IMG/VR virus record: IMGVR_UViG_3300050499_000085 | Source of the DNA: a virus | Strand: one strand, 5' to 3' | Length of the DNA: 46,359 nt | Shown here: positions 1 to 46,359 of the stretch, one piece after another | Numbering within the stretch: position 1 is the first letter of the stretch | How the letters are laid out: every line of letters begins with the position of its first letter | Notes under the pieces: model-generated | Told to the model about the DNA's origin: nothing | What the model saw: the letters and a program-made list of their open reading frames with translations, nothing else | The model's database searches: none | Made by a program: the position numbers and the translations under genes

Positions 1-127
1 ATCTGGCCGACTACCTCACGGGCGTGGTCAAGAATATCGGCGAGCATCCCTTCGTCACCGCCGGGAATCTGATCGGCGCGCAGGTGCGGGTGGTCGATCC
101 GCACTACGAGGCCAAGCGCGGGTCTAC
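1..127. repeat. Terminal direct repeat, left copy (assembly overlap of a circular or permuted genome)
   Basis: Read base by base: 1-127 equals 46233-46359 (offset 46,232). Confidence 0.95.
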
Positions 128-380
128 TGAAGTGTTCCAGAAGCGCGACGTGCTGCAGAAGCGCGCTGGTAAGATTCGCCAGCAGTGGAAGCACATGGAC
201 GAGGAGGACCGCGATGCGGCCACCGCCTCGATCCGCGAGGAGGCGCGCAAGCTGGGCATCCGCCCGCCGATGCTGGGCCCGCCGCGCGCGCCGGGACCGA
301 CCACCAAGCGCGCCATCGAGAACCTGCGCAAGGGCGAGGACAAGGAGCCTGAGCGCGATCCGATCCCCATCACGCAATGA
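1..380 (+). CDS. C-terminal end of the giant internal virion/ejection-type protein (continuation of 42044..46359 across the circular junction)
   Basis: The frame is continuous with the stop-free frame at the window end once the 127-nt overlap is removed. Stop TGA at 378-380. Confidence 0.8.
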   Translation, partial: LADYLTGVVKNIGEHPFVTAGNLIGAQVRVVDPHYEAKRGSTEVFQKRDVLQKRAGKIRQQWKHMDEEDRDAATASIREEARKLGIRPPMLGPPRAPGPTTKRAIENLRKGEDKEPERDPIPITQ

Positions 381-1090
381 ACCTGCCGATGGAAAGCGAA
401 CTGCTCAACTACAACGTGCCCGAAGTGTGCCGCGCGCTGACCGACGCGCGCGGCGACATGATCGTGGCCGCGCGCCTGCTGCGCGTGAAGGTGCGCGACG
501 TGCGCGATGCGATCCAGATGATCCCCGAAGTACAGGGGCATTTCATGGCCGTGCAAAAGGCGGTCGCCGAGCACCCCGACGTGGAGCGCGCCACCTCACA
601 GCAGCTGGACCGGCGCATCCGCCACCTGACCACGGTGTATGCTGCCGACGGGTTGGAGGCGCTGCACGAACTGGCAACGCAGCCGTTCATTCAGGACAGC
701 TACATGATGGACATCAAGTTCAAGGCGGCATCCAAGCTGGTGCAGGCCAAGCCGGTTGACGGGCGCAACGACGACATCGGCCAGCTGATGGTGGCGCTGA
801 ACGAGCAGTACCAGAAGTCCAGCGGTCGCATCACGCATCTGAGCATGCAGCTGGAGCGCATGCAGGGAGGGGGTGAGTCGCTTCATATAGAGGCCACGAG
901 CGAATCTCCTCCCGCCACGCATGAAATAACGCTAGTTCCCTTAGATGCTGTGCCTGAATCCGGTTGTACGCCGGAGCCACTGCCGGAACCGGACGACAGT
1001 GCAGTAGCTCGTAGCAATACACCGATCCCATACGCTGCAGATCACGCAGCTGACCGCGCGACACCGGATAGTCTCGATCCAGAACCTTGA
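377..1090 (+). CDS. Helix-turn-helix-like DNA-binding protein, last gene of the late operon (possible small terminase, speculative)
   Basis: ATGA overlap with the giant gene. N-terminal HTH-like segment NVPEVCRALTDARGDMIVAARLLRVKVRDV. GC-rich third codon positions stop near 870, so the 3' tail (870-1090) looks non-native. Confidence 0.55.
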   Translation: MNLPMESELLNYNVPEVCRALTDARGDMIVAARLLRVKVRDVRDAIQMIPEVQGHFMAVQKAVAEHPDVERATSQQLDRRIRHLTTVYAADGLEALHELATQPFIQDSYMMDIKFKAASKLVQAKPVDGRNDDIGQLMVALNEQYQKSSGRITHLSMQLERMQGGGESLHIEATSESPPATHEITLVPLDAVPESGCTPEPLPEPDDSAVARSNTPIPYAADHAADRATPDSLDPEP

Positions 1091-1793
1091 GCGGCCCGGC
1101 GCTGGGCGCATAGCCCACCATGTCGTAGGCTTCCTGCAGCAGCCCGTTGCTCGGGCGGCGCAGCAGGCGCACCAGCCGGAACGGGCGCGACACCATGCCG
1201 CGCGTGAAGTTGTTGTGATTGTTGTACAGGCGGCTTTGCACCGCCTCGGGCAGTCGCGTGCGCCCCATGACCTCGCGCTGGTTGACGATGATGTAGGCGT
1301 TGGGGTCCAGCCCCAGCGCGCGCACTACCAGCTTGTGCTGATCGGTCAGTCCCTCCTTGAGGCAGGCTTGCATGTCGGCGTAGAGCAGCTGCGCCTGCTC
1401 GGCGGACGGATAGCGAAAGTCCATCTCGCGCTCGATCAGGGCCCACGTCACGGCCGGGCGCGACACCACGATCAGATCGCTGGTGCGCGTGGCCGCGCGC
1501 TTGAAGTCGTGCGGGCTGATCGGGAAGGTGAGCAGCACCACCGCATCACAGCGCAGCGCCGGGTCGCACTCGATCCGCTGCAGCAGCACCCCGCCCTGTT
1601 GATACCACTGCGCCAGCTGCGTCTTGGCGCTGGCCGGGAACTGCGCGATGAACTGCGGCAGTCCCTTCAGCGTCTGGTAGTCGAACAGCGCGTAGCTCGC
1701 CGTGTCGTTGTGGCAGTTGACCCACACCCGCCCGAAGTCGCGGTACAAACCGGCAATGGTGCCCAGCGTGTCCTGGGTGGCAAACTTGCGCAC
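831..1793 (-). CDS. Hypothetical protein, 320 aa (accessory/moron-like), family not recognised
   Basis: GTG start with GGAGG 9 nt upstream. High GC3 from 1793 down to about 1095. The last ~260 nt overlap the convergent gene 377..1090. Confidence 0.6.
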   Translation of the reverse strand: MRKFATQDTLGTIAGLYRDFGRVWVNCHNDTASYALFDYQTLKGLPQFIAQFPASAKTQLAQWYQQGGVLLQRIECDPALRCDAVVLLTFPISPHDFKRAATRTSDLIVVSRPAVTWALIEREMDFRYPSAEQAQLLYADMQACLKEGLTDQHKLVVRALGLDPNAYIIVNQREVMGRTRLPEAVQSRLYNNHNNFTRGMVSRPFRLVRLLRRPSNGLLQEAYDMVGYAPSAGPLKVLDRDYPVSRGQLRDLQRMGSVYCYELLHCRPVPAVAPAYNRIQAQHLRELALFHAWREEIRSWPLYEATHPLPACAPAACSDA

Positions 1794-1818
1794 GCTCTAA
1801 CGCCTCCGGGGGGACGTG

Positions 1819-1995
1819 ATGAAAGCCGTAATCCTAGCTGCGCTGCTCGCCTGCGGCTGCAGCAACACGCCGCTCGCCAAGCGCGCGTGGCATGAGTTGA
1901 CCGACGATGCGGCCCCTTCGTGTACCTGCGCGATTGTGATCTTGGACGGGGAGGGCAAGGTGCTCAAGGAAAAACCGCCGCGCGCGGGGGAATGA
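1819..1995 (+). CDS. Small lipoprotein, 58 aa (lipobox LLAC|GCSN)
   Basis: Not in the ORF track (<60 aa). ATG 1819, product MKAVILAALLACGCSN..., stop TGA 1993-1995. Divergent from the 320-aa gene. Confidence 0.5.
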   Translation: MKAVILAALLACGCSNTPLAKRAWHELTDDAAPSCTCAIVILDGEGKVLKEKPPRAGE

Positions 1996-2008
1996 CGGCG
2001 CGCGGCGG
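1970..2008 (-). terminator. Rho-independent terminator of the leftward early operon
   Basis: 11-bp GC stem CCGCCGCGCGC (1975-1985) / GCGCGCGGCGG (1998-2008), followed on the minus strand by TTTTT (1970-1974). Lies 7 nt after the stop at 2015. Confidence 0.6.
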
Positions 2009-2014
2009 GTGCGG

Positions 2015-2449
2015 CTAGTGCGTGCGGCGCTTGACGACGAACCCTGCCACCATCAGGCCAGCGGCCAGCGTCATCCACGTCTGCGGCTCAGGTACGGGCG
2101 TCAGGAAGGCGCGTGTGCTACCGACGGCGCTGACTCGCTGAGTGAATTGAAAGAACCACATCTCCTCGCTCACGCTGATCCGCGCACGCCCAGCTGGCGG
2201 CGTGACAAATTCCAGTACGAACAGGTCGTCCGGCCACGATCCCTCTCGGATATTGACCTGCTGCGTCGTCACCCCGCTGCCGCTCATGACAAGGTATTGC
2301 GATCTGGGCGGTGGCGACGGGCGGGAGTAGGGCAGGATGTAGACCTCGAAAGACGTGTTGGTGAGGTTGTTCACGGTCAAAACAGCGGCATGGGCAGCGT
2401 GGCCCAGCAACAGCGCCGGGATCAGCAAAAGCCCTAACTTGGTTTTCAT
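2015..2449 (-). CDS. Secreted PEP-CTERM domain protein, 144 aa
   Basis: N-terminal signal peptide MKTKLGLLLIPALLLGHAAHA. C-terminus VPEPQTWMTLAAGLMVAGFVVKRRTH = PEP motif + TM helix + basic cluster. AAAGGGA RBS. Confidence 0.8.
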   Translation of the reverse strand: MKTKLGLLLIPALLLGHAAHAAVLTVNNLTNTSFEVYILPYSRPSPPPRSQYLVMSGSGVTTQQVNIREGSWPDDLFVLEFVTPPAGRARISVSEEMWFFQFTQRVSAVGSTRAFLTPVPEPQTWMTLAAGLMVAGFVVKRRTH

Positions 2450-2477
2450 TGTTATGTTCCCTTTTGGTTGGTACTTC

Positions 2478-2993
2478 TCACTTCGGACTACGGACCCTTC
2501 TTACAACAACTCCGGTCAACACGAGGCCCAGCGCCAGCATGGCCCACGTCTGCGGCTCGGGGATGGCGTAGATAGAGGCCGTGTAGGAAAAGCGCCTCGG
2601 CGACTCGCCCCGGAACTCTCTGGTCGCGGCCGGGCCCCAAATCAATCCGGCGTTGGTGTCCCAGCGCAATTTAGGGTTGTCTGGCAGGGTGAGTTGCGCG
2701 ATCAGTACCGGAAGGGCGAGCGGGATCACCGAGTTGTCGGCAGCCACATCGAAGCGGATGACCTGACCCTGGAAGGCTTCGAAGTCGAACTCCTCGGCGG
2801 GCTCGGCGATGCCAACGTGCCCGGCGCGAATGAATCCGGTGAGCGGGTGGCTGCGTGTGAGCAGATCGAAGCGATCACTGCCCACATGCAGGGCATAGAC
2901 ATCCACCGCGCGGTCGATGCGTGCGTGGACGATGATCGCGCTGGCTTGTCCGGCGAACAGCGCCAGCGCGAGGGCGACAAGTATCTTCTTCAT
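2478..2993 (-). CDS. Secreted PEP-CTERM domain protein, 171 aa
   Basis: Signal peptide MKKILVALALALFAGQASA. C-terminus IPEPQTWAMLALGLVLTGVVVRRVRSPK. ATGA start/stop overlap with the upstream RuvC-like gene. Confidence 0.8.
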   Translation of the reverse strand: MKKILVALALALFAGQASAIIVHARIDRAVDVYALHVGSDRFDLLTRSHPLTGFIRAGHVGIAEPAEEFDFEAFQGQVIRFDVAADNSVIPLALPVLIAQLTLPDNPKLRWDTNAGLIWGPAATREFRGESPRRFSYTASIYAIPEPQTWAMLALGLVLTGVVVRRVRSPK

Positions 2994-3457
2994 GGTAGTA
3001 CCTCCATTGGTTGCGGTATCGGATTGACTAGCTCTGCATAGGTCACTGCAAGCGCGAGCGCCTGCCACTCTCCTCCTTTCAGTCCGTGAGTCAGGCCGGG
3101 ATTTTTCTTGGTGCCCGGTGCACCGAAGCGGTCGATCAGGGCTTGACGGATGTTGCTGTCCTTGGCGCGCGTGTCGTGGCAAACGTGCTGCTTGACCGTG
3201 ATGCGCTTGACGCGCGTAGCCTTGCCGTGCGCCTCGGCAAAGCGCCCGCTCCAGAACACCGTTTCGAACACGTCTTCACCCACTGCCATGCCGTAGCTGG
3301 CAACCTGCTCGATCACCAGCCTCGTGCGGGGGTTCGTGCGCAGGTAGCGCAACAGCTGCTCGTTGTTTTCGGTGTTGGCGTCGATGCTGCCGCTGTCCGT
3401 GTCGTAGACCACCGAACTGCTGACCACCGGCCCCGGATCGATCGCGATGATTTTCAT
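2990..3457 (-). CDS. RuvC-like Holliday junction resolvase
   Basis: N-terminal MKIIAIDPG catalytic-Asp motif, VIEQV acidic motif, RuvC-like C-terminal helix. Sits in the recombination module. Confidence 0.65.
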   Translation of the reverse strand: MKIIAIDPGPVVSSSVVYDTDSGSIDANTENNEQLLRYLRTNPRTRLVIEQVASYGMAVGEDVFETVFWSGRFAEAHGKATRVKRITVKQHVCHDTRAKDSNIRQALIDRFGAPGTKKNPGLTHGLKGGEWQALALAVTYAELVNPIPQPMEVLP

Positions 3458-4620
3458 CCATCCTCTCCCATCTGTCGGCTGTTGCGCGCTGCTGCCTCCT
3501 GCACCATCGAGATCGGGTCGCGCGACTTGAGGCGCGGCTTGCCGTTGGGCAGCAGGCGCTCGGGCTCAGGCTCAGGCTCGGGCTCGGGCTTGGGCTTGGG
3601 CTCGGGCTCCGGTGGGTGCGGTGGCTGCGGTTCGGGCTCCGGCTCCGGCGGCGGCTCGGTCGGGGGGTCTGCCTGTTCCGCAACGATCCGCATGAAGTGC
3701 TCCTTCATGCCGTTCTTGATTGGATCGAGCGGCATGTGCAGGTGCTTGGGCATTGCCATCCAGACCTCGGCCAGTTCGGTCAGATCGCGGCTTGCTTCCA
3801 GCGCCGTCTTCCACTTGCGCTGCTCGGGCGTGAATGGCACGGGCATAACCTCCTGTCTTTGCGCGATCACGTCGCGCAGGTGCTCTTTCTCCTCCGCGTT
3901 GCCCTCGGCCCACTGCGCCAGCCGATGCCCAAGCTGCTCATCCAGTTGCACGCCATCCTTGATGAACTGCTCGAAAGGCGTGCGCAGTCCGTGCGACTGC
4001 GCGCTGAAGTCCGGGCGGCCCTGCGATCCCTCGGGCAGCACCAGCAGGAAGCTCATCTCGTACTCGAAACGATCCGTGATGATCGGCGTCCAGCCAAGTT
4101 GCGTAGGTTCCTCGCCCTTGACGATCTTGATCTTGTCCTTCGCCCTGAAGCAAAAAATAAAGTGCACCGGCAGTTGCAGCATGGTGTTGACGAACAGGTT
4201 GACCTGATGCTTGGGCTCGATCCACGCCGAAAACGTCAAGCGTTCCCGCTTCTTGTAATCATCTCCTGCGCGCTTGTCTAGCTCGCGGTCGTGCATCTCC
4301 AGCACGCCGCCCGGCCCCTCGTGCATGTGGGAGGCGCTGTCCACGATGATGACAGCGGGCTCAAGCAGCATCGCCTGCTGCACGGCCTCGGTGTAGCGGG
4401 CAGGGGAGAAGGGCGCGGTCAGATCGCCGTGCAGATACTTGAAGCGGTCGGCGTACTGCAGGCCACGGCGGGCCTCGGTGTCGATCAGGACAATGGGCTT
4501 GCCCTGCGCGAGTCCAGCCGCAATGCGCAGCGCCGAGTAGGTCTTGCCGGAGCGCGACGGCCCGGCGATGCCCACCATGAGCGGGGTCTGGTTTCTGATT
4601 GCGGGTCTGAACGAGATCAT
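3454..4620 (-). CDS. Sak4-like / AAA_24-type RecA-fold ATPase with a C-terminal extension and Pro-Glu/Pro-Lys linker, 388 aa
   Basis: Walker A GIAGPSRSGKT, Walker B-like AVIIVDS. Start ATG 4620 with GGAGG RBS and ATGA overlap. The longer track ORF (to 5058) overlaps the nuclease gene. Confidence 0.8.
   Translation of the reverse strand: MISFRPAIRNQTPLMVGIAGPSRSGKTYSALRIAAGLAQGKPIVLIDTEARRGLQYADRFKYLHGDLTAPFSPARYTEAVQQAMLLEPAVIIVDSASHMHEGPGGVLEMHDRELDKRAGDDYKKRERLTFSAWIEPKHQVNLFVNTMLQLPVHFIFCFRAKDKIKIVKGEEPTQLGWTPIITDRFEYEMSFLLVLPEGSQGRPDFSAQSHGLRTPFEQFIKDGVQLDEQLGHRLAQWAEGNAEEKEHLRDVIAQRQEVMPVPFTPEQRKWKTALEASRDLTELAEVWMAMPKHLHMPLDPIKNGMKEHFMRIVAEQADPPTEPPPEPEPEPQPPHPPEPEPKPKPEPEPEPEPERLLPNGKPRLKSRDPISMVQEAAARNSRQMGEDG
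3562..3660. repeat. Hexanucleotide (GGGCTC-type) tandem array encoding a PEPEPE/PKPK linker
   Basis: 8 near-perfect GGGCTC/AGGCTC/GGGCTT units at 3562-3609, then degenerate units. Minus-strand translation is PPEPEPEPQPPHPPEPEPKPKPEPEPEPEPE. Confidence 0.85.
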
Positions 4621-5540
4621 GCTTGCACTCCTCCGCCGTACTGGCTCCAGTCGATCATGGCCGTTTGCGCCTCTTCGAACCGCGTGTGTTCGTAGCTGGG
4701 CGCGTCTACCCATGCGATGCGCTGCGGGTAGGCGGGCCAGTGGTCGTTGTAAATGCCATCGCGCCACATGGCGAGCGCCATGTCCACCTTGTCGCTGCCC
4801 AGCCGCATGAAGTCGGGCTTGAGCGCGATGATCGACAGCAGGTAGGGCGGGGCGCTCTCCTGCACCACGAACAGGTAGCGCGGCTCCTCGCCCGTGAGGG
4901 TCTGGTAGCCCCGGCAGTAGAATGCGGCGTCCACGTCCCAGCCCATGCTCGCCACTTGCCGCTGCAGGTACAGCGGATTGGCGCTGCCGCTGGTGGTCTT
5001 GTAGTTCACCAGGATGTGCTGGTCGGTGTCGGCCAAGTCCGCACGCGCCCGGCAGCATACCGGCCCCTCAGCCTCCTGCCACAGCATGGTCAACTCGGCA
5101 TGCTCGTGGCCGTTGGGTCGCCACTCGGCGCGCGCCAGCTGCGCACGCGCTGCCTCCACCATCGCCTGCGCGGTCACGTACTTGTCGGCGAGGATCGCCA
5201 CCTGTCCGTTGTTGGCTGCGTCCGCGCGTATCTGCTGCGCCTCTTTCGAGCGCCAGTCGTTGGCCTCGACCACGACGATGCGCCCCACACGCAGAGGCTC
5301 CAGCAGCATCGAATGCACCGCCGTACCGAAGTCGGTGCGGTTCTGCTCGGCGCTGTCCAGCTTGGGCGCGGTGTAGTTGGGGTTCAGGCGCGGATGCTGG
5401 TGCCATGCGTGATAGGGCGACTGCGTGAGCATCGTGCAGGCGAGCCCGTGCGAGAGCGTCGGCCCTTGCATCAGATCGTCGGCGTGGTAGCGGTCCTCGC
5501 GCACGCTCGGGTGCATCCCTATTCCAAGATCATCCCTCAT
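4617..5540 (-). CDS. PD-(D/E)XK (Cas4/DUF3799-like) recombination exonuclease, 307 aa
   Basis: RADLAD...ILVNYKTT...YLQRQ...Y motif layout. GGAGG RBS before ATG 5540. ATGA overlaps on both sides. Confidence 0.65.
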   Translation of the reverse strand: MRDDLGIGMHPSVREDRYHADDLMQGPTLSHGLACTMLTQSPYHAWHQHPRLNPNYTAPKLDSAEQNRTDFGTAVHSMLLEPLRVGRIVVVEANDWRSKEAQQIRADAANNGQVAILADKYVTAQAMVEAARAQLARAEWRPNGHEHAELTMLWQEAEGPVCCRARADLADTDQHILVNYKTTSGSANPLYLQRQVASMGWDVDAAFYCRGYQTLTGEEPRYLFVVQESAPPYLLSIIALKPDFMRLGSDKVDMALAMWRDGIYNDHWPAYPQRIAWVDAPSYEHTRFEEAQTAMIDWSQYGGGVQA

Positions 5541-5932
5541 TGTTTGGTTCCTCCCATGACATCGTTGATCCACTGCGCAATCAGACGCGCGGCGTCTTCT
5601 GCGCTCAGGTCGAACTTCAAGCGGAAGTTCTGCACATAGTCGTACAGCAGGCGCACGTCTTCGCCGCCGAGATAGCGGCGCATGGCGGGCGTCAGATCGC
5701 GCTCGGGGTAGGCGTGCATGCTCATCATGATTGGGTGGCCCTCCTTCGGATGCCAGAAAAATGCTGCGCAGTTCTCGCGGTTGCTCTCCACGAGAGAGGT
5801 AATGGTGCCGCGCGGATAGCGGTCCACCAGCGTGCCCAAGTCCTGCAGCACGCGGGCGGTCGGGCCGCGCACGAGATAGGTCACACCGCCCGATGCGGTG
5901 CGCCGCTCGATCTTTGCCGTGCTCACGATCAT
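5537..5932 (-). CDS. Hypothetical protein, 131 aa
   Basis: ATG 5932 with GGAGG RBS. ATGA overlaps with both neighbours. Confidence 0.6.
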   Translation of the reverse strand: MIVSTAKIERRTASGGVTYLVRGPTARVLQDLGTLVDRYPRGTITSLVESNRENCAAFFWHPKEGHPIMMSMHAYPERDLTPAMRRYLGGEDVRLLYDYVQNFRLKFDLSAEDAARLIAQWINDVMGGTKQ

Positions 5933-6204
5933 TCTGTTTCCTCCTCCGCGCTGTACGCGGGCCAGTAGATGATGCGGTTGCGGCCCATCGCGTCTTCTTG
6001 CGCTAGCTCCAGCACTTCGCACACTTCCAGCATGTCGATGCCTCTGGTGAAGGCTTCCAGCACCAGCTTGCCCGCGAAGTTCATCGCGCTGGGCACGGTC
6101 ACTGCCACACAGAATTTGCCAAACATGCCGCGCCCGCTGTAGCTGCGCGCGTTGTAGCCAGTGCCATCGATCAGTTCGATCAGTTGCTCGGATGTCATGG
6201 TCAT
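5929..6204 (-). CDS. Hypothetical protein, 91 aa
   Basis: AAGGGAG RBS. Stop overlaps the next start. Confidence 0.6.
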   Translation of the reverse strand: MTMTSEQLIELIDGTGYNARSYSGRGMFGKFCVAVTVPSAMNFAGKLVLEAFTRGIDMLEVCEVLELAQEDAMGRNRIIYWPAYSAEEETE

Positions 6205-6216
6205 GCTCCCTTTTGG

Positions 6217-6318
6217 TTAAACTACAATGAACACTGCCAGCAAGATCAATACCAGCAGCATGCCGACGTAGAATCCCGGCGTGTCGTGCTTGGCACGCGG
6301 AATGCGTGGTGCCCTCAT
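6217..6318 (-). CDS. Small membrane peptide, 33 aa (MRAPRIPRAKHDTPGFYVGMLLVLILLAVFIVV)
   Basis: Not in the track. ATGA overlap with the stop of the upstream gene at 6315. Basic N-terminus plus one TM helix. Confidence 0.4.
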   Translation of the reverse strand: MRAPRIPRAKHDTPGFYVGMLLVLILLAVFIVV

Positions 6319-6563
6319 GCGTCACCCCCGCTGACGCTGGGCGTCACCTCGATGCGCTTGCAGTCGTAAAGATATTCGTCTAGCGTCTGCCGACAGACTC
6401 GGATTCGGTCGCCGGTTGTCACGCGACAGTAGGTTTCGCCGTGCCAGCGCGAGCACCTTACGTTTGGCGTCTCGCGCGTGTGCTGTCCGATGATGAACAG
6501 CACGATCACGATCAGCACAAGGCCCAGCGGCAGATAGATGGTGGAGACAGCCTCCTCGCTCAT
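6315..6563 (-). CDS. Membrane protein, 82 aa, N-terminal TM helix and Cys-rich C-terminus
   Basis: ATG 6563 in ATGA overlap. LPLGLVLIVIVLFIIG helix. Confidence 0.55.
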   Translation of the reverse strand: MSEEAVSTIYLPLGLVLIVIVLFIIGQHTRETPNVRCSRWHGETYCRVTTGDRIRVCRQTLDEYLYDCKRIEVTPSVSGGDA

Positions 6564-6865
6564 GATTGCGGCTCCTGTTTGTTGATGACCGAATGCTTGC
6601 TCGCGTCGTCGCACGTTGCGAACTTGCGACCGCGCGTGTCCAGGCGAAACGACTGCGCAACGCAGTGCTGTTCTGCCGGGGGCTTGCGCGCCGCGACGTG
6701 CGCAACTTGTGCTAGTACTGCAACACACAGGGTCACCGCCAGCACTTGCGCGCAGCGGCGGATCAGGTGCTCGTTCAAGTCCAGCGCAATCCAGTCGGCG
6801 CTCTTGTCGCGATAGCCGCGCGTGAAGATGCGCCTTGTGATGCGCGTGTCGTAGGGTGTGCTCAT
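6560..6865 (-). CDS. Membrane-associated hypothetical protein, 101 aa
   Basis: Central hydrophobic helix VLAVTLCVAVLAQVAHVAA. Translationally coupled to the next gene. Confidence 0.55.
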   Translation of the reverse strand: MSTPYDTRITRRIFTRGYRDKSADWIALDLNEHLIRRCAQVLAVTLCVAVLAQVAHVAARKPPAEQHCVAQSFRLDTRGRKFATCDDASKHSVINKQEPQS

Positions 6866-6880
6866 GCTTTCTCCTCGGGT

Positions 6881-7240
6881 TTACCTGCGCAATAAACGGG
6901 CCGCTACTTCCAGCAGCAGCGCGGCAATCTGCTTGTCGTCGTTTGCGTGGCGCGCTAGATTGATGACGCGCGCTCTCTTTGCGGGCCGCTCTGGAATTGC
7001 GGCCAGCGGGAACTCGGTCGGCTCGGGCTCTGCCTCCTCGCCTTTCAAGGTTTCCAGTTCTAGAACTTTGCGCCAAGGCCAGTAGTTCTTCTCGCTCATG
7101 TTCAGGCCGAGGGTGGTAATCGCCGCTTTCACGGATGCCTTGGGGTGCGCCGCGCGGTACTGGTTTACCTTGCGCGCCATTTCCATGCGCTCGTGCAGCG
7201 GTTTGCGCACTCTTGCTGCGGTGCCTTTATTCCTTGCCAT
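6881..7240 (-). CDS. Hypothetical basic protein, 119 aa, possible DNA-binding
   Basis: Track ORF. HTH-like ASVKAAITTLGLNMSEKNYW. Fits the operon. Confidence 0.55.
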   Translation of the reverse strand: MARNKGTAARVRKPLHERMEMARKVNQYRAAHPKASVKAAITTLGLNMSEKNYWPWRKVLELETLKGEEAEPEPTEFPLAAIPERPAKRARVINLARHANDDKQIAALLLEVAARLLRR

Positions 7241-7496
7241 CGTTCTCTCTCTTGATTTGGTGGAATTGGACCGAGGTCGGCGTGCGCGTGTACTGACCGA
7301 TCAGGCGCGCCGTGCGAATGTCGATGACTTCGATGGTGGTTCCAGGCTTCGCCCAGCGCGCCTCAAGCAATGCGCCCAAATGCGCGTTGCGTGGATACTT
7401 GTACCAACGCCAGCGCAACAGTTCCTCCGCCTTGGCATCCCACAATCGGAACGGCCGCGCGCTGTCTTCGCCATCGTCAATCTGCGGATATTTCAT
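7227..7496 (-). CDS. Hypothetical protein, 89 aa
   Basis: GGGAGGG RBS before ATG 7496. Confidence 0.6.
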   Translation of the reverse strand: MKYPQIDDGEDSARPFRLWDAKAEELLRWRWYKYPRNAHLGALLEARWAKPGTTIEVIDIRTARLIGQYTRTPTSVQFHQIKRENDGKE

Positions 7497-7512
7497 GTGC
7501 CCTCCCTAGTTG

Positions 7513-7710
7513 TCATTCGGTCACTTCGTACATCTGCTTCACGCGGCCAACATCGCGCTTGCCGCGCTGGTGCTCTTTGCGGTGCCACTTCTGTCCGCCG
7601 CACAGCAGGCAGCGGTAATGGCGATGGTCGATCTCGCTCCACTGATGCGCGCAGTCCTGGGTGCGCGCGGCAGCGTCGTGTAGGTCTACTGAATTTGTCT
7701 GTGCGTCCAA
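7513..7710 (-). CDS. Hypothetical small protein, 65 aa, H/C-containing (zinc-finger-like HYRCLLCG)
   Basis: Track ORF in the operon. Its start overlaps the upstream gene by 25 nt, so the start is uncertain. Confidence 0.45.
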   Translation of the reverse strand: MDAQTNSVDLHDAAARTQDCAHQWSEIDHRHYRCLLCGGQKWHRKEHQRGKRDVGRVKQMYEVTE

Positions 7711-8270
7711 ACGGACACCCCCGTTATCTCATCGGTATAGTCAAGCTCTGGTTCGCACCAGCAATCCGGTTTAGCTTCATGTTCTTTTGTCAGTTCCGCG
7801 CGAGCGGCTTTAATGTTGATGCCGTGTCCCGGCGAAGTTTGCCCTCCTGGGGTGCAGAAGCGGGCGTGACATTGAGCACAGCATCCATTGGTGCAGCGGC
7901 TCCAATCTCGCGAAATGTCGCGGGCACAAACTACACACCGACATGCGTTCATCTGGATTCTCCGGTTAGTCTGTGGTGCGCAAGCAAGCTCGTCGCGGTT
8001 GCCGCCGTCTGCGGTGTAGCTCGCGTCTGCGTCGGGCTTGGTCATGTTCTGTCCGCTATAAGTCTGATGGTGTGTTAGCAATTCTTTCCTGATTCTCTTC
8101 GCCGTCCTGAGCACCGCATTTGCATGGTCGCGCATGCGAGCGCCTATCCAATTTCGATATTCGGCGCATGCTGCTTTTTCGATGTAGACCTCTGCTGTTA
8201 CTTCAAGTACGTGCGCGAAGTTGTAGCGGTATACCAGCTTGCGCAGTTCGTCTCGTGCTTCGGGGCTCAT
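7686..8270 (-). CDS. Hypothetical protein, 194 aa, with a Cys-rich C-terminal half (CRCVVC...CTNGCCAQCHARFC). Possible internal start at 7952.
   Basis: Track ORF. The internal ATG 7952 is preceded by the same GGAGAATCCA RBS cassette used by the two upstream genes. Confidence 0.55.
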   Translation of the reverse strand: MSPEARDELRKLVYRYNFAHVLEVTAEVYIEKAACAEYRNWIGARMRDHANAVLRTAKRIRKELLTHHQTYSGQNMTKPDADASYTADGGNRDELACAPQTNRRIQMNACRCVVCARDISRDWSRCTNGCCAQCHARFCTPGGQTSPGHGINIKAARAELTKEHEAKPDCWCEPELDYTDEITGVSVWTHRQIQ

Positions 8271-8569
8271 TTGGATTCTCCTGTCTGTTCTCCGGTTGGT
8301 CCAGCATCAAATACCGCGCGCATTTCGTCTCGCGCCAGCACAAGCGCAGCAATCCTTGGACCGGCATCAAACACCGCTTGCATTTCGTCTCGCGCACGCA
8401 CAAGCGCCGCGATCCTCGCCTCCGCGTCGCGTATGCGCTCGGCTAGCACATGCCCCGTAACGTAGATGTGCCCGCTGTAACTGGTTGAGCCTGCGGATAC
8501 CTCACCCCGGTCGTTTATCTGTGCCTTGCCTTGCAAGTCGTAAACTGCGTTCAGGTCTGCGTAGTTCAT
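8267..8569 (-). CDS. Hypothetical protein, 100 aa, containing a duplicated 20-aa segment
   Basis: ATG 8569 in ATGA overlap, GGAGAATCCAA RBS. Ends in TGESK like the upstream gene. Confidence 0.6.
   Translation of the reverse strand: MNYADLNAVYDLQGKAQINDRGEVSAGSTSYSGHIYVTGHVLAERIRDAEARIAALVRARDEMQAVFDAGPRIAALVLARDEMRAVFDAGPTGEQTGESK
8298..8417. repeat. 60-bp x 2 in-frame tandem duplication (about 50/60 identical)
   Basis: 8298-8357 aligned by eye against 8358-8417. Encodes RIAALV(R/L)ARDEM(Q/R)AVFDAGP twice. Confidence 0.85.
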
Positions 8570-8826
8570 TTGGATTCTCCCGTCTGCTGCGTGTGCTCCC
8601 ACAGGTTCTGGATGTACCAGCGCGCATTCACCAGCGAATCCACGCGCGCATTGAACTCGGTGCGCGCTTGCTCGTATGCGCTCAGTCCCTGCGGATAGTC
8701 CCGTGCATTCGGCTGCGCTCCAAGCATTGCGCGGATCGCTTGTTCAAGCGCAAGGTTGGCTTCCTCGTACTGCTCGTAGAAGTGCTGGCGTGGCGTGCCG
8801 TTCAGGTGGACGGTTGGCATCATCAT
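8566..8826 (-). CDS. Hypothetical protein, 86 aa
   Basis: Track ORF, coupled on both sides. Ends QTGESK. Confidence 0.6.
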   Translation of the reverse strand: MMMPTVHLNGTPRQHFYEQYEEANLALEQAIRAMLGAQPNARDYPQGLSAYEQARTEFNARVDSLVNARWYIQNLWEHTQQTGESK

Positions 8827-9287
8827 TTGGTGTTCTCCTTTTGGGAAATCATGTCATCGACTATATTTATCGCGGCGATCTGGCGCGCGTACTCTTCTGG
8901 CATTTCGGTTGCGTCAACTAGGTTCTGCCGGGCTAGGTCCAGCACGATTTGAAGTGCGGCGGCTTCGTCTGGCTCTTCTTCGTTGTCTCCCAAGTTGTGC
9001 AGCGATACATCGCACCCGTGGTCTTCGTATATCTGCAGGTCAGAGCCGATTGGCGCGTAGAATCCACCCGTATCGTAGAAGTCGATCTTGGCGTCAGCAC
9101 GCAACGTCAGGATGTAGTACCGGGCAGGTTTGCGGCGCGGGTAGCTGGTGCGCTTTTGAGCGGCACGCAATGCGCTCTCCGGTGTGTCTGCGCGTGCCCA
9201 ATGTCCGCCGATGCCCTCGGGAATGACGGCTACAAAGTCGAACGTGTTGTGCGCCAATTCTGCGGCGGCTTCGTCTGGTGTCATCAT
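8823..9287 (-). CDS. Hypothetical acidic protein, 154 aa
   Basis: Track ORF. Overlaps the next start by 4 nt. Confidence 0.65.
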   Translation of the reverse strand: MMTPDEAAAELAHNTFDFVAVIPEGIGGHWARADTPESALRAAQKRTSYPRRKPARYYILTLRADAKIDFYDTGGFYAPIGSDLQIYEDHGCDVSLHNLGDNEEEPDEAAALQIVLDLARQNLVDATEMPEEYARQIAAINIVDDMISQKENTK

Positions 9288-9298
9288 TGCGCTCTCTC

Positions 9299-9493
9299 CT
9301 ATAGGTCCAATGCGCTCTGTTGCTCGGTGCGCGCGGGCCGGTTAATGGCGGTCAGTGCGCCTATCAGTTCTGCGATGCGCGAGGCCGACACTTGCGCGTA
9401 ACACTTGCCGCTGTCGTCCATGTCGTACTCGCACGCCTCAAGCAGTTCTGTCGCGGCTTGGATGAGCCGCTGTGTCGTGGTCGGTGTAATCAT
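9299..9493 (-). CDS. Hypothetical protein, 64 aa
   Basis: ATG 9493 in ATGA overlap with the upstream stop at 9490. The longer track ORF (to 9970) is an Arg-rich overlap. Confidence 0.5.
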   Translation of the reverse strand: MITPTTTQRLIQAATELLEACEYDMDDSGKCYAQVSASRIAELIGALTAINRPARTEQQSALDL

Positions 9494-9684
9494 CTGACTG
9501 TGTCCCTGTGGTTGCGCGAAGCATCTGCGGCGGTGACGTAGGCGATAGTCTTGCGGTAGTGATGCGTGCGTTTGCATGCGTAGCAGTACGCATACACCAG
9601 CGCGTGAGCGCCTAGGGTGTAGCTGTACACTGTCCCTTGGCAGTAGGGGCACGGTGCGCCGTTGTCTGTGTGGTATTGGCTCAT
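9490..9684 (-). CDS. Zinc-ribbon-like small protein, 64 aa (CPYC...CYAC)
   Basis: AAAGGAGAA RBS. Two CxxC pairs. Confidence 0.6.
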   Translation of the reverse strand: MSQYHTDNGAPCPYCQGTVYSYTLGAHALVYAYCYACKRTHHYRKTIAYVTAADASRNHRDTVR

Positions 9685-9696
9685 TGTCGTTCTCCT

Positions 9697-10086
9697 TTAG
9701 CAGACCGCGATTCCGTCGCCGCTGTAGTTCGTATCCGTCAGCGGCTCGCGTGCGACGTACAGCGAGCAGCCGCGCGGGTCGGTCTGGTGGAAGTAGTGCA
9801 ATCCGTTGCGCTCGCAGGTTGCGGCTATGCGCTTTAGTGCGCCCGTCTCTTTGTCTGGAACCGGGCGGCGGTATGACTTGCCAATGCGCGGATGTGTCAC
9901 TAAGAACGGGCGCTTGGTCTTCTCGTCGCGTTCTATGCCCCATGAGGCGCGGTCGTTGCCGTCGCCACATTCAAGCTCACCCCATCTGGTTAGAGTCTTC
10001 TCGGCGCGGGCGAGCGTTATGGCCTCGTCGTAGGGAATGTTCAGGCGTCTCACCAGCTTTGACGCTACTTCTCGGGCGGTGCTCAT
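9697..10086 (-). CDS. Hypothetical protein, 129 aa
   Basis: ATG 10086 with GGAGAA RBS. ATGA overlap. Confidence 0.65.
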   Translation of the reverse strand: MSTAREVASKLVRRLNIPYDEAITLARAEKTLTRWGELECGDGNDRASWGIERDEKTKRPFLVTHPRIGKSYRRPVPDKETGALKRIAATCERNGLHYFHQTDPRGCSLYVAREPLTDTNYSGDGIAVC

Positions 10087-10403
10087 GGTCTGTTCTCCTC
10101 TTGTTCCGGCCAAACATAGGCGGCTTCGTTTTCGTTCCATTCCATCCCGAACGGGATAAGCCAGCAGTCTCCATCTTGATGTACGTGGTATGACACATGG
10201 GTAACCGGGTCTGTGACCACTGCGCTATTGAGCACGGTATCCCAAGCATCCCAATACCATTCCTCATCGGGTCCATCCAGCAAGCACGTCCAAGTCTCGT
10301 CGTCTATTCCGGCGACGCATTCGCGCTTTGTCTGCTCGGCGAAACTTTGCGGAAGGTAAATTCCGCGTGAGTCATTCAGATACAAAACGGGTTCTGGTTT
10401 CAT
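10083..10403 (-). CDS. Hypothetical acidic Trp-rich protein, 106 aa
   Basis: ATG 10403 with AGGAGA RBS. ATGA overlap. Confidence 0.65.
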   Translation of the reverse strand: MKPEPVLYLNDSRGIYLPQSFAEQTKRECVAGIDDETWTCLLDGPDEEWYWDAWDTVLNSAVVTDPVTHVSYHVHQDGDCWLIPFGMEWNENEAAYVWPEQEENRP

Positions 10404-10669
10404 GGTTTGCTCTCCTGTTCTCTGCGGCGTTGCAGGTAGGCTCGCGCGGCCTCTTCGCCGCACGTTGCCTGTATCCAATCGCAAACGAAAGCAATCCCGG
10501 TGACGCCGTGCTCGCGCACGTACCGGACACGAGTCATTGGCAAGTTAAATTCCTGCGCGATGTCTCGGATAGTCTTGTGGTTTATCCGCATCAATCTGCG
10601 GATGCTTGCGCCGCTGAGTGAGTCTCCTAAGTGCTCGGCTAGTGCTCGGCTTCGGTCCACTGCTTTCAT
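10400..10669 (-). CDS. Helix-turn-helix DNA-binding protein, 89 aa
   Basis: ATG 10669 with GGAGAAG RBS. HTH-like IRRLMRINHKTIRDIAQEFNLPMTRVRYV. Lies 16 nt downstream of the 14-bp repeat array. Confidence 0.65.
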   Translation of the reverse strand: MKAVDRSRALAEHLGDSLSGASIRRLMRINHKTIRDIAQEFNLPMTRVRYVREHGVTGIAFVCDWIQATCGEEAARAYLQRRREQESKP

Positions 10670-10684
10670 TTGCTTCTCCTCGTA

Positions 10685-10782
10685 TGCGCTCGGTTGCGTG
10701 CGCTCGGTTGTCTGCGCTCGGTGCTCTGCGCTCGGTGCTCTGCGCTCGGTGCTCTGCGCTCGGTGCTCTGCGCTCGGTTGCA
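10685..10782. repeat. Iteron-like array: 7 head-to-tail copies of a 14-bp unit TGCGCTCGGTGCTC (4 perfect, 3 variant)
   Basis: Units at 10685, 10699, 10713, 10727, 10741, 10755, 10769. Two related AGTGCTCGGCT copies at 10629-10651. A 14-bp period is not a multiple of 3. Confidence 0.9.
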
Positions 10783-10898
10783 TGTCCTGGTGCTGCTGCT
10801 TCTTGCTGTTCGTGCGCGTTTCCGCTGAGGGCGGGCCAGATAGCAGCGCGGTAGTTCGCGCTGGTAGCTGGAGCCGTCCGGCTCTGATGCAGCCGACG

Positions 10899-10925
10899 GA
10901 GCCGCCGCGACTGGTGCGGCGGCTC
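10899..10925 (-). promoter_or_regulatory. 10-bp GC-rich hairpin after the 61-aa gene (no U-tract)
   Basis: GAGCCGCCGC (10899-10908) / GCGGCGGCTC (10916-10925), 7-nt loop. Confidence 0.35.
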
Positions 10926-10935
10926 GATCTGCGGC

Positions 10936-11121
10936 TCAGAGCAGCACGATTTCCCGATAGGCCGAGTGAACTTGTCGATCGTCGGCGTGGCGGTGCACGC
11001 TGAACTCCACGCCAGCACATGCGACGGCGCGAGCGTCGGCGTACTCGATTGCGTTCTGGTAGGTCATCTGGTCTTCCCAGACAATCCCGCGTTCGTCTAT
11101 CACGTAATAGAAGGGGATCAC
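10936..11121 (-). CDS. Hypothetical protein, 61 aa
   Basis: Track ORF. Starts 2 nt after the upstream stop. Confidence 0.5.
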   Translation of the reverse strand: MIPFYYVIDERGIVWEDQMTYQNAIEYADARAVACAGVEFSVHRHADDRQVHSAYREIVLL

Positions 11122-11122
11122 G

Positions 11123-11356
11123 TTAGTTGCTCCGGTAGGCGTTGGCGGAGAAGGCCGGCAGCCCGGCGAGCGCGAGCGGCCCGCTCGTGGTGCTCACCAG
11201 CATGGTTTTGCCGGTCTTGCTCGGGCGCAACTTGATGGCCGGGTTAAACAGATAGCCGATCCGGCCGTCACTCATGCGGACAAGTGCATAGTTGTCGTCC
11301 GTGCTCGTGTGCAGCGTTTCGGCGACGGAAACGGCGCCGTTGTCTTTCGCGTTCAT
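11123..11356 (-). CDS. First gene of the leftward operon, hypothetical, 77 aa
   Basis: ATG 11356 preceded by AAAGGGGA. The track start at 11419 adds a His-rich leader inside the control region. Confidence 0.6.
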   Translation of the reverse strand: MNAKDNGAVSVAETLHTSTDDNYALVRMSDGRIGYLFNPAIKLRPSKTGKTMLVSTTSGPLALAGLPAFSANAYRSN

Positions 11357-11470
11357 GTGTCGATCCCCTTTGCGGTGGTGGTGGATGAAGTGTTGCGAGT
11401 TCGATGATGCAAGGGGCATGCCATGCCAAAAGCATTACGTTTCAGGCACCCATCAAAAAGCATGCCAGCA

Positions 11471-11516
11471 AATGTGACGTTTTACGGCGGCAGATTGTGA
11501 CGTACAGCGTCACATT
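11471..11516. promoter_or_regulatory. Operator-like sites: three TGTGACG half-sites, including a perfect palindrome TGTGACGtacagCGTCACA
   Basis: AATGTGACG at 11471-11479. Palindrome at 11496-11514. CGTCACATT (11508-11516) is the exact reverse complement of the first site. Lies in the 370-bp divergent intergenic region. Confidence 0.5.
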
Positions 11517-11791
11517 CCGTTGGCATAGTCCGTGCGGGGTGGCGGTTTTTGGGTGGCATGGCGTTTGCATGTATTCGGGTAGGGCGCCCAGCGGTTAGGC
11601 CCCCGAGATTCAGGCAGGGTGCAAGGCGGATCAGGTTCACGGAACCGCCCCCGGATAGCGCAGTGATCGCGAGGTCTTCCGGGCAGATAGTTGCACTCGG
11701 GATATAACCTGACTCGATTGCTCTTTTCCAGAAGGACTCCAATGGCAAGCCGCTGGCTTGCCGTGGGTGTCTTTCACTAAGGGAGGTTCAG

Positions 11792-11977
11792 ATGGTCGTG
11801 TATCGCATGAATGAGACGGCGGAGTTTCGGGCACATGTGCATGAGTACGTTTTACTGGATGACCGGCTGATTGGTCTGAGTTACTTCGTGTGTCGGGTGT
11901 GTGAGCAGGCAGTCCCGATTGCCTTGGTGCGGGCGTTCGCACCGGAATGCATCGTTGCGGAGGGGAAAGATGTTTAA
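11792..11977 (+). CDS. First gene of the rightward operon, hypothetical, 61 aa
   Basis: Strong AAGGGAGG RBS 5 nt before the ATG. Confidence 0.55.
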   Translation: MVVYRMNETAEFRAHVHEYVLLDDRLIGLSYFVCRVCEQAVPIALVRAFAPECIVAEGKDV

Positions 11978-12143
11978 GGTTCAGGTCAGGTCGGCGGGTG
12001 TGTGGGTGACGTTGGCGGTTCGCAATTGCATGGATTGTTGCCGCACGATGGTTCGGGATTGGGAAGCGGACGGCTATGAGATGAGGATTGTTGGCGAGGC
12101 CGTGTGTGCTGACGGTTGCCGCAATCAGATGGTTTTTACGTAG
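11970..12143 (+). CDS. Hypothetical Cys-rich protein, 57 aa
   Basis: ATG 11970 after GGAGGGG. The track ORF start (11901) is an Arg-rich overlap. Confidence 0.5.
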   Translation: MFKVQVRSAGVWVTLAVRNCMDCCRTMVRDWEADGYEMRIVGEAVCADGCRNQMVFT

Positions 12144-12230
12144 GACTTCGGCGGGAGGGTTCACCCTCTCGCAGGCGTCTTGCCTGGAAGGCTTACCGGC
12201 GCCGAGTCCGGTACTGGATTGGAGGTTGTT

Positions 12231-13319
12231 ATGGAACTTATGCAAGCGTCGCGTCAGTGGGCGTCACGTCCGCAGGATGAACGGTTCGTCTCTTTGTTGG
12301 AGTTGCACGCATTCACTAAGCAGGTTCGCGAGAACAGCCGGGCGAAAGTGCTTTCCTCGCGTGATGTGGTGATGCAGCCAGTTGAAGGCGACGCACGCGG
12401 GCTCGTGTGCGTCGGGCCGAATGGCGGACCCGTTGCGTTGACGCACTGGTCGTTCGGACAGTTCGCGGGGCTTGCGGGTTCGCCCGCTGGTTATCTGCGG
12501 GAGCTCCCGGCGCCGCTGGCGGCTGATTGCCTCAACTACGGGATGCACGTTAAGCGTGACATTCAGGACGTTGGGGTGTTGCTCTATAAGAACGGCGGCA
12601 CGCCGGAGGTTCGCGCGGCGACGGGGCCCGGCTACGGTCGCGTATGGAATGAGTCGATCGTCGGCTCGCTGGTCGATCGCTTCGGCGATGGCGTGACAGG
12701 TGATTGGCGCGTCCCGGGTGAGTTTGGGAAGTCGATCACGGTCACGAAGGACAATACAACGCTGTACGCATCTGATCGGGACATGTTCGTGTTTCTGGCT
12801 GATGAGCAGAACAGAATCACTGTCCCGGGTCGGCGCTATGGTGCACCGGGCGAAATGGCGCGCGGCTTCTTTGTTTGGAACAGTGAGACGGGCTCGCGCA
12901 CATTGGGCGTGGCTACCTTCCTTTTCGATTACGTGTGCTGCAATAGGATTGTGTGGGGCGCCGAGCAATACAAGCATGTGACGATCCGGCATACCGCAGG
13001 CGCACCGGATAGATTCCTTGAGGAAGTGGGGCCAGCACTGCGGGAGATGAGTCAGTCATCGTCCCATGATGTGGTTGCACTGATCGGGGAGGCGAAGAAA
13101 AAGCGGGTCGATAACGTCGATGAGTTTCTGGCGAAGCGGTTCACGAAGTCGCAAGCGAAGGCTATTGCAGCGGCGCATCTGTCTGACGAAGGGCGCCCGA
13201 TTGAGTCGCTGTGGGACGTGACTACGGGCGTGACCGCCTATGCTCGTGGCATTCAGTACCAGGATGAACGGGTGGCGTTGGAGCGGGAAGCGGGAAAAAT
13301 CCTCGACATGGCTGCGTAG
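12231..13319 (+). CDS. DUF932-family protein (phage/plasmid-like), 362 aa
   Basis: Motifs typical of DUF932: GPGYGRVWN, LYASDRDMFVFL, RGFFVWNSETGSRTLG, VCCNRIVWG, IRHTAGAP. GGAGG RBS before ATG 12231. Confidence 0.8.
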   Translation: MELMQASRQWASRPQDERFVSLLELHAFTKQVRENSRAKVLSSRDVVMQPVEGDARGLVCVGPNGGPVALTHWSFGQFAGLAGSPAGYLRELPAPLAADCLNYGMHVKRDIQDVGVLLYKNGGTPEVRAATGPGYGRVWNESIVGSLVDRFGDGVTGDWRVPGEFGKSITVTKDNTTLYASDRDMFVFLADEQNRITVPGRRYGAPGEMARGFFVWNSETGSRTLGVATFLFDYVCCNRIVWGAEQYKHVTIRHTAGAPDRFLEEVGPALREMSQSSSHDVVALIGEAKKKRVDNVDEFLAKRFTKSQAKAIAAAHLSDEGRPIESLWDVTTGVTAYARGIQYQDERVALEREAGKILDMAA

Positions 13320-13369
13320 TCAAACTCGGGGCGGGCGCGGTGCTCGCCCCATTTCTTGGGGGTGACGAA

Positions 13370-13579
13370 ATGGAGAAGCTGTTAAGCGCGGCGTGCGATC
13401 TCATCATTGCTGCGAAGGTGGTAACGCCGGAAAAGTTGGAAATTCCCTTGCCGGTGTTTAACGCGCTCTGGAAGGCGGCGATGGATGCTTACGCGGCGGA
13501 GCATACGGCGCGGGGGTTGGAGCGCAGCGGGTTGACTCGCTGCGTGGATGACGAAAGCGCGGAGAGGGGGCAGGCATGA
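13370..13579 (+). CDS. Hypothetical protein, 69 aa (alternative GTG start at 13340)
   Basis: GGGGG 7 nt before ATG 13370. Stop overlaps the next start. Confidence 0.5.
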   Translation: MEKLLSAACDLIIAAKVVTPEKLEIPLPVFNALWKAAMDAYAAEHTARGLERSGLTRCVDDESAERGQA

Positions 13580-13773
13580 AAGCAAAGAAACTGTATGAGG
13601 CGGCGCGTGATGTGGTCGCCAGTTGGCGAGACGGCGGCTGCGTTTATGATGCCGTCGTAGACCATGAGGCGCTGTGTGTGCTGCGGGCTGCGGTGGATGC
13701 GGAAACGATCCGGCGCCACGAGATCGAGCGCGCGCTGGTTCAGGTGCTCGGCAAGCTGAAGGGGGTCGCATGA
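13576..13773 (+). CDS. Hypothetical protein, 65 aa
   Basis: ATGA overlaps at both ends. Confidence 0.55.
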   Translation: MKAKKLYEAARDVVASWRDGGCVYDAVVDHEALCVLRAAVDAETIRRHEIERALVQVLGKLKGVA

Positions 13774-14069
13774 CAGCCGATTTTGATGGATGGGTGACAG
13801 GACCGCAGGCCAAGTGGGGTTACAAATACCACTTGGCGCACCGGGCGATGATGGACCCGGAACCACAATGGCCGTCTGGCTGGTGCACGGTCTGGGGCGT
13901 CGATCGGCCGCGCGGGGTGTGGATGGGCGTTATTGAGAATCCGATGGATGCGGAGGCGTTGTGGCGCGGCATGGGGCGCGGTTACTTGGGCGGCGGCTCT
14001 TGGGCTGCGTTCGATTGGCTCGGCTCCCTGTTCGTTGAAGGCTGGCGCAAGGGAATCTCTGTGGGGTAG
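13770..14069 (+). CDS. Hypothetical Trp-rich protein, 99 aa
   Basis: ATG 13770 in ATGA overlap. The upstream part of the track ORF is a low-complexity overlap. Confidence 0.6.
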   Translation: MTADFDGWVTGPQAKWGYKYHLAHRAMMDPEPQWPSGWCTVWGVDRPRGVWMGVIENPMDAEALWRGMGRGYLGGGSWAAFDWLGSLFVEGWRKGISVG

Positions 14070-14151
14070 TGTTGCCAAACAAGCGAGGGCGGCGCCATAA
14101 TGCGGGCGCTGCTCTCGTTTCCGCGAAGCAGTCCGCCGGGGAGGGTGGAGG

Positions 14152-14532
14152 GTGCAGGTGAGATTGAACGATCAGGCGCAGATCGACCGCGCCATTGCTT
14201 TCTGTGAGTCGCTGCGCATGCGTGGCGAGTTGTCCGCTTTTGACTGCGCTCGTGCTGTGGCGCAGTGCCGTAGGCGCGTCTGGCTGCTCGCTGCTCGTCG
14301 TTCGCCTTCGCGAGGGTCGAGCCGCTGGCATGGCATCGAGCGCCGAGCGGAGGCTATACCATCCCCTGCAAGCCAGCAGGATGCGGCTTGCGTTCCAGAC
14401 AACGTGTCTGCGCGAATGCAAACCGGAGCCTGTGAGGTACTTCCAAGTCACCCCCCGGTCCAAGGAAATGCAGGCTCCTCTTCGATTTCAAATGAGGCCG
14501 CGCAGCGGTCCATAGAAAAGAGCGCCGCATGA
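14152..14532 (+). CDS. Doubtful ORF, 126 aa
   Basis: GTG start after GGAGGGTGGAGG. The first ~45 codons look protein-like. The second half has weak GC3 and is low complexity. Confidence 0.3.
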   Translation: MQVRLNDQAQIDRAIAFCESLRMRGELSAFDCARAVAQCRRRVWLLAARRSPSRGSSRWHGIERRAEAIPSPASQQDAACVPDNVSARMQTGACEVLPSHPPVQGNAGSSSISNEAAQRSIEKSAA

Positions 14533-14744
14533 GCAATCATCCTGGGAAGTTGAGGCCATTGGCGAAGCCAAGCGAGCGGATGAAGAAAAACCGGCTTGCG
14601 AAGGCAAGATCGCAACAAGGCATAGGCCAAATGAGCATGTGGCCTATCGTTCACAAGCGCGAGCTTAGGCACAGAGCGGAGCAAGAGGCCCAGGAGAAGG
14701 CGCGGCAGAAGGCCATGCGGATTGATAGTGTGAGGCGACTATGA
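14529..14744 (+). CDS. Small basic protein, 71 aa
   Basis: ATGA overlaps at both ends. Lys/Arg-rich helical sequence. Confidence 0.4.
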   Translation: MSNHPGKLRPLAKPSERMKKNRLAKARSQQGIGQMSMWPIVHKRELRHRAEQEAQEKARQKAMRIDSVRRL

Positions 14745-14935
14745 GCAAGCGGTCTAAGCGGAAGAAGCTGGCCCGGCGTGCGGCTTATGCTCGTATTCTT
14801 GAAGGGCAGGCGAGTGTGCTGGAGGAGCGTGCTTCGCAGCTTGGTGAAGTTGAGCAGGCCAAGCGTCAGGCTGCGGAGTTGTACAGGCGAATTGCTGCAG
14901 CTAGGCGCAAGGATATTGCTGAGAGGGAATCATGA
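14741..14935 (+). CDS. Small basic coiled-coil protein, 64 aa
   Basis: ATGA overlaps at both ends. Confidence 0.45.
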   Translation: MSKRSKRKKLARRAAYARILEGQASVLEERASQLGEVEQAKRQAAELYRRIAAARRKDIAERES

Positions 14936-15102
14936 CGCGGGCTGAGTGGATGGTGAACCGCATGAACCAGCGCACAGAAGAGCGTTGGGATGAGCAGGCG
15001 AGGCTTAAGCGCAGCGCGCAGGCGAGGGCAGGATGGCGCAAGGCGAAGAGGCGACTGGCGGCAAGTAAGGCTCCTGTTGGCAAGGCGCAGAGAAAAGCCT
15101 AA
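14932..15102 (+). CDS. Small basic protein, 56 aa (MTRAEWMVNRMNQRTEERWDEQARLKRS...)
   Basis: Not in the track. ATG 14932 in ATGA overlap. Stop TAA at 15100-15102. Confidence 0.4.
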   Translation: MTRAEWMVNRMNQRTEERWDEQARLKRSAQARAGWRKAKRRLAASKAPVGKAQRKA

Positions 15103-15599
15103 GCTGGCGATCCAACGGACGGAGGGACGGGCAACGGACGAAGCTCATAGGTTCACCCAAAGCGAGTATGCGTTGGTACTCGACAGCATGACCAACGAAA
15201 CCCAACCGTGGGAGTAGCACGGTCCCCTGTGATGGCCCGCAGGCGGGAAGGTGAAGCGGAGCCGACCCGATGAAGCACTCTTGTACGCAGCGTATCGCGT
15301 GCGTCAGCCCCGGAAGGGGGAGCCCCGACAACGGACAGGCAAAGGCCGTTGGGAGTGCAAAAGGATTCGCGAAAAGTTCGCCAGCAAGGAAGGCGGGCTA
15401 GGTTCTGCCCGCCTCAAACATCGCCAGCGGCGATCTGTCTCTAAAGTCTGCGGCTGTCGTTCTCAATACCTAGTTCCTGGTTTCAATGTCTGCGGTTGGG
15501 TCGTTCGCCTTATTTAAGCGATTGCCTTTGCAGTCTGTCAGCGCATCGGTGAGCTACGACATAGACGCTTGACCACTTGCCTCGCGCGCGGAAGAGTGT

Positions 15600-15629
15600 T
15601 TGACTGATTGGTGCGGGGCACGATAGCTA
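15600..15629 (+). promoter_or_regulatory. Candidate sigma70-type promoter TTGACT-N18-TAGCTA
   Basis: -35 at 15600-15605, -10-like at 15624-15629. Inside the ORF-poor region. Confidence 0.3.
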
Positions 15630-15635
15630 TCCTAG

Positions 15636-15853
15636 CATCTACCCGAGCATCTGCTTCGTTGGCTGTCCAGTCCTAACCCACTGATCCTAAACTCGGGGGC
15701 CCATTTCGACACCCCCCGACTCCCCCTTTAGCGAAAGCGGACCCCCGCTCCCTCCCGTTGCACTGCGCGCATTCAGCTGCACAGCAACACGGCCTTTACA
15801 CTTGCCAAACCACGGAATTGTTGTTGTTTTGCGACTGTGGTTTCTTTTTTTTT
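15636..15853 (+). ncRNA. Candidate ~220-nt C-rich small RNA bounded by the promoter and terminator candidates
   Basis: No credible ORF. Internal hairpins, e.g. TCGGGGG (15693-15699) / CCCCCGA (13-nt loop) and GTTGC...GCAAC at about 15757-15787. Ends in a T9 tract. Confidence 0.25.
15807..15853 (+). terminator. Rho-independent terminator candidate
   Basis: Stem AAACCACGG (15807-15815) / CTGTGGTTT (15835-15843), then C + T9 (15845-15853). Confidence 0.5.
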
Positions 15854-15928
15854 GGGTTGAGTGGTAGGGTGTTGCGCGTTCTGCAACAGGGTATTAGGAT
15901 GCAGTGCAGAACAAGTGTGAAGAAAGGG

Positions 15929-16035
15929 GCTCCGGTGGTTGCAAGGGTGGTAGCACGCTGCCGAGGTGGATGGCCTGCTGAGGTGGTGGGATTAGGGAGG
16001 CGGCGGAGGTGCCGGTTCGAATCCGGCCTGGGGCT
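15929..16035 (+). ncRNA. tRNA-like element: degenerate phage tRNA, an att-type tRNA 3' fragment, or a tRNA-like module of a larger RNA
   Basis: Canonical T-arm GCCGG-TTCGAAT-CCGGC (16011-16027). A 7-bp acceptor pairing is possible, GCTCCGG (15929-15935) with CTGGGGC (16028-16034). U8 and a GGGTGGTAGCAC D-arm-like segment are present. No anticodon stem folds, and 107 nt is too long for a tRNA. Confidence 0.35.
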
Positions 16036-16248
16036 TCGGTGTTGGGGTTGTTTGTCGGGGTGGAATTATCTCCAAGGGGGTTGTTCTTGACGTTGACTTC
16101 GTTAGCTGAAGACTACAGTCACTGGCGGGTCGTTAAACAGCAGTCCTGTGGTAATGAGACAGGGGAGGTTGGCTGAAGGCGTTGCGGGAAGGCTTTTTTG
16201 CAAAATGAATGTGAAGTAAGCTGATGCGCATGTCGGCTGGGGGGTGGG

Positions 16249-16530
16249 ATGGCGGCTGAGGGCGTATCGGTTGGGCGCTTGTTGTGGCACTGGCTGGAGC
16301 ACAAGGCTGGTTGGTATCGTGAGCGCACGGAGTATCGGTGGTCCAACGGGGATTTGCTGCTGCGGGAGGTGTGCGAGCAGTGTGGGTCGAAGAAGCAGGC
16401 GGTGCTCGTGTACTTTGGTCGAAGGATTAGGGAGAGCACATGGATGCCGATAGAGGGCGCGTCTCCCGAGGTGGCCTATTACGTGTGGGAGGGTTTGCAG
16501 CAGAAGAGGCGGCTGTTGTCGGATAATTGA
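16249..16530 (+). CDS. Hypothetical protein, 93 aa
   Basis: GGGGGGTGGG before the ATG. Stop overlaps the next start. Confidence 0.5.
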   Translation: MAAEGVSVGRLLWHWLEHKAGWYRERTEYRWSNGDLLLREVCEQCGSKKQAVLVYFGRRIRESTWMPIEGASPEVAYYVWEGLQQKRRLLSDN

Positions 16531-16727
16531 GGTGGATTGTTACCGTAGTGAACCGTTTGGTTAGCCGGGGGGCTGATATGGGAATCTTCGCGTTGATCTT
16601 GCTGGTGGCCTCTGTTGTGGTGTTCTTGCTGGCGACGGCGTGGATACCGGGGCCGCCGCGTCCGAATCTGATTGCGTTGGGTCTGGCGCTGTACACATTG
16701 CATGTGCTTGTGCAGAAAGCCATGTGA
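16527..16727 (+). CDS. Two-TM small membrane protein, 66 aa (holin-like topology, speculative)
   Basis: Helices GIFALILLVASVVVFLLATAW and LIALGLALYTLHVLV. TGATG overlap with the next gene. Confidence 0.55.
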   Translation: MRWIVTVVNRLVSRGADMGIFALILLVASVVVFLLATAWIPGPPRPNLIALGLALYTLHVLVQKAM

Positions 16728-17884
16728 TGGAACTCACATACACCGATTCTGCCGGTTTGCAGACAGCGGTTTCCGATATTGCCAACTTCAGTGCGGTAGA
16801 GAGCGAGTCTGCGGTTCCCCCGCCGATCTCGATCAAGGTATTGGACGTGACGGACGCGCCGTACAACGTGCGCGAGAATGGGGAGGCGGGCGAGAACGGG
16901 GCGGGGCTTGCGGCCTGTTACCGGGATGCGAGGGCGCAAGGGGCGCAGGTGGAGATACCGCCGGGGCGCTATGTCTATTCGGGCACCTTGATTCACGATT
17001 CGATTACGGTGTTCAACGACGGCGAGTTGGTGGGGGTAGATGCCGACAGCGGCTATTGCATGAAGGGGGCCGATCCGAGGCTGGTCGGGGGTGTGCTCGC
17101 GCACGAGGGTTTGACGGTTCGCGGCTCGCAGATGAACCATCACGGCATTGGTTTGTACGACCAGACCGGCACCTTTGAGATCATCGATGTGACGGTGCGC
17201 AATCCGGCGGCGGCTGGGATATGCATTTGGGATGGGCGCAACGGGCGCATCCTGGGCTGCACGGTCGAGGACTGTCTGGCCGACGGCATGCATCACGTTT
17301 CCAGCGGCGACGGGGTGAGCGGTCATATCTACGAGCGCGGCAACACGGTGCGCCGCTGCGGGGACGACTGTTTGAGTTTCGTGACCTACATGATCAACGC
17401 CAACGTCGTGCACGATGTCGATGTGTACAACTTCCGGGGCGAGGACAACACTTGGGGGCGCGGCATTACGATTCAGGGTGCGGAGCGCATCAACATTTGG
17501 ACTGCGCAGCTGAACCGGATCAAGTGTTTCGGGATTTATTGCGGGATCGAGCAGAATTACGGCACGGTCAGCAAGGCGGTGCTGCACGATGTCAAATTGG
17601 ACGTGTGCGGGCAGTGGTCCTCGGGTGCGGACACGCAGGACGGGGTGTTGATCAGCGGCTGGACCAGCACGACGGTATGCGAGTTGCACGATGTGGTGAT
17701 CTCGCGCCCGATGCGTCACGGTGTTTTGCGCTATCACGAGAGCGGCAACACGTTTGTCGCGGACAACGTGATCTACCACGAGATTGCGGGGCAGGAAGTG
17801 TACAACGTGCCCTCTGGCAAGGAGCACGAGCCCTACGTTTATCCGGCGCGATTTGCGCGGTTTGTCGGGCCGCGCGGGGAGTAG
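16727..17884 (+). CDS. Right-handed beta-helix (pectate-lyase-3-like) polysaccharide depolymerase, 385 aa
   Basis: N-terminal LDVTDAPYNVRENGEAGENGAGLAACYRDARAQGAQVEIPPGRYVY, then PbH1-type repeats (IIDVTVRN..., ILGCTVEDC..., NTVRRCGDDCL...). Confidence 0.75.
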   Translation: MELTYTDSAGLQTAVSDIANFSAVESESAVPPPISIKVLDVTDAPYNVRENGEAGENGAGLAACYRDARAQGAQVEIPPGRYVYSGTLIHDSITVFNDGELVGVDADSGYCMKGADPRLVGGVLAHEGLTVRGSQMNHHGIGLYDQTGTFEIIDVTVRNPAAAGICIWDGRNGRILGCTVEDCLADGMHHVSSGDGVSGHIYERGNTVRRCGDDCLSFVTYMINANVVHDVDVYNFRGEDNTWGRGITIQGAERINIWTAQLNRIKCFGIYCGIEQNYGTVSKAVLHDVKLDVCGQWSSGADTQDGVLISGWTSTTVCELHDVVISRPMRHGVLRYHESGNTFVADNVIYHEIAGQEVYNVPSGKEHEPYVYPARFARFVGPRGE

Positions 17885-17886
17885 CC

Positions 17887-18030
17887 ATGCCGCTCAAGTC
17901 AGGCAAGAGCAAAAAGGTGGTTTCCGAGAACATCAGGACCGAAATGCGTGCCGGTCGCCCGCAGAAGCAGGCCATTGCCATCGCGTTGTCGAAGGCGGGC
18001 CGCTCCAGGCGCAAGGCGAAGGGGCGCTAG
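17887..18030 (+). CDS. Small conserved basic protein, 47 aa (MPLKSGKSKKVVSENIRTEMRAGRPQKQAIAIALSKAG...)
   Basis: ATG 17887, 2 nt after the upstream stop. This sequence type recurs in phages and bacteria (from memory). Confidence 0.55.
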   Translation: MPLKSGKSKKVVSENIRTEMRAGRPQKQAIAIALSKAGRSRRKAKGR

Positions 18031-18034
18031 GGTC

Positions 18035-18196
18035 GTGGGCCGGGCCTCGGGCAAGAAGAAGCAGCGCCGGATCAAGAAAACGGCGTTGGAGCGCAAGCTT
18101 GAGGAGTTGGGGCTGCAGGACAAGCTGCGCCCGCTGCGCGATGCCGAGAAGCTGGAGGCCATTTCCGGCCTGAGTCGGGCCAAGGGGCAAAAATGA
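18035..18196 (+). CDS. Small basic protein, 53 aa
   Basis: GTG 18035. Stop overlaps the next ATG (ATGA). Confidence 0.35.
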   Translation: MGRASGKKKQRRIKKTALERKLEELGLQDKLRPLRDAEKLEAISGLSRAKGQK

Positions 18197-18387
18197 TCGT
18201 GCTGGCCCTGGAGATATCGGATCGCGGGGCGCCCAGCATCATTTTCTACGAGCGCGACTCGGGCGATGTGCTGCTGCGCAGCTGGTACTACCCGGACGTG
18301 AAGACGGCGCAGGCGATCATCGATCAGATTTACACGGACATACTGGACGGGTCGGTGCTGTTGTCGGGCCCGGCGACGGACAGCTAG
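18193..18387 (+). CDS. Hypothetical protein, 64 aa
   Basis: Track ORF. ATGA coupling. Confidence 0.55.
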   Translation: MIVLALEISDRGAPSIIFYERDSGDVLLRSWYYPDVKTAQAIIDQIYTDILDGSVLLSGPATDS

Positions 18388-18461
18388 GTTTTGGCATTGC
18401 AGGTGTGCTATGTTGAGAGTATCGCAGCGCACAAGCGGGCTTTCTCCGGGGGGAAAGCAGG

Positions 18462-18899
18462 ATGGGCGAGGTTTACTACCCGCCGCGACACCAGATCAAG
18501 ACGCGACTAACGCCATCCGAGTGGCGCTGTATTCAGCTGGCGATAGCTGGGCTTTGCAACAAGCGCATTGGCAGTGCTCTCGGCGTTCAGACCGGGACCG
18601 TCAAGGCGCATCTGTACAACGCGATGACGAAGATTGGATGTCACACGCGCCTGCAGCTGTACAACGCCTTGCGCGAGGGGGTGCCGGAGCATTTGCGGCC
18701 GCGCAACTTAAGCGAGATGCAGCTGAAGGCGGTCAAGATGCTGCGAACCGGCTTGAGCGACGAGCAGGTGGCGCATTTGCTGGGGGTTTGCGTGACGACC
18801 TACAAGGGACGCCTGCAGGCCGCGCGCAACAAGCTGGGCATTTCCTCTCGTGTGGAGTTGCTGCGTCACGTTGACGAGGAGGAGACGTGTATTACGTGA
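18462..18899 (+). CDS. Transcriptional regulator with two tandem LuxR/GerE-type HTH domains, 145 aa
   Basis: LTPSEWRCIQLAIAGLCNKRIGSALGVQTGTVKAHLYNAMTKIG and LSEMQLKAVKMLRTGLSDEQVAHLLGVCVTTYKGRLQAARNKLG both fit the GerE pattern. Confidence 0.8.
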   Translation: MGEVYYPPRHQIKTRLTPSEWRCIQLAIAGLCNKRIGSALGVQTGTVKAHLYNAMTKIGCHTRLQLYNALREGVPEHLRPRNLSEMQLKAVKMLRTGLSDEQVAHLLGVCVTTYKGRLQAARNKLGISSRVELLRHVDEEETCIT

Positions 18900-19129
18900 G
18901 TGTGGGTTGGCGCGAGGACACCGGACGCCAGATTGAAGAGCGCCGCGACGCGGGCGAGAGCCCGGTTGTCGCCGATATCGAGCAGCTGGCCGCCGATTTG
19001 TATCTGATCGTGTCGGCTGGCGTGGATGCGCTGCTCAATCCGCAGACTGACCCGTTGTACGACCCGCTTACCGGCGAGTTGATCCCGCCGCAACAACAGC
19101 AACAACAACAGGAGGCATCATTACCATGA
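18887..19129 (+). CDS. Hypothetical acidic protein, 80 aa, with a Q7 tract
   Basis: GTG after GAGGAGGAG. CAACAACAGCAACAACAACAG encodes QQQQQQQ. Confidence 0.5.
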   Translation: MYYVSVGWREDTGRQIEERRDAGESPVVADIEQLAADLYLIVSAGVDALLNPQTDPLYDPLTGELIPPQQQQQQQEASLP

Positions 19130-19314
19130 CGAAAGACAAGGAAGTGAAGGGAAAAGAGCCACGCGAACCGGCAGACAAGGAGCACGTCACGATGGAGGAC
19201 TCGGCCTACTGGTGCGAGTTGTTCGGCGTTGAACCTGACGGTCTGGAGCACGCGTTGAAGGTAACGGGCAGCGACAACCCGGACGTGTTGCGTCAGTTCA
19301 TTCTAGGGACGTGA
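19126..19314 (+). CDS. DUF3606-like small protein, 62 aa
   Basis: ATGA overlap. SAYWCELFGVEPDGLEHALKVTGSDNPDVLRQFI resembles the DUF3606 pattern. Confidence 0.5.
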   Translation: MTKDKEVKGKEPREPADKEHVTMEDSAYWCELFGVEPDGLEHALKVTGSDNPDVLRQFILGT

Positions 19315-19335
19315 CTTGATGCCGGGGAGGTGCAG

Positions 19336-19647
19336 ATGGAGGGCTCAGATTTTACGAGTCGGATGGAAGAGACGCAGATGGCGCGCAACCTGAACGAGGC
19401 GGCGGCGCGTCAGATGCGCAGCGCGGAGGCACTGCGCGGGTTGGGCCGCGAAGCGGCGCGGCAGCTGGAACGCGAAACGGCGGGGCAGGGCTGCAACTAC
19501 ATGCGGGTGGGGGAGATGCTGGACATCCGCGCGCAGCGTTTGTGCGACAAGCTCGCGCAAGTGCGGCGCTGGCAGGCCGAGTTGCCGGTCGCGGTGCTGG
19601 ACCTGCAGGTAGGCGAGTTGCATCGCCTGCTGGGCGGGTACGATTGA
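19336..19647 (+). CDS. Hypothetical helical protein, 103 aa (GTG 19330 alternative)
   Basis: GGGGAGG RBS 6 nt before ATG 19336. Confidence 0.5.
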   Translation: MEGSDFTSRMEETQMARNLNEAAARQMRSAEALRGLGREAARQLERETAGQGCNYMRVGEMLDIRAQRLCDKLAQVRRWQAELPVAVLDLQVGELHRLLGGYD

Positions 19648-19910
19648 GTGTTGAGCGATGCGGACACGCCGACGAGGATGGGACCAGATGCCGTGAGGAG
19701 GTCTACCGCGATGGCCTTTGCAACAAGCACTGGTTTCGCCGCTACCGTGGCCGCGACATGGACCGCTCGCGCGTGCTCACCGAGGCGCAGATCAAGTACA
19801 TCCAGACCAGTCAGCGCCCGGCGCGGCAGCTGGCGATGCAATTTGGCTGCTCGGCCTCGCGCGTGCGTGCGATCCGGCTGAAGTACCAGAAAGAAAAGCT
19901 GTCGAATTGA
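19644..19910 (+). CDS. Small Cys/His zinc-finger + HTH protein, 88 aa
   Basis: TTG start in TTGA overlap. RCGHADEDGTRCREEVYRDGLCNKHWFRRY, then an HTH-like QRPARQLAMQFGCSASRVRAI. Confidence 0.45.
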   Translation: MSVERCGHADEDGTRCREEVYRDGLCNKHWFRRYRGRDMDRSRVLTEAQIKYIQTSQRPARQLAMQFGCSASRVRAIRLKYQKEKLSN

Positions 19911-20140
19911 AACTTAAGACGTATCCAACGTTGAGCAGCGCGATGGTACGCTGTGCGTTGCATGCGTTTTGCATAATCGAGCAGCGAGACGGCGGTCGTT
20001 ACGCGATTTTGGGCGAGCAGTATGCAACGCGCGCCGCCGCCGATGCGATGCTCTCGCTCATGCAGCGCGCGCATCCGCTGCGCCGCTATTTTGTGAAGGA
20101 CGCAGGGTATAAAATTGCTGCTCCGCCGGGTCTAGGCTAG
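19907..20140 (+). CDS. Hypothetical protein, 77 aa (ATG alternative at about 19943)
   Basis: TTG in TTGA overlap. The upstream part of the track ORF overlaps the previous gene. Confidence 0.4.
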   Translation: MKLKTYPTLSSAMVRCALHAFCIIEQRDGGRYAILGEQYATRAAADAMLSLMQRAHPLRRYFVKDAGYKIAAPPGLG

Positions 20141-20223
20141 CTACCGAACGCGACGTTCTCCCTAATCGTCGCACGGCTCGGCGGTCCGTTTGTTCAAAAG
20201 GGAGGCGCTAAAAGGGAGAAGTC

Positions 20224-21270
20224 ATGCGCTATCTCATCGTGCTGTTGTTCGTTCTCGCATCAAACCTCACAAATTCGCAGGTTTTCGCGCAATCGGCCTG
20301 CACGCCGGAGCAGCTGCGGGATCGCTACAAGCCCATTGTGCCCGCCAAGCAGTTGACCGAGCACACATGGTCGTGCCCGCCGCAGTATGAGTTGGTCAAT
20401 CAGTCGTGCGTGTCGCCGGTCATCCGCGTTGTGGACCAGATCGACAATCTGCGCGGCACCTATCATGCGCGCAACGCCTCTGGGCAGACCCTGATCTATC
20501 AGGACGAGTACGGCTCGCAGTGGCACGTCGAACAACACGACGAGCAGGGCAGGCCAAGTGCGATTCGCCAGCCCGACGCCAGCGTGGTCACGCTGACGTG
20601 GAGCGGGGAAAACATCGCTTCGCGCACCGCCGAGGGCGACAAGGTGCTCTATTCGCTCTACGACAAATCGGGACTGCCGCGCGGGCTGGAAGTTCAGGGC
20701 ATCGGCTGGATGTTCGCCTCGCCGCTCAAGCAGGGCGGGCTTGATTGGAGTCATATCGAGAGCAGCGGCGGGGCCGGGACGTTCGTCATGGACTTCGGTG
20801 GCCTGACGGCGGGCTTGCCCACGCCCCCGCCCTCGGTCAGCACGATGGGCGCGGCTGCCACGCCGGTGCCGTTGCGCCTGTTCGTGTTTTCGTTTCCGGT
20901 CGTCAATCTGCCGCCGGTGGTGGCTATCGGCATGGCCGGGGCGGGCGGCTTGTACGTGGGCAGCGCGATCTATCCGTTGATCGAACCGGCGCTCTCGCCG
21001 ATCATCGATGCGTGCGCGGCGGCGGTGGACAGCGGGCGCGAGTGCCGCAAGGCGGCTAACGCGCTGCTCAATACCGAGTTGGCGGCGTGCAAAGAGGCGC
21101 GCTCCAGGGAGTTCAAGCAATGGCTGGAGTCGGACAAGCAGCGCCCGGCGGGCCAGCCGCGCGATCAGGCGTGGCTGGATCGGATCAACAAGGCATTCGG
21201 CGACTGTAATGCGGCGGCGTTCAAGAAATTCAGCGCGGCCATTGCCGAATGCTTCAAAGCCCAGGAGTGA
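20224..21270 (+). CDS. Secreted protein, 348 aa, with YD/Rhs-like repeats, a hydrophobic segment and a helical Cys-containing C-terminus
   Basis: Signal peptide MRYLIVLLFVLASNLTNSQVFA. YQDEYGSQ / HDEQGRPSAI / YSLYDKSGLPRG YD-like repeats. TM-like VVAIGMAGAGGLYVGSAIYPLI. AAGGGAGAAG RBS. Confidence 0.65.
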   Translation: MRYLIVLLFVLASNLTNSQVFAQSACTPEQLRDRYKPIVPAKQLTEHTWSCPPQYELVNQSCVSPVIRVVDQIDNLRGTYHARNASGQTLIYQDEYGSQWHVEQHDEQGRPSAIRQPDASVVTLTWSGENIASRTAEGDKVLYSLYDKSGLPRGLEVQGIGWMFASPLKQGGLDWSHIESSGGAGTFVMDFGGLTAGLPTPPPSVSTMGAAATPVPLRLFVFSFPVVNLPPVVAIGMAGAGGLYVGSAIYPLIEPALSPIIDACAAAVDSGRECRKAANALLNTELAACKEARSREFKQWLESDKQRPAGQPRDQAWLDRINKAFGDCNAAAFKKFSAAIAECFKAQE

Positions 21271-21282
21271 GCCAGGAGTGAG
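21261..21282. repeat. 11-bp x 2 tandem duplication CCAGGAGTGAG at a gene junction
   Basis: The first copy holds the stop TGA (21268-21270). The second supplies the RBS for ATG 21285. Confidence 0.85.
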
Positions 21283-21284
21283 CC

Positions 21285-21524
21285 ATGATCACAGTCGAAC
21301 AGAGTGAGCAGCTGAAGGCGCAGTACATGGAGAACTTCGCGTTCAACGCGATGCAGGGGTGGGCCAGTGCCAGCGGGTTGTGCAAGGACTTGCAGGAAAT
21401 CCTCGACCGCTATTTTGCCGATCCGGCGATGACGCGCGAGCAGTTGAGCAAGGAAGTCGCCGATGCGTGCTTGGGGTGGGGCGAGTCGTGGAAGAAGCTC
21501 GACTTCGAAGACAAGGAGGGCTGA
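21285..21524 (+). CDS. Hypothetical acidic protein, 79 aa
   Basis: AGGAG RBS. Stop overlaps the next ATG. Confidence 0.55.
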   Translation: MITVEQSEQLKAQYMENFAFNAMQGWASASGLCKDLQEILDRYFADPAMTREQLSKEVADACLGWGESWKKLDFEDKEG

Positions 21525-21835
21525 TGGACACGCAGGCCGTGTCAGATTCCATCAACGTGTGCCTGAGCCATCTGTCCACTATGCGCAGCGAGTTGGAACA
21601 GCTTATTCTGCGGGCGATTGCGGGCGAGTTGGACCCCGATCAGCTGCTGCGGGAAGTGGCGAGCACGCAGACCTCGCGGGTACTGATGCAGCTGGCGGCG
21701 CAGCAGATCGATACGATGGTGTCCGAGAACCTGAAGCTGGAGACGATGATCGCGCACTACGCGAGCGGCTGGAGCCGCGAAGAACTCAAGCGGCAGTACG
21801 ACGCCAGCAACGGCGCGCGCAAGGAGAGCGCATGA
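21524..21835 (+). CDS. Hypothetical helical protein, 103 aa
   Basis: ATG 21524 in TGATG overlap. Confidence 0.55.
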   Translation: MDTQAVSDSINVCLSHLSTMRSELEQLILRAIAGELDPDQLLREVASTQTSRVLMQLAAQQIDTMVSENLKLETMIAHYASGWSREELKRQYDASNGARKESA

Positions 21836-22041
21836 ACGAGGGCGATTCCATCGAGGCGTTGCAATCCAAGATCGGCCAGCTGCAGGCGATGCTCGATGTC
21901 ATGGCGCAGCGCGCGAGCAGCGCCATGTTCTGGCAGTTGCTGGTGGAGACGTATCTGGACGGCGGATTGTCGGAGGAGGAGATGCGGGCGCGCGTGCTGC
22001 ACTACCGCTACCGGCATCCGCAATCCAGTACGCGCCAATGA
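21832..22041 (+). CDS. Hypothetical helical protein, 69 aa
   Basis: ATGA overlap at 21832. Confidence 0.55.
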   Translation: MNEGDSIEALQSKIGQLQAMLDVMAQRASSAMFWQLLVETYLDGGLSEEEMRARVLHYRYRHPQSSTRQ

Positions 22042-22065
22042 GGACCGAGTGAGGACCGAGTGAGC
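22040..22065. repeat. 11-bp x 2.4 tandem duplication GAGGACCGAGT at a gene junction
   Basis: Copies at 22040-22050 and 22051-22061, plus GAGC. Spans the stop at 22039-22041 and GTG 22060. Confidence 0.85.
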
Positions 22066-22302
22066 GGCGGCGACGCGCTGGTGCAGATCGGGCTGGGGCT
22101 CACCCTGCTCGGCGCCTACGTGCTGTTCGTGCTGTGGGCGCGGCGCGAGTGGTTGCATGCGGAGCCCAGCAACCGCCCGGAGCAGTGGCGCTTTCCACCG
22201 CCGCAGGAGGAAGCGGCGCCGCAGGAGCCGCCGCCCAAACGGCGCTGCCGACGCCGCCGGGTGCGAAACCGCCCGCGCCGGGCCATCGTGGTCGTGACGT
22301 GA
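22060..22302 (+). CDS. Small membrane protein, 80 aa, with an Arg/Pro-rich tail
   Basis: GTG start. TM helix ALVQIGLGLTLLGAYVLFVLWA. GTGA overlap with the terminase start. Confidence 0.45.
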   Translation: MSGGDALVQIGLGLTLLGAYVLFVLWARREWLHAEPSNRPEQWRFPPPQEEAAPQEPPPKRRCRRRRVRNRPRRAIVVVT

Positions 22303-24308
22303 ATTTAGACCGCACCGAGCTTTTGCGGCGCATGTCGGAGGACCGCGCGCTCGCGCTGGACATGCTGTTTTCGGCCAAGCACGAGGACGCGACCCCGGCG
22401 ATCCACCTGAAGATCGTGCAGGCGTGGCGCTCGGCGCACGAGCGCGTGCTGATCGAGGGCTTTCGCGGCAGCGCCAAGACCACCAAGGCGCAGGAGTTCA
22501 TCGCGGTCGAAGCCTGTTACGCCAACTTCCCGTTCGGCCTGCTGTTTGGCGAGACGTGGGACAAGGCGTGTGAAAAGCTGGAGAACATCAAGTTCGCGCT
22601 CAAGACCAACCGCATGCTGATCGGCATGTTCGGCACCCTGCTGGGCAAGGGCGCGACCGACAAAGTGGACTCCATCGTGCTCACCAACGGGGTTCGCATC
22701 GACGCCTACGGCAAGGGCCAGTCGCCGCGCGGTCGCTTGCACCACGACGCGCGCCCGACCTTTGCCATGCTGGACGACATCGAGAACAAGCTGAACGGGG
22801 ATGTGGCCTCCAAGGAGGCGGTCGATACCACCGTGTCGTGGTTGTACGCCGAGGTGATCCCGGCGCTCGATCCCAAGCGCGGGCGCATCCGCGTGAACTG
22901 CACGCCGGAGGGTACCGACTGCCTGCCGGTACGCCTTCGCACAGACGACAGCTGGATGCGGTTGTACTTCCCGATCTGCTTGGGCGAGCCGGAGGACGAG
23001 GATGCGCAGCCGCTGTGGGAGTCGCGCTTCGGCCTGCCGTGGATTCGCAATCAAAAGGCGCTGTTCGAACGGCAGGGATTGTCGGACGACTTCGACCGTG
23101 AATATATGCTGCGGGCCCGCTCCAACGAACTCGCCGACTTCGATGAGCGCGACCTGCAGGAATGCCCGGCCCTGCCAACCGACCATCTGCCGGTGTGGGC
23201 GATGTACGATCCGGCGCGCACCAAGGATCGGAAATCCGACAACTACGGGCGGGTGGTTGCCGCCTTTCACGGCAACACGATCTACGTCGTGCTCTCGGGC
23301 GGCATGAACTGGAAGCCGTCCGACATGATCAACGACCTGTTCGATGTGAACGAGCAGTACCGGCCTATCGGCTTGGGGGTGGAGAGCGATTCGCTGGAGG
23401 ACTGGATGCGCGAGCCGATCCGCGCCGAGATGATCAAGCGCAACACCGTGCTGCCGCTGGTCGATCTGCGCGCGCCCAACGACAAGAGCAAGCACGACTT
23501 CATCCGGGGGGCGCTGCAGCCGTTTTGCCGGGCGCGGGCGATTGTGCTGGTGGGCGGGCGCGGCGCGCACCAGCAGCTGGTGGAGGAGATGCGCCGCTTT
23601 CCGTCGAAGAACGACAACGTGGTCAACGCGCTGGCTTATATTGTGAAGATGCGGCCCGGTGAGCCGGTGTACGGCGAGTTTTCCGATGCCAACGTGTCCG
23701 TCAACGCGCAGCCCCAGCGTTCCGGCGCGATCATGCTCGCCTTCAACCAGTCCAGCACCGAGGTCACTTGTGTGGCGGTGCAGCAGGTGGGGTTGGCGTT
23801 CTACCTGCTGCGCGAGTGGGTGGAGCCGGGGGCGGTGGCCGATGCGGTTCGCTCGATCTGGATGTCGGCGCAAGGCGAGCTTGGGCGTCATTCCTTGGTG
23901 GCCTACTCGCCTGCCGACGTGTTCGATGAGTGGACGCGGCTGGAATTGAACCGCCATCTGCGCGGACTGAACATACAGCCAGCACGCGGGGGCTACTATC
24001 AGGAAAGCCTCGCCTGCCTGAACGACAGCGTGCGCACCACGATCCGGGGCCAGCGGGCGTTGCTGGTTTCGCCCGAGTGCCGCTACTTGATCGCCGGGCT
24101 GATGGGCGGCTACGCCATCCCGATGAAAGCCGGGCGGCTGGCCGACGAGCCGGTCGAAGGGCTGCACCGCACGCTAGTCGCGGGCCTGGAATGCATGCTG
24201 TATCAGGTCATGCGCGGGCAGGGGGCTGCGGCCCAAGCCAACTACGCCAGCGTGGGCGGGCGCCAGTTCATGACGACCCGGCCCGACATTTACGCCCGTC
24301 CGCGCTAG
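22299..24308 (+). CDS. terL: Terminase large subunit, 669 aa
   Basis: Walker A-like GFRGSAKTT, Walker B-like FAMLDDIE. Size and position directly upstream of the portal. GTG 22299 chosen over the Ala/Gly-rich upstream extension. Confidence 0.85.
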   Translation: MNLDRTELLRRMSEDRALALDMLFSAKHEDATPAIHLKIVQAWRSAHERVLIEGFRGSAKTTKAQEFIAVEACYANFPFGLLFGETWDKACEKLENIKFALKTNRMLIGMFGTLLGKGATDKVDSIVLTNGVRIDAYGKGQSPRGRLHHDARPTFAMLDDIENKLNGDVASKEAVDTTVSWLYAEVIPALDPKRGRIRVNCTPEGTDCLPVRLRTDDSWMRLYFPICLGEPEDEDAQPLWESRFGLPWIRNQKALFERQGLSDDFDREYMLRARSNELADFDERDLQECPALPTDHLPVWAMYDPARTKDRKSDNYGRVVAAFHGNTIYVVLSGGMNWKPSDMINDLFDVNEQYRPIGLGVESDSLEDWMREPIRAEMIKRNTVLPLVDLRAPNDKSKHDFIRGALQPFCRARAIVLVGGRGAHQQLVEEMRRFPSKNDNVVNALAYIVKMRPGEPVYGEFSDANVSVNAQPQRSGAIMLAFNQSSTEVTCVAVQQVGLAFYLLREWVEPGAVADAVRSIWMSAQGELGRHSLVAYSPADVFDEWTRLELNRHLRGLNIQPARGGYYQESLACLNDSVRTTIRGQRALLVSPECRYLIAGLMGGYAIPMKAGRLADEPVEGLHRTLVAGLECMLYQVMRGQGAAAQANYASVGGRQFMTTRPDIYARPR

Positions 24309-24338
24309 TCTCCAAACCCAGACGGTCAAAGTGTCGCC

Positions 24339-24377
24339 TTTTTTTTCACTCTATATATATATAGGAAACGAATTTTT
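24339..24377. other. AT-rich island T8-CACTC-(TA)6-GGAAACGAA-T5 in an otherwise GC-rich genome
   Basis: Seen directly at 24339-24377, 30 nt after the terminase stop. Confidence 0.8.
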
Positions 24378-24600
24378 GTGCCCTCTCTGCAATCGGCCTA
24401 TTGAGCCGGATCAGCGGAGCTATCCGAGCGGGCCTTTCGAGCAGCGCGAACAGCGCACGCACGCCTACTGTTGGCACATGGCGCGCACGCAGGAATGGGG
24501 TAACAACGGCCTCAAGCGTTTGTTTGAAGCCGTCCCACGGTTGAGGAAGCGCCATAGAAGGAGTGTCGGAAAGTTGACACCCCGGCAGTCTGCGCTGTAA
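24376..24600 (+). CDS. Doubtful small CxxC protein, 74 aa
   Basis: TTG 24376 after AGGAAA. CPLCNRPIE...HAYCWH. Its 3' end contains the promoter-like motif, so coding status is uncertain. Confidence 0.3.
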   Translation: MCPLCNRPIEPDQRSYPSGPFEQREQRTHAYCWHMARTQEWGNNGLKRLFEAVPRLRKRHRRSVGKLTPRQSAL

Positions 24601-24603
24601 AAC
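24563..24603 (+). promoter_or_regulatory. Palindromic box GTGTCGGAAAGTTGACAC overlapping a promoter candidate TTGACA-N18-TAAAAC
   Basis: Box at 24563-24580. TTGACA at 24574-24579. TAAAAC at 24598-24603. 7-bp hairpin TGCGCTG/CAGCGCA at 24591-24609. Confidence 0.45.
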
Positions 24604-24644
24604 AGCGCAGCACTGCATCTCAAGCACTCAACCGGGGGAGTGTC

Positions 24645-24779
24645 ATGAAAGCCAAAGCCAAGCCGCAGACGAAGCCTGCGGGCAGCAGCGTCAAATATCC
24701 CAAGATCAAAATGGGCCCGAAGAATCCCGGCATGGTAGGGCTGGCCGGGACCATGCCGAAGAAGTCCAAGCGCCGCTAG
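24645..24779 (+). CDS. Small basic protein, 44 aa (MKAKAKPQTKPAGSSVKYPKIKMGPKNPG...)
   Basis: Not in the track. GGGGGAG RBS. Stop TAG at 24777-24779, 1 nt before the portal GTG. Confidence 0.45.
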   Translation: MKAKAKPQTKPAGSSVKYPKIKMGPKNPGMVGLAGTMPKKSKRR

Positions 24780-24780
24780 C

Positions 24781-26937
24781 GTGGCGTCGCGCAATCCGCC
24801 GCCGACCGATCCGGTCGAGGCGGACATCGAGAACTCGGTCGATCAGACCGAGCCTGCCAAGGGTTCCAAGAAGCCCAAGAACTTCGCACGCCGCAAAGAC
24901 GGCACCGCATTCACCGTGGCCGAGGCGCGCTGGAAGACGATCCGCCAAGCCTACGACAACGATGAGGAGTGGCGGCTGAAGATCGAGAGCAACTGGAACA
25001 TCTACAACTGCAGACTCGATGACAACCAATCGTACAGCGGCTTCTCGCAGGGCTACGTGCCGGTCGTGCGCGATTGCGTGGATGCACGCGGTCGCAAAAT
25101 CCTAAAGCAGCTGTTCCCGGTGCGGGGCCGCAATCTGGAGGGCGTGTCGTCCGACGGCATGACGCCCTACGCCACCATCTCGCTGCTGGAGTACTACATC
25201 CGCCAGTCGGGGCTGCGCACCACCTTGGAAGCAATGCTCACGCAGGGCGATGTCACCGGCCAGTGGCAGCTGTACGTGGATTGGTACGCCGAGAAAAAGC
25301 AGGTCACGCGCGTGGTGGAAAAGCAGGCGCAACTCGATGACGGCACGCCAAGCCCCGATGACACCTACGCCGATATCGAGGACCAGGAGTACACCGAGAA
25401 TTGCCCGGACATCTCGGTGGTGCCCACGCTCGATGTCGCTGTCATACCGCCGACGGTTGACGAGTTGCGCAAGGCCGAGATCGTGGTCATATGCCATCGG
25501 TATTCGGAGACTAAAGTCCAGTCGATGATCGACCGTGGCGTGTTCGTCAATGTGCGCTGCGACGAGTTGATGGAAGCCTTCGATCAGTACGGCGAGAATC
25601 CCGAGTCCATCGGCGTCAAGGTGCTGGAGCAGCTGGGCATCGATGTGGACGGCACCGACGTGCATGCGCGCGTGTACGAGGCGCACTTCAAGCTGACACT
25701 GGACGGCGAGCACCGCGAGCCTGCGGTGGTGTGGTATCGCCATGACGGCGTGCCTCTTGGCATCCTCGCCAATCCGTACTGGTGCAAGCGCCTGCCGCTG
25801 ATCAGCGTGCCGGTGAAAAAGCAGCCGGGCTCGTTCTGGGGGACGCCGGTCATCGAGCCGGTTCGCTCGCTGCAGTGGGACATCAACGACGTTCACAACA
25901 TCGGCAACGACGCGGCCAAGTACGCGCTCAACCCGGTCATCATGACCGATCCGCAGAAAAATCCGCAGTACCAGAATTTGATCATGACGATGGCGGCGGT
26001 GTGGCCGACCAGTCCGCAGGACACGCAGCCCTTGGCGCTGCCGCCGGTGTATCAGCACGCGCAACAGATCATCGAGTTTTTGAAGATGCAGGTGCGCCAA
26101 TCGATGAACGTGACCGAGTACGCGCTGGGCGCGATGCCGCAGGGGCGCAAGAACAACTCGCAGGTCGCCGCCGTGGGCCAGGAGCAGGAGATCGGCGCGA
26201 CCGACGTGGCCTCCGACGTGGAGGATCGCGTGTTGAATCCACTGGTGGAGTTGATCTTCGAACTGGACCAGCAGTACCGGGTGGACGAGTTGGACGTGCT
26301 CACGCGCGGGGAGGTCGGGCTGCAGGCGCACATGGAGCGGGTGAAGCCCCAGCAGTTCACCAAGAAGTATCAATTCAACTGGCTCGGCACCGACTTCACC
26401 AATTCGATTGCGCGCATCCAGCAGAAGATCGCGGCGATGAACGTGCTGCGCGGCGTGCCGCCCGAGGCGCTGAACGGCAAGCGCGTGGACATCACCCCGA
26501 TCATCGAGGACATGATCTCCACCGTGTTCGGCCCGCAGCTGGCGCCCAAGGTCATCATCGATGAGCGCGATCAGCTGTCGATGCCCGCCTCGGTCGAGGA
26601 CGAACTGCTCGCCAACGGTTTCTCGGTGGCGGTGCATCCGATGGACAACGACGTGGCGCACATGATGAGCCACATGGCGGGCGCGCAGGCCACCGGCGAC
26701 CCGGCGCGCACGTTCGCCAAGCACATCATGGATCACCAGAAACAAATGCAGCAAAAAGCGCAGATCGCGGGGCCCAGCCTCAACGGAACGCCCGGCGTGC
26801 CGGGGGGCACGGGCCCCGGCGTCGCTGGCACCCCGCGACCCGGCGCACAGGTCATGCCGTTGCGCAACGCCCAGCAGCCGCCCGGCGCCATTCATCAGGA
26901 TCAGATCGCATCCCCAGACGTTATGAGCAGAGGCTGA
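24781..26937 (+). CDS. Portal protein, 718 aa
   Basis: Size and position immediately after the large terminase and at the head of the structural operon. No motif-level confirmation possible by eye. Confidence 0.7.
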   Translation: MASRNPPPTDPVEADIENSVDQTEPAKGSKKPKNFARRKDGTAFTVAEARWKTIRQAYDNDEEWRLKIESNWNIYNCRLDDNQSYSGFSQGYVPVVRDCVDARGRKILKQLFPVRGRNLEGVSSDGMTPYATISLLEYYIRQSGLRTTLEAMLTQGDVTGQWQLYVDWYAEKKQVTRVVEKQAQLDDGTPSPDDTYADIEDQEYTENCPDISVVPTLDVAVIPPTVDELRKAEIVVICHRYSETKVQSMIDRGVFVNVRCDELMEAFDQYGENPESIGVKVLEQLGIDVDGTDVHARVYEAHFKLTLDGEHREPAVVWYRHDGVPLGILANPYWCKRLPLISVPVKKQPGSFWGTPVIEPVRSLQWDINDVHNIGNDAAKYALNPVIMTDPQKNPQYQNLIMTMAAVWPTSPQDTQPLALPPVYQHAQQIIEFLKMQVRQSMNVTEYALGAMPQGRKNNSQVAAVGQEQEIGATDVASDVEDRVLNPLVELIFELDQQYRVDELDVLTRGEVGLQAHMERVKPQQFTKKYQFNWLGTDFTNSIARIQQKIAAMNVLRGVPPEALNGKRVDITPIIEDMISTVFGPQLAPKVIIDERDQLSMPASVEDELLANGFSVAVHPMDNDVAHMMSHMAGAQATGDPARTFAKHIMDHQKQMQQKAQIAGPSLNGTPGVPGGTGPGVAGTPRPGAQVMPLRNAQQPPGAIHQDQIASPDVMSRG

Positions 26938-26938
26938 G

Positions 26939-27331
26939 ATGGATTCACCCGATGTAATCAAGGGACAGGTGCTCTACGGCACGGTCAAGCAGACCACCAC
27001 CGACTCGTCCAGCAGCACCAACGCGCTCACGGTTTGGGCCCCGGCCAGCGGCATGCAGATTCGCCTGTCGCACCTGTGGGTGGAGGTGCCCGGCCCTGCC
27101 GTGCTGGGAGCGGCGGGCACGCAGACCATCACCATCGCGACAACCAACTTCGTCGTCGCGGTGTTCTCCCCGCGCCTGTCGAATGCGGCGATTGCCGGAC
27201 TGTACGGTTTCTACGAGCGGCGCTGGGCGGGCGGGCTGCTGCTGCCGCGCGGGGAGACGCTGACGGTGAAGATGGGCACCGCGCTGACGGCGGGGCTGAT
27301 CAGCACGATGGTGTTCGGGCGCGAGGAATAG
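26939..27331 (+). CDS. Structural-module protein, 130 aa, paralog A
   Basis: MDSPDVIKGQVLYGT...GGLLLPRGETLTVKMGTALTAGL...VFGREE. Same length and same termini as the next gene. Confidence 0.7.
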   Translation: MDSPDVIKGQVLYGTVKQTTTDSSSSTNALTVWAPASGMQIRLSHLWVEVPGPAVLGAAGTQTITIATTNFVVAVFSPRLSNAAIAGLYGFYERRWAGGLLLPRGETLTVKMGTALTAGLISTMVFGREE

Positions 27332-27334
27332 CCG

Positions 27335-27727
27335 ATGGACTCGCTCGATGTCATCAAGGGCCAGCTGCTCTACGACACTTGGCGCAGCGCGAGCGTGGTT
27401 GCCGCCTCGGGCACGACCCAAGTCGCGGTGTGGACACCGGCGGCGGGCAAGGCAATCCGCATGGCGAGCTATTCGATGGAGGCGGGCGGCTCGACCATCA
27501 CCGGGGCCAACGCCACCGAGATCATCACCTTGCTGTGCGGGGGCATCACCATTGGCATTCATTGCCTGCGCCTGACGCCCAGCGCGGTCACCGGCATCTT
27601 GTCGAATTTCGTGCGCGAGTTCGAAGGCGGCATGCTGCTGCCCGCAGGCAGCGCGATCACCGTGCAGGTGGGCGTGGCCCTGACTGGCGGGGCGCTCACC
27701 GTGCAGGTCTTGGGGCGGGAGGAGTAA
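27335..27727 (+). CDS. Structural-module protein, 130 aa, paralog B
   Basis: MDSLDVIKGQLLYDT...GGMLLPAGSAITVQVGVALTGGA...VLGREE. Confidence 0.7.
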   Translation: MDSLDVIKGQLLYDTWRSASVVAASGTTQVAVWTPAAGKAIRMASYSMEAGGSTITGANATEIITLLCGGITIGIHCLRLTPSAVTGILSNFVREFEGGMLLPAGSAITVQVGVALTGGALTVQVLGREE

Positions 27728-27731
27728 GCAG

Positions 27732-30692
27732 ATGACGCGCCTGTTCGACAATGTACCCATCGAGGCCGCAACCGATCTGGAGTGGGACGGCCAAGGCCCC
27801 AACGTCGTTTCGCTCAACGGCATCCTGAACAACCTGCAGCGCCAGATTCTCGGCGGCGGCGGGGGCGGCGGCGGCGGGGGCGGGGGTGGCGGTGGCCTGC
27901 CCGACATGACCGGATTCGGCGAGGGCTGGGTTGCCACCATCAATCCAGGCACGCCCAACGTCGCGCAGTGGTCGCGCGGCTGGGTCACGCCCACCGACCT
28001 GACGGGCGACGGCGGGGTCACCAACAACCTCACGGGTTGCTTGGCGATCTGCACCGCGCTCAATGCGGGCCTGAACGTCGCGGTGCTCACGCCGGGGGTG
28101 TATCAGTACACCGGGCGCTGGAACAGCATCACCGGCAACGGCATGCTCTACTGCGCGCCGGGGGTCGTTTTCGAGGCCAACCAAGTCGGCGCCACCAGCA
28201 TCCCGATCTTCGGCGGGGCCAGCGTGTGGCAGGGCGGGGAATTTCGCAACCGCAAGTACCGCCACTACGACATCACGGCAGTGGCGGCGCTAGGCGATGG
28301 GTTCGGCGCGGTGCTCACGCTGGATGTGTCCGACGGCCCGCACGACTTCGCGGTCGGCGATCAGGTGCAAACGCCCTGGATCGTGGGCGCGAGCGGCGCG
28401 TCCTATGCCACCGGCGTTTCGCGCGTCGAAGCGGTCGATGCCAACGGCATCAACATCACCATCGCAGTTGTCGTTGGCGGAGTGCCACAGGCAGCGGTGC
28501 CCAACACCACGGTCACCTACCCGATCAACCCGCTCGATGGCAGCGGGCGCGCGGTGTTCCCGCAAATCTACCGCCAGCGCAACGTCAACCAGAGCGACAT
28601 TTTCGAGTTGCGCAACTGCTCGGCCAGGTTCTACGGCGTCAAGATGTATTGGGCCTCGGCGGTGTGCCTGTACGCGACCGACCAGTGGCATGACGGGGGC
28701 ATGTGGAACTGCGAGGTCTACGACTCCGGGGCCGACGGCATCCACATCATCAACGGCTACAACCTGTGGCTGCAGGGCAACTATATCCACAACACCGCCG
28801 ACGATGGCATCGCGCTGCTGTGCCACACCAGCAGCGCCACGCGCCCGCGCACGCGCAACGTCACCATCATCAGCAACCTGATCCACATCGGGCGCGCGCG
28901 CGGCATCGCGTTGAACGGCGCGGGTGCCTGCACCATCGCCTACAACGTGATCCGCGACATCTTGCTCGCGGGCTTGTACTTCTCGGCGGAGAGCGGCTTT
29001 TTCGGGGCACTGGACATCAACGTCCACGAGAACACGATCTGGACCTGCGGCAACGCAGGCGCAGCCTACACCGGCTGGCCCGCGACTGTGCAGGCGGCGG
29101 TCAACTTCGTGCCTGCCAGCACGACCTTGCGCAGCAAGATGGTGGCGCGTATCAAGTTCACCGGCTGCAACCGCATCTGGAACGCGCGCGGCGTGGGAAT
29201 GGCCGGGGTTACCACCGCCACCATGATCGGGGGCAGCATCGAGGAGTTGGACATCGAGGAGTCGGGCGGGGATGGCTGGGGCTCGTTCGCCTTTGCCGAC
29301 TTCTACGTGAACCGGCTGCGGGTCGTCCGTGCGGGCGGGCACGGCATGTTCATCCCGACGCAGGGCACGGGTCACAACACTTGGCAGCGCATCGACCTGT
29401 GGGACATCAACCGGGGCGCGCGCCGGTGGCTGCAGTCGTGCACCGTGTCGGCAGCCCAGGTGCTGACTTGCGTGCTGGAGCCCAACGTCGTCCACACGTT
29501 CGCGCCGGGCAATGTCGTGATCGTGGCGGGGGTCAGTTCGGATTTTCAGGGCGCCTTCGGCGCCACGGCGGACACCCAGGTCAACAACGACGAGCGCATC
29601 AACTCGTTTTCCGCCGACGGTTTTACGATGGCGGGCAACTACACGGTGGACACGGTGGTGGGGCAGACCGTGACCATGCTGCCCAACGTCTTCCTCACCG
29701 CCGCCACCACCCATGCGGGTGTCATCAAGCTGGATCAGCCCTGCCCGCAAGCCTACATCGCGCTGCAGTCGGGCGCCAGCGCCAGCAACGACGGCATCAA
29801 CTTCGATACTTCGGTGGCCTCCACCGCCTATCACACGATGAAGCAGGTCATCCTGCGCTCGTCCAACTACACGCTCAACAACTTCATCGAGCCCGCCGTC
29901 AACGCCGCCCCGCGCATCTCGATTGAAGACCCGGTCGATATGACGGGGCTTCGCGGCATCACGCAGTCGCCGCTGGTGACCACGCCCAAGCATCAATCGT
30001 GGACCAGCAACGCGATCACGGAGAGCACGGTGGGGGCGGTCACGCTGTTGGCGTCCTACTTCCTCAAGCAGTGCGGCCTGACGCGCAGCGGGCTCACCGC
30101 CAACACCAACGACACGCTGCCTACCGCCGCCCTTCTGATCTCGGAGTTGGGGCTGGCGGTGGGTCAGTCGGTCACGGTGCCGCTGGTGAACAACAGCGGC
30201 TATCTGTGGGGTCTGATTCCAGGGCTCAACGTCACGATGGCGGGGTTTACGTCCATCCCCGAGCGCATGGAGGTGGAGGCGCAGATTCGCCACACCACGG
30301 CGGGCAACATCACTTTCACGATGCTGCAAAAGCGCCGCGACCTGATGAAGCTCTCGGGGTTCAGGCGGGCCTACCAAGACTCCACCGATGCCAACGTCAC
30401 CATGAACACCGAGTTCATGGCGGGCCAGATTTATTGGCGCGACAACATGACGGCGGGGCGCAATACGCAACTGCCCACGGTAGCGAACCTGTACAACTCG
30501 GCCTACGGCCAGCCGGGCTCGGCCTACGTCTTCACGATCTGGAACACGACCGGGTTCAGCACCACCGTGACCAACGCCACCGATGCGAGTTGGACGCTGG
30601 TGGGCTCGATGGTGGTGGCAACCAATACGCAGGCCGACTTCTTCTTTGAGTTCCTGACCGCTACCACGGGCCGATGCACGCGGGCGCCGTAA
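27732..30692 (+). CDS. Tailspike / polysaccharide depolymerase, 986 aa: 40-aa N-terminal module, Gly15 linker, parallel beta-helix
   Basis: PbH1-type repeats, e.g. CEVYDSGADGIHIINGYNLWLQGNYIHNTADDGIALL...VTIISNLIHIGRARGIALNG...IAYNVIRD. Confidence 0.8.
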   Translation: MTRLFDNVPIEAATDLEWDGQGPNVVSLNGILNNLQRQILGGGGGGGGGGGGGGGLPDMTGFGEGWVATINPGTPNVAQWSRGWVTPTDLTGDGGVTNNLTGCLAICTALNAGLNVAVLTPGVYQYTGRWNSITGNGMLYCAPGVVFEANQVGATSIPIFGGASVWQGGEFRNRKYRHYDITAVAALGDGFGAVLTLDVSDGPHDFAVGDQVQTPWIVGASGASYATGVSRVEAVDANGINITIAVVVGGVPQAAVPNTTVTYPINPLDGSGRAVFPQIYRQRNVNQSDIFELRNCSARFYGVKMYWASAVCLYATDQWHDGGMWNCEVYDSGADGIHIINGYNLWLQGNYIHNTADDGIALLCHTSSATRPRTRNVTIISNLIHIGRARGIALNGAGACTIAYNVIRDILLAGLYFSAESGFFGALDINVHENTIWTCGNAGAAYTGWPATVQAAVNFVPASTTLRSKMVARIKFTGCNRIWNARGVGMAGVTTATMIGGSIEELDIEESGGDGWGSFAFADFYVNRLRVVRAGGHGMFIPTQGTGHNTWQRIDLWDINRGARRWLQSCTVSAAQVLTCVLEPNVVHTFAPGNVVIVAGVSSDFQGAFGATADTQVNNDERINSFSADGFTMAGNYTVDTVVGQTVTMLPNVFLTAATTHAGVIKLDQPCPQAYIALQSGASASNDGINFDTSVASTAYHTMKQVILRSSNYTLNNFIEPAVNAAPRISIEDPVDMTGLRGITQSPLVTTPKHQSWTSNAITESTVGAVTLLASYFLKQCGLTRSGLTANTNDTLPTAALLISELGLAVGQSVTVPLVNNSGYLWGLIPGLNVTMAGFTSIPERMEVEAQIRHTTAGNITFTMLQKRRDLMKLSGFRRAYQDSTDANVTMNTEFMAGQIYWRDNMTAGRNTQLPTVANLYNSAYGQPGSAYVFTIWNTTGFSTTVTNATDASWTLVGSMVVATNTQADFFFEFLTATTGRCTRAP
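27852..27896. repeat. GGN x 15 simple repeat encoding Gly15
   Basis: ggc ggc ggc ggg ggc ggc ggc ggc ggg ggc ggg ggt ggc ggt ggc, in frame (codons 41-55). Confidence 0.95.
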
Positions 30693-30693
30693 G

Positions 30694-30711
30694 GTGTCGG
30701 AAACTTGACAC
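30694..30711 (+). promoter_or_regulatory. Second copy of the palindromic box GTGTCGGAAACTTGACAC (17/18 identical to 24563-24580)
   Basis: Contains TTGACA at 30705-30710. Lies 49 nt upstream of ATG 30760. No good -10 hexamer seen. Confidence 0.45.
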
Positions 30712-30759
30712 TCAGGGTATTTGAGAGCAATTTTCGCGCAGCATAACCGGGGAGCGACT

Positions 30760-31488
30760 ATGCCAATTCTTCAGCCTTTTGGTCCGGGCAACCAGCAAAT
30801 GGCCGCTGGTGCCGTGCCCGACTTTTCCGCCATCAGCCAGCAGTTGAATGCGTGGTCGCAGTACGTCGGCGGGCCGTATGGCAACGCAGGCTACACGACC
30901 CAAGCCGGTGCGGCCTACACCAAGACGCCCGCGATGGAACTCGGCGGCATTCACGTCCACACCGGCGCCTCGGGTGCGGTGAACGTCACCATGTCCACCG
31001 CCGCCGATCTCTATGCCGCCTATCCGGGCGCGCAGCTGGGCTCGACGTGGACGCACCTGCACGTCAACCTGAACAGCGGCACGGATACGCTGGTCACCGC
31101 CAGCGGCATCACCCTGGCCGGGACCACCACGATCCTCACCACGGCAGCGCGCATGTATGTCGGGCGCTTCACCGCATGCCCGGTGCCGATCATCGGCATG
31201 TCATACAGCAGCGCCGTGGTCACCCTCACCACCTCGGCGCCGCACGGGCTGGCGGCAGCAGGCAGCGCGATCGTGGCGAACATGAGCAACAGCGCATTCA
31301 ACGGCACGTTTACGGTAGCGAGCGTGCCCAACGCCTATCAGCTGACGTATGCCTTGCCGGTGGCAACCGCATTTGCCACCGACAGCACGGTCCCCAACAT
31401 CACGGCGGCAAGGCCCGCGCTGCTCAACACCGCGCCGACCATCTCCTATCAGGGCGCGTTCTCGTGGCCCGCGATCATGGTGGCCTGA
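30760..31488 (+). CDS. Structural protein, 242 aa (Ala/Thr/Gly-rich beta protein)
   Basis: GGGGAG RBS before ATG 30760. Central segment resembles the next gene. Confidence 0.65.
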   Translation: MPILQPFGPGNQQMAAGAVPDFSAISQQLNAWSQYVGGPYGNAGYTTQAGAAYTKTPAMELGGIHVHTGASGAVNVTMSTAADLYAAYPGAQLGSTWTHLHVNLNSGTDTLVTASGITLAGTTTILTTAARMYVGRFTACPVPIIGMSYSSAVVTLTTSAPHGLAAAGSAIVANMSNSAFNGTFTVASVPNAYQLTYALPVATAFATDSTVPNITAARPALLNTAPTISYQGAFSWPAIMVA

Positions 31489-31492
31489 CGCC

Positions 31493-31987
31493 ATGCTCAG
31501 ATTATCCAGCGTGTTGCAGCAGTGGCTGCGTCCGGGCGTGCTGTTCCCCAACCTGACCGGGGTCGCGCCCTCGGCTGCGGTGCCGCTCTCGGCGCTGTGG
31601 CACAACGCCAATCTGGTCGCGCCCACGCCGGTCACCAAGACCGGCGCGCTGTCGGGCAACAATCAGGCGCTCACCGCCGCCGAGGTCTTGCAGGGCGTGA
31701 TCTTTCTGGACGTGACCAACGGCGCCGGGTTCACCTTGACCCTGCCCTCCACCAACTCCTTGCTCAGTGCATTTTCAAATGTGCTGGTGAAGGACGGCAC
31801 GTTCGCCAAGGAGGTCACGGTGGTTAACAACAACATCGGCCAGACCGGGACGCTGACGGCGGGCGATGGCAGCACGACGATTACCGGGACGGCGACGATT
31901 GCGACCAATACCACGCGCCGTTTCTTGATGACAGTGACCAGCGGCACGACCATCAACTTCCGCAACATGGGATCGTTGTCGCTGTAG
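31493..31987 (+). CDS. Structural protein, 164 aa, apparent paralog of the 242-aa protein
   Basis: ATG 31493. The upstream part of the track ORF is an Arg/Pro-rich overlap. Confidence 0.65.
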   Translation: MLRLSSVLQQWLRPGVLFPNLTGVAPSAAVPLSALWHNANLVAPTPVTKTGALSGNNQALTAAEVLQGVIFLDVTNGAGFTLTLPSTNSLLSAFSNVLVKDGTFAKEVTVVNNNIGQTGTLTAGDGSTTITGTATIATNTTRRFLMTVTSGTTINFRNMGSLSL

Positions 31988-32061
31988 GCAGGCGCGGTAC
32001 CCGAGTGGTGGGACGTTACTCACCGTTCGACTTGTGGGCGTAACTCACAGAGGAGCAGTGC

Positions 32062-32877
32062 ATGAGCAAGCTATGGCAGTGGCTGCTGGCAGCGTATTTG
32101 CCGGGCGGCTGGTTGTGTCCGTGTGTGGGGGAAGATGACGGCGGGGGCGAAGGTGCAGGCGAAGATCAGGCGGGCGAGACGGACGAGTCTGCCGACGAAC
32201 CCGCCGAGCCAGCCGACGAAGAAGGCGAGGCGGGCGAGGGCGACGAGGGTGAGGCTGAATCGGAGCCTGACGACGGCGCCGCGCCCAAGGCCGGGCGGCG
32301 GCAGGGGCGAATCGAGCGGCTGAACGCGCGGCTGGCGCAGGAGCGCGAAGCGCGCGAGCGCGCCGAGGCCGAGGCCAGAGCGGCGCGCACACCGGCAGCG
32401 CCCACGCGCAACGAGGCCGAGGAAGAGGCCGAGATGCAGCGCCGCGAGGAAGCGGCGGGGCTCAAGTACGAGCAGCGTTTGTACAACGCGGCGCAGCGCC
32501 TGCAGCAGCGTTCGCAGCAGCGCCAGCAACAGGTGGAAAGCGTGCTGGCCGACAAGCTCGACGCCATCGAGTTTGCGACCGAGTGCCAAGGCAACGAACT
32601 GGCGCAGAAGCACCGCGATGAAGTGGAGAAGCGATTGACCACCATGCGCAACGCGGGCCGCAATGCCCCGCGCATGGGACTGCTGGCGCTCATTCTCGGC
32701 GAGCAAGTGATCAAGCAGTCGAAGGGCAAGCCGAGCAAGCGCAAGGAAGAAGCAGAAGCACGCATCACGCAGCGCCGTGGCGAGCCTCCGGGCAACCGCA
32801 GCGATGCCAGCAACCGGGGAGCGCGCCGCGACGACGCTAAGGCGCGTGAGAAGCGGCTACTCGGTCAACGCATTTGA
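32062..32877 (+). CDS. Scaffolding protein candidate, 271 aa
   Basis: Directly upstream of the capsid gene. Highly acidic N-terminal region, then charged coiled-coil-like sequence. AGGAG RBS. Confidence 0.65.
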   Translation: MSKLWQWLLAAYLPGGWLCPCVGEDDGGGEGAGEDQAGETDESADEPAEPADEEGEAGEGDEGEAESEPDDGAAPKAGRRQGRIERLNARLAQEREARERAEAEARAARTPAAPTRNEAEEEAEMQRREEAAGLKYEQRLYNAAQRLQQRSQQRQQQVESVLADKLDAIEFATECQGNELAQKHRDEVEKRLTTMRNAGRNAPRMGLLALILGEQVIKQSKGKPSKRKEEAEARITQRRGEPPGNRSDASNRGARRDDAKAREKRLLGQRI

Positions 32878-32921
32878 CGGGTCGATTGTCGGCTCGTCTT
32901 TTATAGGGGAGTCGAGAGCGT

Positions 32922-34346
32922 ATGAGCCGCATCCTTCTGCAACTGCTTGCACCGTTCCTGCCCGGCGGGTTCTTCGCGCCGGGTCTGGTCAATCAGCAAG
33001 CCTCCTTCGCAGCCGATGTCAGCAACTACATTGCCGACAAGACGCTGCCACTGGCGCGGCGGCAGCTGATTGCCTATCAGTTCGGCGATCCGCTCGACTT
33101 GCCCGCGCATTCGGGCCTGACCTACACCGCCTCGCGCTACGAGCGTCTGCCGCTGCCGTTCCAGCCGCTGACCGAAGGTGTAGCCCCGCCCGGATCGGCG
33201 ATGACGTTGCAGCAGGTGCAGGCGACCGCGCAGCAGTGGGGCGACCGCGTGATCATCACCGACGTGGCCGATCTGACCATCAAGCACCCGCTGTTCAAAA
33301 AAGCGGTGGAACTGGTGGGCATGCAGCTGCCCGAAACCCTGGAGCGCAACACCTTCACGACCCTGCAGTCGGGCGTGCAGGTCAATTTCGCCAACGGGCG
33401 TGCCACACGCGGCGCACTCACCGCGACCGACGTGCTCACGCCTTTGGAAGTCTCGCGCGTGGTGGGCTCGCTCACGACCTACGGCGCCCCGCGCTTCATG
33501 GGCGACGAGCGCGAGGACATGAAGATCGACGCCGACCGCTCGCCCAACCGGGGCAGCAATTCGCCTGCGGTCATGGAGCACTACGTCGCGCTGGTGCATC
33601 CGCTGGTGTCGCAGGACTTGCGCCAGAACGCATCGGTGGTGCAGGCGTGGGCCTTCAGCGATGTCAACCGGCTCTACAACAACGAGCTTGGCGCGTGGGG
33701 CGGGGTGCGCTTCTGCTCGTCCAACATGATCCCCTATTGGGTGGGCGTGGCGGCAGTGAGCGGCACGGCCTCGGCCACCGGCGGCTCGCTCGCCACCTCG
33801 GCCACCTACAACATTCAGGTCACCGGCGCACCGGCGCAGACCTCGGTCGAGCAGCGCATCTATGCCGCCTCGGGCAGCATCTCGGTCACCGGCCCGACCG
33901 GCTCGATTGCGGTCACTACGCCCAACGTGCCGGGCTACGTGTTCAACATCTACGTGAGCAGCACGGCCACCATCTCCAACCTCGGCTTGACCGCGCTGGG
34001 CCCGACCTCCGGCCCGCTCGCAGGCAACGCCGTGCAGCTGCCGCCCAACACCAGCGTGGTCATCACCGGCATCGGCGCGGCGCAGACCCCGCCGCAGGCA
34101 CCAACGGCAGGGGTCACCGTGTTCCCGACCTACTTCATCGGGCGCGGGGCCTACGGTCAGGTCACCTTGGCCGACGCCGAGTTCCACTACCTGACCGGCG
34201 CGGACAAATCCGATCCGAACAACCAGACGCGGGTGGTGAGTTGGAAGGTGTTTTACGGCTCGATCTTCTTGAACCAAGGATTCATGGCGCGCGTGGAATC
34301 GGCTAGCGCCTTCGCGGCTGGCTACACGAGCGGCACCGTTTCCTAA
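32922..34346 (+). CDS. Major capsid protein (HK97 fold, N4-gp56-like pattern), 474 aa
   Basis: LPAHSGLTYTASRYERLP...LTEGVAPPG...QQWGDRVIITDVADL...ETLERN matches the family pattern from memory. Followed by the strongest terminator in the genome. Confidence 0.85.
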   Translation: MSRILLQLLAPFLPGGFFAPGLVNQQASFAADVSNYIADKTLPLARRQLIAYQFGDPLDLPAHSGLTYTASRYERLPLPFQPLTEGVAPPGSAMTLQQVQATAQQWGDRVIITDVADLTIKHPLFKKAVELVGMQLPETLERNTFTTLQSGVQVNFANGRATRGALTATDVLTPLEVSRVVGSLTTYGAPRFMGDEREDMKIDADRSPNRGSNSPAVMEHYVALVHPLVSQDLRQNASVVQAWAFSDVNRLYNNELGAWGGVRFCSSNMIPYWVGVAAVSGTASATGGSLATSATYNIQVTGAPAQTSVEQRIYAASGSISVTGPTGSIAVTTPNVPGYVFNIYVSSTATISNLGLTALGPTSGPLAGNAVQLPPNTSVVITGIGAAQTPPQAPTAGVTVFPTYFIGRGAYGQVTLADAEFHYLTGADKSDPNNQTRVVSWKVFYGSIFLNQGFMARVESASAFAAGYTSGTVS

Positions 34347-34391
34347 CTAGACCTCCCTCTCTTGCTCGGGGTCAACGCGCAAGAGTGTTAC

Positions 34392-34419
34392 CGGGGGCTT
34401 AATGGCCCCCGTTTTTTTT
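34392..34419 (+). terminator. Rho-independent terminator after the capsid gene
   Basis: CGGGGGC (34392-34398) / GCCCCCG (34405-34411), then T8 (34412-34419). Confidence 0.85.
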
Positions 34420-34433
34420 GAAAGGTGCTTGTG

Positions 34434-34889
34434 ATGACAGACAAGAAACTCACGTTGAATGCCGATCTGGACCTGCCTGCCGAGATACGCGAGAAGCTGG
34501 CGAACTACGAGAAGATGGAGGCACGCGCGCAGCGTGCGGACGCCATCGAGGCCGAGCGTAACAAGCTGAAGCAGCTGCTCTCGGAGAAGGTGAGCCCGCA
34601 CCTGGACATGGTGAGCCTCGATGACAATGGCAAGCCAAGCTACAAGCACATGATCGACCTGCCGCCGGTGGGCGGCTTCTCGATCCGCATCAACGGCGTG
34701 GACTTCTTTCACGGTCAGGTGTACGACCTGGACGAGGACATGATGAGGTGCATCATGGACATCGAGTACCGCTGCTGGCAGCACGAACGCTCGATTCGCG
34801 GCAGCAACGAGAACGCCTACCGGCGTCAGTTCAACAACACGCTGGGCCCCAACGGCGTGATCAACACGCGCCGCAGTCTGATGGGCTAA
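34434..34889 (+). CDS. Virion-module hypothetical protein, 151 aa
   Basis: GAAAGG RBS 9 nt before ATG 34434 (the track start GTG 34425 is less likely). Confidence 0.6.
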   Translation: MTDKKLTLNADLDLPAEIREKLANYEKMEARAQRADAIEAERNKLKQLLSEKVSPHLDMVSLDDNGKPSYKHMIDLPPVGGFSIRINGVDFFHGQVYDLDEDMMRCIMDIEYRCWQHERSIRGSNENAYRRQFNNTLGPNGVINTRRSLMG

Positions 34890-34904
34890 AGGAGAATATG
34901 ACAC

Positions 34905-35333
34905 ATGGATGAAGCCGCGCGTGACCCGCTCGTCGCCAACGGATTCCAGATTCAAAGCGGCGCGGGGCAGGGCCGCAACATCAGCATCACGGGCGTGTTC
35001 CTCACCAGCGATTCGCTGGCCGAGAAAAACCGCAAGTTCGATGAGGCGATGACGATCATCAACCGCCAGCGCGTGCGTCAGGAAGTGCCGCTGCTGGAGG
35101 AGCAGCTGGACAATCAGGTGCGCCAACTCGATCACGCGCTGAACGAGGAGCAGCGCCTGCGCGATGTGGTCGCGGCCACCAAGCAGTCCGATGCCAAGAG
35201 CAAGCGGCAGGCGGAACTGAACGCGGCGAGCAACGCGGTGGAGTCGTTGAAGAAGAGCATCAAGGAGGGCCAGGAGCGCCTTGCCGAGATGCGTGAGGAA
35301 GGCGGTTTTGACAGCGGAGACAACGGCACATGA
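34905..35333 (+). CDS. Virion-module coiled-coil protein, 142 aa
   Basis: AAAGGAGAA RBS. Stop overlaps the next ATG. Confidence 0.6.
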   Translation: MDEAARDPLVANGFQIQSGAGQGRNISITGVFLTSDSLAEKNRKFDEAMTIINRQRVRQEVPLLEEQLDNQVRQLDHALNEEQRLRDVVAATKQSDAKSKRQAELNAASNAVESLKKSIKEGQERLAEMREEGGFDSGDNGT

Positions 35334-36013
35334 TGACGGCCAACCAGATTTGCGCGCTCGCGCGGCAGGTGTCCAAGGCACCGGCGGCTTACTCGCAGCA
35401 GAGCCAGCAGATGATGCAACTGGTGCTCGATGACCTGTCGATCAACCGCAACCTGCGGGTGAATCTGGTGACCAGCACGCTCAATGTGCCCGCCAACGTC
35501 AACGGGCCCATTGCGCTGCCGGTCAACTGCCAGCGCGTGTACGACCTGTTCTACACCGTGAACGGCATTCCGCACGAGATCACGCCGATTGATTGGGACT
35601 TGTACGACTCGCTAATCGTTTCGCCGCAAGTGACCAATTATCCGTACAACTTCGCGGTGGACGTGAGCCCGACGCAGGCCGATGGCGTGGCGCCCAACAT
35701 CTGGATTTATCCGCTGTCCACCACACCGCTGCCCTGCCAGCTGCGCTACTTCAAGAAGCAGGCGACACTCGTGGACTTCAACGTGGTGCCGTGGTTTCTG
35801 GATCAGGACTACCTGCTGCACGCGGTATCCACGCAGCTGATGAAGATCACCAACGATGATCGCTGGCCCGCCTTTGTCTCCAGCGGCGAGGAGATGCTGC
35901 GAAAGCATCTGATCATGGAGGGCAACCGGCTCAACGTGCCGATCCGCGTCAAGCTCGATCCGACCTTGTACCGCCCGCACTCCAGCCTGCGCCCGACCAA
36001 GCTGACGGACTGA
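35330..36013 (+). CDS. Tail adaptor / tubular-protein-A-like candidate, 227 aa
   Basis: Call rests only on position between the head genes and the large tail protein, and on size. Confidence 0.5.
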   Translation: MMTANQICALARQVSKAPAAYSQQSQQMMQLVLDDLSINRNLRVNLVTSTLNVPANVNGPIALPVNCQRVYDLFYTVNGIPHEITPIDWDLYDSLIVSPQVTNYPYNFAVDVSPTQADGVAPNIWIYPLSTTPLPCQLRYFKKQATLVDFNVVPWFLDQDYLLHAVSTQLMKITNDDRWPAFVSSGEEMLRKHLIMEGNRLNVPIRVKLDPTLYRPHSSLRPTKLTD

Positions 36014-36014
36014 C

Positions 36015-37703
36015 ATGCTGCGCAACGCCCATCCCGTCCCGTTCATCGCCCGAGGGGTGGCGGACGGTTTCGAGCAGACCAACACGTTCCCCGGCGCGTG
36101 CCGCCTGATGCGTAATTTCATCTTCGATCAGGCCAATCCGAACGTGGCGGTGGCGCGTCCCGGCTGCACGCTGCTGATCGACTTCGGCACCGAGCCGAGC
36201 TTCATCGATCCGACATGGTTGCCGGTCCACATCACGGTGGGCACGCGCATCTACGGCATGGTGTCCACTTCGACCTTCGGCGCGTTCGATGAGCCGTTTT
36301 GCTACGACACGCTGGACAACGTATTCATTCCGGTGACGGGCGCTGGCGCGCTCAACCTGCCCCTCACGCAGGCCACGGTGGGCCAGTGGAATCCGCCGAC
36401 GATGGCGCAAGTCGGGCCCTACATCCTGATCACGCATCCGGGCTACGACGGCACACCGGGCAAGTTCATCGGCTACATCGACGTCAACATTCCGCTCGCG
36501 CCCATCTACGACTGCGCGGACACGGCGCTGACTGGCTTCGCGGACGTGCCAACGGCGGTGGTCAACTACAACAATCGCGCCTACTACGCGGTCAACAACG
36601 CCATCGAGTTCAGCGACGTTCTGCTCCCGCTCCAGCGCACCGCCGGTCCCCCGATCCAAGTGCTCACCTTCGGCGACGACACGCCGATCAGCGCCTTGGC
36701 CCCCTTGGCGATGGGCACCAGCGTGCAGGGCGTGCTGGGCGCGCTGATCGTGTTCAAGGCATCGGTTGAGTCCACTGCCGGTTCCAAGATGTCGATGTGG
36801 CAAGTGACCGGCGATATCGACACGCTCCCGCAAAGCAACCTGCTCGTGCAGCAGCTGGCCGAGAACGTGGGCACGTTCGCGCCGCGCTCGTGCTGGAACA
36901 CGCCAGAGGGCTTGAAGTTCATGGGCGCGGACGGGGTCTACGTCGTCAACGTGGCGGGCATGGTCATCCCGCTCAACAATCGGCGCGGCGATCCCGACGG
37001 CCTGCCCGACTTGCGCCTGCCCTTCGCGGAGGCCACACCCGCGCAGCAGTCGCGCGCAGCCGGGTGCTACAACGCGGGCGTGTACCGCATCAGCCTGGAC
37101 ACGGTCATCAACGGCATCGCGCAGGATGGCTTGGACTTCTGGTTCGATGAACGCTACCGGCGCTGGAACGGGCCGCACACCTTCCGCTACGACTGCGCCT
37201 CGCCGCTGGGCAAGCAGTTCGTGCTGTCCTCTTCCACGCATGGCGCGGTCTTGTTCCTGTCCTCGCCCACGCAGCAATCGGCGCAATCGGTCTACACCGA
37301 CAACGGCGTGGTCTATGAATGCTTCATGCAAGGCTCGCTCATGAGCGATCAGGGCGACATGAACATGAACACCATCGTGGAAACCACGATGGAGTTGGGG
37401 CGCTCCTCGCAGTCCTCGCAGTACATCATCCAGGCGCAGGACGAGTTCGGCGCGTCGCTGAACGAGGCCACCATCACGATCCTGAACGTGGGCGCGCTGT
37501 GGGGCTCGGTGACGTGGGGCGAGTTCGAATGGGCGGCATCGAGCTACATCAGCCAGATTCTCAACGTGCCGTGGACCGAGCCGATCATCTTCAAGCGCAT
37601 CCAGTTTCAAGTGCGCTGCACGGCCCAAGGCGGGGTCGCGCTCGGGCGCACATGGGTGCGCTACCAGCAACTCGGGTACATGAACACTCAACAGGTGGCC
37701 TAA
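36015..37703 (+). CDS. Tail nozzle / tubular-protein-B-like candidate, 562 aa
   Basis: Position and size only. Starts 1 nt after the upstream stop. Confidence 0.5.
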   Translation: MLRNAHPVPFIARGVADGFEQTNTFPGACRLMRNFIFDQANPNVAVARPGCTLLIDFGTEPSFIDPTWLPVHITVGTRIYGMVSTSTFGAFDEPFCYDTLDNVFIPVTGAGALNLPLTQATVGQWNPPTMAQVGPYILITHPGYDGTPGKFIGYIDVNIPLAPIYDCADTALTGFADVPTAVVNYNNRAYYAVNNAIEFSDVLLPLQRTAGPPIQVLTFGDDTPISALAPLAMGTSVQGVLGALIVFKASVESTAGSKMSMWQVTGDIDTLPQSNLLVQQLAENVGTFAPRSCWNTPEGLKFMGADGVYVVNVAGMVIPLNNRRGDPDGLPDLRLPFAEATPAQQSRAAGCYNAGVYRISLDTVINGIAQDGLDFWFDERYRRWNGPHTFRYDCASPLGKQFVLSSSTHGAVLFLSSPTQQSAQSVYTDNGVVYECFMQGSLMSDQGDMNMNTIVETTMELGRSSQSSQYIIQAQDEFGASLNEATITILNVGALWGSVTWGEFEWAASSYISQILNVPWTEPIIFKRIQFQVRCTAQGGVALGRTWVRYQQLGYMNTQQVA

Positions 37704-37706
37704 GAC

Positions 37707-38759
37707 ATGGCAATCATCGGCGCGCTGCCCATCACGCTGACCAACGGCACGGTGGCCGACGCAACGCAGGTCATGCAGGACTTCTCGTTCATCGTCAGTC
37801 AGGTGAACAACAACGGGGCGGAACTGTCGCTGACCCCGCAGCTGAATGTCGCCAACGTGTTCACGCAGCCGCAGACGGCATTGCCTGCGACCACGCGGGC
37901 GCATCTGCCGCGCGCGAGCCAAGTGCAGGACGGGGCGTTCAACTATCTGACCGGGGTGGCGGGCACCAACGCCGTCACCGGCAATGCCGCGATCTCGCCG
38001 GGCGCCTACATCATCGGGGCCGCGTTCTGGTTCATCCCGGCAGCGACCAACACGGGCGCGACCACCTTGAGCATCAACGGGCTGGGCGCGCAGGCCGTGC
38101 AGGTCAGCGGCAACGGCTGCACCGGCGGGGAGCTTCGCGCGGGCAAGCCGGTGGGCGTGTTCTGGAGCGGGGCGGCGTTTCAGATCGTGCATGGCTGCTG
38201 GGGCGGGGGCAGGCCGCTCGCGAGCTACGTGCAGATCGCCGGGGCCACCACACCGGCGGATGTGCTGCTGTGTTTCGGTCAGTCGATTGCGACAGCGGGT
38301 GCGGGTGCCGATCTGTTCGCGCGCATCGGCTACACCTACGGCGGGGCCGGGGCTAGCTTCACGCTGCCCGATTGCCGTGGCCGCACGGTCGTGGGCAAGG
38401 ACGACATGGGCGGGGGTGCGGCGGGCCGCGTCACCGCCGGGGTGAGCGGGGTCAACGGCGCGGCGCTCGGTGGGGCGGGCGGGGACCAGCAGGCGCAGAC
38501 GCATACGCACACGTTCACCGCTTCAGCTTCCCCTAGCGGCTCGCACAGTCACACGACAAACATTCAGTCGTTCAGCAGCGGGTTTAATGCCCAATCTGTC
38601 ACGCTGCAGCCGGCTCAATTCGGAGCCCCAGCCAGCTTCACATCAAGCACCCAACCCGATCACACCCACACCATCAGCGCGAGCGGCGGGACCGCGTTGT
38701 CGGGCGTGGCGCAGAACATGCAGCCCTCGATCATCGCCAACACCGGGATCGTGTGGTGA
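37707..38759 (+). CDS. Tail fibre protein with a phage tail collar domain, 350 aa
   Basis: LLCFGQSIATAGAGADLFARIGYTYGGAGASFTLPDCRGRTVVG is the collar-domain signature. HTHT/HSHT metal-site-like repeats follow. Confidence 0.8.
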   Translation: MAIIGALPITLTNGTVADATQVMQDFSFIVSQVNNNGAELSLTPQLNVANVFTQPQTALPATTRAHLPRASQVQDGAFNYLTGVAGTNAVTGNAAISPGAYIIGAAFWFIPAATNTGATTLSINGLGAQAVQVSGNGCTGGELRAGKPVGVFWSGAAFQIVHGCWGGGRPLASYVQIAGATTPADVLLCFGQSIATAGAGADLFARIGYTYGGAGASFTLPDCRGRTVVGKDDMGGGAAGRVTAGVSGVNGAALGGAGGDQQAQTHTHTFTASASPSGSHSHTTNIQSFSSGFNAQSVTLQPAQFGAPASFTSSTQPDHTHTISASGGTALSGVAQNMQPSIIANTGIVW

Positions 38760-39094
38760 GCGTGTTCGCCAAGAAAAACGTCTGTCCGTTCGTCTCGCGC
38801 GAGTGCGTGGGCGAGAAGTGCCACGCCTGGATGAAGTTCGTCACGACCAACCAGATCACCGGACAAAGCGAGGAGCACGAAGCCTGCGGCATGACGCAGC
38901 AGACGCACCTGCTGGTGGAGATGATCCAGTTGTTGCGCCAGCAGCAGGGCCAGACGCAGCAGTTGTCGGGCGCGCTGCACCAGCAGGCCACGGCAATGCA
39001 AAGCTACCTGCAGCACGAGCGCGAGCGTTCGATAGACAACATGAGGCAGATCGATGCAGTCGTTGTTCCACCGAACGGGCACACTGGCCGTTGA
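38753..39094 (+). CDS. Hypothetical protein, 113 aa (N-terminal CPF..C..C.H cluster, Gln-rich helix)
   Basis: GTG 38753 overlapping the fibre stop. Confidence 0.5.
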   Translation: MVSVFAKKNVCPFVSRECVGEKCHAWMKFVTTNQITGQSEEHEACGMTQQTHLLVEMIQLLRQQQGQTQQLSGALHQQATAMQSYLQHERERSIDNMRQIDAVVVPPNGHTGR

Positions 39095-39449
39095 GCCGGA
39101 GCGCCCCGGCGAGCGCGAGCCCGACATCGAGTTTCGCGAGGCCGACAACGTGTTCGTCAAGGTCAACACGTTCCTGACGCAGCGCCCCTCGGTGCGCGAG
39201 ATGCACAAGCACGCGTACTCGCATGTGAGCGTGTTCCTGGGACGTTTCCGGGTTTTCCTGGGCGATGCTGACGGCATACCGTTCGCCGCGCCCTACGTCG
39301 ATGTCGGCGGGCCCGGCCAGCCGCAGAGCCTGACCATCGAGGCCGGGCGCTATCACCGCATCATGTGCCTGTCGCCGGGCGGCAAGCTGATGTGTATCTG
39401 GAACGGCGATCATTGGGACGAGGAGGTCAAGACGCATGGACTCGATTAA
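39054..39449 (+). CDS. Hypothetical protein, 131 aa (cupin-like impression only)
   Basis: Track ORF. Overlaps both neighbours. Confidence 0.5.
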   Translation: MQSLFHRTGTLAVEPERPGEREPDIEFREADNVFVKVNTFLTQRPSVREMHKHAYSHVSVFLGRFRVFLGDADGIPFAAPYVDVGGPGQPQSLTIEAGRYHRIMCLSPGGKLMCIWNGDHWDEEVKTHGLD

Positions 39450-40533
39450 TCCGCTGGTGCGGCTGGTGTGCTGGCTGCACGGTTTCCTGCAGCCGCATTG
39501 GGTGGGCCTCGCGCTGGGCGCGGTGAGCGCGGTCGGCGGGATCATGGATGCGTTCGGCAGCGATGATGAGGGCGGGGGCAGCGACACCGGCGCATTGAAC
39601 AAGTGGCACCTGCTGGAGCAAGACAATGCTTGGCGGCAGGCCAATGCCAAGAACAGGGACTACACCAACGCGCTGGCCGCCTTCTCCGGGGGGCAGGCGC
39701 GCAGCCTCTACGATCAAGGCATGGGCCTCAACTGGCAACCGTACATGCACGCGAACCAGCAGGCGGGCGACATGTATAGCGGGCTCGCGCCGCTGTACAC
39801 GCAGTACGGCGACCGCTTCGCAGGCTTGGGCGATACCATCTGGCAGTACGGGCAGCGCATGATGGACGCGGGGTTCGATCCGCAAGACCTCTTGCGCAAG
39901 CGGCTCGCGCAGCAGACGCAGCAGCAATCGCGTGCAGCCAGCACGGCGCGGGGGCTTGGCACCTCGCCCTATGCCGCCGGGCTTGAGTCGCAGGCGCTGT
40001 CGAACTTCGACATCGATTGGGAGAACAACCTGCTGCAGCGGATGGGGATGGGCCTGCAGGGCGGGATCGCGGCGAACCAGATGGGCGGGCAGGATTTTAC
40101 GACCGCAATGATGCTCTACCAAATGGCCCCGCAGATGCTGCAGCAGGGGGCGATGGCTCCGCTGCAGGCACGCCAGAACCAGCTGGCCTACCAGCAGGGG
40201 CAGCTGGGCCAATACGGCCAGAACATCCAGAACTACCAGCTTGCCCCGCTCTCGGCCTTCCAACAGCTGCAGATTCCTTACCTGTACCAAGGCCAAGGCG
40301 CGCTGAACAGCGCCAACCAGCAGTTCAACACCGACCGCGCCTTCAACGCGCAGCAGCAATCCTCTGGCATGAATGCGGCGTTCCAGGGCATCGGCGCGAT
40401 CAACGACGCCTGGAACAACGGCAGTTTCGGGCAGGCATTCGGGGGCGGTGGCGGCAGCAGCAGCGGGTCGAACCTTGCCAACGCCTTCAACACGGCCACG
40501 CCCTCGCAGTGGTCGGCGGCCTTCGGCTACTAA
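39436..40533 (+). CDS. Internal virion/ejection-type protein candidate, 365 aa, Gln/Gly/Asn/Met-rich with an N-terminal hydrophobic segment
   Basis: Composition, and position as the first of three consecutive proteins of increasing size at the operon end. Confidence 0.55.
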   Translation: MDSINPLVRLVCWLHGFLQPHWVGLALGAVSAVGGIMDAFGSDDEGGGSDTGALNKWHLLEQDNAWRQANAKNRDYTNALAAFSGGQARSLYDQGMGLNWQPYMHANQQAGDMYSGLAPLYTQYGDRFAGLGDTIWQYGQRMMDAGFDPQDLLRKRLAQQTQQQSRAASTARGLGTSPYAAGLESQALSNFDIDWENNLLQRMGMGLQGGIAANQMGGQDFTTAMMLYQMAPQMLQQGAMAPLQARQNQLAYQQGQLGQYGQNIQNYQLAPLSAFQQLQIPYLYQGQGALNSANQQFNTDRAFNAQQQSSGMNAAFQGIGAINDAWNNGSFGQAFGGGGGSSSGSNLANAFNTATPSQWSAAFGY

Positions 40534-40543
40534 GGAGACAACG

Positions 40544-42040
40544 ATGCCGTTCTATGGCGCGCAGGGGTTTGTCGATGCCTTCCAGCAGATGCCGATCAAC
40601 CGGCTGCACGCGCAACAGGCGCTGGGCGCGCAGATGGCGGTGGAGGCCGAGCGCCGCAGGCTCGCCGCCGAGCCGCTGCTAGGGCAGACGTGGTACGAAC
40701 TAGCGCACCAAGCCCCGCAACAGGTGCCGCTGCCGCAGCCGCCCATGCCCGGCCAGCAGTCGCTGCCGATGTCGCAGCCGGGACCGGCGGGGATGTATCC
40801 GCCGCCGCAGGTAAGTCAGTTGCCGCGCCCGCCGACCTTGATGGCTGGCGTGCCGCCGGGCGTGCCGCTGCCTCCGCCACAGGCGATGCAGGGGATGCCG
40901 CTGCCGGGGCCGCAGGGGATGCAGGAGCCGCTTTACCGTCCGCTGCGCGCCGACGCGCTGGGCGAGGGCATGGCCTCGCGCCTGCCCCCGCTCCTGTCGC
41001 TTCGCTCCGGCGCGCTGGACACCGGCCAGACGCAGGTGCCGATGCGGCCCGACGCGCAGCGCCCGGTGGGGCTCGATCCAGCGGGCAACCCGACCGTGCG
41101 CGCCGTGGGCGAGCCGGGGGTGCAGGTGATCCTGAACCGCAACGATCCGCAGGCTTCACGTGGAACGCCCAGCCTGCCCGTGCCCGACGGCGCCTCGGTG
41201 GTGCCCGGTGGTGCCGCCGCGCCCGGCGATCCGCTGGCGGGCGGCATGTCGCAGGCGCCCGGTGGCCTGCCCGCCCCGCCGATGGAGCAGCCCGCCGCTG
41301 GCGCAGGAGCGCCCGGCGCACAGATGGGCATGCCGAGTTTCCTGCAGAGCCCCGACATGATGGAGTTCATCCGCGCCGCCAAGCGCGTAGGCGTCGATCC
41401 TCGCGATCTGCCTGAGATGGTGAGGAGCGCCAATCCGATCATGGCGAAGGAGATGGCGGCAGCGCAGGCCGCGCAGAACGCATGGTTGCGCACCTACGAG
41501 GCCGAGATGCGGATGGGAATGGCCGACCGCCGTATCGAGTCCGCCGAGCGCATCGCCGCTGGGGTGCAGGAGGGCCGTGACCGCGACCGCGAACTGCGCG
41601 CCCAGCATTACGCCGACTTGAAAGAGAAGTGGGAACGCAAGGACGAGATCGACCGAGGCAAGCTCAAGGCATACGAAACCAAGGCCAGGACCGGCACGCT
41701 GATGAACAACGCCGTGTACCGCTCCACGCTGGAGAAGTACAAGCAGGAGATGCAGAACTGGCGTGCCACGATGAACATCATCAACAACCCGATGATCGAT
41801 CCGAAGGCGCTGCCTGCGGCATTCGAAACGGCGCGCGATCAGCGCGCGCGCATCGACTCGCTGGAAGAAATGCTCAACGGCATCTCGGGTATCGGCGAGA
41901 CGAAGGAAGGCAAGGAGGTCGATCAACCAGCCGCTGGTACGACGCAGCTTGCGGCACCGCCGATTGGCACCGTCCAGAAAGGCTACCGCTTCAAGGGCGG
42001 CGATCCCGGCAGTCCGGGCAGCTGGGAAAAGGCGGACTGA
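40544..42040 (+). CDS. Internal virion/ejection-type protein candidate, 498 aa, Pro/Gln-rich N-terminal half and charged helical C-terminal half
   Basis: AAGGAG RBS before ATG 40544. The upstream part of the track ORF is an Arg-rich overlap. Confidence 0.6.
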   Translation: MPFYGAQGFVDAFQQMPINRLHAQQALGAQMAVEAERRRLAAEPLLGQTWYELAHQAPQQVPLPQPPMPGQQSLPMSQPGPAGMYPPPQVSQLPRPPTLMAGVPPGVPLPPPQAMQGMPLPGPQGMQEPLYRPLRADALGEGMASRLPPLLSLRSGALDTGQTQVPMRPDAQRPVGLDPAGNPTVRAVGEPGVQVILNRNDPQASRGTPSLPVPDGASVVPGGAAAPGDPLAGGMSQAPGGLPAPPMEQPAAGAGAPGAQMGMPSFLQSPDMMEFIRAAKRVGVDPRDLPEMVRSANPIMAKEMAAAQAAQNAWLRTYEAEMRMGMADRRIESAERIAAGVQEGRDRDRELRAQHYADLKEKWERKDEIDRGKLKAYETKARTGTLMNNAVYRSTLEKYKQEMQNWRATMNIINNPMIDPKALPAAFETARDQRARIDSLEEMLNGISGIGETKEGKEVDQPAAGTTQLAAPPIGTVQKGYRFKGGDPGSPGSWEKAD

Positions 42041-42043
42041 TCC

Positions 42044-45000
42044 GTGGCGGGACCGTGGCAAGACTACGAGAGTGCGGCACCCGCCGAGCCAGCAGCGGGG
42101 CCGAGGGGACCGTGGCAGGACTACGGTCCCATCAAGGAGGGCGGGCAGACCGCCGCACCGGCTGGACCGTGGCAGGACTACGCCGCGCCCTCCCCTCCTC
42201 CAGGGCCAGCGGGCAAGATCGTGGTCGAGCTTCCGCCGCTGCGCAAGCTGGGCCCCGCCGAGCACGAGGCCGAGCAGCGCAAGTTCGATACTCAGGTGGG
42301 GCAGGAGGAACAGGCGGCAAGGTCTTCAAACCTGCAGGCAATCGACCGCGAACTGCGCGTCAACAAGAATCCAGCGGCGCGTGAGATTCTGCTTAAAGAA
42401 CGCGCGCGAATTGCCTTGGGCGAAGCTAAAAAGACGCACGGCCCGGCGGTGCCCGCCCCGTACCGCAATCCCAAGCCGGTCAATCTGCCTGGACCTTCGG
42501 CGGGGCTAGACTTCTACGAACGCTACGTCACCCCGTTCGCCGAGAACGCGCTGGCGCTGGGCAGCGGCATGGTGGCCGCGCCGGTGGCCGGACTCTCGGG
42601 CATGGCGGCGCTGCCGGTGCCCGGCGTGTCCGCAGCCGACGTGGTGAACCGCGTGCAAAGCGGGCTCACCTACGCCCCGCGCACGCGCGGCGGAGAGCAG
42701 CAGAGCCAACGCTTCGGGCACCTCATGGAGTATCCCTCGCGCCCGGCGATGGCGGCAGGCGAGGCGCTGGCCGATGCAGGCTATCCCAACGCCGCGGTGG
42801 TGGCGCGCACCGCACTCGATCCGTGGGCGTGGCTGGCGATCTATGGTGGCTTGCCCAGGGGCGGCCCGCCGCTGCGTCCGAGCGCAGCCCCGCAGGTGCC
42901 GTGGCAAGGGCAAGGACTGTCCCGCCCGCCCGCCCCGCGCCCGCCCTCGCCGCCCGGTCCCATGCCGCCCGCCCCGACGCCACCGGGCGGTGTGCCGCGC
43001 ACTGAGCCCAGCTTGGGCCAGTACCCCGAAGTCACGGGCCCGGAATTTAGCCCGCTGGGCCGCGACATCGCGCCCCTGGAGCGCCGTCCCGAACCGGCGC
43101 TGGGCGGTCTTCCGGAGCCCAGCAAGCCGGAGTTCCCCAACGCCGACATCACGCAGAACGTGGGCGGTTTCGAGTTCGACCGCATTGCCCCGTCCAAGAA
43201 GCCGCGCCTCAAGGGTCCGCCCGCCACCGAGCGCGAGGTGCCGGGCAGCGTGCAGGTCGGCGATCAGCCGCCCATAGCAGTCGGCGAGCCCGCCTTGCCA
43301 ACGCCTCCTGTGCAACAGGTTGGTGCTCTGGCACCAGAGCAAACGCCAATCGCACCTGCGCCCGATTTGGGCGGTTTGCCGCCCCCGCCGCAGGGCGAAC
43401 TGCCGCCCGTCCCGCCCTCGCCCGGCCACAGCGCCCGCCTGGACTTCACCGGGCAGACCGTGGCGAAGGGGCCGGAGTTGCCGCGCCCGCCCTACGAGCC
43501 GCCGATTCCCGAGGGCGAACTAGACTTCTCCGGCAGGAGCACCGCGCGCTACGACCTGACCAGCCCGGACGATGTGGCCGCTGGCGTGCATGTGGTCGAG
43601 GACACCAGCCGCCGCACCGGCGGCACGGAGGAGGGCCGGGGCTACCAGCACAAGCAGACCATCGCCTTCCGCACCAAGATCGAGGAGTACCTGTTCAAGA
43701 GCGCGACCGAGGGCCAGAAGCAGGACATGTGGTTCAACCGGCTGCAGGACCGGGTGCGCAACCTGGAGCCGGAAGAGTCTGGCTACGCTGATCTGGCGGA
43801 CATGACGATCCCCGAGTTGCAGCGCGCGGCCAAACGCTACCGCGATCAGGTGCGCACCCAAGTCGAAGCGGCGGCGCGCGACTACGAGGGCGAGCAAATC
43901 AACGTGCGGGCCCGGCCCTACGACCGCAGCGTGTACGAGGAGCCGGGCGCACCGCCTGCGCCGCCCGCACCGGAGCCCGGTGGTTTGCCGCTGCCGCCCG
44001 GCGGGGCCGCTGCCGCACCGGAAGAAGCGCCTGCGCCCGCCGAGGCGCCCGCGCTGCCCCTGCCCCCGCGCCCGCCCGCCAAGCTCAAGGCCGAGACGCG
44101 CGGCGGGCTGGACCTGACCACCGACTCGCTCACCACCGCGATCTCCAAGCTGGGCGGGCTGTCGCGCGATCAGATGCTCGACATCGTGGGCGACACCAAG
44201 GGCAGCTACAAAACCAAGTCGGGCCTGTCGGTGTTCCGCAAGGGCGGCGCGGACATCGACACCATGTTGCAGCGGCTCTACGAGAATCACTACATCTCGG
44301 AGGAGAACTGGCTCAAGGACAACGGCAAGAGTTGGTTGGAGGAGGCGCTGCACGAGGAGATTGGCGGCACCAAGAAGCACTACTCGCTGGGCGGAGACGA
44401 GGAGGCGCGCTTCGCACGCATGCGTGACGACTATTACGGCGGCGGGCCGGGGAGCTTGAGCGCCAATCCGTGGTTCAACCCCAAGCGCATGCTCAAGGCC
44501 GTGCGCGAAGCGGTGCAGTCGCTGACCGGCATGACCGATGCCGGGCAGATCGGGGCCGGAGCCGGGGGGCGCGGCCACGGCATCGCGTGGCAGTACGACA
44601 ATCTGGTCGAGTCGGCGCGCATGACGGGCATGGAGGACATGGCGGCGGTCAAGCGCAACAAAGCCAACGCGGGCAGCGCCAAGCAGAAGCGCAAGGACAT
44701 TGGCACCCTCTCCGCAATCGAGGACGAGAACATCCACCTGCGCGAGATCGCGAGCCAGCGATTGAGTCAACGCTGGTCGCAGGAGGAACTGGACTTGGGC
44801 GATCCGCCCAGGACACCGGAGGCGATGGCGGTGGAGAACGAGAAGATACGCCGCCTGCTGGCGCGCGAGCAGCTGCAGCGCAAGCTGGTCAGCACCGGCG
44901 AGGCCGTCAACCTGAACCGCGCCGCGCACGGAGATACCGTGAAGCAGGAAGGGGCCAGCTTCCGCGAGTTGCCGATGTGGGCCACGCGCCTGCCCGGCGG

Positions 45001-46359
45001 CAATTACCTGCAGATCGCAGAGAAGTCGTTTCCGCAGGTCAAGCAGATGCTGCAGGCGCGCGACCCGATGGCTTTCGAGGAGCAGCTGGGCTTCTGGCGC
45101 GGGCTGGAGCAGACCATGCAGGGCTCGGTCAACGCCACCATGCTCAACCCGGCGTTCCACATGTTCACGGTGGCAAGCCGCATGGCGCCGTTCGAATTTA
45201 AATCCAACCCGTGGTGGACGCCCGACTCGCACCAGCGCGCGGTGCAGATGCTGGGCAACCGCGAACAGATGCAGCGCATGCGTGCCGATGGCTACCGTCA
45301 GTTCCCGGTGCGGCAGACCGACCTGCCCACCGGCGCGCAGATGGGCGCGGTCGAAAAGCTGATGCGAAAGCACCCCATGAGCGAGAAGACCTACGCGGCT
45401 TGGATCGGCTCGCACAACTGGATGGCGAAGTCGGTGAACTTCTGGCAGGCGATGTTCTACGACATGACCAAGGCCGACCTGATGAAGAAAGGTGCGCCGG
45501 AGCAGGCCGCGCACCTGATGGCGATCCGCAAGTCGAACACGATGGCGGGCAATCTCGCCAAGGCCGAGATGCGTCCCGGCTGGTGGAAGGGCATGGGGTC
45601 CACCTTCTTCTCGCGCGGCTATACCTCCACCGTGCTGCGGCAGCTGACGCGCTCCATTGCGCACGACAAGACCTTGCAGGCGGCGCTGCGCCAGCGCGGT
45701 TTCACCCCGGAGCAGGCGATGAAGCTGGTGCACCAGAACCGCGACGACTTCGCCGCCGCGCTGATGCGCGACTACATCATGTTCCAGACCTCGATGCAGG
45801 CGTGGAACTACACGGCCACCGCGCTGTACGACGAGGAGGACAAGCACGGCAACACGGGCGGGCACTTCACTTGGCAGAATAAGGGCTCGGAGGGGATCGG
45901 CGATGTGATTGCGCCCACGCGCGTGTTCTCGGGCCGCGACGAGGAAGGCAATGGCATCTACCTGCGCGCGCCGTTCCGTACCACGCTGGACATGCTGCTG
46001 TTCCTCAAGCAGCCCGCGCAGATTCTGAGCGGCGAGCGCCCGGAGTGGATCACGCATAAGGTGCATCCGATGGTGCGTGGTCTGCAGCAGCAGTTCTCGG
46101 GCGAGCACTTCGGCGGTCAGCCGATGGGCGACAGGCCCGCCACGCTCGCCAATATTGTTGAGAGCACCGTGCCGCCGCTGGGCGATACCGCGCACGCCGC
46201 CGCCGAAGCCTACCGCCAGCAAAACGCCGACTATCTGGCCGACTACCTCACGGGCGTGGTCAAGAATATCGGCGAGCATCCCTTCGTCACCGCCGGGAAT
46301 CTGATCGGCGCGCAGGTGCGGGTGGTCGATCCGCACTACGAGGCCAAGCGCGGGTCTAC
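42044..46359 (+). CDS. Giant internal virion/ejection-type protein (~1,522 aa in total). Runs off the window end and finishes at 380.
   Basis: GTG 42044, 3 nt after the upstream stop. No stop in this frame to the window end, which is why it is absent from the track. The 938-aa antisense ORF is its shadow. Confidence 0.8.
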   Translation, partial: MAGPWQDYESAAPAEPAAGPRGPWQDYGPIKEGGQTAAPAGPWQDYAAPSPPPGPAGKIVVELPPLRKLGPAEHEAEQRKFDTQVGQEEQAARSSNLQAIDRELRVNKNPAAREILLKERARIALGEAKKTHGPAVPAPYRNPKPVNLPGPSAGLDFYERYVTPFAENALALGSGMVAAPVAGLSGMAALPVPGVSAADVVNRVQSGLTYAPRTRGGEQQSQRFGHLMEYPSRPAMAAGEALADAGYPNAAVVARTALDPWAWLAIYGGLPRGGPPLRPSAAPQVPWQGQGLSRPPAPRPPSPPGPMPPAPTPPGGVPRTEPSLGQYPEVTGPEFSPLGRDIAPLERRPEPALGGLPEPSKPEFPNADITQNVGGFEFDRIAPSKKPRLKGPPATEREVPGSVQVGDQPPIAVGEPALPTPPVQQVGALAPEQTPIAPAPDLGGLPPPPQGELPPVPPSPGHSARLDFTGQTVAKGPELPRPPYEPPIPEGELDFSGRSTARYDLTSPDDVAAGVHVVEDTSRRTGGTEEGRGYQHKQTIAFRTKIEEYLFKSATEGQKQDMWFNRLQDRVRNLEPEESGYADLADMTIPELQRAAKRYRDQVRTQVEAAARDYEGEQINVRARPYDRSVYEEPGAPPAPPAPEPGGLPLPPGGAAAAPEEAPAPAEAPALPLPPRPPAKLKAETRGGLDLTTDSLTTAISKLGGLSRDQMLDIVGDTKGSYKTKSGLSVFRKGGADIDTMLQRLYENHYISEENWLKDNGKSWLEEALHEEIGGTKKHYSLGGDEEARFARMRDDYYGGGPGSLSANPWFNPKRMLKAVREAVQSLTGMTDAGQIGAGAGGRGHGIAWQYDNLVESARMTGMEDMAAVKRNKANAGSAKQKRKDIGTLSAIEDENIHLREIASQRLSQRWSQEELDLGDPPRTPEAMAVENEKIRRLLAREQLQRKLVSTGEAVNLNRAAHGDTVKQEGASFRELPMWATRLPGGNYLQIAEKSFPQVKQMLQARDPMAFEEQLGFWRGLEQTMQGSVNATMLNPAFHMFTVASRMAPFEFKSNPWWTPDSHQRAVQMLGNREQMQRMRADGYRQFPVRQTDLPTGAQMGAVEKLMRKHPMSEKTYAAWIGSHNWMAKSVNFWQAMFYDMTKADLMKKGAPEQAAHLMAIRKSNTMAGNLAKAEMRPGWWKGMGSTFFSRGYTSTVLRQLTRSIAHDKTLQAALRQRGFTPEQAMKLVHQNRDDFAAALMRDYIMFQTSMQAWNYTATALYDEEDKHGNTGGHFTWQNKGSEGIGDVIAPTRVFSGRDEEGNGIYLRAPFRTTLDMLLFLKQPAQILSGERPEWITHKVHPMVRGLQQQFSGEHFGGQPMGDRPATLANIVESTVPPLGDTAHAAAEAYRQQNADYLADYLTGVVKNIGEHPFVTAGNLIGAQVRVVDPHYEAKRGS
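42050..42220. repeat. 3 x 57-bp (19-aa) tandem repeats, each starting GPWQDY
   Basis: GGACCGTGGCA(A/G)GACTAC at 42050, 42107 and 42164, exactly 57 nt apart. Confidence 0.85.
46233..46359. repeat. Terminal direct repeat, right copy
   Basis: Identical to nt 1-127. Confidence 0.95.

Follow-up and report, generated by a model that had tools for sequence, protein, structure and literature searches.

Two adjacent genes of a tailed phage, designated ORF A and ORF B, are real phage genes for small proteins of the PEP-CTERM type, each with a predicted signal for export at its N-terminus and a PEP-CTERM sorting signal at its C-terminus (the definition of this signal and its link to exosortase and to exopolysaccharide, EPS, are given in PMC12188702). 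The interpretation that we favour, and that we regard as having slightly better than an even chance of being correct, is that the two proteins are cargo which the phage supplies, presumably early in infection, to the exosortase of its host, and which would, once processed, alter the surface or the EPS of the infected cell.

The DNA that was analysed (the “window”, 46,359 nucleotides in all) is a complete genome of 46,232 bp, circular or terminally redundant, the remainder being a repeat of its beginning:

46233..46359, no strand: terminal repeat of 127 bp, an exact copy of 1..127; assembly overlap

The assembly is taken to be complete and circular because of this 127-bp terminal overlap, and one contig (L001) spans the genome junction. 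The ten contigs of this phage are 100% identical save for a single mismatch in one of them (L006), and there is no microdiversity signal. The phage origin of the locus, which had been proposed in an earlier reading made from the letters alone (the “sequence-only reading”), is borne out by the genes that it carries for terminase, portal, major head, tail, resolvase and exonuclease. The phage ORFs scanned included no integrase, and a tRNA scan of the phage returned none.

The two genes follow one another on the minus strand, ORF A starting 28 nt past ORF B:

2478..2993, minus strand: ORF B, 171 aa, ATG at 2993; putative secreted PEP-CTERM protein with signal peptide at residues 1-19 (ASA before I), beta-rich mature domain, IPEPQTW, TM helix at 149-167 and RRVRSPK
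2015..2449, minus strand: ORF A, 144 aa; putative secreted PEP-CTERM protein with signal peptide at residues 1-21 (AHA before A), VPEPQTW, TM helix at 124-140 and KRRTH

The N-terminus of ORF A reads MKTKLGLLLIPALLLGHAAHA up to the predicted cleavage site and AV beyond it, and that of ORF B reads MKKILVALALALFAGQASA followed by II. In both, two of the first six residues are basic, and a hydrophobic core and AxA site are present; the signal peptides were recognized by a hydropathy heuristic and the AxA sites were read off the sequence. The C-termini, VPEPQTWMTLAAGLMVAGFVVKRRTH in ORF A and IPEPQTWAMLALGLVLTGVVVRRVRSPK in ORF B, are 52% identical over 31 residues, while no similarity between the two mature domains is detectable. 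The PEP motif is at residue 120 of 144 in ORF A and 145 of 171 in ORF B, and the tripartite order of PEP motif, TM helix (by hydropathy) and basic residues is found at the extreme C-terminus of each. In a six-frame regular-expression scan of the whole window, the combination of signal peptide and PEP-CTERM tail occurs in ORF A and ORF B alone; gene callers report both in every contig that reaches them, and their GC3 is close to that of the flanking genes. The coordinates (2015-2993), the signal peptides and the (I/V)PEPQTW-TM-basic tails that the sequence-only reading had described for two secreted proteins are thus all present.

Comparison with profile models places the tails in the PEP-CTERM class to differing degrees. 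Both proteins pass the Pfam model PF07589, whose gathering score is 20.7, ORF A with 21.7 bits and ORF B with 23.6, and ORF B also passes TIGR02595 (17.4 against a cut-off of 16), which ORF A fails at 13.7, so that the expected recognition by PEP-CTERM models holds for both proteins with the first model and for ORF B alone with the second. Neither reaches the 35-bit cut-off of NF035944, the PEPxxWA-CTERM variant (ORF B 28.9, ORF A 20.7), and there is no full-length match above cut-off to the named PEP-CTERM families (NF038129, FxDxF, MHFG, EDSAP-1, floc PepA), their matches to ORF A and ORF B covering the last 30-37 residues with 16-34 bits against cut-offs of 50-100. When exact matches to [IV]PEPQTWAM were collected from bacterial genomes, the best 45 of 122 proved to be terminal PEP-CTERM tails of the same form.

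Outside the tail, the proteins are nearly without relatives. The mature domains show no recognizable fold and have no match in PHROG, or in Pfam beyond the tail; ORF A matched only itself in a word-index search of 5.8 billion proteins; and the sole full-length homologue of ORF B, found by an exhaustive HMMER search of 1.84 billion representatives and also by a profile search, is a protein designated P0010. Seven of the other, weaker HMMER matches to ORF B were inspected and rejected as mature-domain homologues, being either repetitive proteins or bacterial PEP-CTERM proteins, long or fused, that match in the tail alone. The protein searches turned up no bacterial protein homologous to either mature domain. 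AF2 modelling of ORF B gave a pLDDT of 37.8 for the protein alone and 40.6 with P0010.

P0010 is the orthologue of ORF B, and it occupies the syntenic position in two contigs (L039 and L040), the first of which, from a related phage, has the same 4-nt overlap between resolvase and orthologue at 6256..6259. The alignment of the two proteins has its gaps in frame, and P0010 has an intact signal peptide and an intact PEPSTW-TM-KRRR tail; the segments of the mature domain common to both are IVHAR, the region around Y33-G38, FDF and IRF. Because ORF B is only 28% identical to P0010, whereas six neighbouring genes are 64-79% identical between the phages, ORF B appears to be a gene that is kept at its position while evolving fast, as judged from a family of two members (ORF B and P0010). 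ORF A is absent from L039 and therefore seems to behave like an inserted accessory gene. The suggestion that the pair is “not an isolated moron” accordingly stands for ORF B, whose position and overlap are kept in L039, and falls for ORF A.

The genes upstream on the same strand form part of a recombination and replication module:

2990..2993, minus strand: ATGA overlap, the resolvase stop TGA (2990..2992) overlapping the ATG of ORF B (2991..2993), as read from the sequence
2990..3457, minus strand: RuvC-like Holliday junction resolvase, 155 aa, directly upstream of ORF B; phrog_1770, E 1.4e-13
3454..4620, minus strand: AAA_24-type ATPase of the recombination/replication module, 388 aa; PF13479; phrog_1366, E 4.6e-51
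4617..5540, minus strand: PD-(D/E)XK / DUF3799 exonuclease, 307 aa; phrog_412 (exonuclease VIII), E 2.1e-52; PF12684

The ATGA overlap with the RuvC-like gene, which the sequence-only reading had noted, is therefore present here as well as in the related phage, and a Shine-Dalgarno sequence (GGAGG) lies 6 nt upstream of the ORF B start. The resolvase is 75-76% identical to its orthologue in L039, and the ATPase 76-82%. No promoter was identified, and a search for sigma-54 promoters gave matches at chance level, none of them near ORF A and ORF B.

Several features lie beyond ORF A:

1967..2008, minus strand: hairpin, candidate intrinsic terminator; arms 1975-1985 and 1998-2008, 6 nt past the ORF A stop
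1816..1995, plus strand: small convergent ORF, 58 aa from ATG 1819; lipoprotein-type signal MMKAVILAALLAC followed by GC; CxC...CTC pattern
831..1793, minus strand: 320-aa gene downstream of ORF A, called in all long contigs
703..831, minus strand: 43-aa ORF downstream of ORF A, conserved in the related phage

ORF A and ORF B had been taken for the last cistrons of their operon, which is incorrect, because the 320-aa gene and the 43-aa ORF, both conserved in L039, lie downstream on the same strand. The 320-aa protein shares 67% identity with its orthologue in L039 along the full length and has no Pfam, PHROG or PADLOC match. The terminator that had been placed after ORF A is plausible in a non-canonical form. 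Its stem of 11 bp is all G/C and 100% complementary, and is followed by UUUUUCCUU on the minus strand, with a predicted RNA folding energy of -25.8 kcal/mol (z -2.8); against it stand the long loop, of 12 nt, and the lack of conservation, no equivalent hairpin being seen on reading the sequence of L039, where the two convergent genes have overlapping stop codons. A consensus terminator scan did not report the hairpin, probably because its loop exceeds the 3-8 nt limit of that scan. The hairpin overlaps the 3' end of the convergent 58-aa ORF. That ORF is called by gene callers in seven contigs, has a homologue in the same place and on the opposite strand in L039 (alignment score 56; shuffles give -13 +/- 8.7), has no Pfam or PADLOC match, and is part of the same envelope-directed gene cluster as ORF A and ORF B.

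A course of events that would join these features into a function can be proposed as follows. ORF A and ORF B would be transcribed together with the recombination and replication genes, as the gene order suggests, and for this reason would be expressed early. The proteins would cross the inner membrane via Sec and be held there by the C-terminal helix, until the host exosortase cuts at the PEP motif and releases them to the cell surface or the EPS layer, a route already suggested for the PEP-CTERM proteins of bacteria. An infected cell would thereby acquire an altered surface or EPS, and the most likely benefit would be to prevent adsorption of further phages, or of the phage's own progeny, to a cell already infected; the conserved convergent 58-aa lipoprotein may help in this, in the manner of T5 Llp. 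The exosortase would have to be that of the host: an exosortase encoded by the phage itself is ruled out, as no ORF of the genome encodes a multi-TM (multi-pass membrane) protein, and dependence on the host enzyme would follow. The phage itself probably recognizes EPS, because it carries two beta-helix proteins resembling depolymerases:

16640..17884, plus strand: right-handed beta-helix protein, candidate depolymerase, 414 aa; PF13229, E 3.2e-7, 30.5 bits (GA 25.9)
27732..30692, plus strand: right-handed beta-helix protein, candidate tailspike/depolymerase, 986 aa; PF13229, E 3.3e-11; phrog_2234 (tail spike), E 9.6e-7

They answer to the two polysaccharide depolymerases named in the sequence-only reading, and their fold is typical of such enzymes. 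The rapid divergence of ORF B fits the tracking of a variable host surface.

Other explanations of the same genes must be weighed against this proposal. The tail might be an inner-membrane anchor and nothing else, the exosortase not being involved and the proteins acting in the periplasm or at the inner membrane, for example by blocking DNA injection, as P22 SieA and T4 Imm block the injection of DNA by other phages. The presence of a signal peptide and a single C-terminal helix in each protein, the location among early genes beside a small lipoprotein gene, and a rapid divergence that is typical of exclusion genes would all be accounted for, but a plain anchor needs no PEP-x-T-W, and this motif is kept in ORF A, in ORF B and in P0010 despite its 28% identity; since the tails are also indistinguishable from bacterial exosortase signals and both pass the Pfam model, we consider an anchor role unlikely. 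There is no sequence match between ORF A or ORF B and known families of superinfection exclusion or anti-phage defence (PADLOC, PHROG), and PADLOC at E <= 0.1 likewise gives none for ORF A, ORF B, the 58-aa ORF, the 320-aa protein or P0010. It is quite unlikely, in our judgement, that the proteins are decoys with which the phage floods the exosortase, so that maturation of the host's own PEP-CTERM proteins is blocked, EPS or floc is loosened and the spread of progeny is eased. Tandem genes with near-identical tails and unrelated mature domains are what a decoy might look like, the genes are apparently early, the phage has its two depolymerase-like beta-helix proteins, and host PEP-CTERM proteins do hold EPS on cells (PMC9850573); yet for a decoy the tail alone would do, while ORF B and P0010 have conserved stretches of the mature domain in common (IVHAR, the segments around Y33-G38, FDF, IRF).

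The remaining alternatives deny the genes a use to the phage or deny that they are genes. PEP-CTERM genes are numerous and often in tandem in soil bacteria, and the related phage lacks ORF A, as might be expected if both were host-derived passengers of no benefit to the phage. That they are such passengers is nevertheless very unlikely, given that the searches gave neither mature domain a bacterial homologue, that ORF B and its overlap with the resolvase are intact in both phages, between which the neighbouring proteins share about 64-79% identity, and that GC3 is near that of the flanking genes. Finally, many long spurious ORFs are to be expected from high-GC DNA, and ORF A and ORF B could be two of these, but chance would have to supply two adjacent ORFs, each preceded by a Shine-Dalgarno sequence and encoding both a signal peptide and a C-terminal domain significant in Pfam, called by gene callers wherever a contig reaches, with an orthologue in L039 whose gaps are in frame and with an architecture seen in no other ORF of the six frames of the window; we regard this as extremely improbable.

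The delivery of cargo to the host exosortase, which remains our preferred interpretation, may extend beyond this phage. Among the matches listed in a scan of IMG/VR for VPEPxTWA, at least 111 of 128 look real, phage context having been checked for a handful of the contigs; some of the IMG/VR contigs may include host DNA. Several of the IMG/VR PEP-CTERM proteins pass NCBIfam cut-offs, including that of NF035944, and proteins with both a signal peptide and a PEP-CTERM tail in unrelated contigs adjoin terminase and portal genes (L020), virion structural or capsid genes (L023) and tail-fibre genes (L034). PEP-CTERM gave no match in INPHARED or PHROGs, and GenBank phages searched by tblastn with the ORF B tail, at a sensitivity limited by the low-complexity filter, yielded nothing real. 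The use of a PEP-CTERM signal by phages was not found described in the searchable literature, in agreement with the sequence-only reading, which knew of no role for such cargo; only a preprint on mobile elements of Dehalococcoides touches on the matter, naming in passing HOG10, a PEP-CTERM-domain protein of the IME1 virus-like elements (bioRxiv 10.64898/2026.09.15.751708). It is possible, though we would tentatively lean against it, that phages of EPS-producing Gram-negative bacteria routinely load fast-evolving PEP-CTERM cargo onto the host exosortase pathway, and that these proteins form a widespread, undescribed accessory class which re-dresses the surface or matrix of the infected or lysogenised cell. 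Such re-dressing could bring about exclusion, cloaking of receptors or control over aggregation. If this were true, phages would be exploiting the exosortase as a host factor, and the tail could serve as a marker in predicting hosts.

Concerning the host of this phage, tetranucleotide similarity is a weak pointer to Burkholderiales of the Comamonadaceae/Sphaerotilaceae type or to Rhodocyclales, so that composition hints weakly at Burkholderiales. The exact tail motif was tried as a host marker and rejected, [IV]PEPQTWAM occurring in Burkholderiales, Rhodocyclales, Sphingomonadales, Verrucomicrobiota, Acidobacteriota and Deltaproteobacteria. A megablast of positions 1-25000 of the window against GenBank phages gave no match, and tblastn of the terminase, capsid and ATPase found there only distant relatives (24-33% identity), which come from varied hosts and are therefore of no help toward the host. 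A single-protein scan of IMG/VR found no related loci, and an alignment-based scan of bacterial genomes, in which AAA_24 ATPase relatives would be a sign of related prophages, found none. A metagenome scan found 14 distant relatives of the ATPase in unrelated phage types; no PEP-CTERM ORF was detected by regular expression at these 14 loci, and no downstream resolvase in the seven longer loci that were read.

PEP-CTERM/exosortase sorting is tied to EPS retention, flocculation and biofilms (PMC9850573, PMC12188702). It is a common and poorly understood surface-protein pathway in environmental Gram-negative bacteria, for which ORF A, ORF B and the natural orthologue provide defined small substrates for studies of exosortase processing. 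Phages may by this means alter the matrix or surface of hosts that form flocs and biofilms, which is relevant to activated sludge, to the rhizosphere and to host range. A PEP-CTERM signal on phage genes is also a clue for host prediction, because the host should encode an exosortase, and the present case points to a much larger set of PEP-CTERM genes in viral metagenomes that is absent from the cultured-phage references (INPHARED, PHROGs).

The systems closest to ORF A and ORF B are the bacterial PEP-CTERM, or exosortase cargo, proteins that were reportedly described by Haft et al. in 2006. Such cargo, for example PepA of Zoogloea resiniphila or that of Aquincola tertiaricarbonis, has the same tripartite tail and N-terminal signal peptide, but ORF A and ORF B are borne by a phage and not by a chromosome, ORF B overlaps a resolvase gene in a recombination module and does not lie in an EPS/exosortase locus, and the match to the named PEP-CTERM subfamilies is confined to the tail. 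Overexpression of PepA raises bound EPS and lowers soluble EPS, and pepA has a sigma-54 promoter (PMC9850573), of which there is none near ORF A and ORF B. HOG10 of Dehalococcoides IME1 likewise has its PEP-CTERM domain encoded by a virus-like mobile element, in which the gene is conserved, but that element is an integrative one from Chloroflexota that shows traits of filamentous or budding viruses and is unrelated to this tailed phage. In T5, the early-expressed phage lipoprotein Llp is reported to exclude superinfection. Llp is a small exported early envelope protein, a format similar to that of the 58-aa lipoprotein ORF, whereas the targeting signal of ORF A and ORF B is PEP-CTERM and not a lipobox, there is no PADLOC or PHROG similarity, and exclusion is here hypothetical. 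The nearest parallel for a sorting signal carried by a phage is SasX, an LPXTG protein on phiSPbeta and thus a prophage-borne sortase substrate of Gram-positive bacteria (PMC7047976). Like ORF A and ORF B it has a phage-carried C-terminal sorting signal, which in SasX is read by a host enzyme that places the protein on the host surface (PMC7047976), as we infer for ORF A and ORF B. The two cases differ in that LPXTG and sortase in one envelope type correspond to PEP-CTERM and exosortase in another, and in that SasX is a lysogenic-conversion gene of a temperate phage, while ORF A and ORF B lie among early genes of a phage with no integrase in the ORFs scanned. Prophage sortase substrates such as SasX have clear ecological and clinical consequences (PMC7047976).

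Two minus-strand ORFs of the window, separated by 28 nt, carry the PEP-CTERM tail that serves as an exosortase sorting signal:

2478..2993, minus strand: ORF B, 171 aa
2015..2449, minus strand: ORF A, 144 aa

At the N-terminus both have a typical Sec signal peptide (MKKILVALALALFAGQASA/II in ORF B and MKTKLGLLLIPALLLGHAAHA/AV in ORF A), and at the C-terminus the tail, which reads IPEPQTW-AMLALGLVLTGVVV-RRVRSPK in ORF B and VPEPQTW-MTLAAGLMVAGFVV-KRRTH in ORF A; hydropathy confirms a single hydrophobic segment near each end of each protein, with an extra internal hydrophobic stretch in ORF B. Both exceed the gathering score of 20.7 for the Pfam PEP-CTERM model PF07589 (ORF B 23.6 bits, ORF A 21.7 bits), and TIGR02595, with a cut-off of 16, accepts ORF B (17.4) and not ORF A (13.7). 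The PEPxxWA-CTERM model and all of the named PEP-CTERM families match both proteins in the tail only and under cut-off, and the likeness between ORF A and ORF B is itself confined to the tail (52% over 31 residues). On every sequence criterion that can be tested the two are predicted members of the PEP-CTERM domain family, ORF A marginally so. The two PEP-CTERM secreted proteins proposed in the sequence-only reading are thus borne out by the signal peptides, the PF07589 scores and the hydropathy. A six-frame scan found no further signal-peptide/PEP-CTERM architecture in the window.

The phage genome in the window is complete. Bases 1..127 are identical to 46233..46359, an exact 127-bp terminal repeat that shows the assembly to be circular and 46,232 bp long, and an independent contig crosses the junction. 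This junction is located within a giant gene of ~1522 aa (42041..46359, continuing to 380), which closes the late gene block and has no Pfam match. Tail proteins are recognisable, as are the following:

22134..24308: terminase large subunit
24781..26937: portal
32922..34346: major head protein

No close relative was found among 50,697 GenBank phage records. A 348-aa protein (20224..21270, plus strand) whose N-terminus clearly resembles a signal sequence (MRYLIVLLFVLASNLTNSQVFAQS), and which is hydrophobic again at residues 217-239, has no Pfam, PHROG or NCBIfam match and is predicted to be another exported phage protein.

A minus-strand gene block extends from ~12 kb down to ~0.7 kb, and the surroundings of the PEP-CTERM genes are as follows:

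4617..5540, minus strand: DUF3799/PD-(D/E)XK exonuclease
3454..4620, minus strand: AAA_24 ATPase
2990..3457, minus strand: RuvC-like resolvase (phrog_1770, E 1.4e-13)
1816..1995, plus strand: 58-aa ORF, convergent with the PEP-CTERM genes, with a lipoprotein-type signal (MMKAVILAALLAC/GC)
831..1793, minus strand: 320-aa gene, downstream of ORF A
703..831, minus strand: 43-aa ORF, downstream of ORF A

The stop codon of the resolvase gene overlaps the start codon of ORF B in an ATGA, with GGAGG 6 nt upstream of the start, so the overlap described in the earlier reading is real; its placement of the two genes as the last cistrons of an early operon is wrong, because two more minus-strand genes lie downstream. 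The terminator that it placed after them corresponds to a hairpin with an 11-bp, all-G/C stem (arms 1975-1985 and 1998-2008), followed on the minus strand by UUUUUCCUU (dG -25.8 kcal/mol, z -2.8) and located within the 3' end of the convergent 58-aa ORF. The hairpin, whose loop is 12 nt, was not reported by a consensus terminator scan limited to loops of 3-8 nt, and with genes following it, it is an attenuator at best. The earlier interpretation as a whole is supported in part.

A word-index search of 5.8 billion proteins with ORF A and ORF B retrieves only themselves, and an exhaustive HMMER search of 1.84 billion cluster representatives yields one full-length homologue of ORF B (P0010, 169 aa, E 1.7e-5), the remaining matches that were inspected being tail-only or repetitive; a search with a profile of these two sequences returns nothing beyond them. 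P0010 is encoded on L039 and L040, contigs of a related phage from other samples, in exact synteny (exonuclease, AAA_24, a 155-aa resolvase, P0010, then a homologue of the 320-aa gene) and with the ATGA overlap again present at its start in L039. Identity between the window and L039 (tblastn) is 74% for the exonuclease, 76% for the ATPase, 75% for the resolvase, 67% for the 320-aa gene, 79% for the 43-aa ORF and 64% for the giant virion-region gene; ORF B and its orthologue share 28%. P0010 keeps the signal peptide, the mature-part motifs IVHAR, FDF and IRF, and a PEPSTW-TM-KRRR tail, and all of the alignment gaps are in-frame. ORF B thus reads as a retained, functional and fast-diverging gene, a pattern typical of proteins that face a variable partner. 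Nothing in L039 corresponds to ORF A, which is therefore an accessory addition.

Three further observations concern these phages. The C-terminal part of the AAA_24 ATPase (3475..3640, minus strand) contains a low-complexity Pro/Glu/Lys repeat (PPTEPPPEPEPEPQPPHPPEPEPKPKPEPEPEPEPE), which lies between the ATPase core and a short, conserved segment at the C-terminus and differs in length between the two phages; its PEP strings have no relation to the sorting signal. A 237-aa ORF (377..1090, plus strand), not called by gene callers, has its start within an ATGA shared with the stop codon of the giant gene and shows 66% identity to part of L039. It runs ~260 nt into the 3' end of the convergent, 67% conserved 320-aa gene, with the 43-aa ORF (703..831) also opposite it, and in the overlap either strand may be the coding one. 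The window's own phage was assembled from at least 10 runs or assemblies (L001-L010; JGI 3300009100, 3300006853 and 3300006846, and several SRR and ERZ sets) with essentially zero variation over 6 kb, the single mismatch being in L006, which suggests either one clonal population sampled repeatedly or the same data reassembled.

The phage encodes no multi-pass membrane protein and thus no candidate exosortase, so that any processing of ORF A and ORF B must be the host's. A tRNA scan found no tRNA genes in the window, and there is no integrase among the ORFs scanned. A genome-wide pattern scan located the exact tail [IV]PEPQTWAM at 120 or more loci in bacterial genomes, and the best 45 of 122 matches, on inspection, are real terminal PEP-CTERM tails; the tail of ORF A and ORF B is thus authentic in form. 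As a lineage marker the motif was rejected, since it is spread over Burkholderiales, Rhodocyclales, Sphingomonadales, Verrucomicrobiota, Acidobacteriota and Deltaproteobacteria. When the tetranucleotide usage of the phage is compared with that of 8-kb host loci carrying the motif, the mean r is 0.83 both for Comamonadaceae/Sphaerotilaceae-type Burkholderiales (n=17) and for Rhodocyclales (n=3), 0.74 for Oxalobacteraceae, 0.73 for Sphingomonadales and 0.64 for Verrucomicrobiota, against a reference value of 0.92 for the related phage L039. This is a weak hint, and no assignment, of a host in one of the first two groups, to which Aquincola and Zoogloea belong. Both are PEP-CTERM floc formers that have been studied experimentally (Aquincola, PMC9850573; Zoogloea, PMC12188702). 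Right-handed beta-helix regions in two window proteins (16640..17884 and 27732..30692) are in keeping with binding or degradation of surface polysaccharide by the phage.

Similar genes occur in other predicted viral contigs. A scan of IMG/VR for DNA encoding [IV]PEPQTW gave 28 stretches, eight of which form the ends of real PEP-CTERM proteins that also have a signal peptide; such a gene lies directly upstream of terminase and portal genes in L020, after a virion structural/baseplate-like gene and close to a capsid gene in L023, and next to tail-fibre genes in L034. A VPEPxTWA scan gave at least 120 loci, and 111 of 128 among the matches listed look real. A well-conserved family of ~183 aa ('ATLQIEVFDNG...') recurs among them, in many predicted viral contigs (49-64% GC in the three measured):

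L181, L184, L185, L194, L213, L219, L238, L243, L257, L261-L264 and L277: ~183-aa family (for example L219, 579..1223)

Its members have a signal peptide followed by 'TLQIEVFDNG...SSVTLDA...HTLTVD...' and phage-like neighbours (virion structural protein, DNA ejection protein, helicase, ParB/methyltransferase), and a distant member lies beside the terminase gene in L020. Several of the IMG/VR proteins score above the NCBIfam cut-offs for PEPxxWA-CTERM and TIGR02595, the ~183-aa family passing the former. None of four tested matches a PHROG family, nor does the ~183-aa family, and GenBank phages contain no match for the latter or for the ORF B tail. The PEP-CTERM genes of the window are thus not unique and their setting is apparently recurrent, with the caveat that IMG/VR contigs can carry host flanks and that phage context was checked in few. 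The searchable full-text literature combining PEP-CTERM or exosortase with phage or prophage contains no study devoted to PEP-CTERM proteins that a phage encodes, the lone exception being a passing mention of PEP-CTERM in a Dehalococcoides mobile-element preprint. Two bacterial proteins matched by ORF B (P0008 and P0016) resemble two complete PEP-CTERM proteins head to tail, since the tail with its TM helix and RRR cluster is present both in mid-protein and at the C-terminus. Either gene calling has fused tandem genes or the duplications are true ones, and both cases imply that tandem PEP-CTERM genes are common.

The sequence architecture, phage origin, resolvase overlap, retention with rapid divergence and lack of a phage exosortase are established, and a mechanism can be proposed from the bacterial PEP-CTERM/exosortase pathway (PMC12188702). 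ORF A and ORF B, probably expressed early together with the recombination genes, would be exported via Sec, anchored by the C-terminal helix, cut by the host's exosortase at the PEP motif and then delivered to the cell surface or EPS, and may there alter the surface or EPS of the infected cell. This last role is suggested because PepA-type proteins keep EPS on cells (PMC9850573), because the phage has depolymerase-like proteins, and because T5 and similar phages express early an envelope lipoprotein that blocks their receptor. The likeliest function, held with low to moderate confidence, would be masking of the receptor or EPS, by which further phage would be excluded and progeny kept off infected cells.

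The tail might instead do no more than anchor an exclusion protein of the periplasm in the membrane, which is unlikely but the strongest of the competing accounts; slightly less probable is that the proteins are decoy substrates that jam the exosortase, and a little less again that they are neutral passenger genes. That ORF A and ORF B are not genes at all is very improbable.

The convergent 58-aa ORF has a homologue in the related phage:

L039 6762..6914, minus strand: homologue of the 58-aa ORF in the same place, missed by the gene caller there

The homologue (VKAAIVAALVMLCGCAQ...CTC...) aligns with a score of 56, against -13 +/- 8.7 for shuffles; the lipoprotein-type signal is present in both, and the CGC...CTC cysteines are conserved. 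With this signal in both, the locus is a small cluster of proteins directed to the envelope. The ORF could encode an exclusion lipoprotein of the Llp/Cor type, or else a protein like the o-spanins.

Among known systems, ORF A and ORF B are closest in mechanism to bacterial PEP-CTERM cargo, and in logic they resemble SasX and other sortase substrates carried by prophages, as well as envelope proteins that phages make early, Llp being an example. What is new is apparently the genetic setting of a known sorting signal, a setting which appears to be both recurrent and undescribed.

What the first reader, a model, noticed from the sequence alone, without database searches (positions are those of the whole stretch)
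15103..16248. 1.15-kb ORF-poor, structure-rich segment in an otherwise gene-dense genome: candidate large or small ncRNA locus, origin or att region
Almost everywhere else genes abut or overlap, but this stretch has no ORF with an RBS or protein-like composition. The track ORFs 15251-15517 and 15758-16090 are Arg/Cys-rich with poly-Phe runs.

It contains:
- CAACGGAC three times (15113, 15132, 15329).
- A ~20-nt imperfect direct repeat GTCTGCGG(C/T)TG..CGTTC at 15446-15464 and 15488-15508.
- Several GC hairpins, e.g. GGCGGGC/GCCCGCC at about 15392-15413 and TCGGGGG/CCCCCGA starting at 15693.
- A TTGACT-N18-TAGCTA promoter candidate (15600-15629) followed ~220 nt later by a hairpin plus T9 terminator (15807-15853).
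- A tRNA-like module (15929-16035).

Phage-borne large ncRNAs often sit next to tRNA-like elements. Alternatively this could be the replication origin or an attachment region.
Basis: partly seen in the sequence, partly recalled or inferred. Interest (0 to 1): 0.7.

Follow-up and report, generated by a model that had tools for sequence, protein, structure and literature searches.

The report
Conserved non-coding gate before phage late genes
The gene-free 1.15-kb stretch is real, but only a 67-base C-rich element plus the terminator-like hairpin after it is shared with related uncultivated phages; it most likely controls transcription into the block that leads to the packaging genes, and the "tRNA-like module" is a decayed tRNA-Leu gene.

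Summary
The window is a circular assembly (about 46.2 kb) of an uncultivated tailed phage. The gap 15103-16248 is truly non-coding: public gene calls put nothing there, its ORFs have negative codon scores, no Pfam hits and no homologues.

It is not unusually structured, and its short repeats are not clearly more than chance. It has four parts:
- **15103-15685:** unexplained DNA with no comparator.
- **15686-15752:** a single-copy C-rich core. It recurs in three other phage lineages whose terminases are only 45-89% identical to this one. Its 5' motif shows in three more. It always lies on the coding strand, upstream of the block leading to terminase. Rfam has no match.
- **15757-15853:** a hairpin, then a stem plus T9. 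This is conserved in the nearest relative.
- **15854-16248:** lineage-specific G-rich filler. It holds a degenerate tRNA-Leu-like element (15929-16035; Rfam 22.4 bits against a 29-bit cut-off; ARAGORN finds nothing). The nearest relative has two ORFs here instead.

Best reading, confidence about 0.4: a leader RNA plus terminator that gates read-through into the downstream block. A packaging or terminus site is the main rival. An origin, an att site and a large ncRNA are not supported.

The parts
15103..15685 (.). Left part of the gap: non-coding DNA of unknown role. It contains CAACGGAC x3, the GGCGGGC/GCCCGCC hairpin (15392-15413), the GTCTGCGGYTG pair (15446, 15488) and the weak TTGACT-N18-TAGCTA promoter candidate (15600-15629).
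   Evidence: No called genes. Negative codon log-odds. No Pfam hit or homologue. The repeats are not clearly above chance. There is no comparator, because the L099 contig starts at the equivalent of about 15600.
15686..15752 (+). Conserved single-copy C-rich core: CCTAAACTC-GGGGG-loop-CCCCCGA-CTCCCCC-TTTA-GCGAAAGC-GGACCCCC.
   Evidence: Covariance model R1 scores 87 bits here and 70-77 bits once each in L099, L270/L271 and L272. Nothing else scores above about 11 bits in 1.2 Mb of loci. 33 alignment columns are invariant. There is no Rfam match. Indels between lineages are not multiples of three.
15693..15719 (+). Hairpin 1 of the core: UCGGGGG / CCCCCGA, with a 13-nt loop.
   Evidence: A 7-bp stem is predicted in the window, L270 and L272, whose loops differ in sequence and length. 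U-A becomes U.G in L270 and L272. Two A.C mismatches break it in L099; these would be G.U on the minus strand.
15731..15738 (+). GCGAAAGC mini-hairpin (GAAA loop closed by C-G), inside the invariant AGCGAAAGCGG.
   Evidence: Invariant in all four lineages.
15757..15788 (+). Hairpin GUUGC...GCAAC between the core and the terminator.
   Evidence: The MFE and centroid folds of 15630-15860 contain it. The outer UUGC/GCAA arms are also present in L099.
15807..15853 (+). Intrinsic-terminator-like site: 9-bp stem AAACCACGG/CUGUGGUUU with a 19-nt loop, then C and U9.
   Evidence: Fold of -11.6 kcal/mol. The sequence block and T-run are conserved in L099 (T10 at 256-265). The consensus scan missed it because its loop limit is 8 nt.
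15854..16248 (+). Lineage-specific G-rich spacer (GC skew about +0.45) ahead of the first downstream gene (16249). It has a weak TTGACT-N15-TACAGT at 16093-16119.
   Evidence: Not conserved in L099, where about 1 kb with two ORFs (552-812, 844-1209) takes its place. Skew. The promoter-like hexamers are read from the sequence only.
15929..16035 (+). Degenerate tRNA-Leu-like element. The acceptor stem, D-arm, 5' anticodon stem and T-arm are intact. About 39-45 nt of G-rich sequence stands in place of the anticodon loop, 3' stem and variable region.
   Evidence: Rfam tRNA scores 22.4 bits against a gathering score of 29. ARAGORN finds none. The 3' end, about 24 nt, is identical to tRNA-Leu(CAA) of a Bradyrhizobium tRNA array (L237), and most of the 5' 34 nt match. 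The alignment scores 48 against -3 +/- 5 for shuffles. The cloverleaf is 7.8 kcal/mol worse than the MFE fold.

Best explanation
The gap is a non-coding boundary between two rightward gene blocks of a roughly 46-kb phage. Its functional heart is a leader-plus-terminator unit on the + strand.

- **Anatomy.** The conserved 67-nt C-rich core (15686-15752) is followed by a hairpin (15757-15788), then a stem plus U9 (15807-15853).
- **Proposed mechanism.** Transcripts arrive from the upstream early genes, or start at a weak local promoter near 15600-15629. They would carry the core and normally end at the U9 site. That would give a short terminated RNA of about 170-215 nt. Under the right conditions RNA polymerase would read through into the downstream block: small accessory genes, a GerE/LuxR-type regulator, then terminase and the structural genes.
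- **What it works like.** In logic this resembles the promoter-proximal leader and terminator of lambdoid late operons (PR'-qut-tR', 6S RNA), or the cis-acting put RNAs of HK022.
- **Shown.** The stretch is non-coding. The core is single-copy, conserved and keeps the same position. The terminator-like site is conserved in the nearest relative.
- **Inferred.** That the core is transcribed. That the + strand is the active one. That the U9 site terminates. That read-through is regulated.
- **The rest of the gap.** 15854-16248 is lineage-specific filler that holds a decayed tRNA-Leu-like gene. 15103-15685 remains unexplained.
For: - **Non-coding.** There are no gene calls. There is no periodicity. 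Codon log-odds are negative for all but one short ORF. There are no Pfam hits or homologues. Indels between lineages are not multiples of three.
- **Core conserved under heavy turnover.** R1 scores 70-87 bits once per genome in four lineages whose terminases are 45-89% identical to the window's. L270 and L272 have terminases 78% identical to each other. In the 4-5 kb upstream of their terminases they share almost nothing detectable except the core.
- **Motif traceable further.** The 5' motif YTAA(A)CTC(T)GGGGG...CCCCCGR also appears in L100, L103 and L273. There it lies 130-920 nt upstream of the terminase start, just ahead of the gene that precedes terminase, or of terminase itself in L103. 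In L103 and L273 GC hairpins and a U-run follow it.
- **Consistent placement.** The element always lies on the strand of the flanking genes, in a non-coding stretch at the head of the block that leads to terminase.
- **T-run downstream.** A T-rich run lies about 50-115 nt after the core's 3' end in all four lineages: T9 in the window, T10 in L099, T9 in L272, and a T-rich tract in L270.
- **Terminator conserved.** The hairpin and T-run block is conserved between the window and L099.
- **Hairpin pattern.** Hairpin 1 keeps its stem while its loop changes in length and sequence. The U-A to U.G change is compatible only with the + strand.
- **No earlier stop.** The scan finds no + strand terminator between 15102 and 15806, so upstream transcription should reach the core.
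Against: - No transcript data exist.
- No conserved or consensus promoter lies upstream of the core in any lineage.
- Covariation is weak: one pair changes on both sides, and 44 of 500 shuffles reach the observed score.
- L099 has two A.C mismatches in hairpin 1 that would be G.U on the minus strand. The strand is therefore undecided.
- Folding z-scores are unremarkable: -1.6 for 15630-15860 and -0.5 for L099.
- In L272 and L270 the T-runs are not preceded by a stable GC hairpin.
- No antiterminator protein was identified.
- The 580 nt to the left of the core are unexplained.
Confidence: 0.4

Rival explanations
1. The core is a DNA-level packaging or terminus signal (pac or cos site, or the edge of a short direct terminal repeat) recognised by the terminase. 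The gap would then be the physical end region of the virion DNA.
For: - The core is single-copy and always lies upstream of the terminase-containing block. In three lineages (L100, L103, L273) its 5' motif lies just ahead of terminase or of the one gene that precedes it, a classic position for cos or pac sites.
- Contig ends cluster at or near it. Seven ends, from about five samples, fall at window 15722-15782.
- L099 starts 82 nt upstream of the core. L272 starts about 260 nt upstream. L100, L101 and L102 start 150-360 nt upstream of the motif.
- The nearest isolated relatives of the terminase are N4-like phages at 24-28% identity. From general knowledge, N4-like phages package genomes with defined ends and terminal repeats.
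- The arms GGGGG/CCCCC form an inverted repeat.
Against: - The deepest assemblies close into a circle with a 127-nt overlap elsewhere in the genome.
- The contig ends are ragged, not at one base. Other end clusters exist at 14081, 16377/16393 and 20698/20718.
- C-rich runs, homopolymers and mosaic junctions between co-occurring strains can break assemblies at the same place.
- The spacing between the inverted arms varies from 4 to 14 nt or more between lineages.
- In the window and L099 the site is 6.6-7.5 kb from terminase.
- No reads were available to test for read-start pile-ups.
Confidence: 0.22
2. 15640-15853 is a free-standing, trans-acting small RNA gene. Its unpaired C-rich tracts (CCCCCC, CUCCCCC, ACCCCC, CUCCCUCCC) would pair with G-rich Shine-Dalgarno regions of host or phage mRNAs.
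For: - It has the same anatomy as the best explanation: conserved core, terminator-like 3' end and non-coding context.
- The C-rich tracts are mostly unpaired in the predicted folds.
Against: - The promoter is weak and not conserved.
- The element's fixed position at the head of the terminase-bound block in every lineage points to a cis role.
- No targets were tested.
- There is no Rfam match to the known C-rich sRNA families.
Confidence: 0.15
3. The core is a conserved junction sequence at a module boundary. It would be kept because homologous recombination between mosaic phages happens there, and it would have no regulatory role. The rest of the gap would be decaying filler.
For: - The flanks are completely replaced between relatives while the core persists.
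- The slot just downstream holds different cargo in each lineage: a tRNA remnant here, two ORFs in L099.
- Contig breaks at the site fit co-occurring mosaic variants.
Against: Thirty-three invariant columns across terminase divergence down to 45% are more than recombination alone usually preserves. Linker sequences are normally found at many junctions, whereas this one is single-copy.
Confidence: 0.1
4. The gap is the replication origin, or an attachment (attP) region built on the tRNA-like element.
For: - Short direct repeats are present.
- A tRNA-like 3' half is present. Phages often integrate into tRNA genes (general knowledge).
- GC skew changes sign locally near 15800.
Against: - There is no AT-rich segment; GC does not fall below 0.52.
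- The repeats are few and near chance level.
- Stronger tandem repeats lie elsewhere, at 8296-8416 and 10685-10778.
- No integrase was found among the proteins scanned.
- A scan of 185,579 genomes found the 23-mer in 37 places. The identity extends by only 1-2 nt further.
- The tRNA-like element is absent from the nearest relative.
Confidence: 0.05

Closest known systems
Lambdoid late-operon leader (PR'-qut-tR', giving the 194-nt 6S RNA) and the HK022 put RNAs (processive antitermination elements). Recalled from general knowledge, not tested by sequence.
   Same: A conserved element sits at the head of the operon that contains the packaging and structural genes. A terminator follows about 100-170 nt downstream, so the default product would be a short terminated RNA. 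The predicted core has two stem-loops separated by one unpaired base, which is the layout described for put.
   Different: There is no sequence similarity to either. No Q-like or N-like antiterminator was identified. No consensus promoter lies next to the core. The structure has almost no covariation support. About 6 kb of accessory genes lie between the element and terminase in this phage.
tRNA-Leu(CAA) genes of bacterial tRNA arrays (for example Bradyrhizobium embrapense, L237 5068-5146)
   Same: The acceptor stem, type-II-like D-arm (GGTGG...TGGTAG), 5' anticodon stem (GCTGCC) and T-arm match. The 3' end, about 24 nt, is identical.
   Different: The anticodon loop, 3' anticodon stem and variable region are replaced by about 39-45 nt of G-rich sequence. 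The discriminator is T and no CCA follows. The score is below Rfam's cut-off and ARAGORN does not see it.
cos and pac sites of tailed phages
   Same: A single-copy, GC-rich, partly palindromic site upstream of the terminase block. Contig ends cluster near it.
   Different: Termini were not mapped. The assembly is circular. The spacing of the inverted arms varies. The site is far from terminase in this lineage.
N4 early promoters: small DNA hairpins with a G..A loop, recognised by the virion RNA polymerase (PMC4496689)
   Same: An invariant mini-hairpin of the C-GAAA-G type lies at the start of a block of small early-type genes. The terminase is distantly N4-like.
   Different: No virion or other phage RNA polymerase was found. 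There is only one copy, whereas N4 has three early promoters. The loop has 4 nt rather than 3.

Membership tests
tRNA (Rfam RF00005 / ARAGORN) | Score at or above the curated cut-off; cloverleaf with a 7-nt anticodon loop | tested here: not met
   22.4 bits against a gathering score of 29, with 39 nt in place of the 7-nt loop. ARAGORN finds 0 genes in the window.
tRNA (Rfam RF00005 / ARAGORN) | Acceptor stem, D-arm and T-arm with GGTTCGAATCC | tested here: met
   All 7 acceptor pairs form (two are G.U). The D-stem has one bulge. The T-stem has 5 bp with a canonical loop. The 3' end is identical to real tRNAs.
Phage attP in a tRNA gene | Integrase gene in the element | tested here: not met
   No integrase family appears among the proteins scanned with PHROGs or Pfam. 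Not every small ORF was scanned.
Phage attP in a tRNA gene | Extended identity with the 3' part of a host tRNA gene | tested here: not met
   The 23-mer occurs in 37 genomes, but identity extends only 1-2 nt beyond it. The true host may be missing from the collection.
Replication origin (iteron type) | Cluster of iterons next to an AT-rich unwinding region | tested here: not met
   Only two- or three-copy short repeats near chance level. GC is 0.52-0.64 throughout. No tandem repeat apart from a 10-nt x2 inside the core.
Intrinsic (Rho-independent) terminator | GC-rich stem-loop followed directly by a U-run | tested here: inconclusive
   A 9-bp stem (4 G-C pairs) with a 19-nt loop, -11.6 kcal/mol, then C and U9. 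It fails the scan's loop limit. It is conserved in L099 with T10. Termination itself was not tested.
Known RNA families, including the large phage-associated RNAs (GOLLD, ROOL, HEARO), Y RNA/YrlA, ribozymes and sRNAs (Rfam 15) | Match to the family covariance model | tested here: not met
   Nothing reaches the gathering score in the whole window. Nothing but the tRNA hit and two chance-level hits appears at E<=10 in 14900-16500. Nothing relevant appears in the relatives.
Processive antitermination leader (put / qut / nut type) | Promoter-proximal element on the transcript, upstream of terminators, at the head of an operon | tested here: inconclusive
   The position and the downstream terminator-like site fit. 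No promoter was found. No factor was identified.
Processive antitermination leader (put / qut / nut type) | Read-through of terminators that depends on the element | not testable with these tools
   This needs transcription assays or Term-seq.
Structured ncRNA (general) | Statistically supported covarying base pairs | tested here: not met
   With four sequences, one pair changes on both sides and 44 of 500 shuffles reach the observed score. L099 breaks hairpin 1 on the + strand.
Sigma-70 promoter at 15600-15629 | Two hexamers matching the consensus at 16-18 nt spacing | tested here: not met
   TTGACT is a 5-of-6 match (read from the sequence). TAGCTA lacks the T at position 6 and the site is not reported by the scan. 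It is not conserved in L099.

The most novel reading that the evidence does not exclude
The 67-nt core would be a previously undescribed class of phage cis-element. It could be a factor-independent RNA that makes RNA polymerase terminator-resistant (put-like). Alternatively it could be the packaging or terminus signal of an uncultivated clade of podovirus-like soil phages. Either way it would mark the start of the late or morphogenesis block and serve as the fixed anchor around which accessory and anti-defence genes are exchanged.
Probability: 0.25. Interest if true: 0.6.

Novelty: new member of a known kind. Interest (0 to 1): 0.42.

Why it matters
If the core is a transcription gate, it gives a handle on how an uncultivated clade of soil phages times its late genes. 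This clade has no isolate with a terminase more than about 28% identical.

The core also marks a hotspot where cargo is swapped directly downstream. In the nearest relative the block after it includes a gene matching the Acb2/Tad1 Pfam family, which is named after phage anti-defence proteins. In this phage the slot just downstream holds a tRNA remnant.

The covariance model offers a simple marker for finding more members in metagenomes. Practically, the finding shows that most of the 'interesting' 1.15 kb is filler and that only about 170 nt deserve experiments.

Tried and rejected
- **GenBank phages.** BLASTN found no match for the gap, for the left 23 kb of the window, or for the core alone.
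- **IMG/VR.**
  - The beta-helix protein and the terminase found no relatives.
  - DUF932 gave 80 loci at 66% identity or less. None shares DNA with the gap.
  - Two core patterns gave no hits.
- **Metagenome pattern scan.** The pattern was too loose (18 specified bases).
- **The 93-aa gene right of the gap.** It has no homologues in the protein collection.
- **DUF932 relatives at 70-71% identity.** They sit in unrelated contexts.
- **Large conserved ncRNA upstream of the core.** L270 and L272 share weak collinear blocks about 215 nt upstream, but the window does not align there. Rejected.
- **Protein-coding core.** Rejected because of frame-breaking indels.
- **HDV-like or other ribozyme.** No Rfam hit. 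By inspection the C-rich strand cannot form the required P2 helix.
- **N4-type hairpin promoter.** No phage RNA polymerase was found.
- **Sigma-54 or sigma-70 promoter at TAAACT.** No matching upstream element by inspection or by my own scan.
- **Global claim of rich structure.** Rejected on folding z-scores.
Full report
**1. Context**

The window is a circular assembly: its first 127 nt equal its last 127 nt. That gives a genome of about 46.2 kb.

It is a tailed phage. It has a large terminase (22332-24308), a portal and a major head protein. Relatives carry SU10-type portal and adaptor domains.

Copies that are 100% identical occur in several rhizosphere metagenome assemblies from JGI, ENA and Logan. 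GenBank phages share no DNA with it. The best terminase match among isolates is 24-28% identity, to N4-like and other podoviruses.

Genes run leftward from about 1-11.4 kb and rightward from 11.6 kb onwards. The finding therefore lies inside the rightward block. It sits between a cluster of small genes (DUF932, then three small basic proteins ending at 15102) and the next cluster. That next cluster holds a 93-aa gene at 16249, a beta-helix protein and a GerE/LuxR-type regulator, and reaches terminase 6 kb further on.

**2. Is the observation right?**

The gap is real.
- No source calls a gene in 15103-16248.
- There is no third-position GC signal.
- Thirteen of the 14 ORFs inside it have negative codon log-odds, -0.13 to -0.81. 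The exception is a 31-codon minus-strand ORF over the core, at +0.04. Seven of 11 neighbouring small genes score +0.19 to +0.75.
- Pfam finds nothing.
- The 88-aa ORF has only low-complexity matches among 1.84 billion representative proteins, and it is not itself a predicted protein there.

Their weight, however, is smaller than suggested.
- Folding z-scores across the gap are ordinary.
- CAACGGAC is not enriched in the window.
- The consensus scan reports no promoter.
- ARAGORN reports no tRNA.
- The gap is not the only gene-poor stretch. 7711-8565 and 10141-10935 are also poor in coding-like ORFs. Both hold tandem repeats (60 nt x2 and 14 nt x6.7), and the second differs in length between samples.

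**3. Comparative evidence**

The phage is nearly an orphan, so relatives had to be reached through the terminase.
- The closest (P0005, 89% identity) lies on an 11.2-kb contig, L099. Only two pieces around the gap align with it. Window 15683-15853 matches L099 80-264, at 70% overall with two blocks at about 76%. The 93-aa gene also matches.
- The window stretch 15854-16266, which holds the tRNA-like element, has no counterpart in L099. L099 has about 1 kb there with two ORFs instead. It has no tRNA.
- The L099 contig begins at the equivalent of about 15600. The left 580 nt of the gap therefore have no comparator.

**4. The conserved core**

Two more distant lineages contain the same core in a non-coding stretch upstream of the genes that lead to terminase. 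These are L272 (terminase P0007, 47% identical to the window's) and L270/L271 (P0008, 45%).

A covariance model built from the four sequences scores 87 bits in the window (15686-15752) and 70-77 bits in the others. It hits once per genome. Nothing else scores above about 11 bits in 1.2 Mb of fetched loci.

L270 and L272 have terminases 78% identical to each other. In the 4-5 kb upstream of their terminases, the core is almost the only detectable DNA similarity between them.

Thirty-three columns are invariant, among them AACTC, GGG, CCC, CCCCC and AGCGAAAGCGG. Length differences between lineages are not multiples of three, so the core is not coding.

The 5' motif (YTAA(A)CTC(T)GGGGG...CCCCCGR) is also visible in three further terminase lineages: L100-102, L103/L104 and L273. 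There it lies 130-920 nt upstream of the terminase start, just ahead of the gene that precedes terminase, or of terminase itself in L103. These copies fall below the model's threshold.

Rfam has no match for the core, either here or in the relatives.

**5. Structure**

RNAalifold proposes two stem-loops separated by one base.
- The first is UCGGGGG / CCCCCGA with a variable loop.
- The second is UCC...GC-GAAA-GC-GGA.

Hairpin 1 keeps its stem in the window, L270 and L272 while the loop changes in sequence and length. Its outer U-A becomes U.G in L270 and L272, which is compatible only with the + strand. In L099, however, two G-to-A changes give A.C mismatches on the + strand and G.U pairs on the minus strand.

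The formal count finds one pair with changes on both sides, and 44 of 500 shuffles reach the observed score. A hairpin is therefore plausible, but RNA against DNA, and the strand, are not settled.

**6. What follows the core**

In the window there is a GUUGC...GCAAC hairpin (15757-15788). After it comes a 9-bp stem plus C and U9 (15807-15853, -11.6 kcal/mol). This block and a T10 run are conserved in L099.

L272 and L270 also have T-rich runs about 50-115 nt after the core's 3' end, though without convincing stems. L103 and L273 have GC hairpins followed by U-runs directly after the motif.

No + strand terminator is predicted between the upstream genes and the core. Upstream transcription should therefore reach it.

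**7. The tRNA-like module**

The Rfam tRNA model aligns all four arms, but with 39 nt in place of the anticodon loop. The score is 22.4 bits, below the cut-off of 29.

A scan of 185,579 genomes with its T-arm plus acceptor 23-mer found 37 real tRNAs. Identity extends by only 1-2 nt beyond the 23-mer.

The best overall likeness is to the tRNA-Leu(CAA) of tRNA arrays in Bradyrhizobium and related alphaproteobacteria. The 3' end, about 24 nt, is identical, and most of the 5' 34 nt match. The alignment scores 48 against -3 +/- 5 for shuffled sequence.

It is thus a decayed or disrupted tRNA-Leu-type gene lying in a variable cargo slot. It is not an att core. No integrase was found among the proteins scanned.

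**8. Interpretation**

The best-supported reading is a leader-plus-terminator unit on the + strand. It would gate transcription from the upstream genes into the block that ends in the packaging and structural genes.

It works like lambdoid PR'-tR' or HK022 put, but it is not a member of either. There is no sequence similarity, no identified factor and no promoter.

The main rival is a DNA-level packaging or terminus site. A cluster of contig ends supports it: seven ends from about five samples at 15722-15782, and contigs of three other lineages that start within 400 nt upstream of the motif. Those ends are ragged, and other clusters exist. C-rich runs, homopolymers or mosaic junctions could also explain them.

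A trans-acting C-rich sRNA and a mere recombination junction remain possible. An origin, an att site and a large ncRNA are not supported.

**9. Verdict**

Most of the 1.15 kb, though, is unexplained or lineage-specific DNA.

The new result is a 67-nt conserved, single-copy element, absent from Rfam, at the head of the terminase-bound block in at least four uncultivated phage lineages. Interest is moderate. The element is a good candidate for a new phage regulatory or packaging motif, but its function, its strand and even its molecular level (RNA or DNA) remain inferred.

Noticed in passing
window 15722-15782: Seven contig ends from about five independent samples fall within 60 nt, just after or inside the core. 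In two runs the left and right contigs overlap by only 24-26 nt, so no k-mer bridges the site. This could be a physical DNA end, a sequencing problem on the C-rich run, or a junction between co-occurring mosaic strains.
   Followed up: partly
window 10685-10778: A 14-nt tandem repeat (TGCGCTCGGTGCTC, 6.7 copies) is length-polymorphic: contig L081 lacks two units (28 nt). It lies in a stretch with weak coding signal (10141-10935) next to the divergent promoter region. It is a better iteron or origin candidate than the gap.
   Followed up: partly
window 8296-8416 (within 7711-8565): A 60-nt x2 tandem repeat lies in a second stretch of about 850 nt without coding-like ORFs, in the leftward gene block.
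   Followed up: no
window 1-127 and 46233-46359: The first and last 127 nt are identical, so the window is a circular assembly of about 46.2 kb. A 1522-aa proline-rich protein (42044 to 380 across the junction) has no PHROG match.
   Followed up: partly
window 14529-15102: Three small, very basic, coiled-coil-like proteins (71, 64 and 56 aa) have overlapping ATGA start/stop junctions and near-zero codon scores. Some gene callers skip them. The 64-aa one starts with an arginine- and lysine-rich N-terminus (MSKRSKRKKLARR...) that recalls the RNA-binding motifs of N-type antiterminators. This is a lead only.
   Followed up: no
L237 (Bradyrhizobium embrapense), L243, L236, L266, L235: These loci hold dense tRNA gene arrays, 11-22 tRNAs within 8 kb. 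They include a 79-nt tRNA-Leu(CAA) with a short variable region, which is the closest relative of the window's tRNA remnant.
   Followed up: partly
L099 2170-2421: The nearest relative carries a gene hitting the Acb2_Tad1_hairpin Pfam family in the block that follows the core. The family is named after phage anti-defence proteins. The genes after the element may therefore be early accessory or anti-defence cargo.
   Followed up: no
L272 210-235, 360-368, 450-540; L099 256-265, 384-393: The relatives' non-coding regions around the core carry several long T-runs (up to T16) and strongly G/T-rich tracts such as GGTTTTGGGTTTTTGGTTTGG. The window's 15854-16248 is likewise G-rich (GC skew +0.45).
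   Followed up: no
L270 1-30 and L271 1-31: Two contigs from different runs start at the same place with CCCCCACCG repeats. This is probably an assembly break at a tandem repeat.
   Followed up: no
window 2015-2449 (- strand): A 144-aa ORF ends in a PEP-CTERM sorting motif (Pfam 21.7 bits against a cut-off of 20.7). This is unusual for a phage gene and a possible clue to the host.
   Followed up: no
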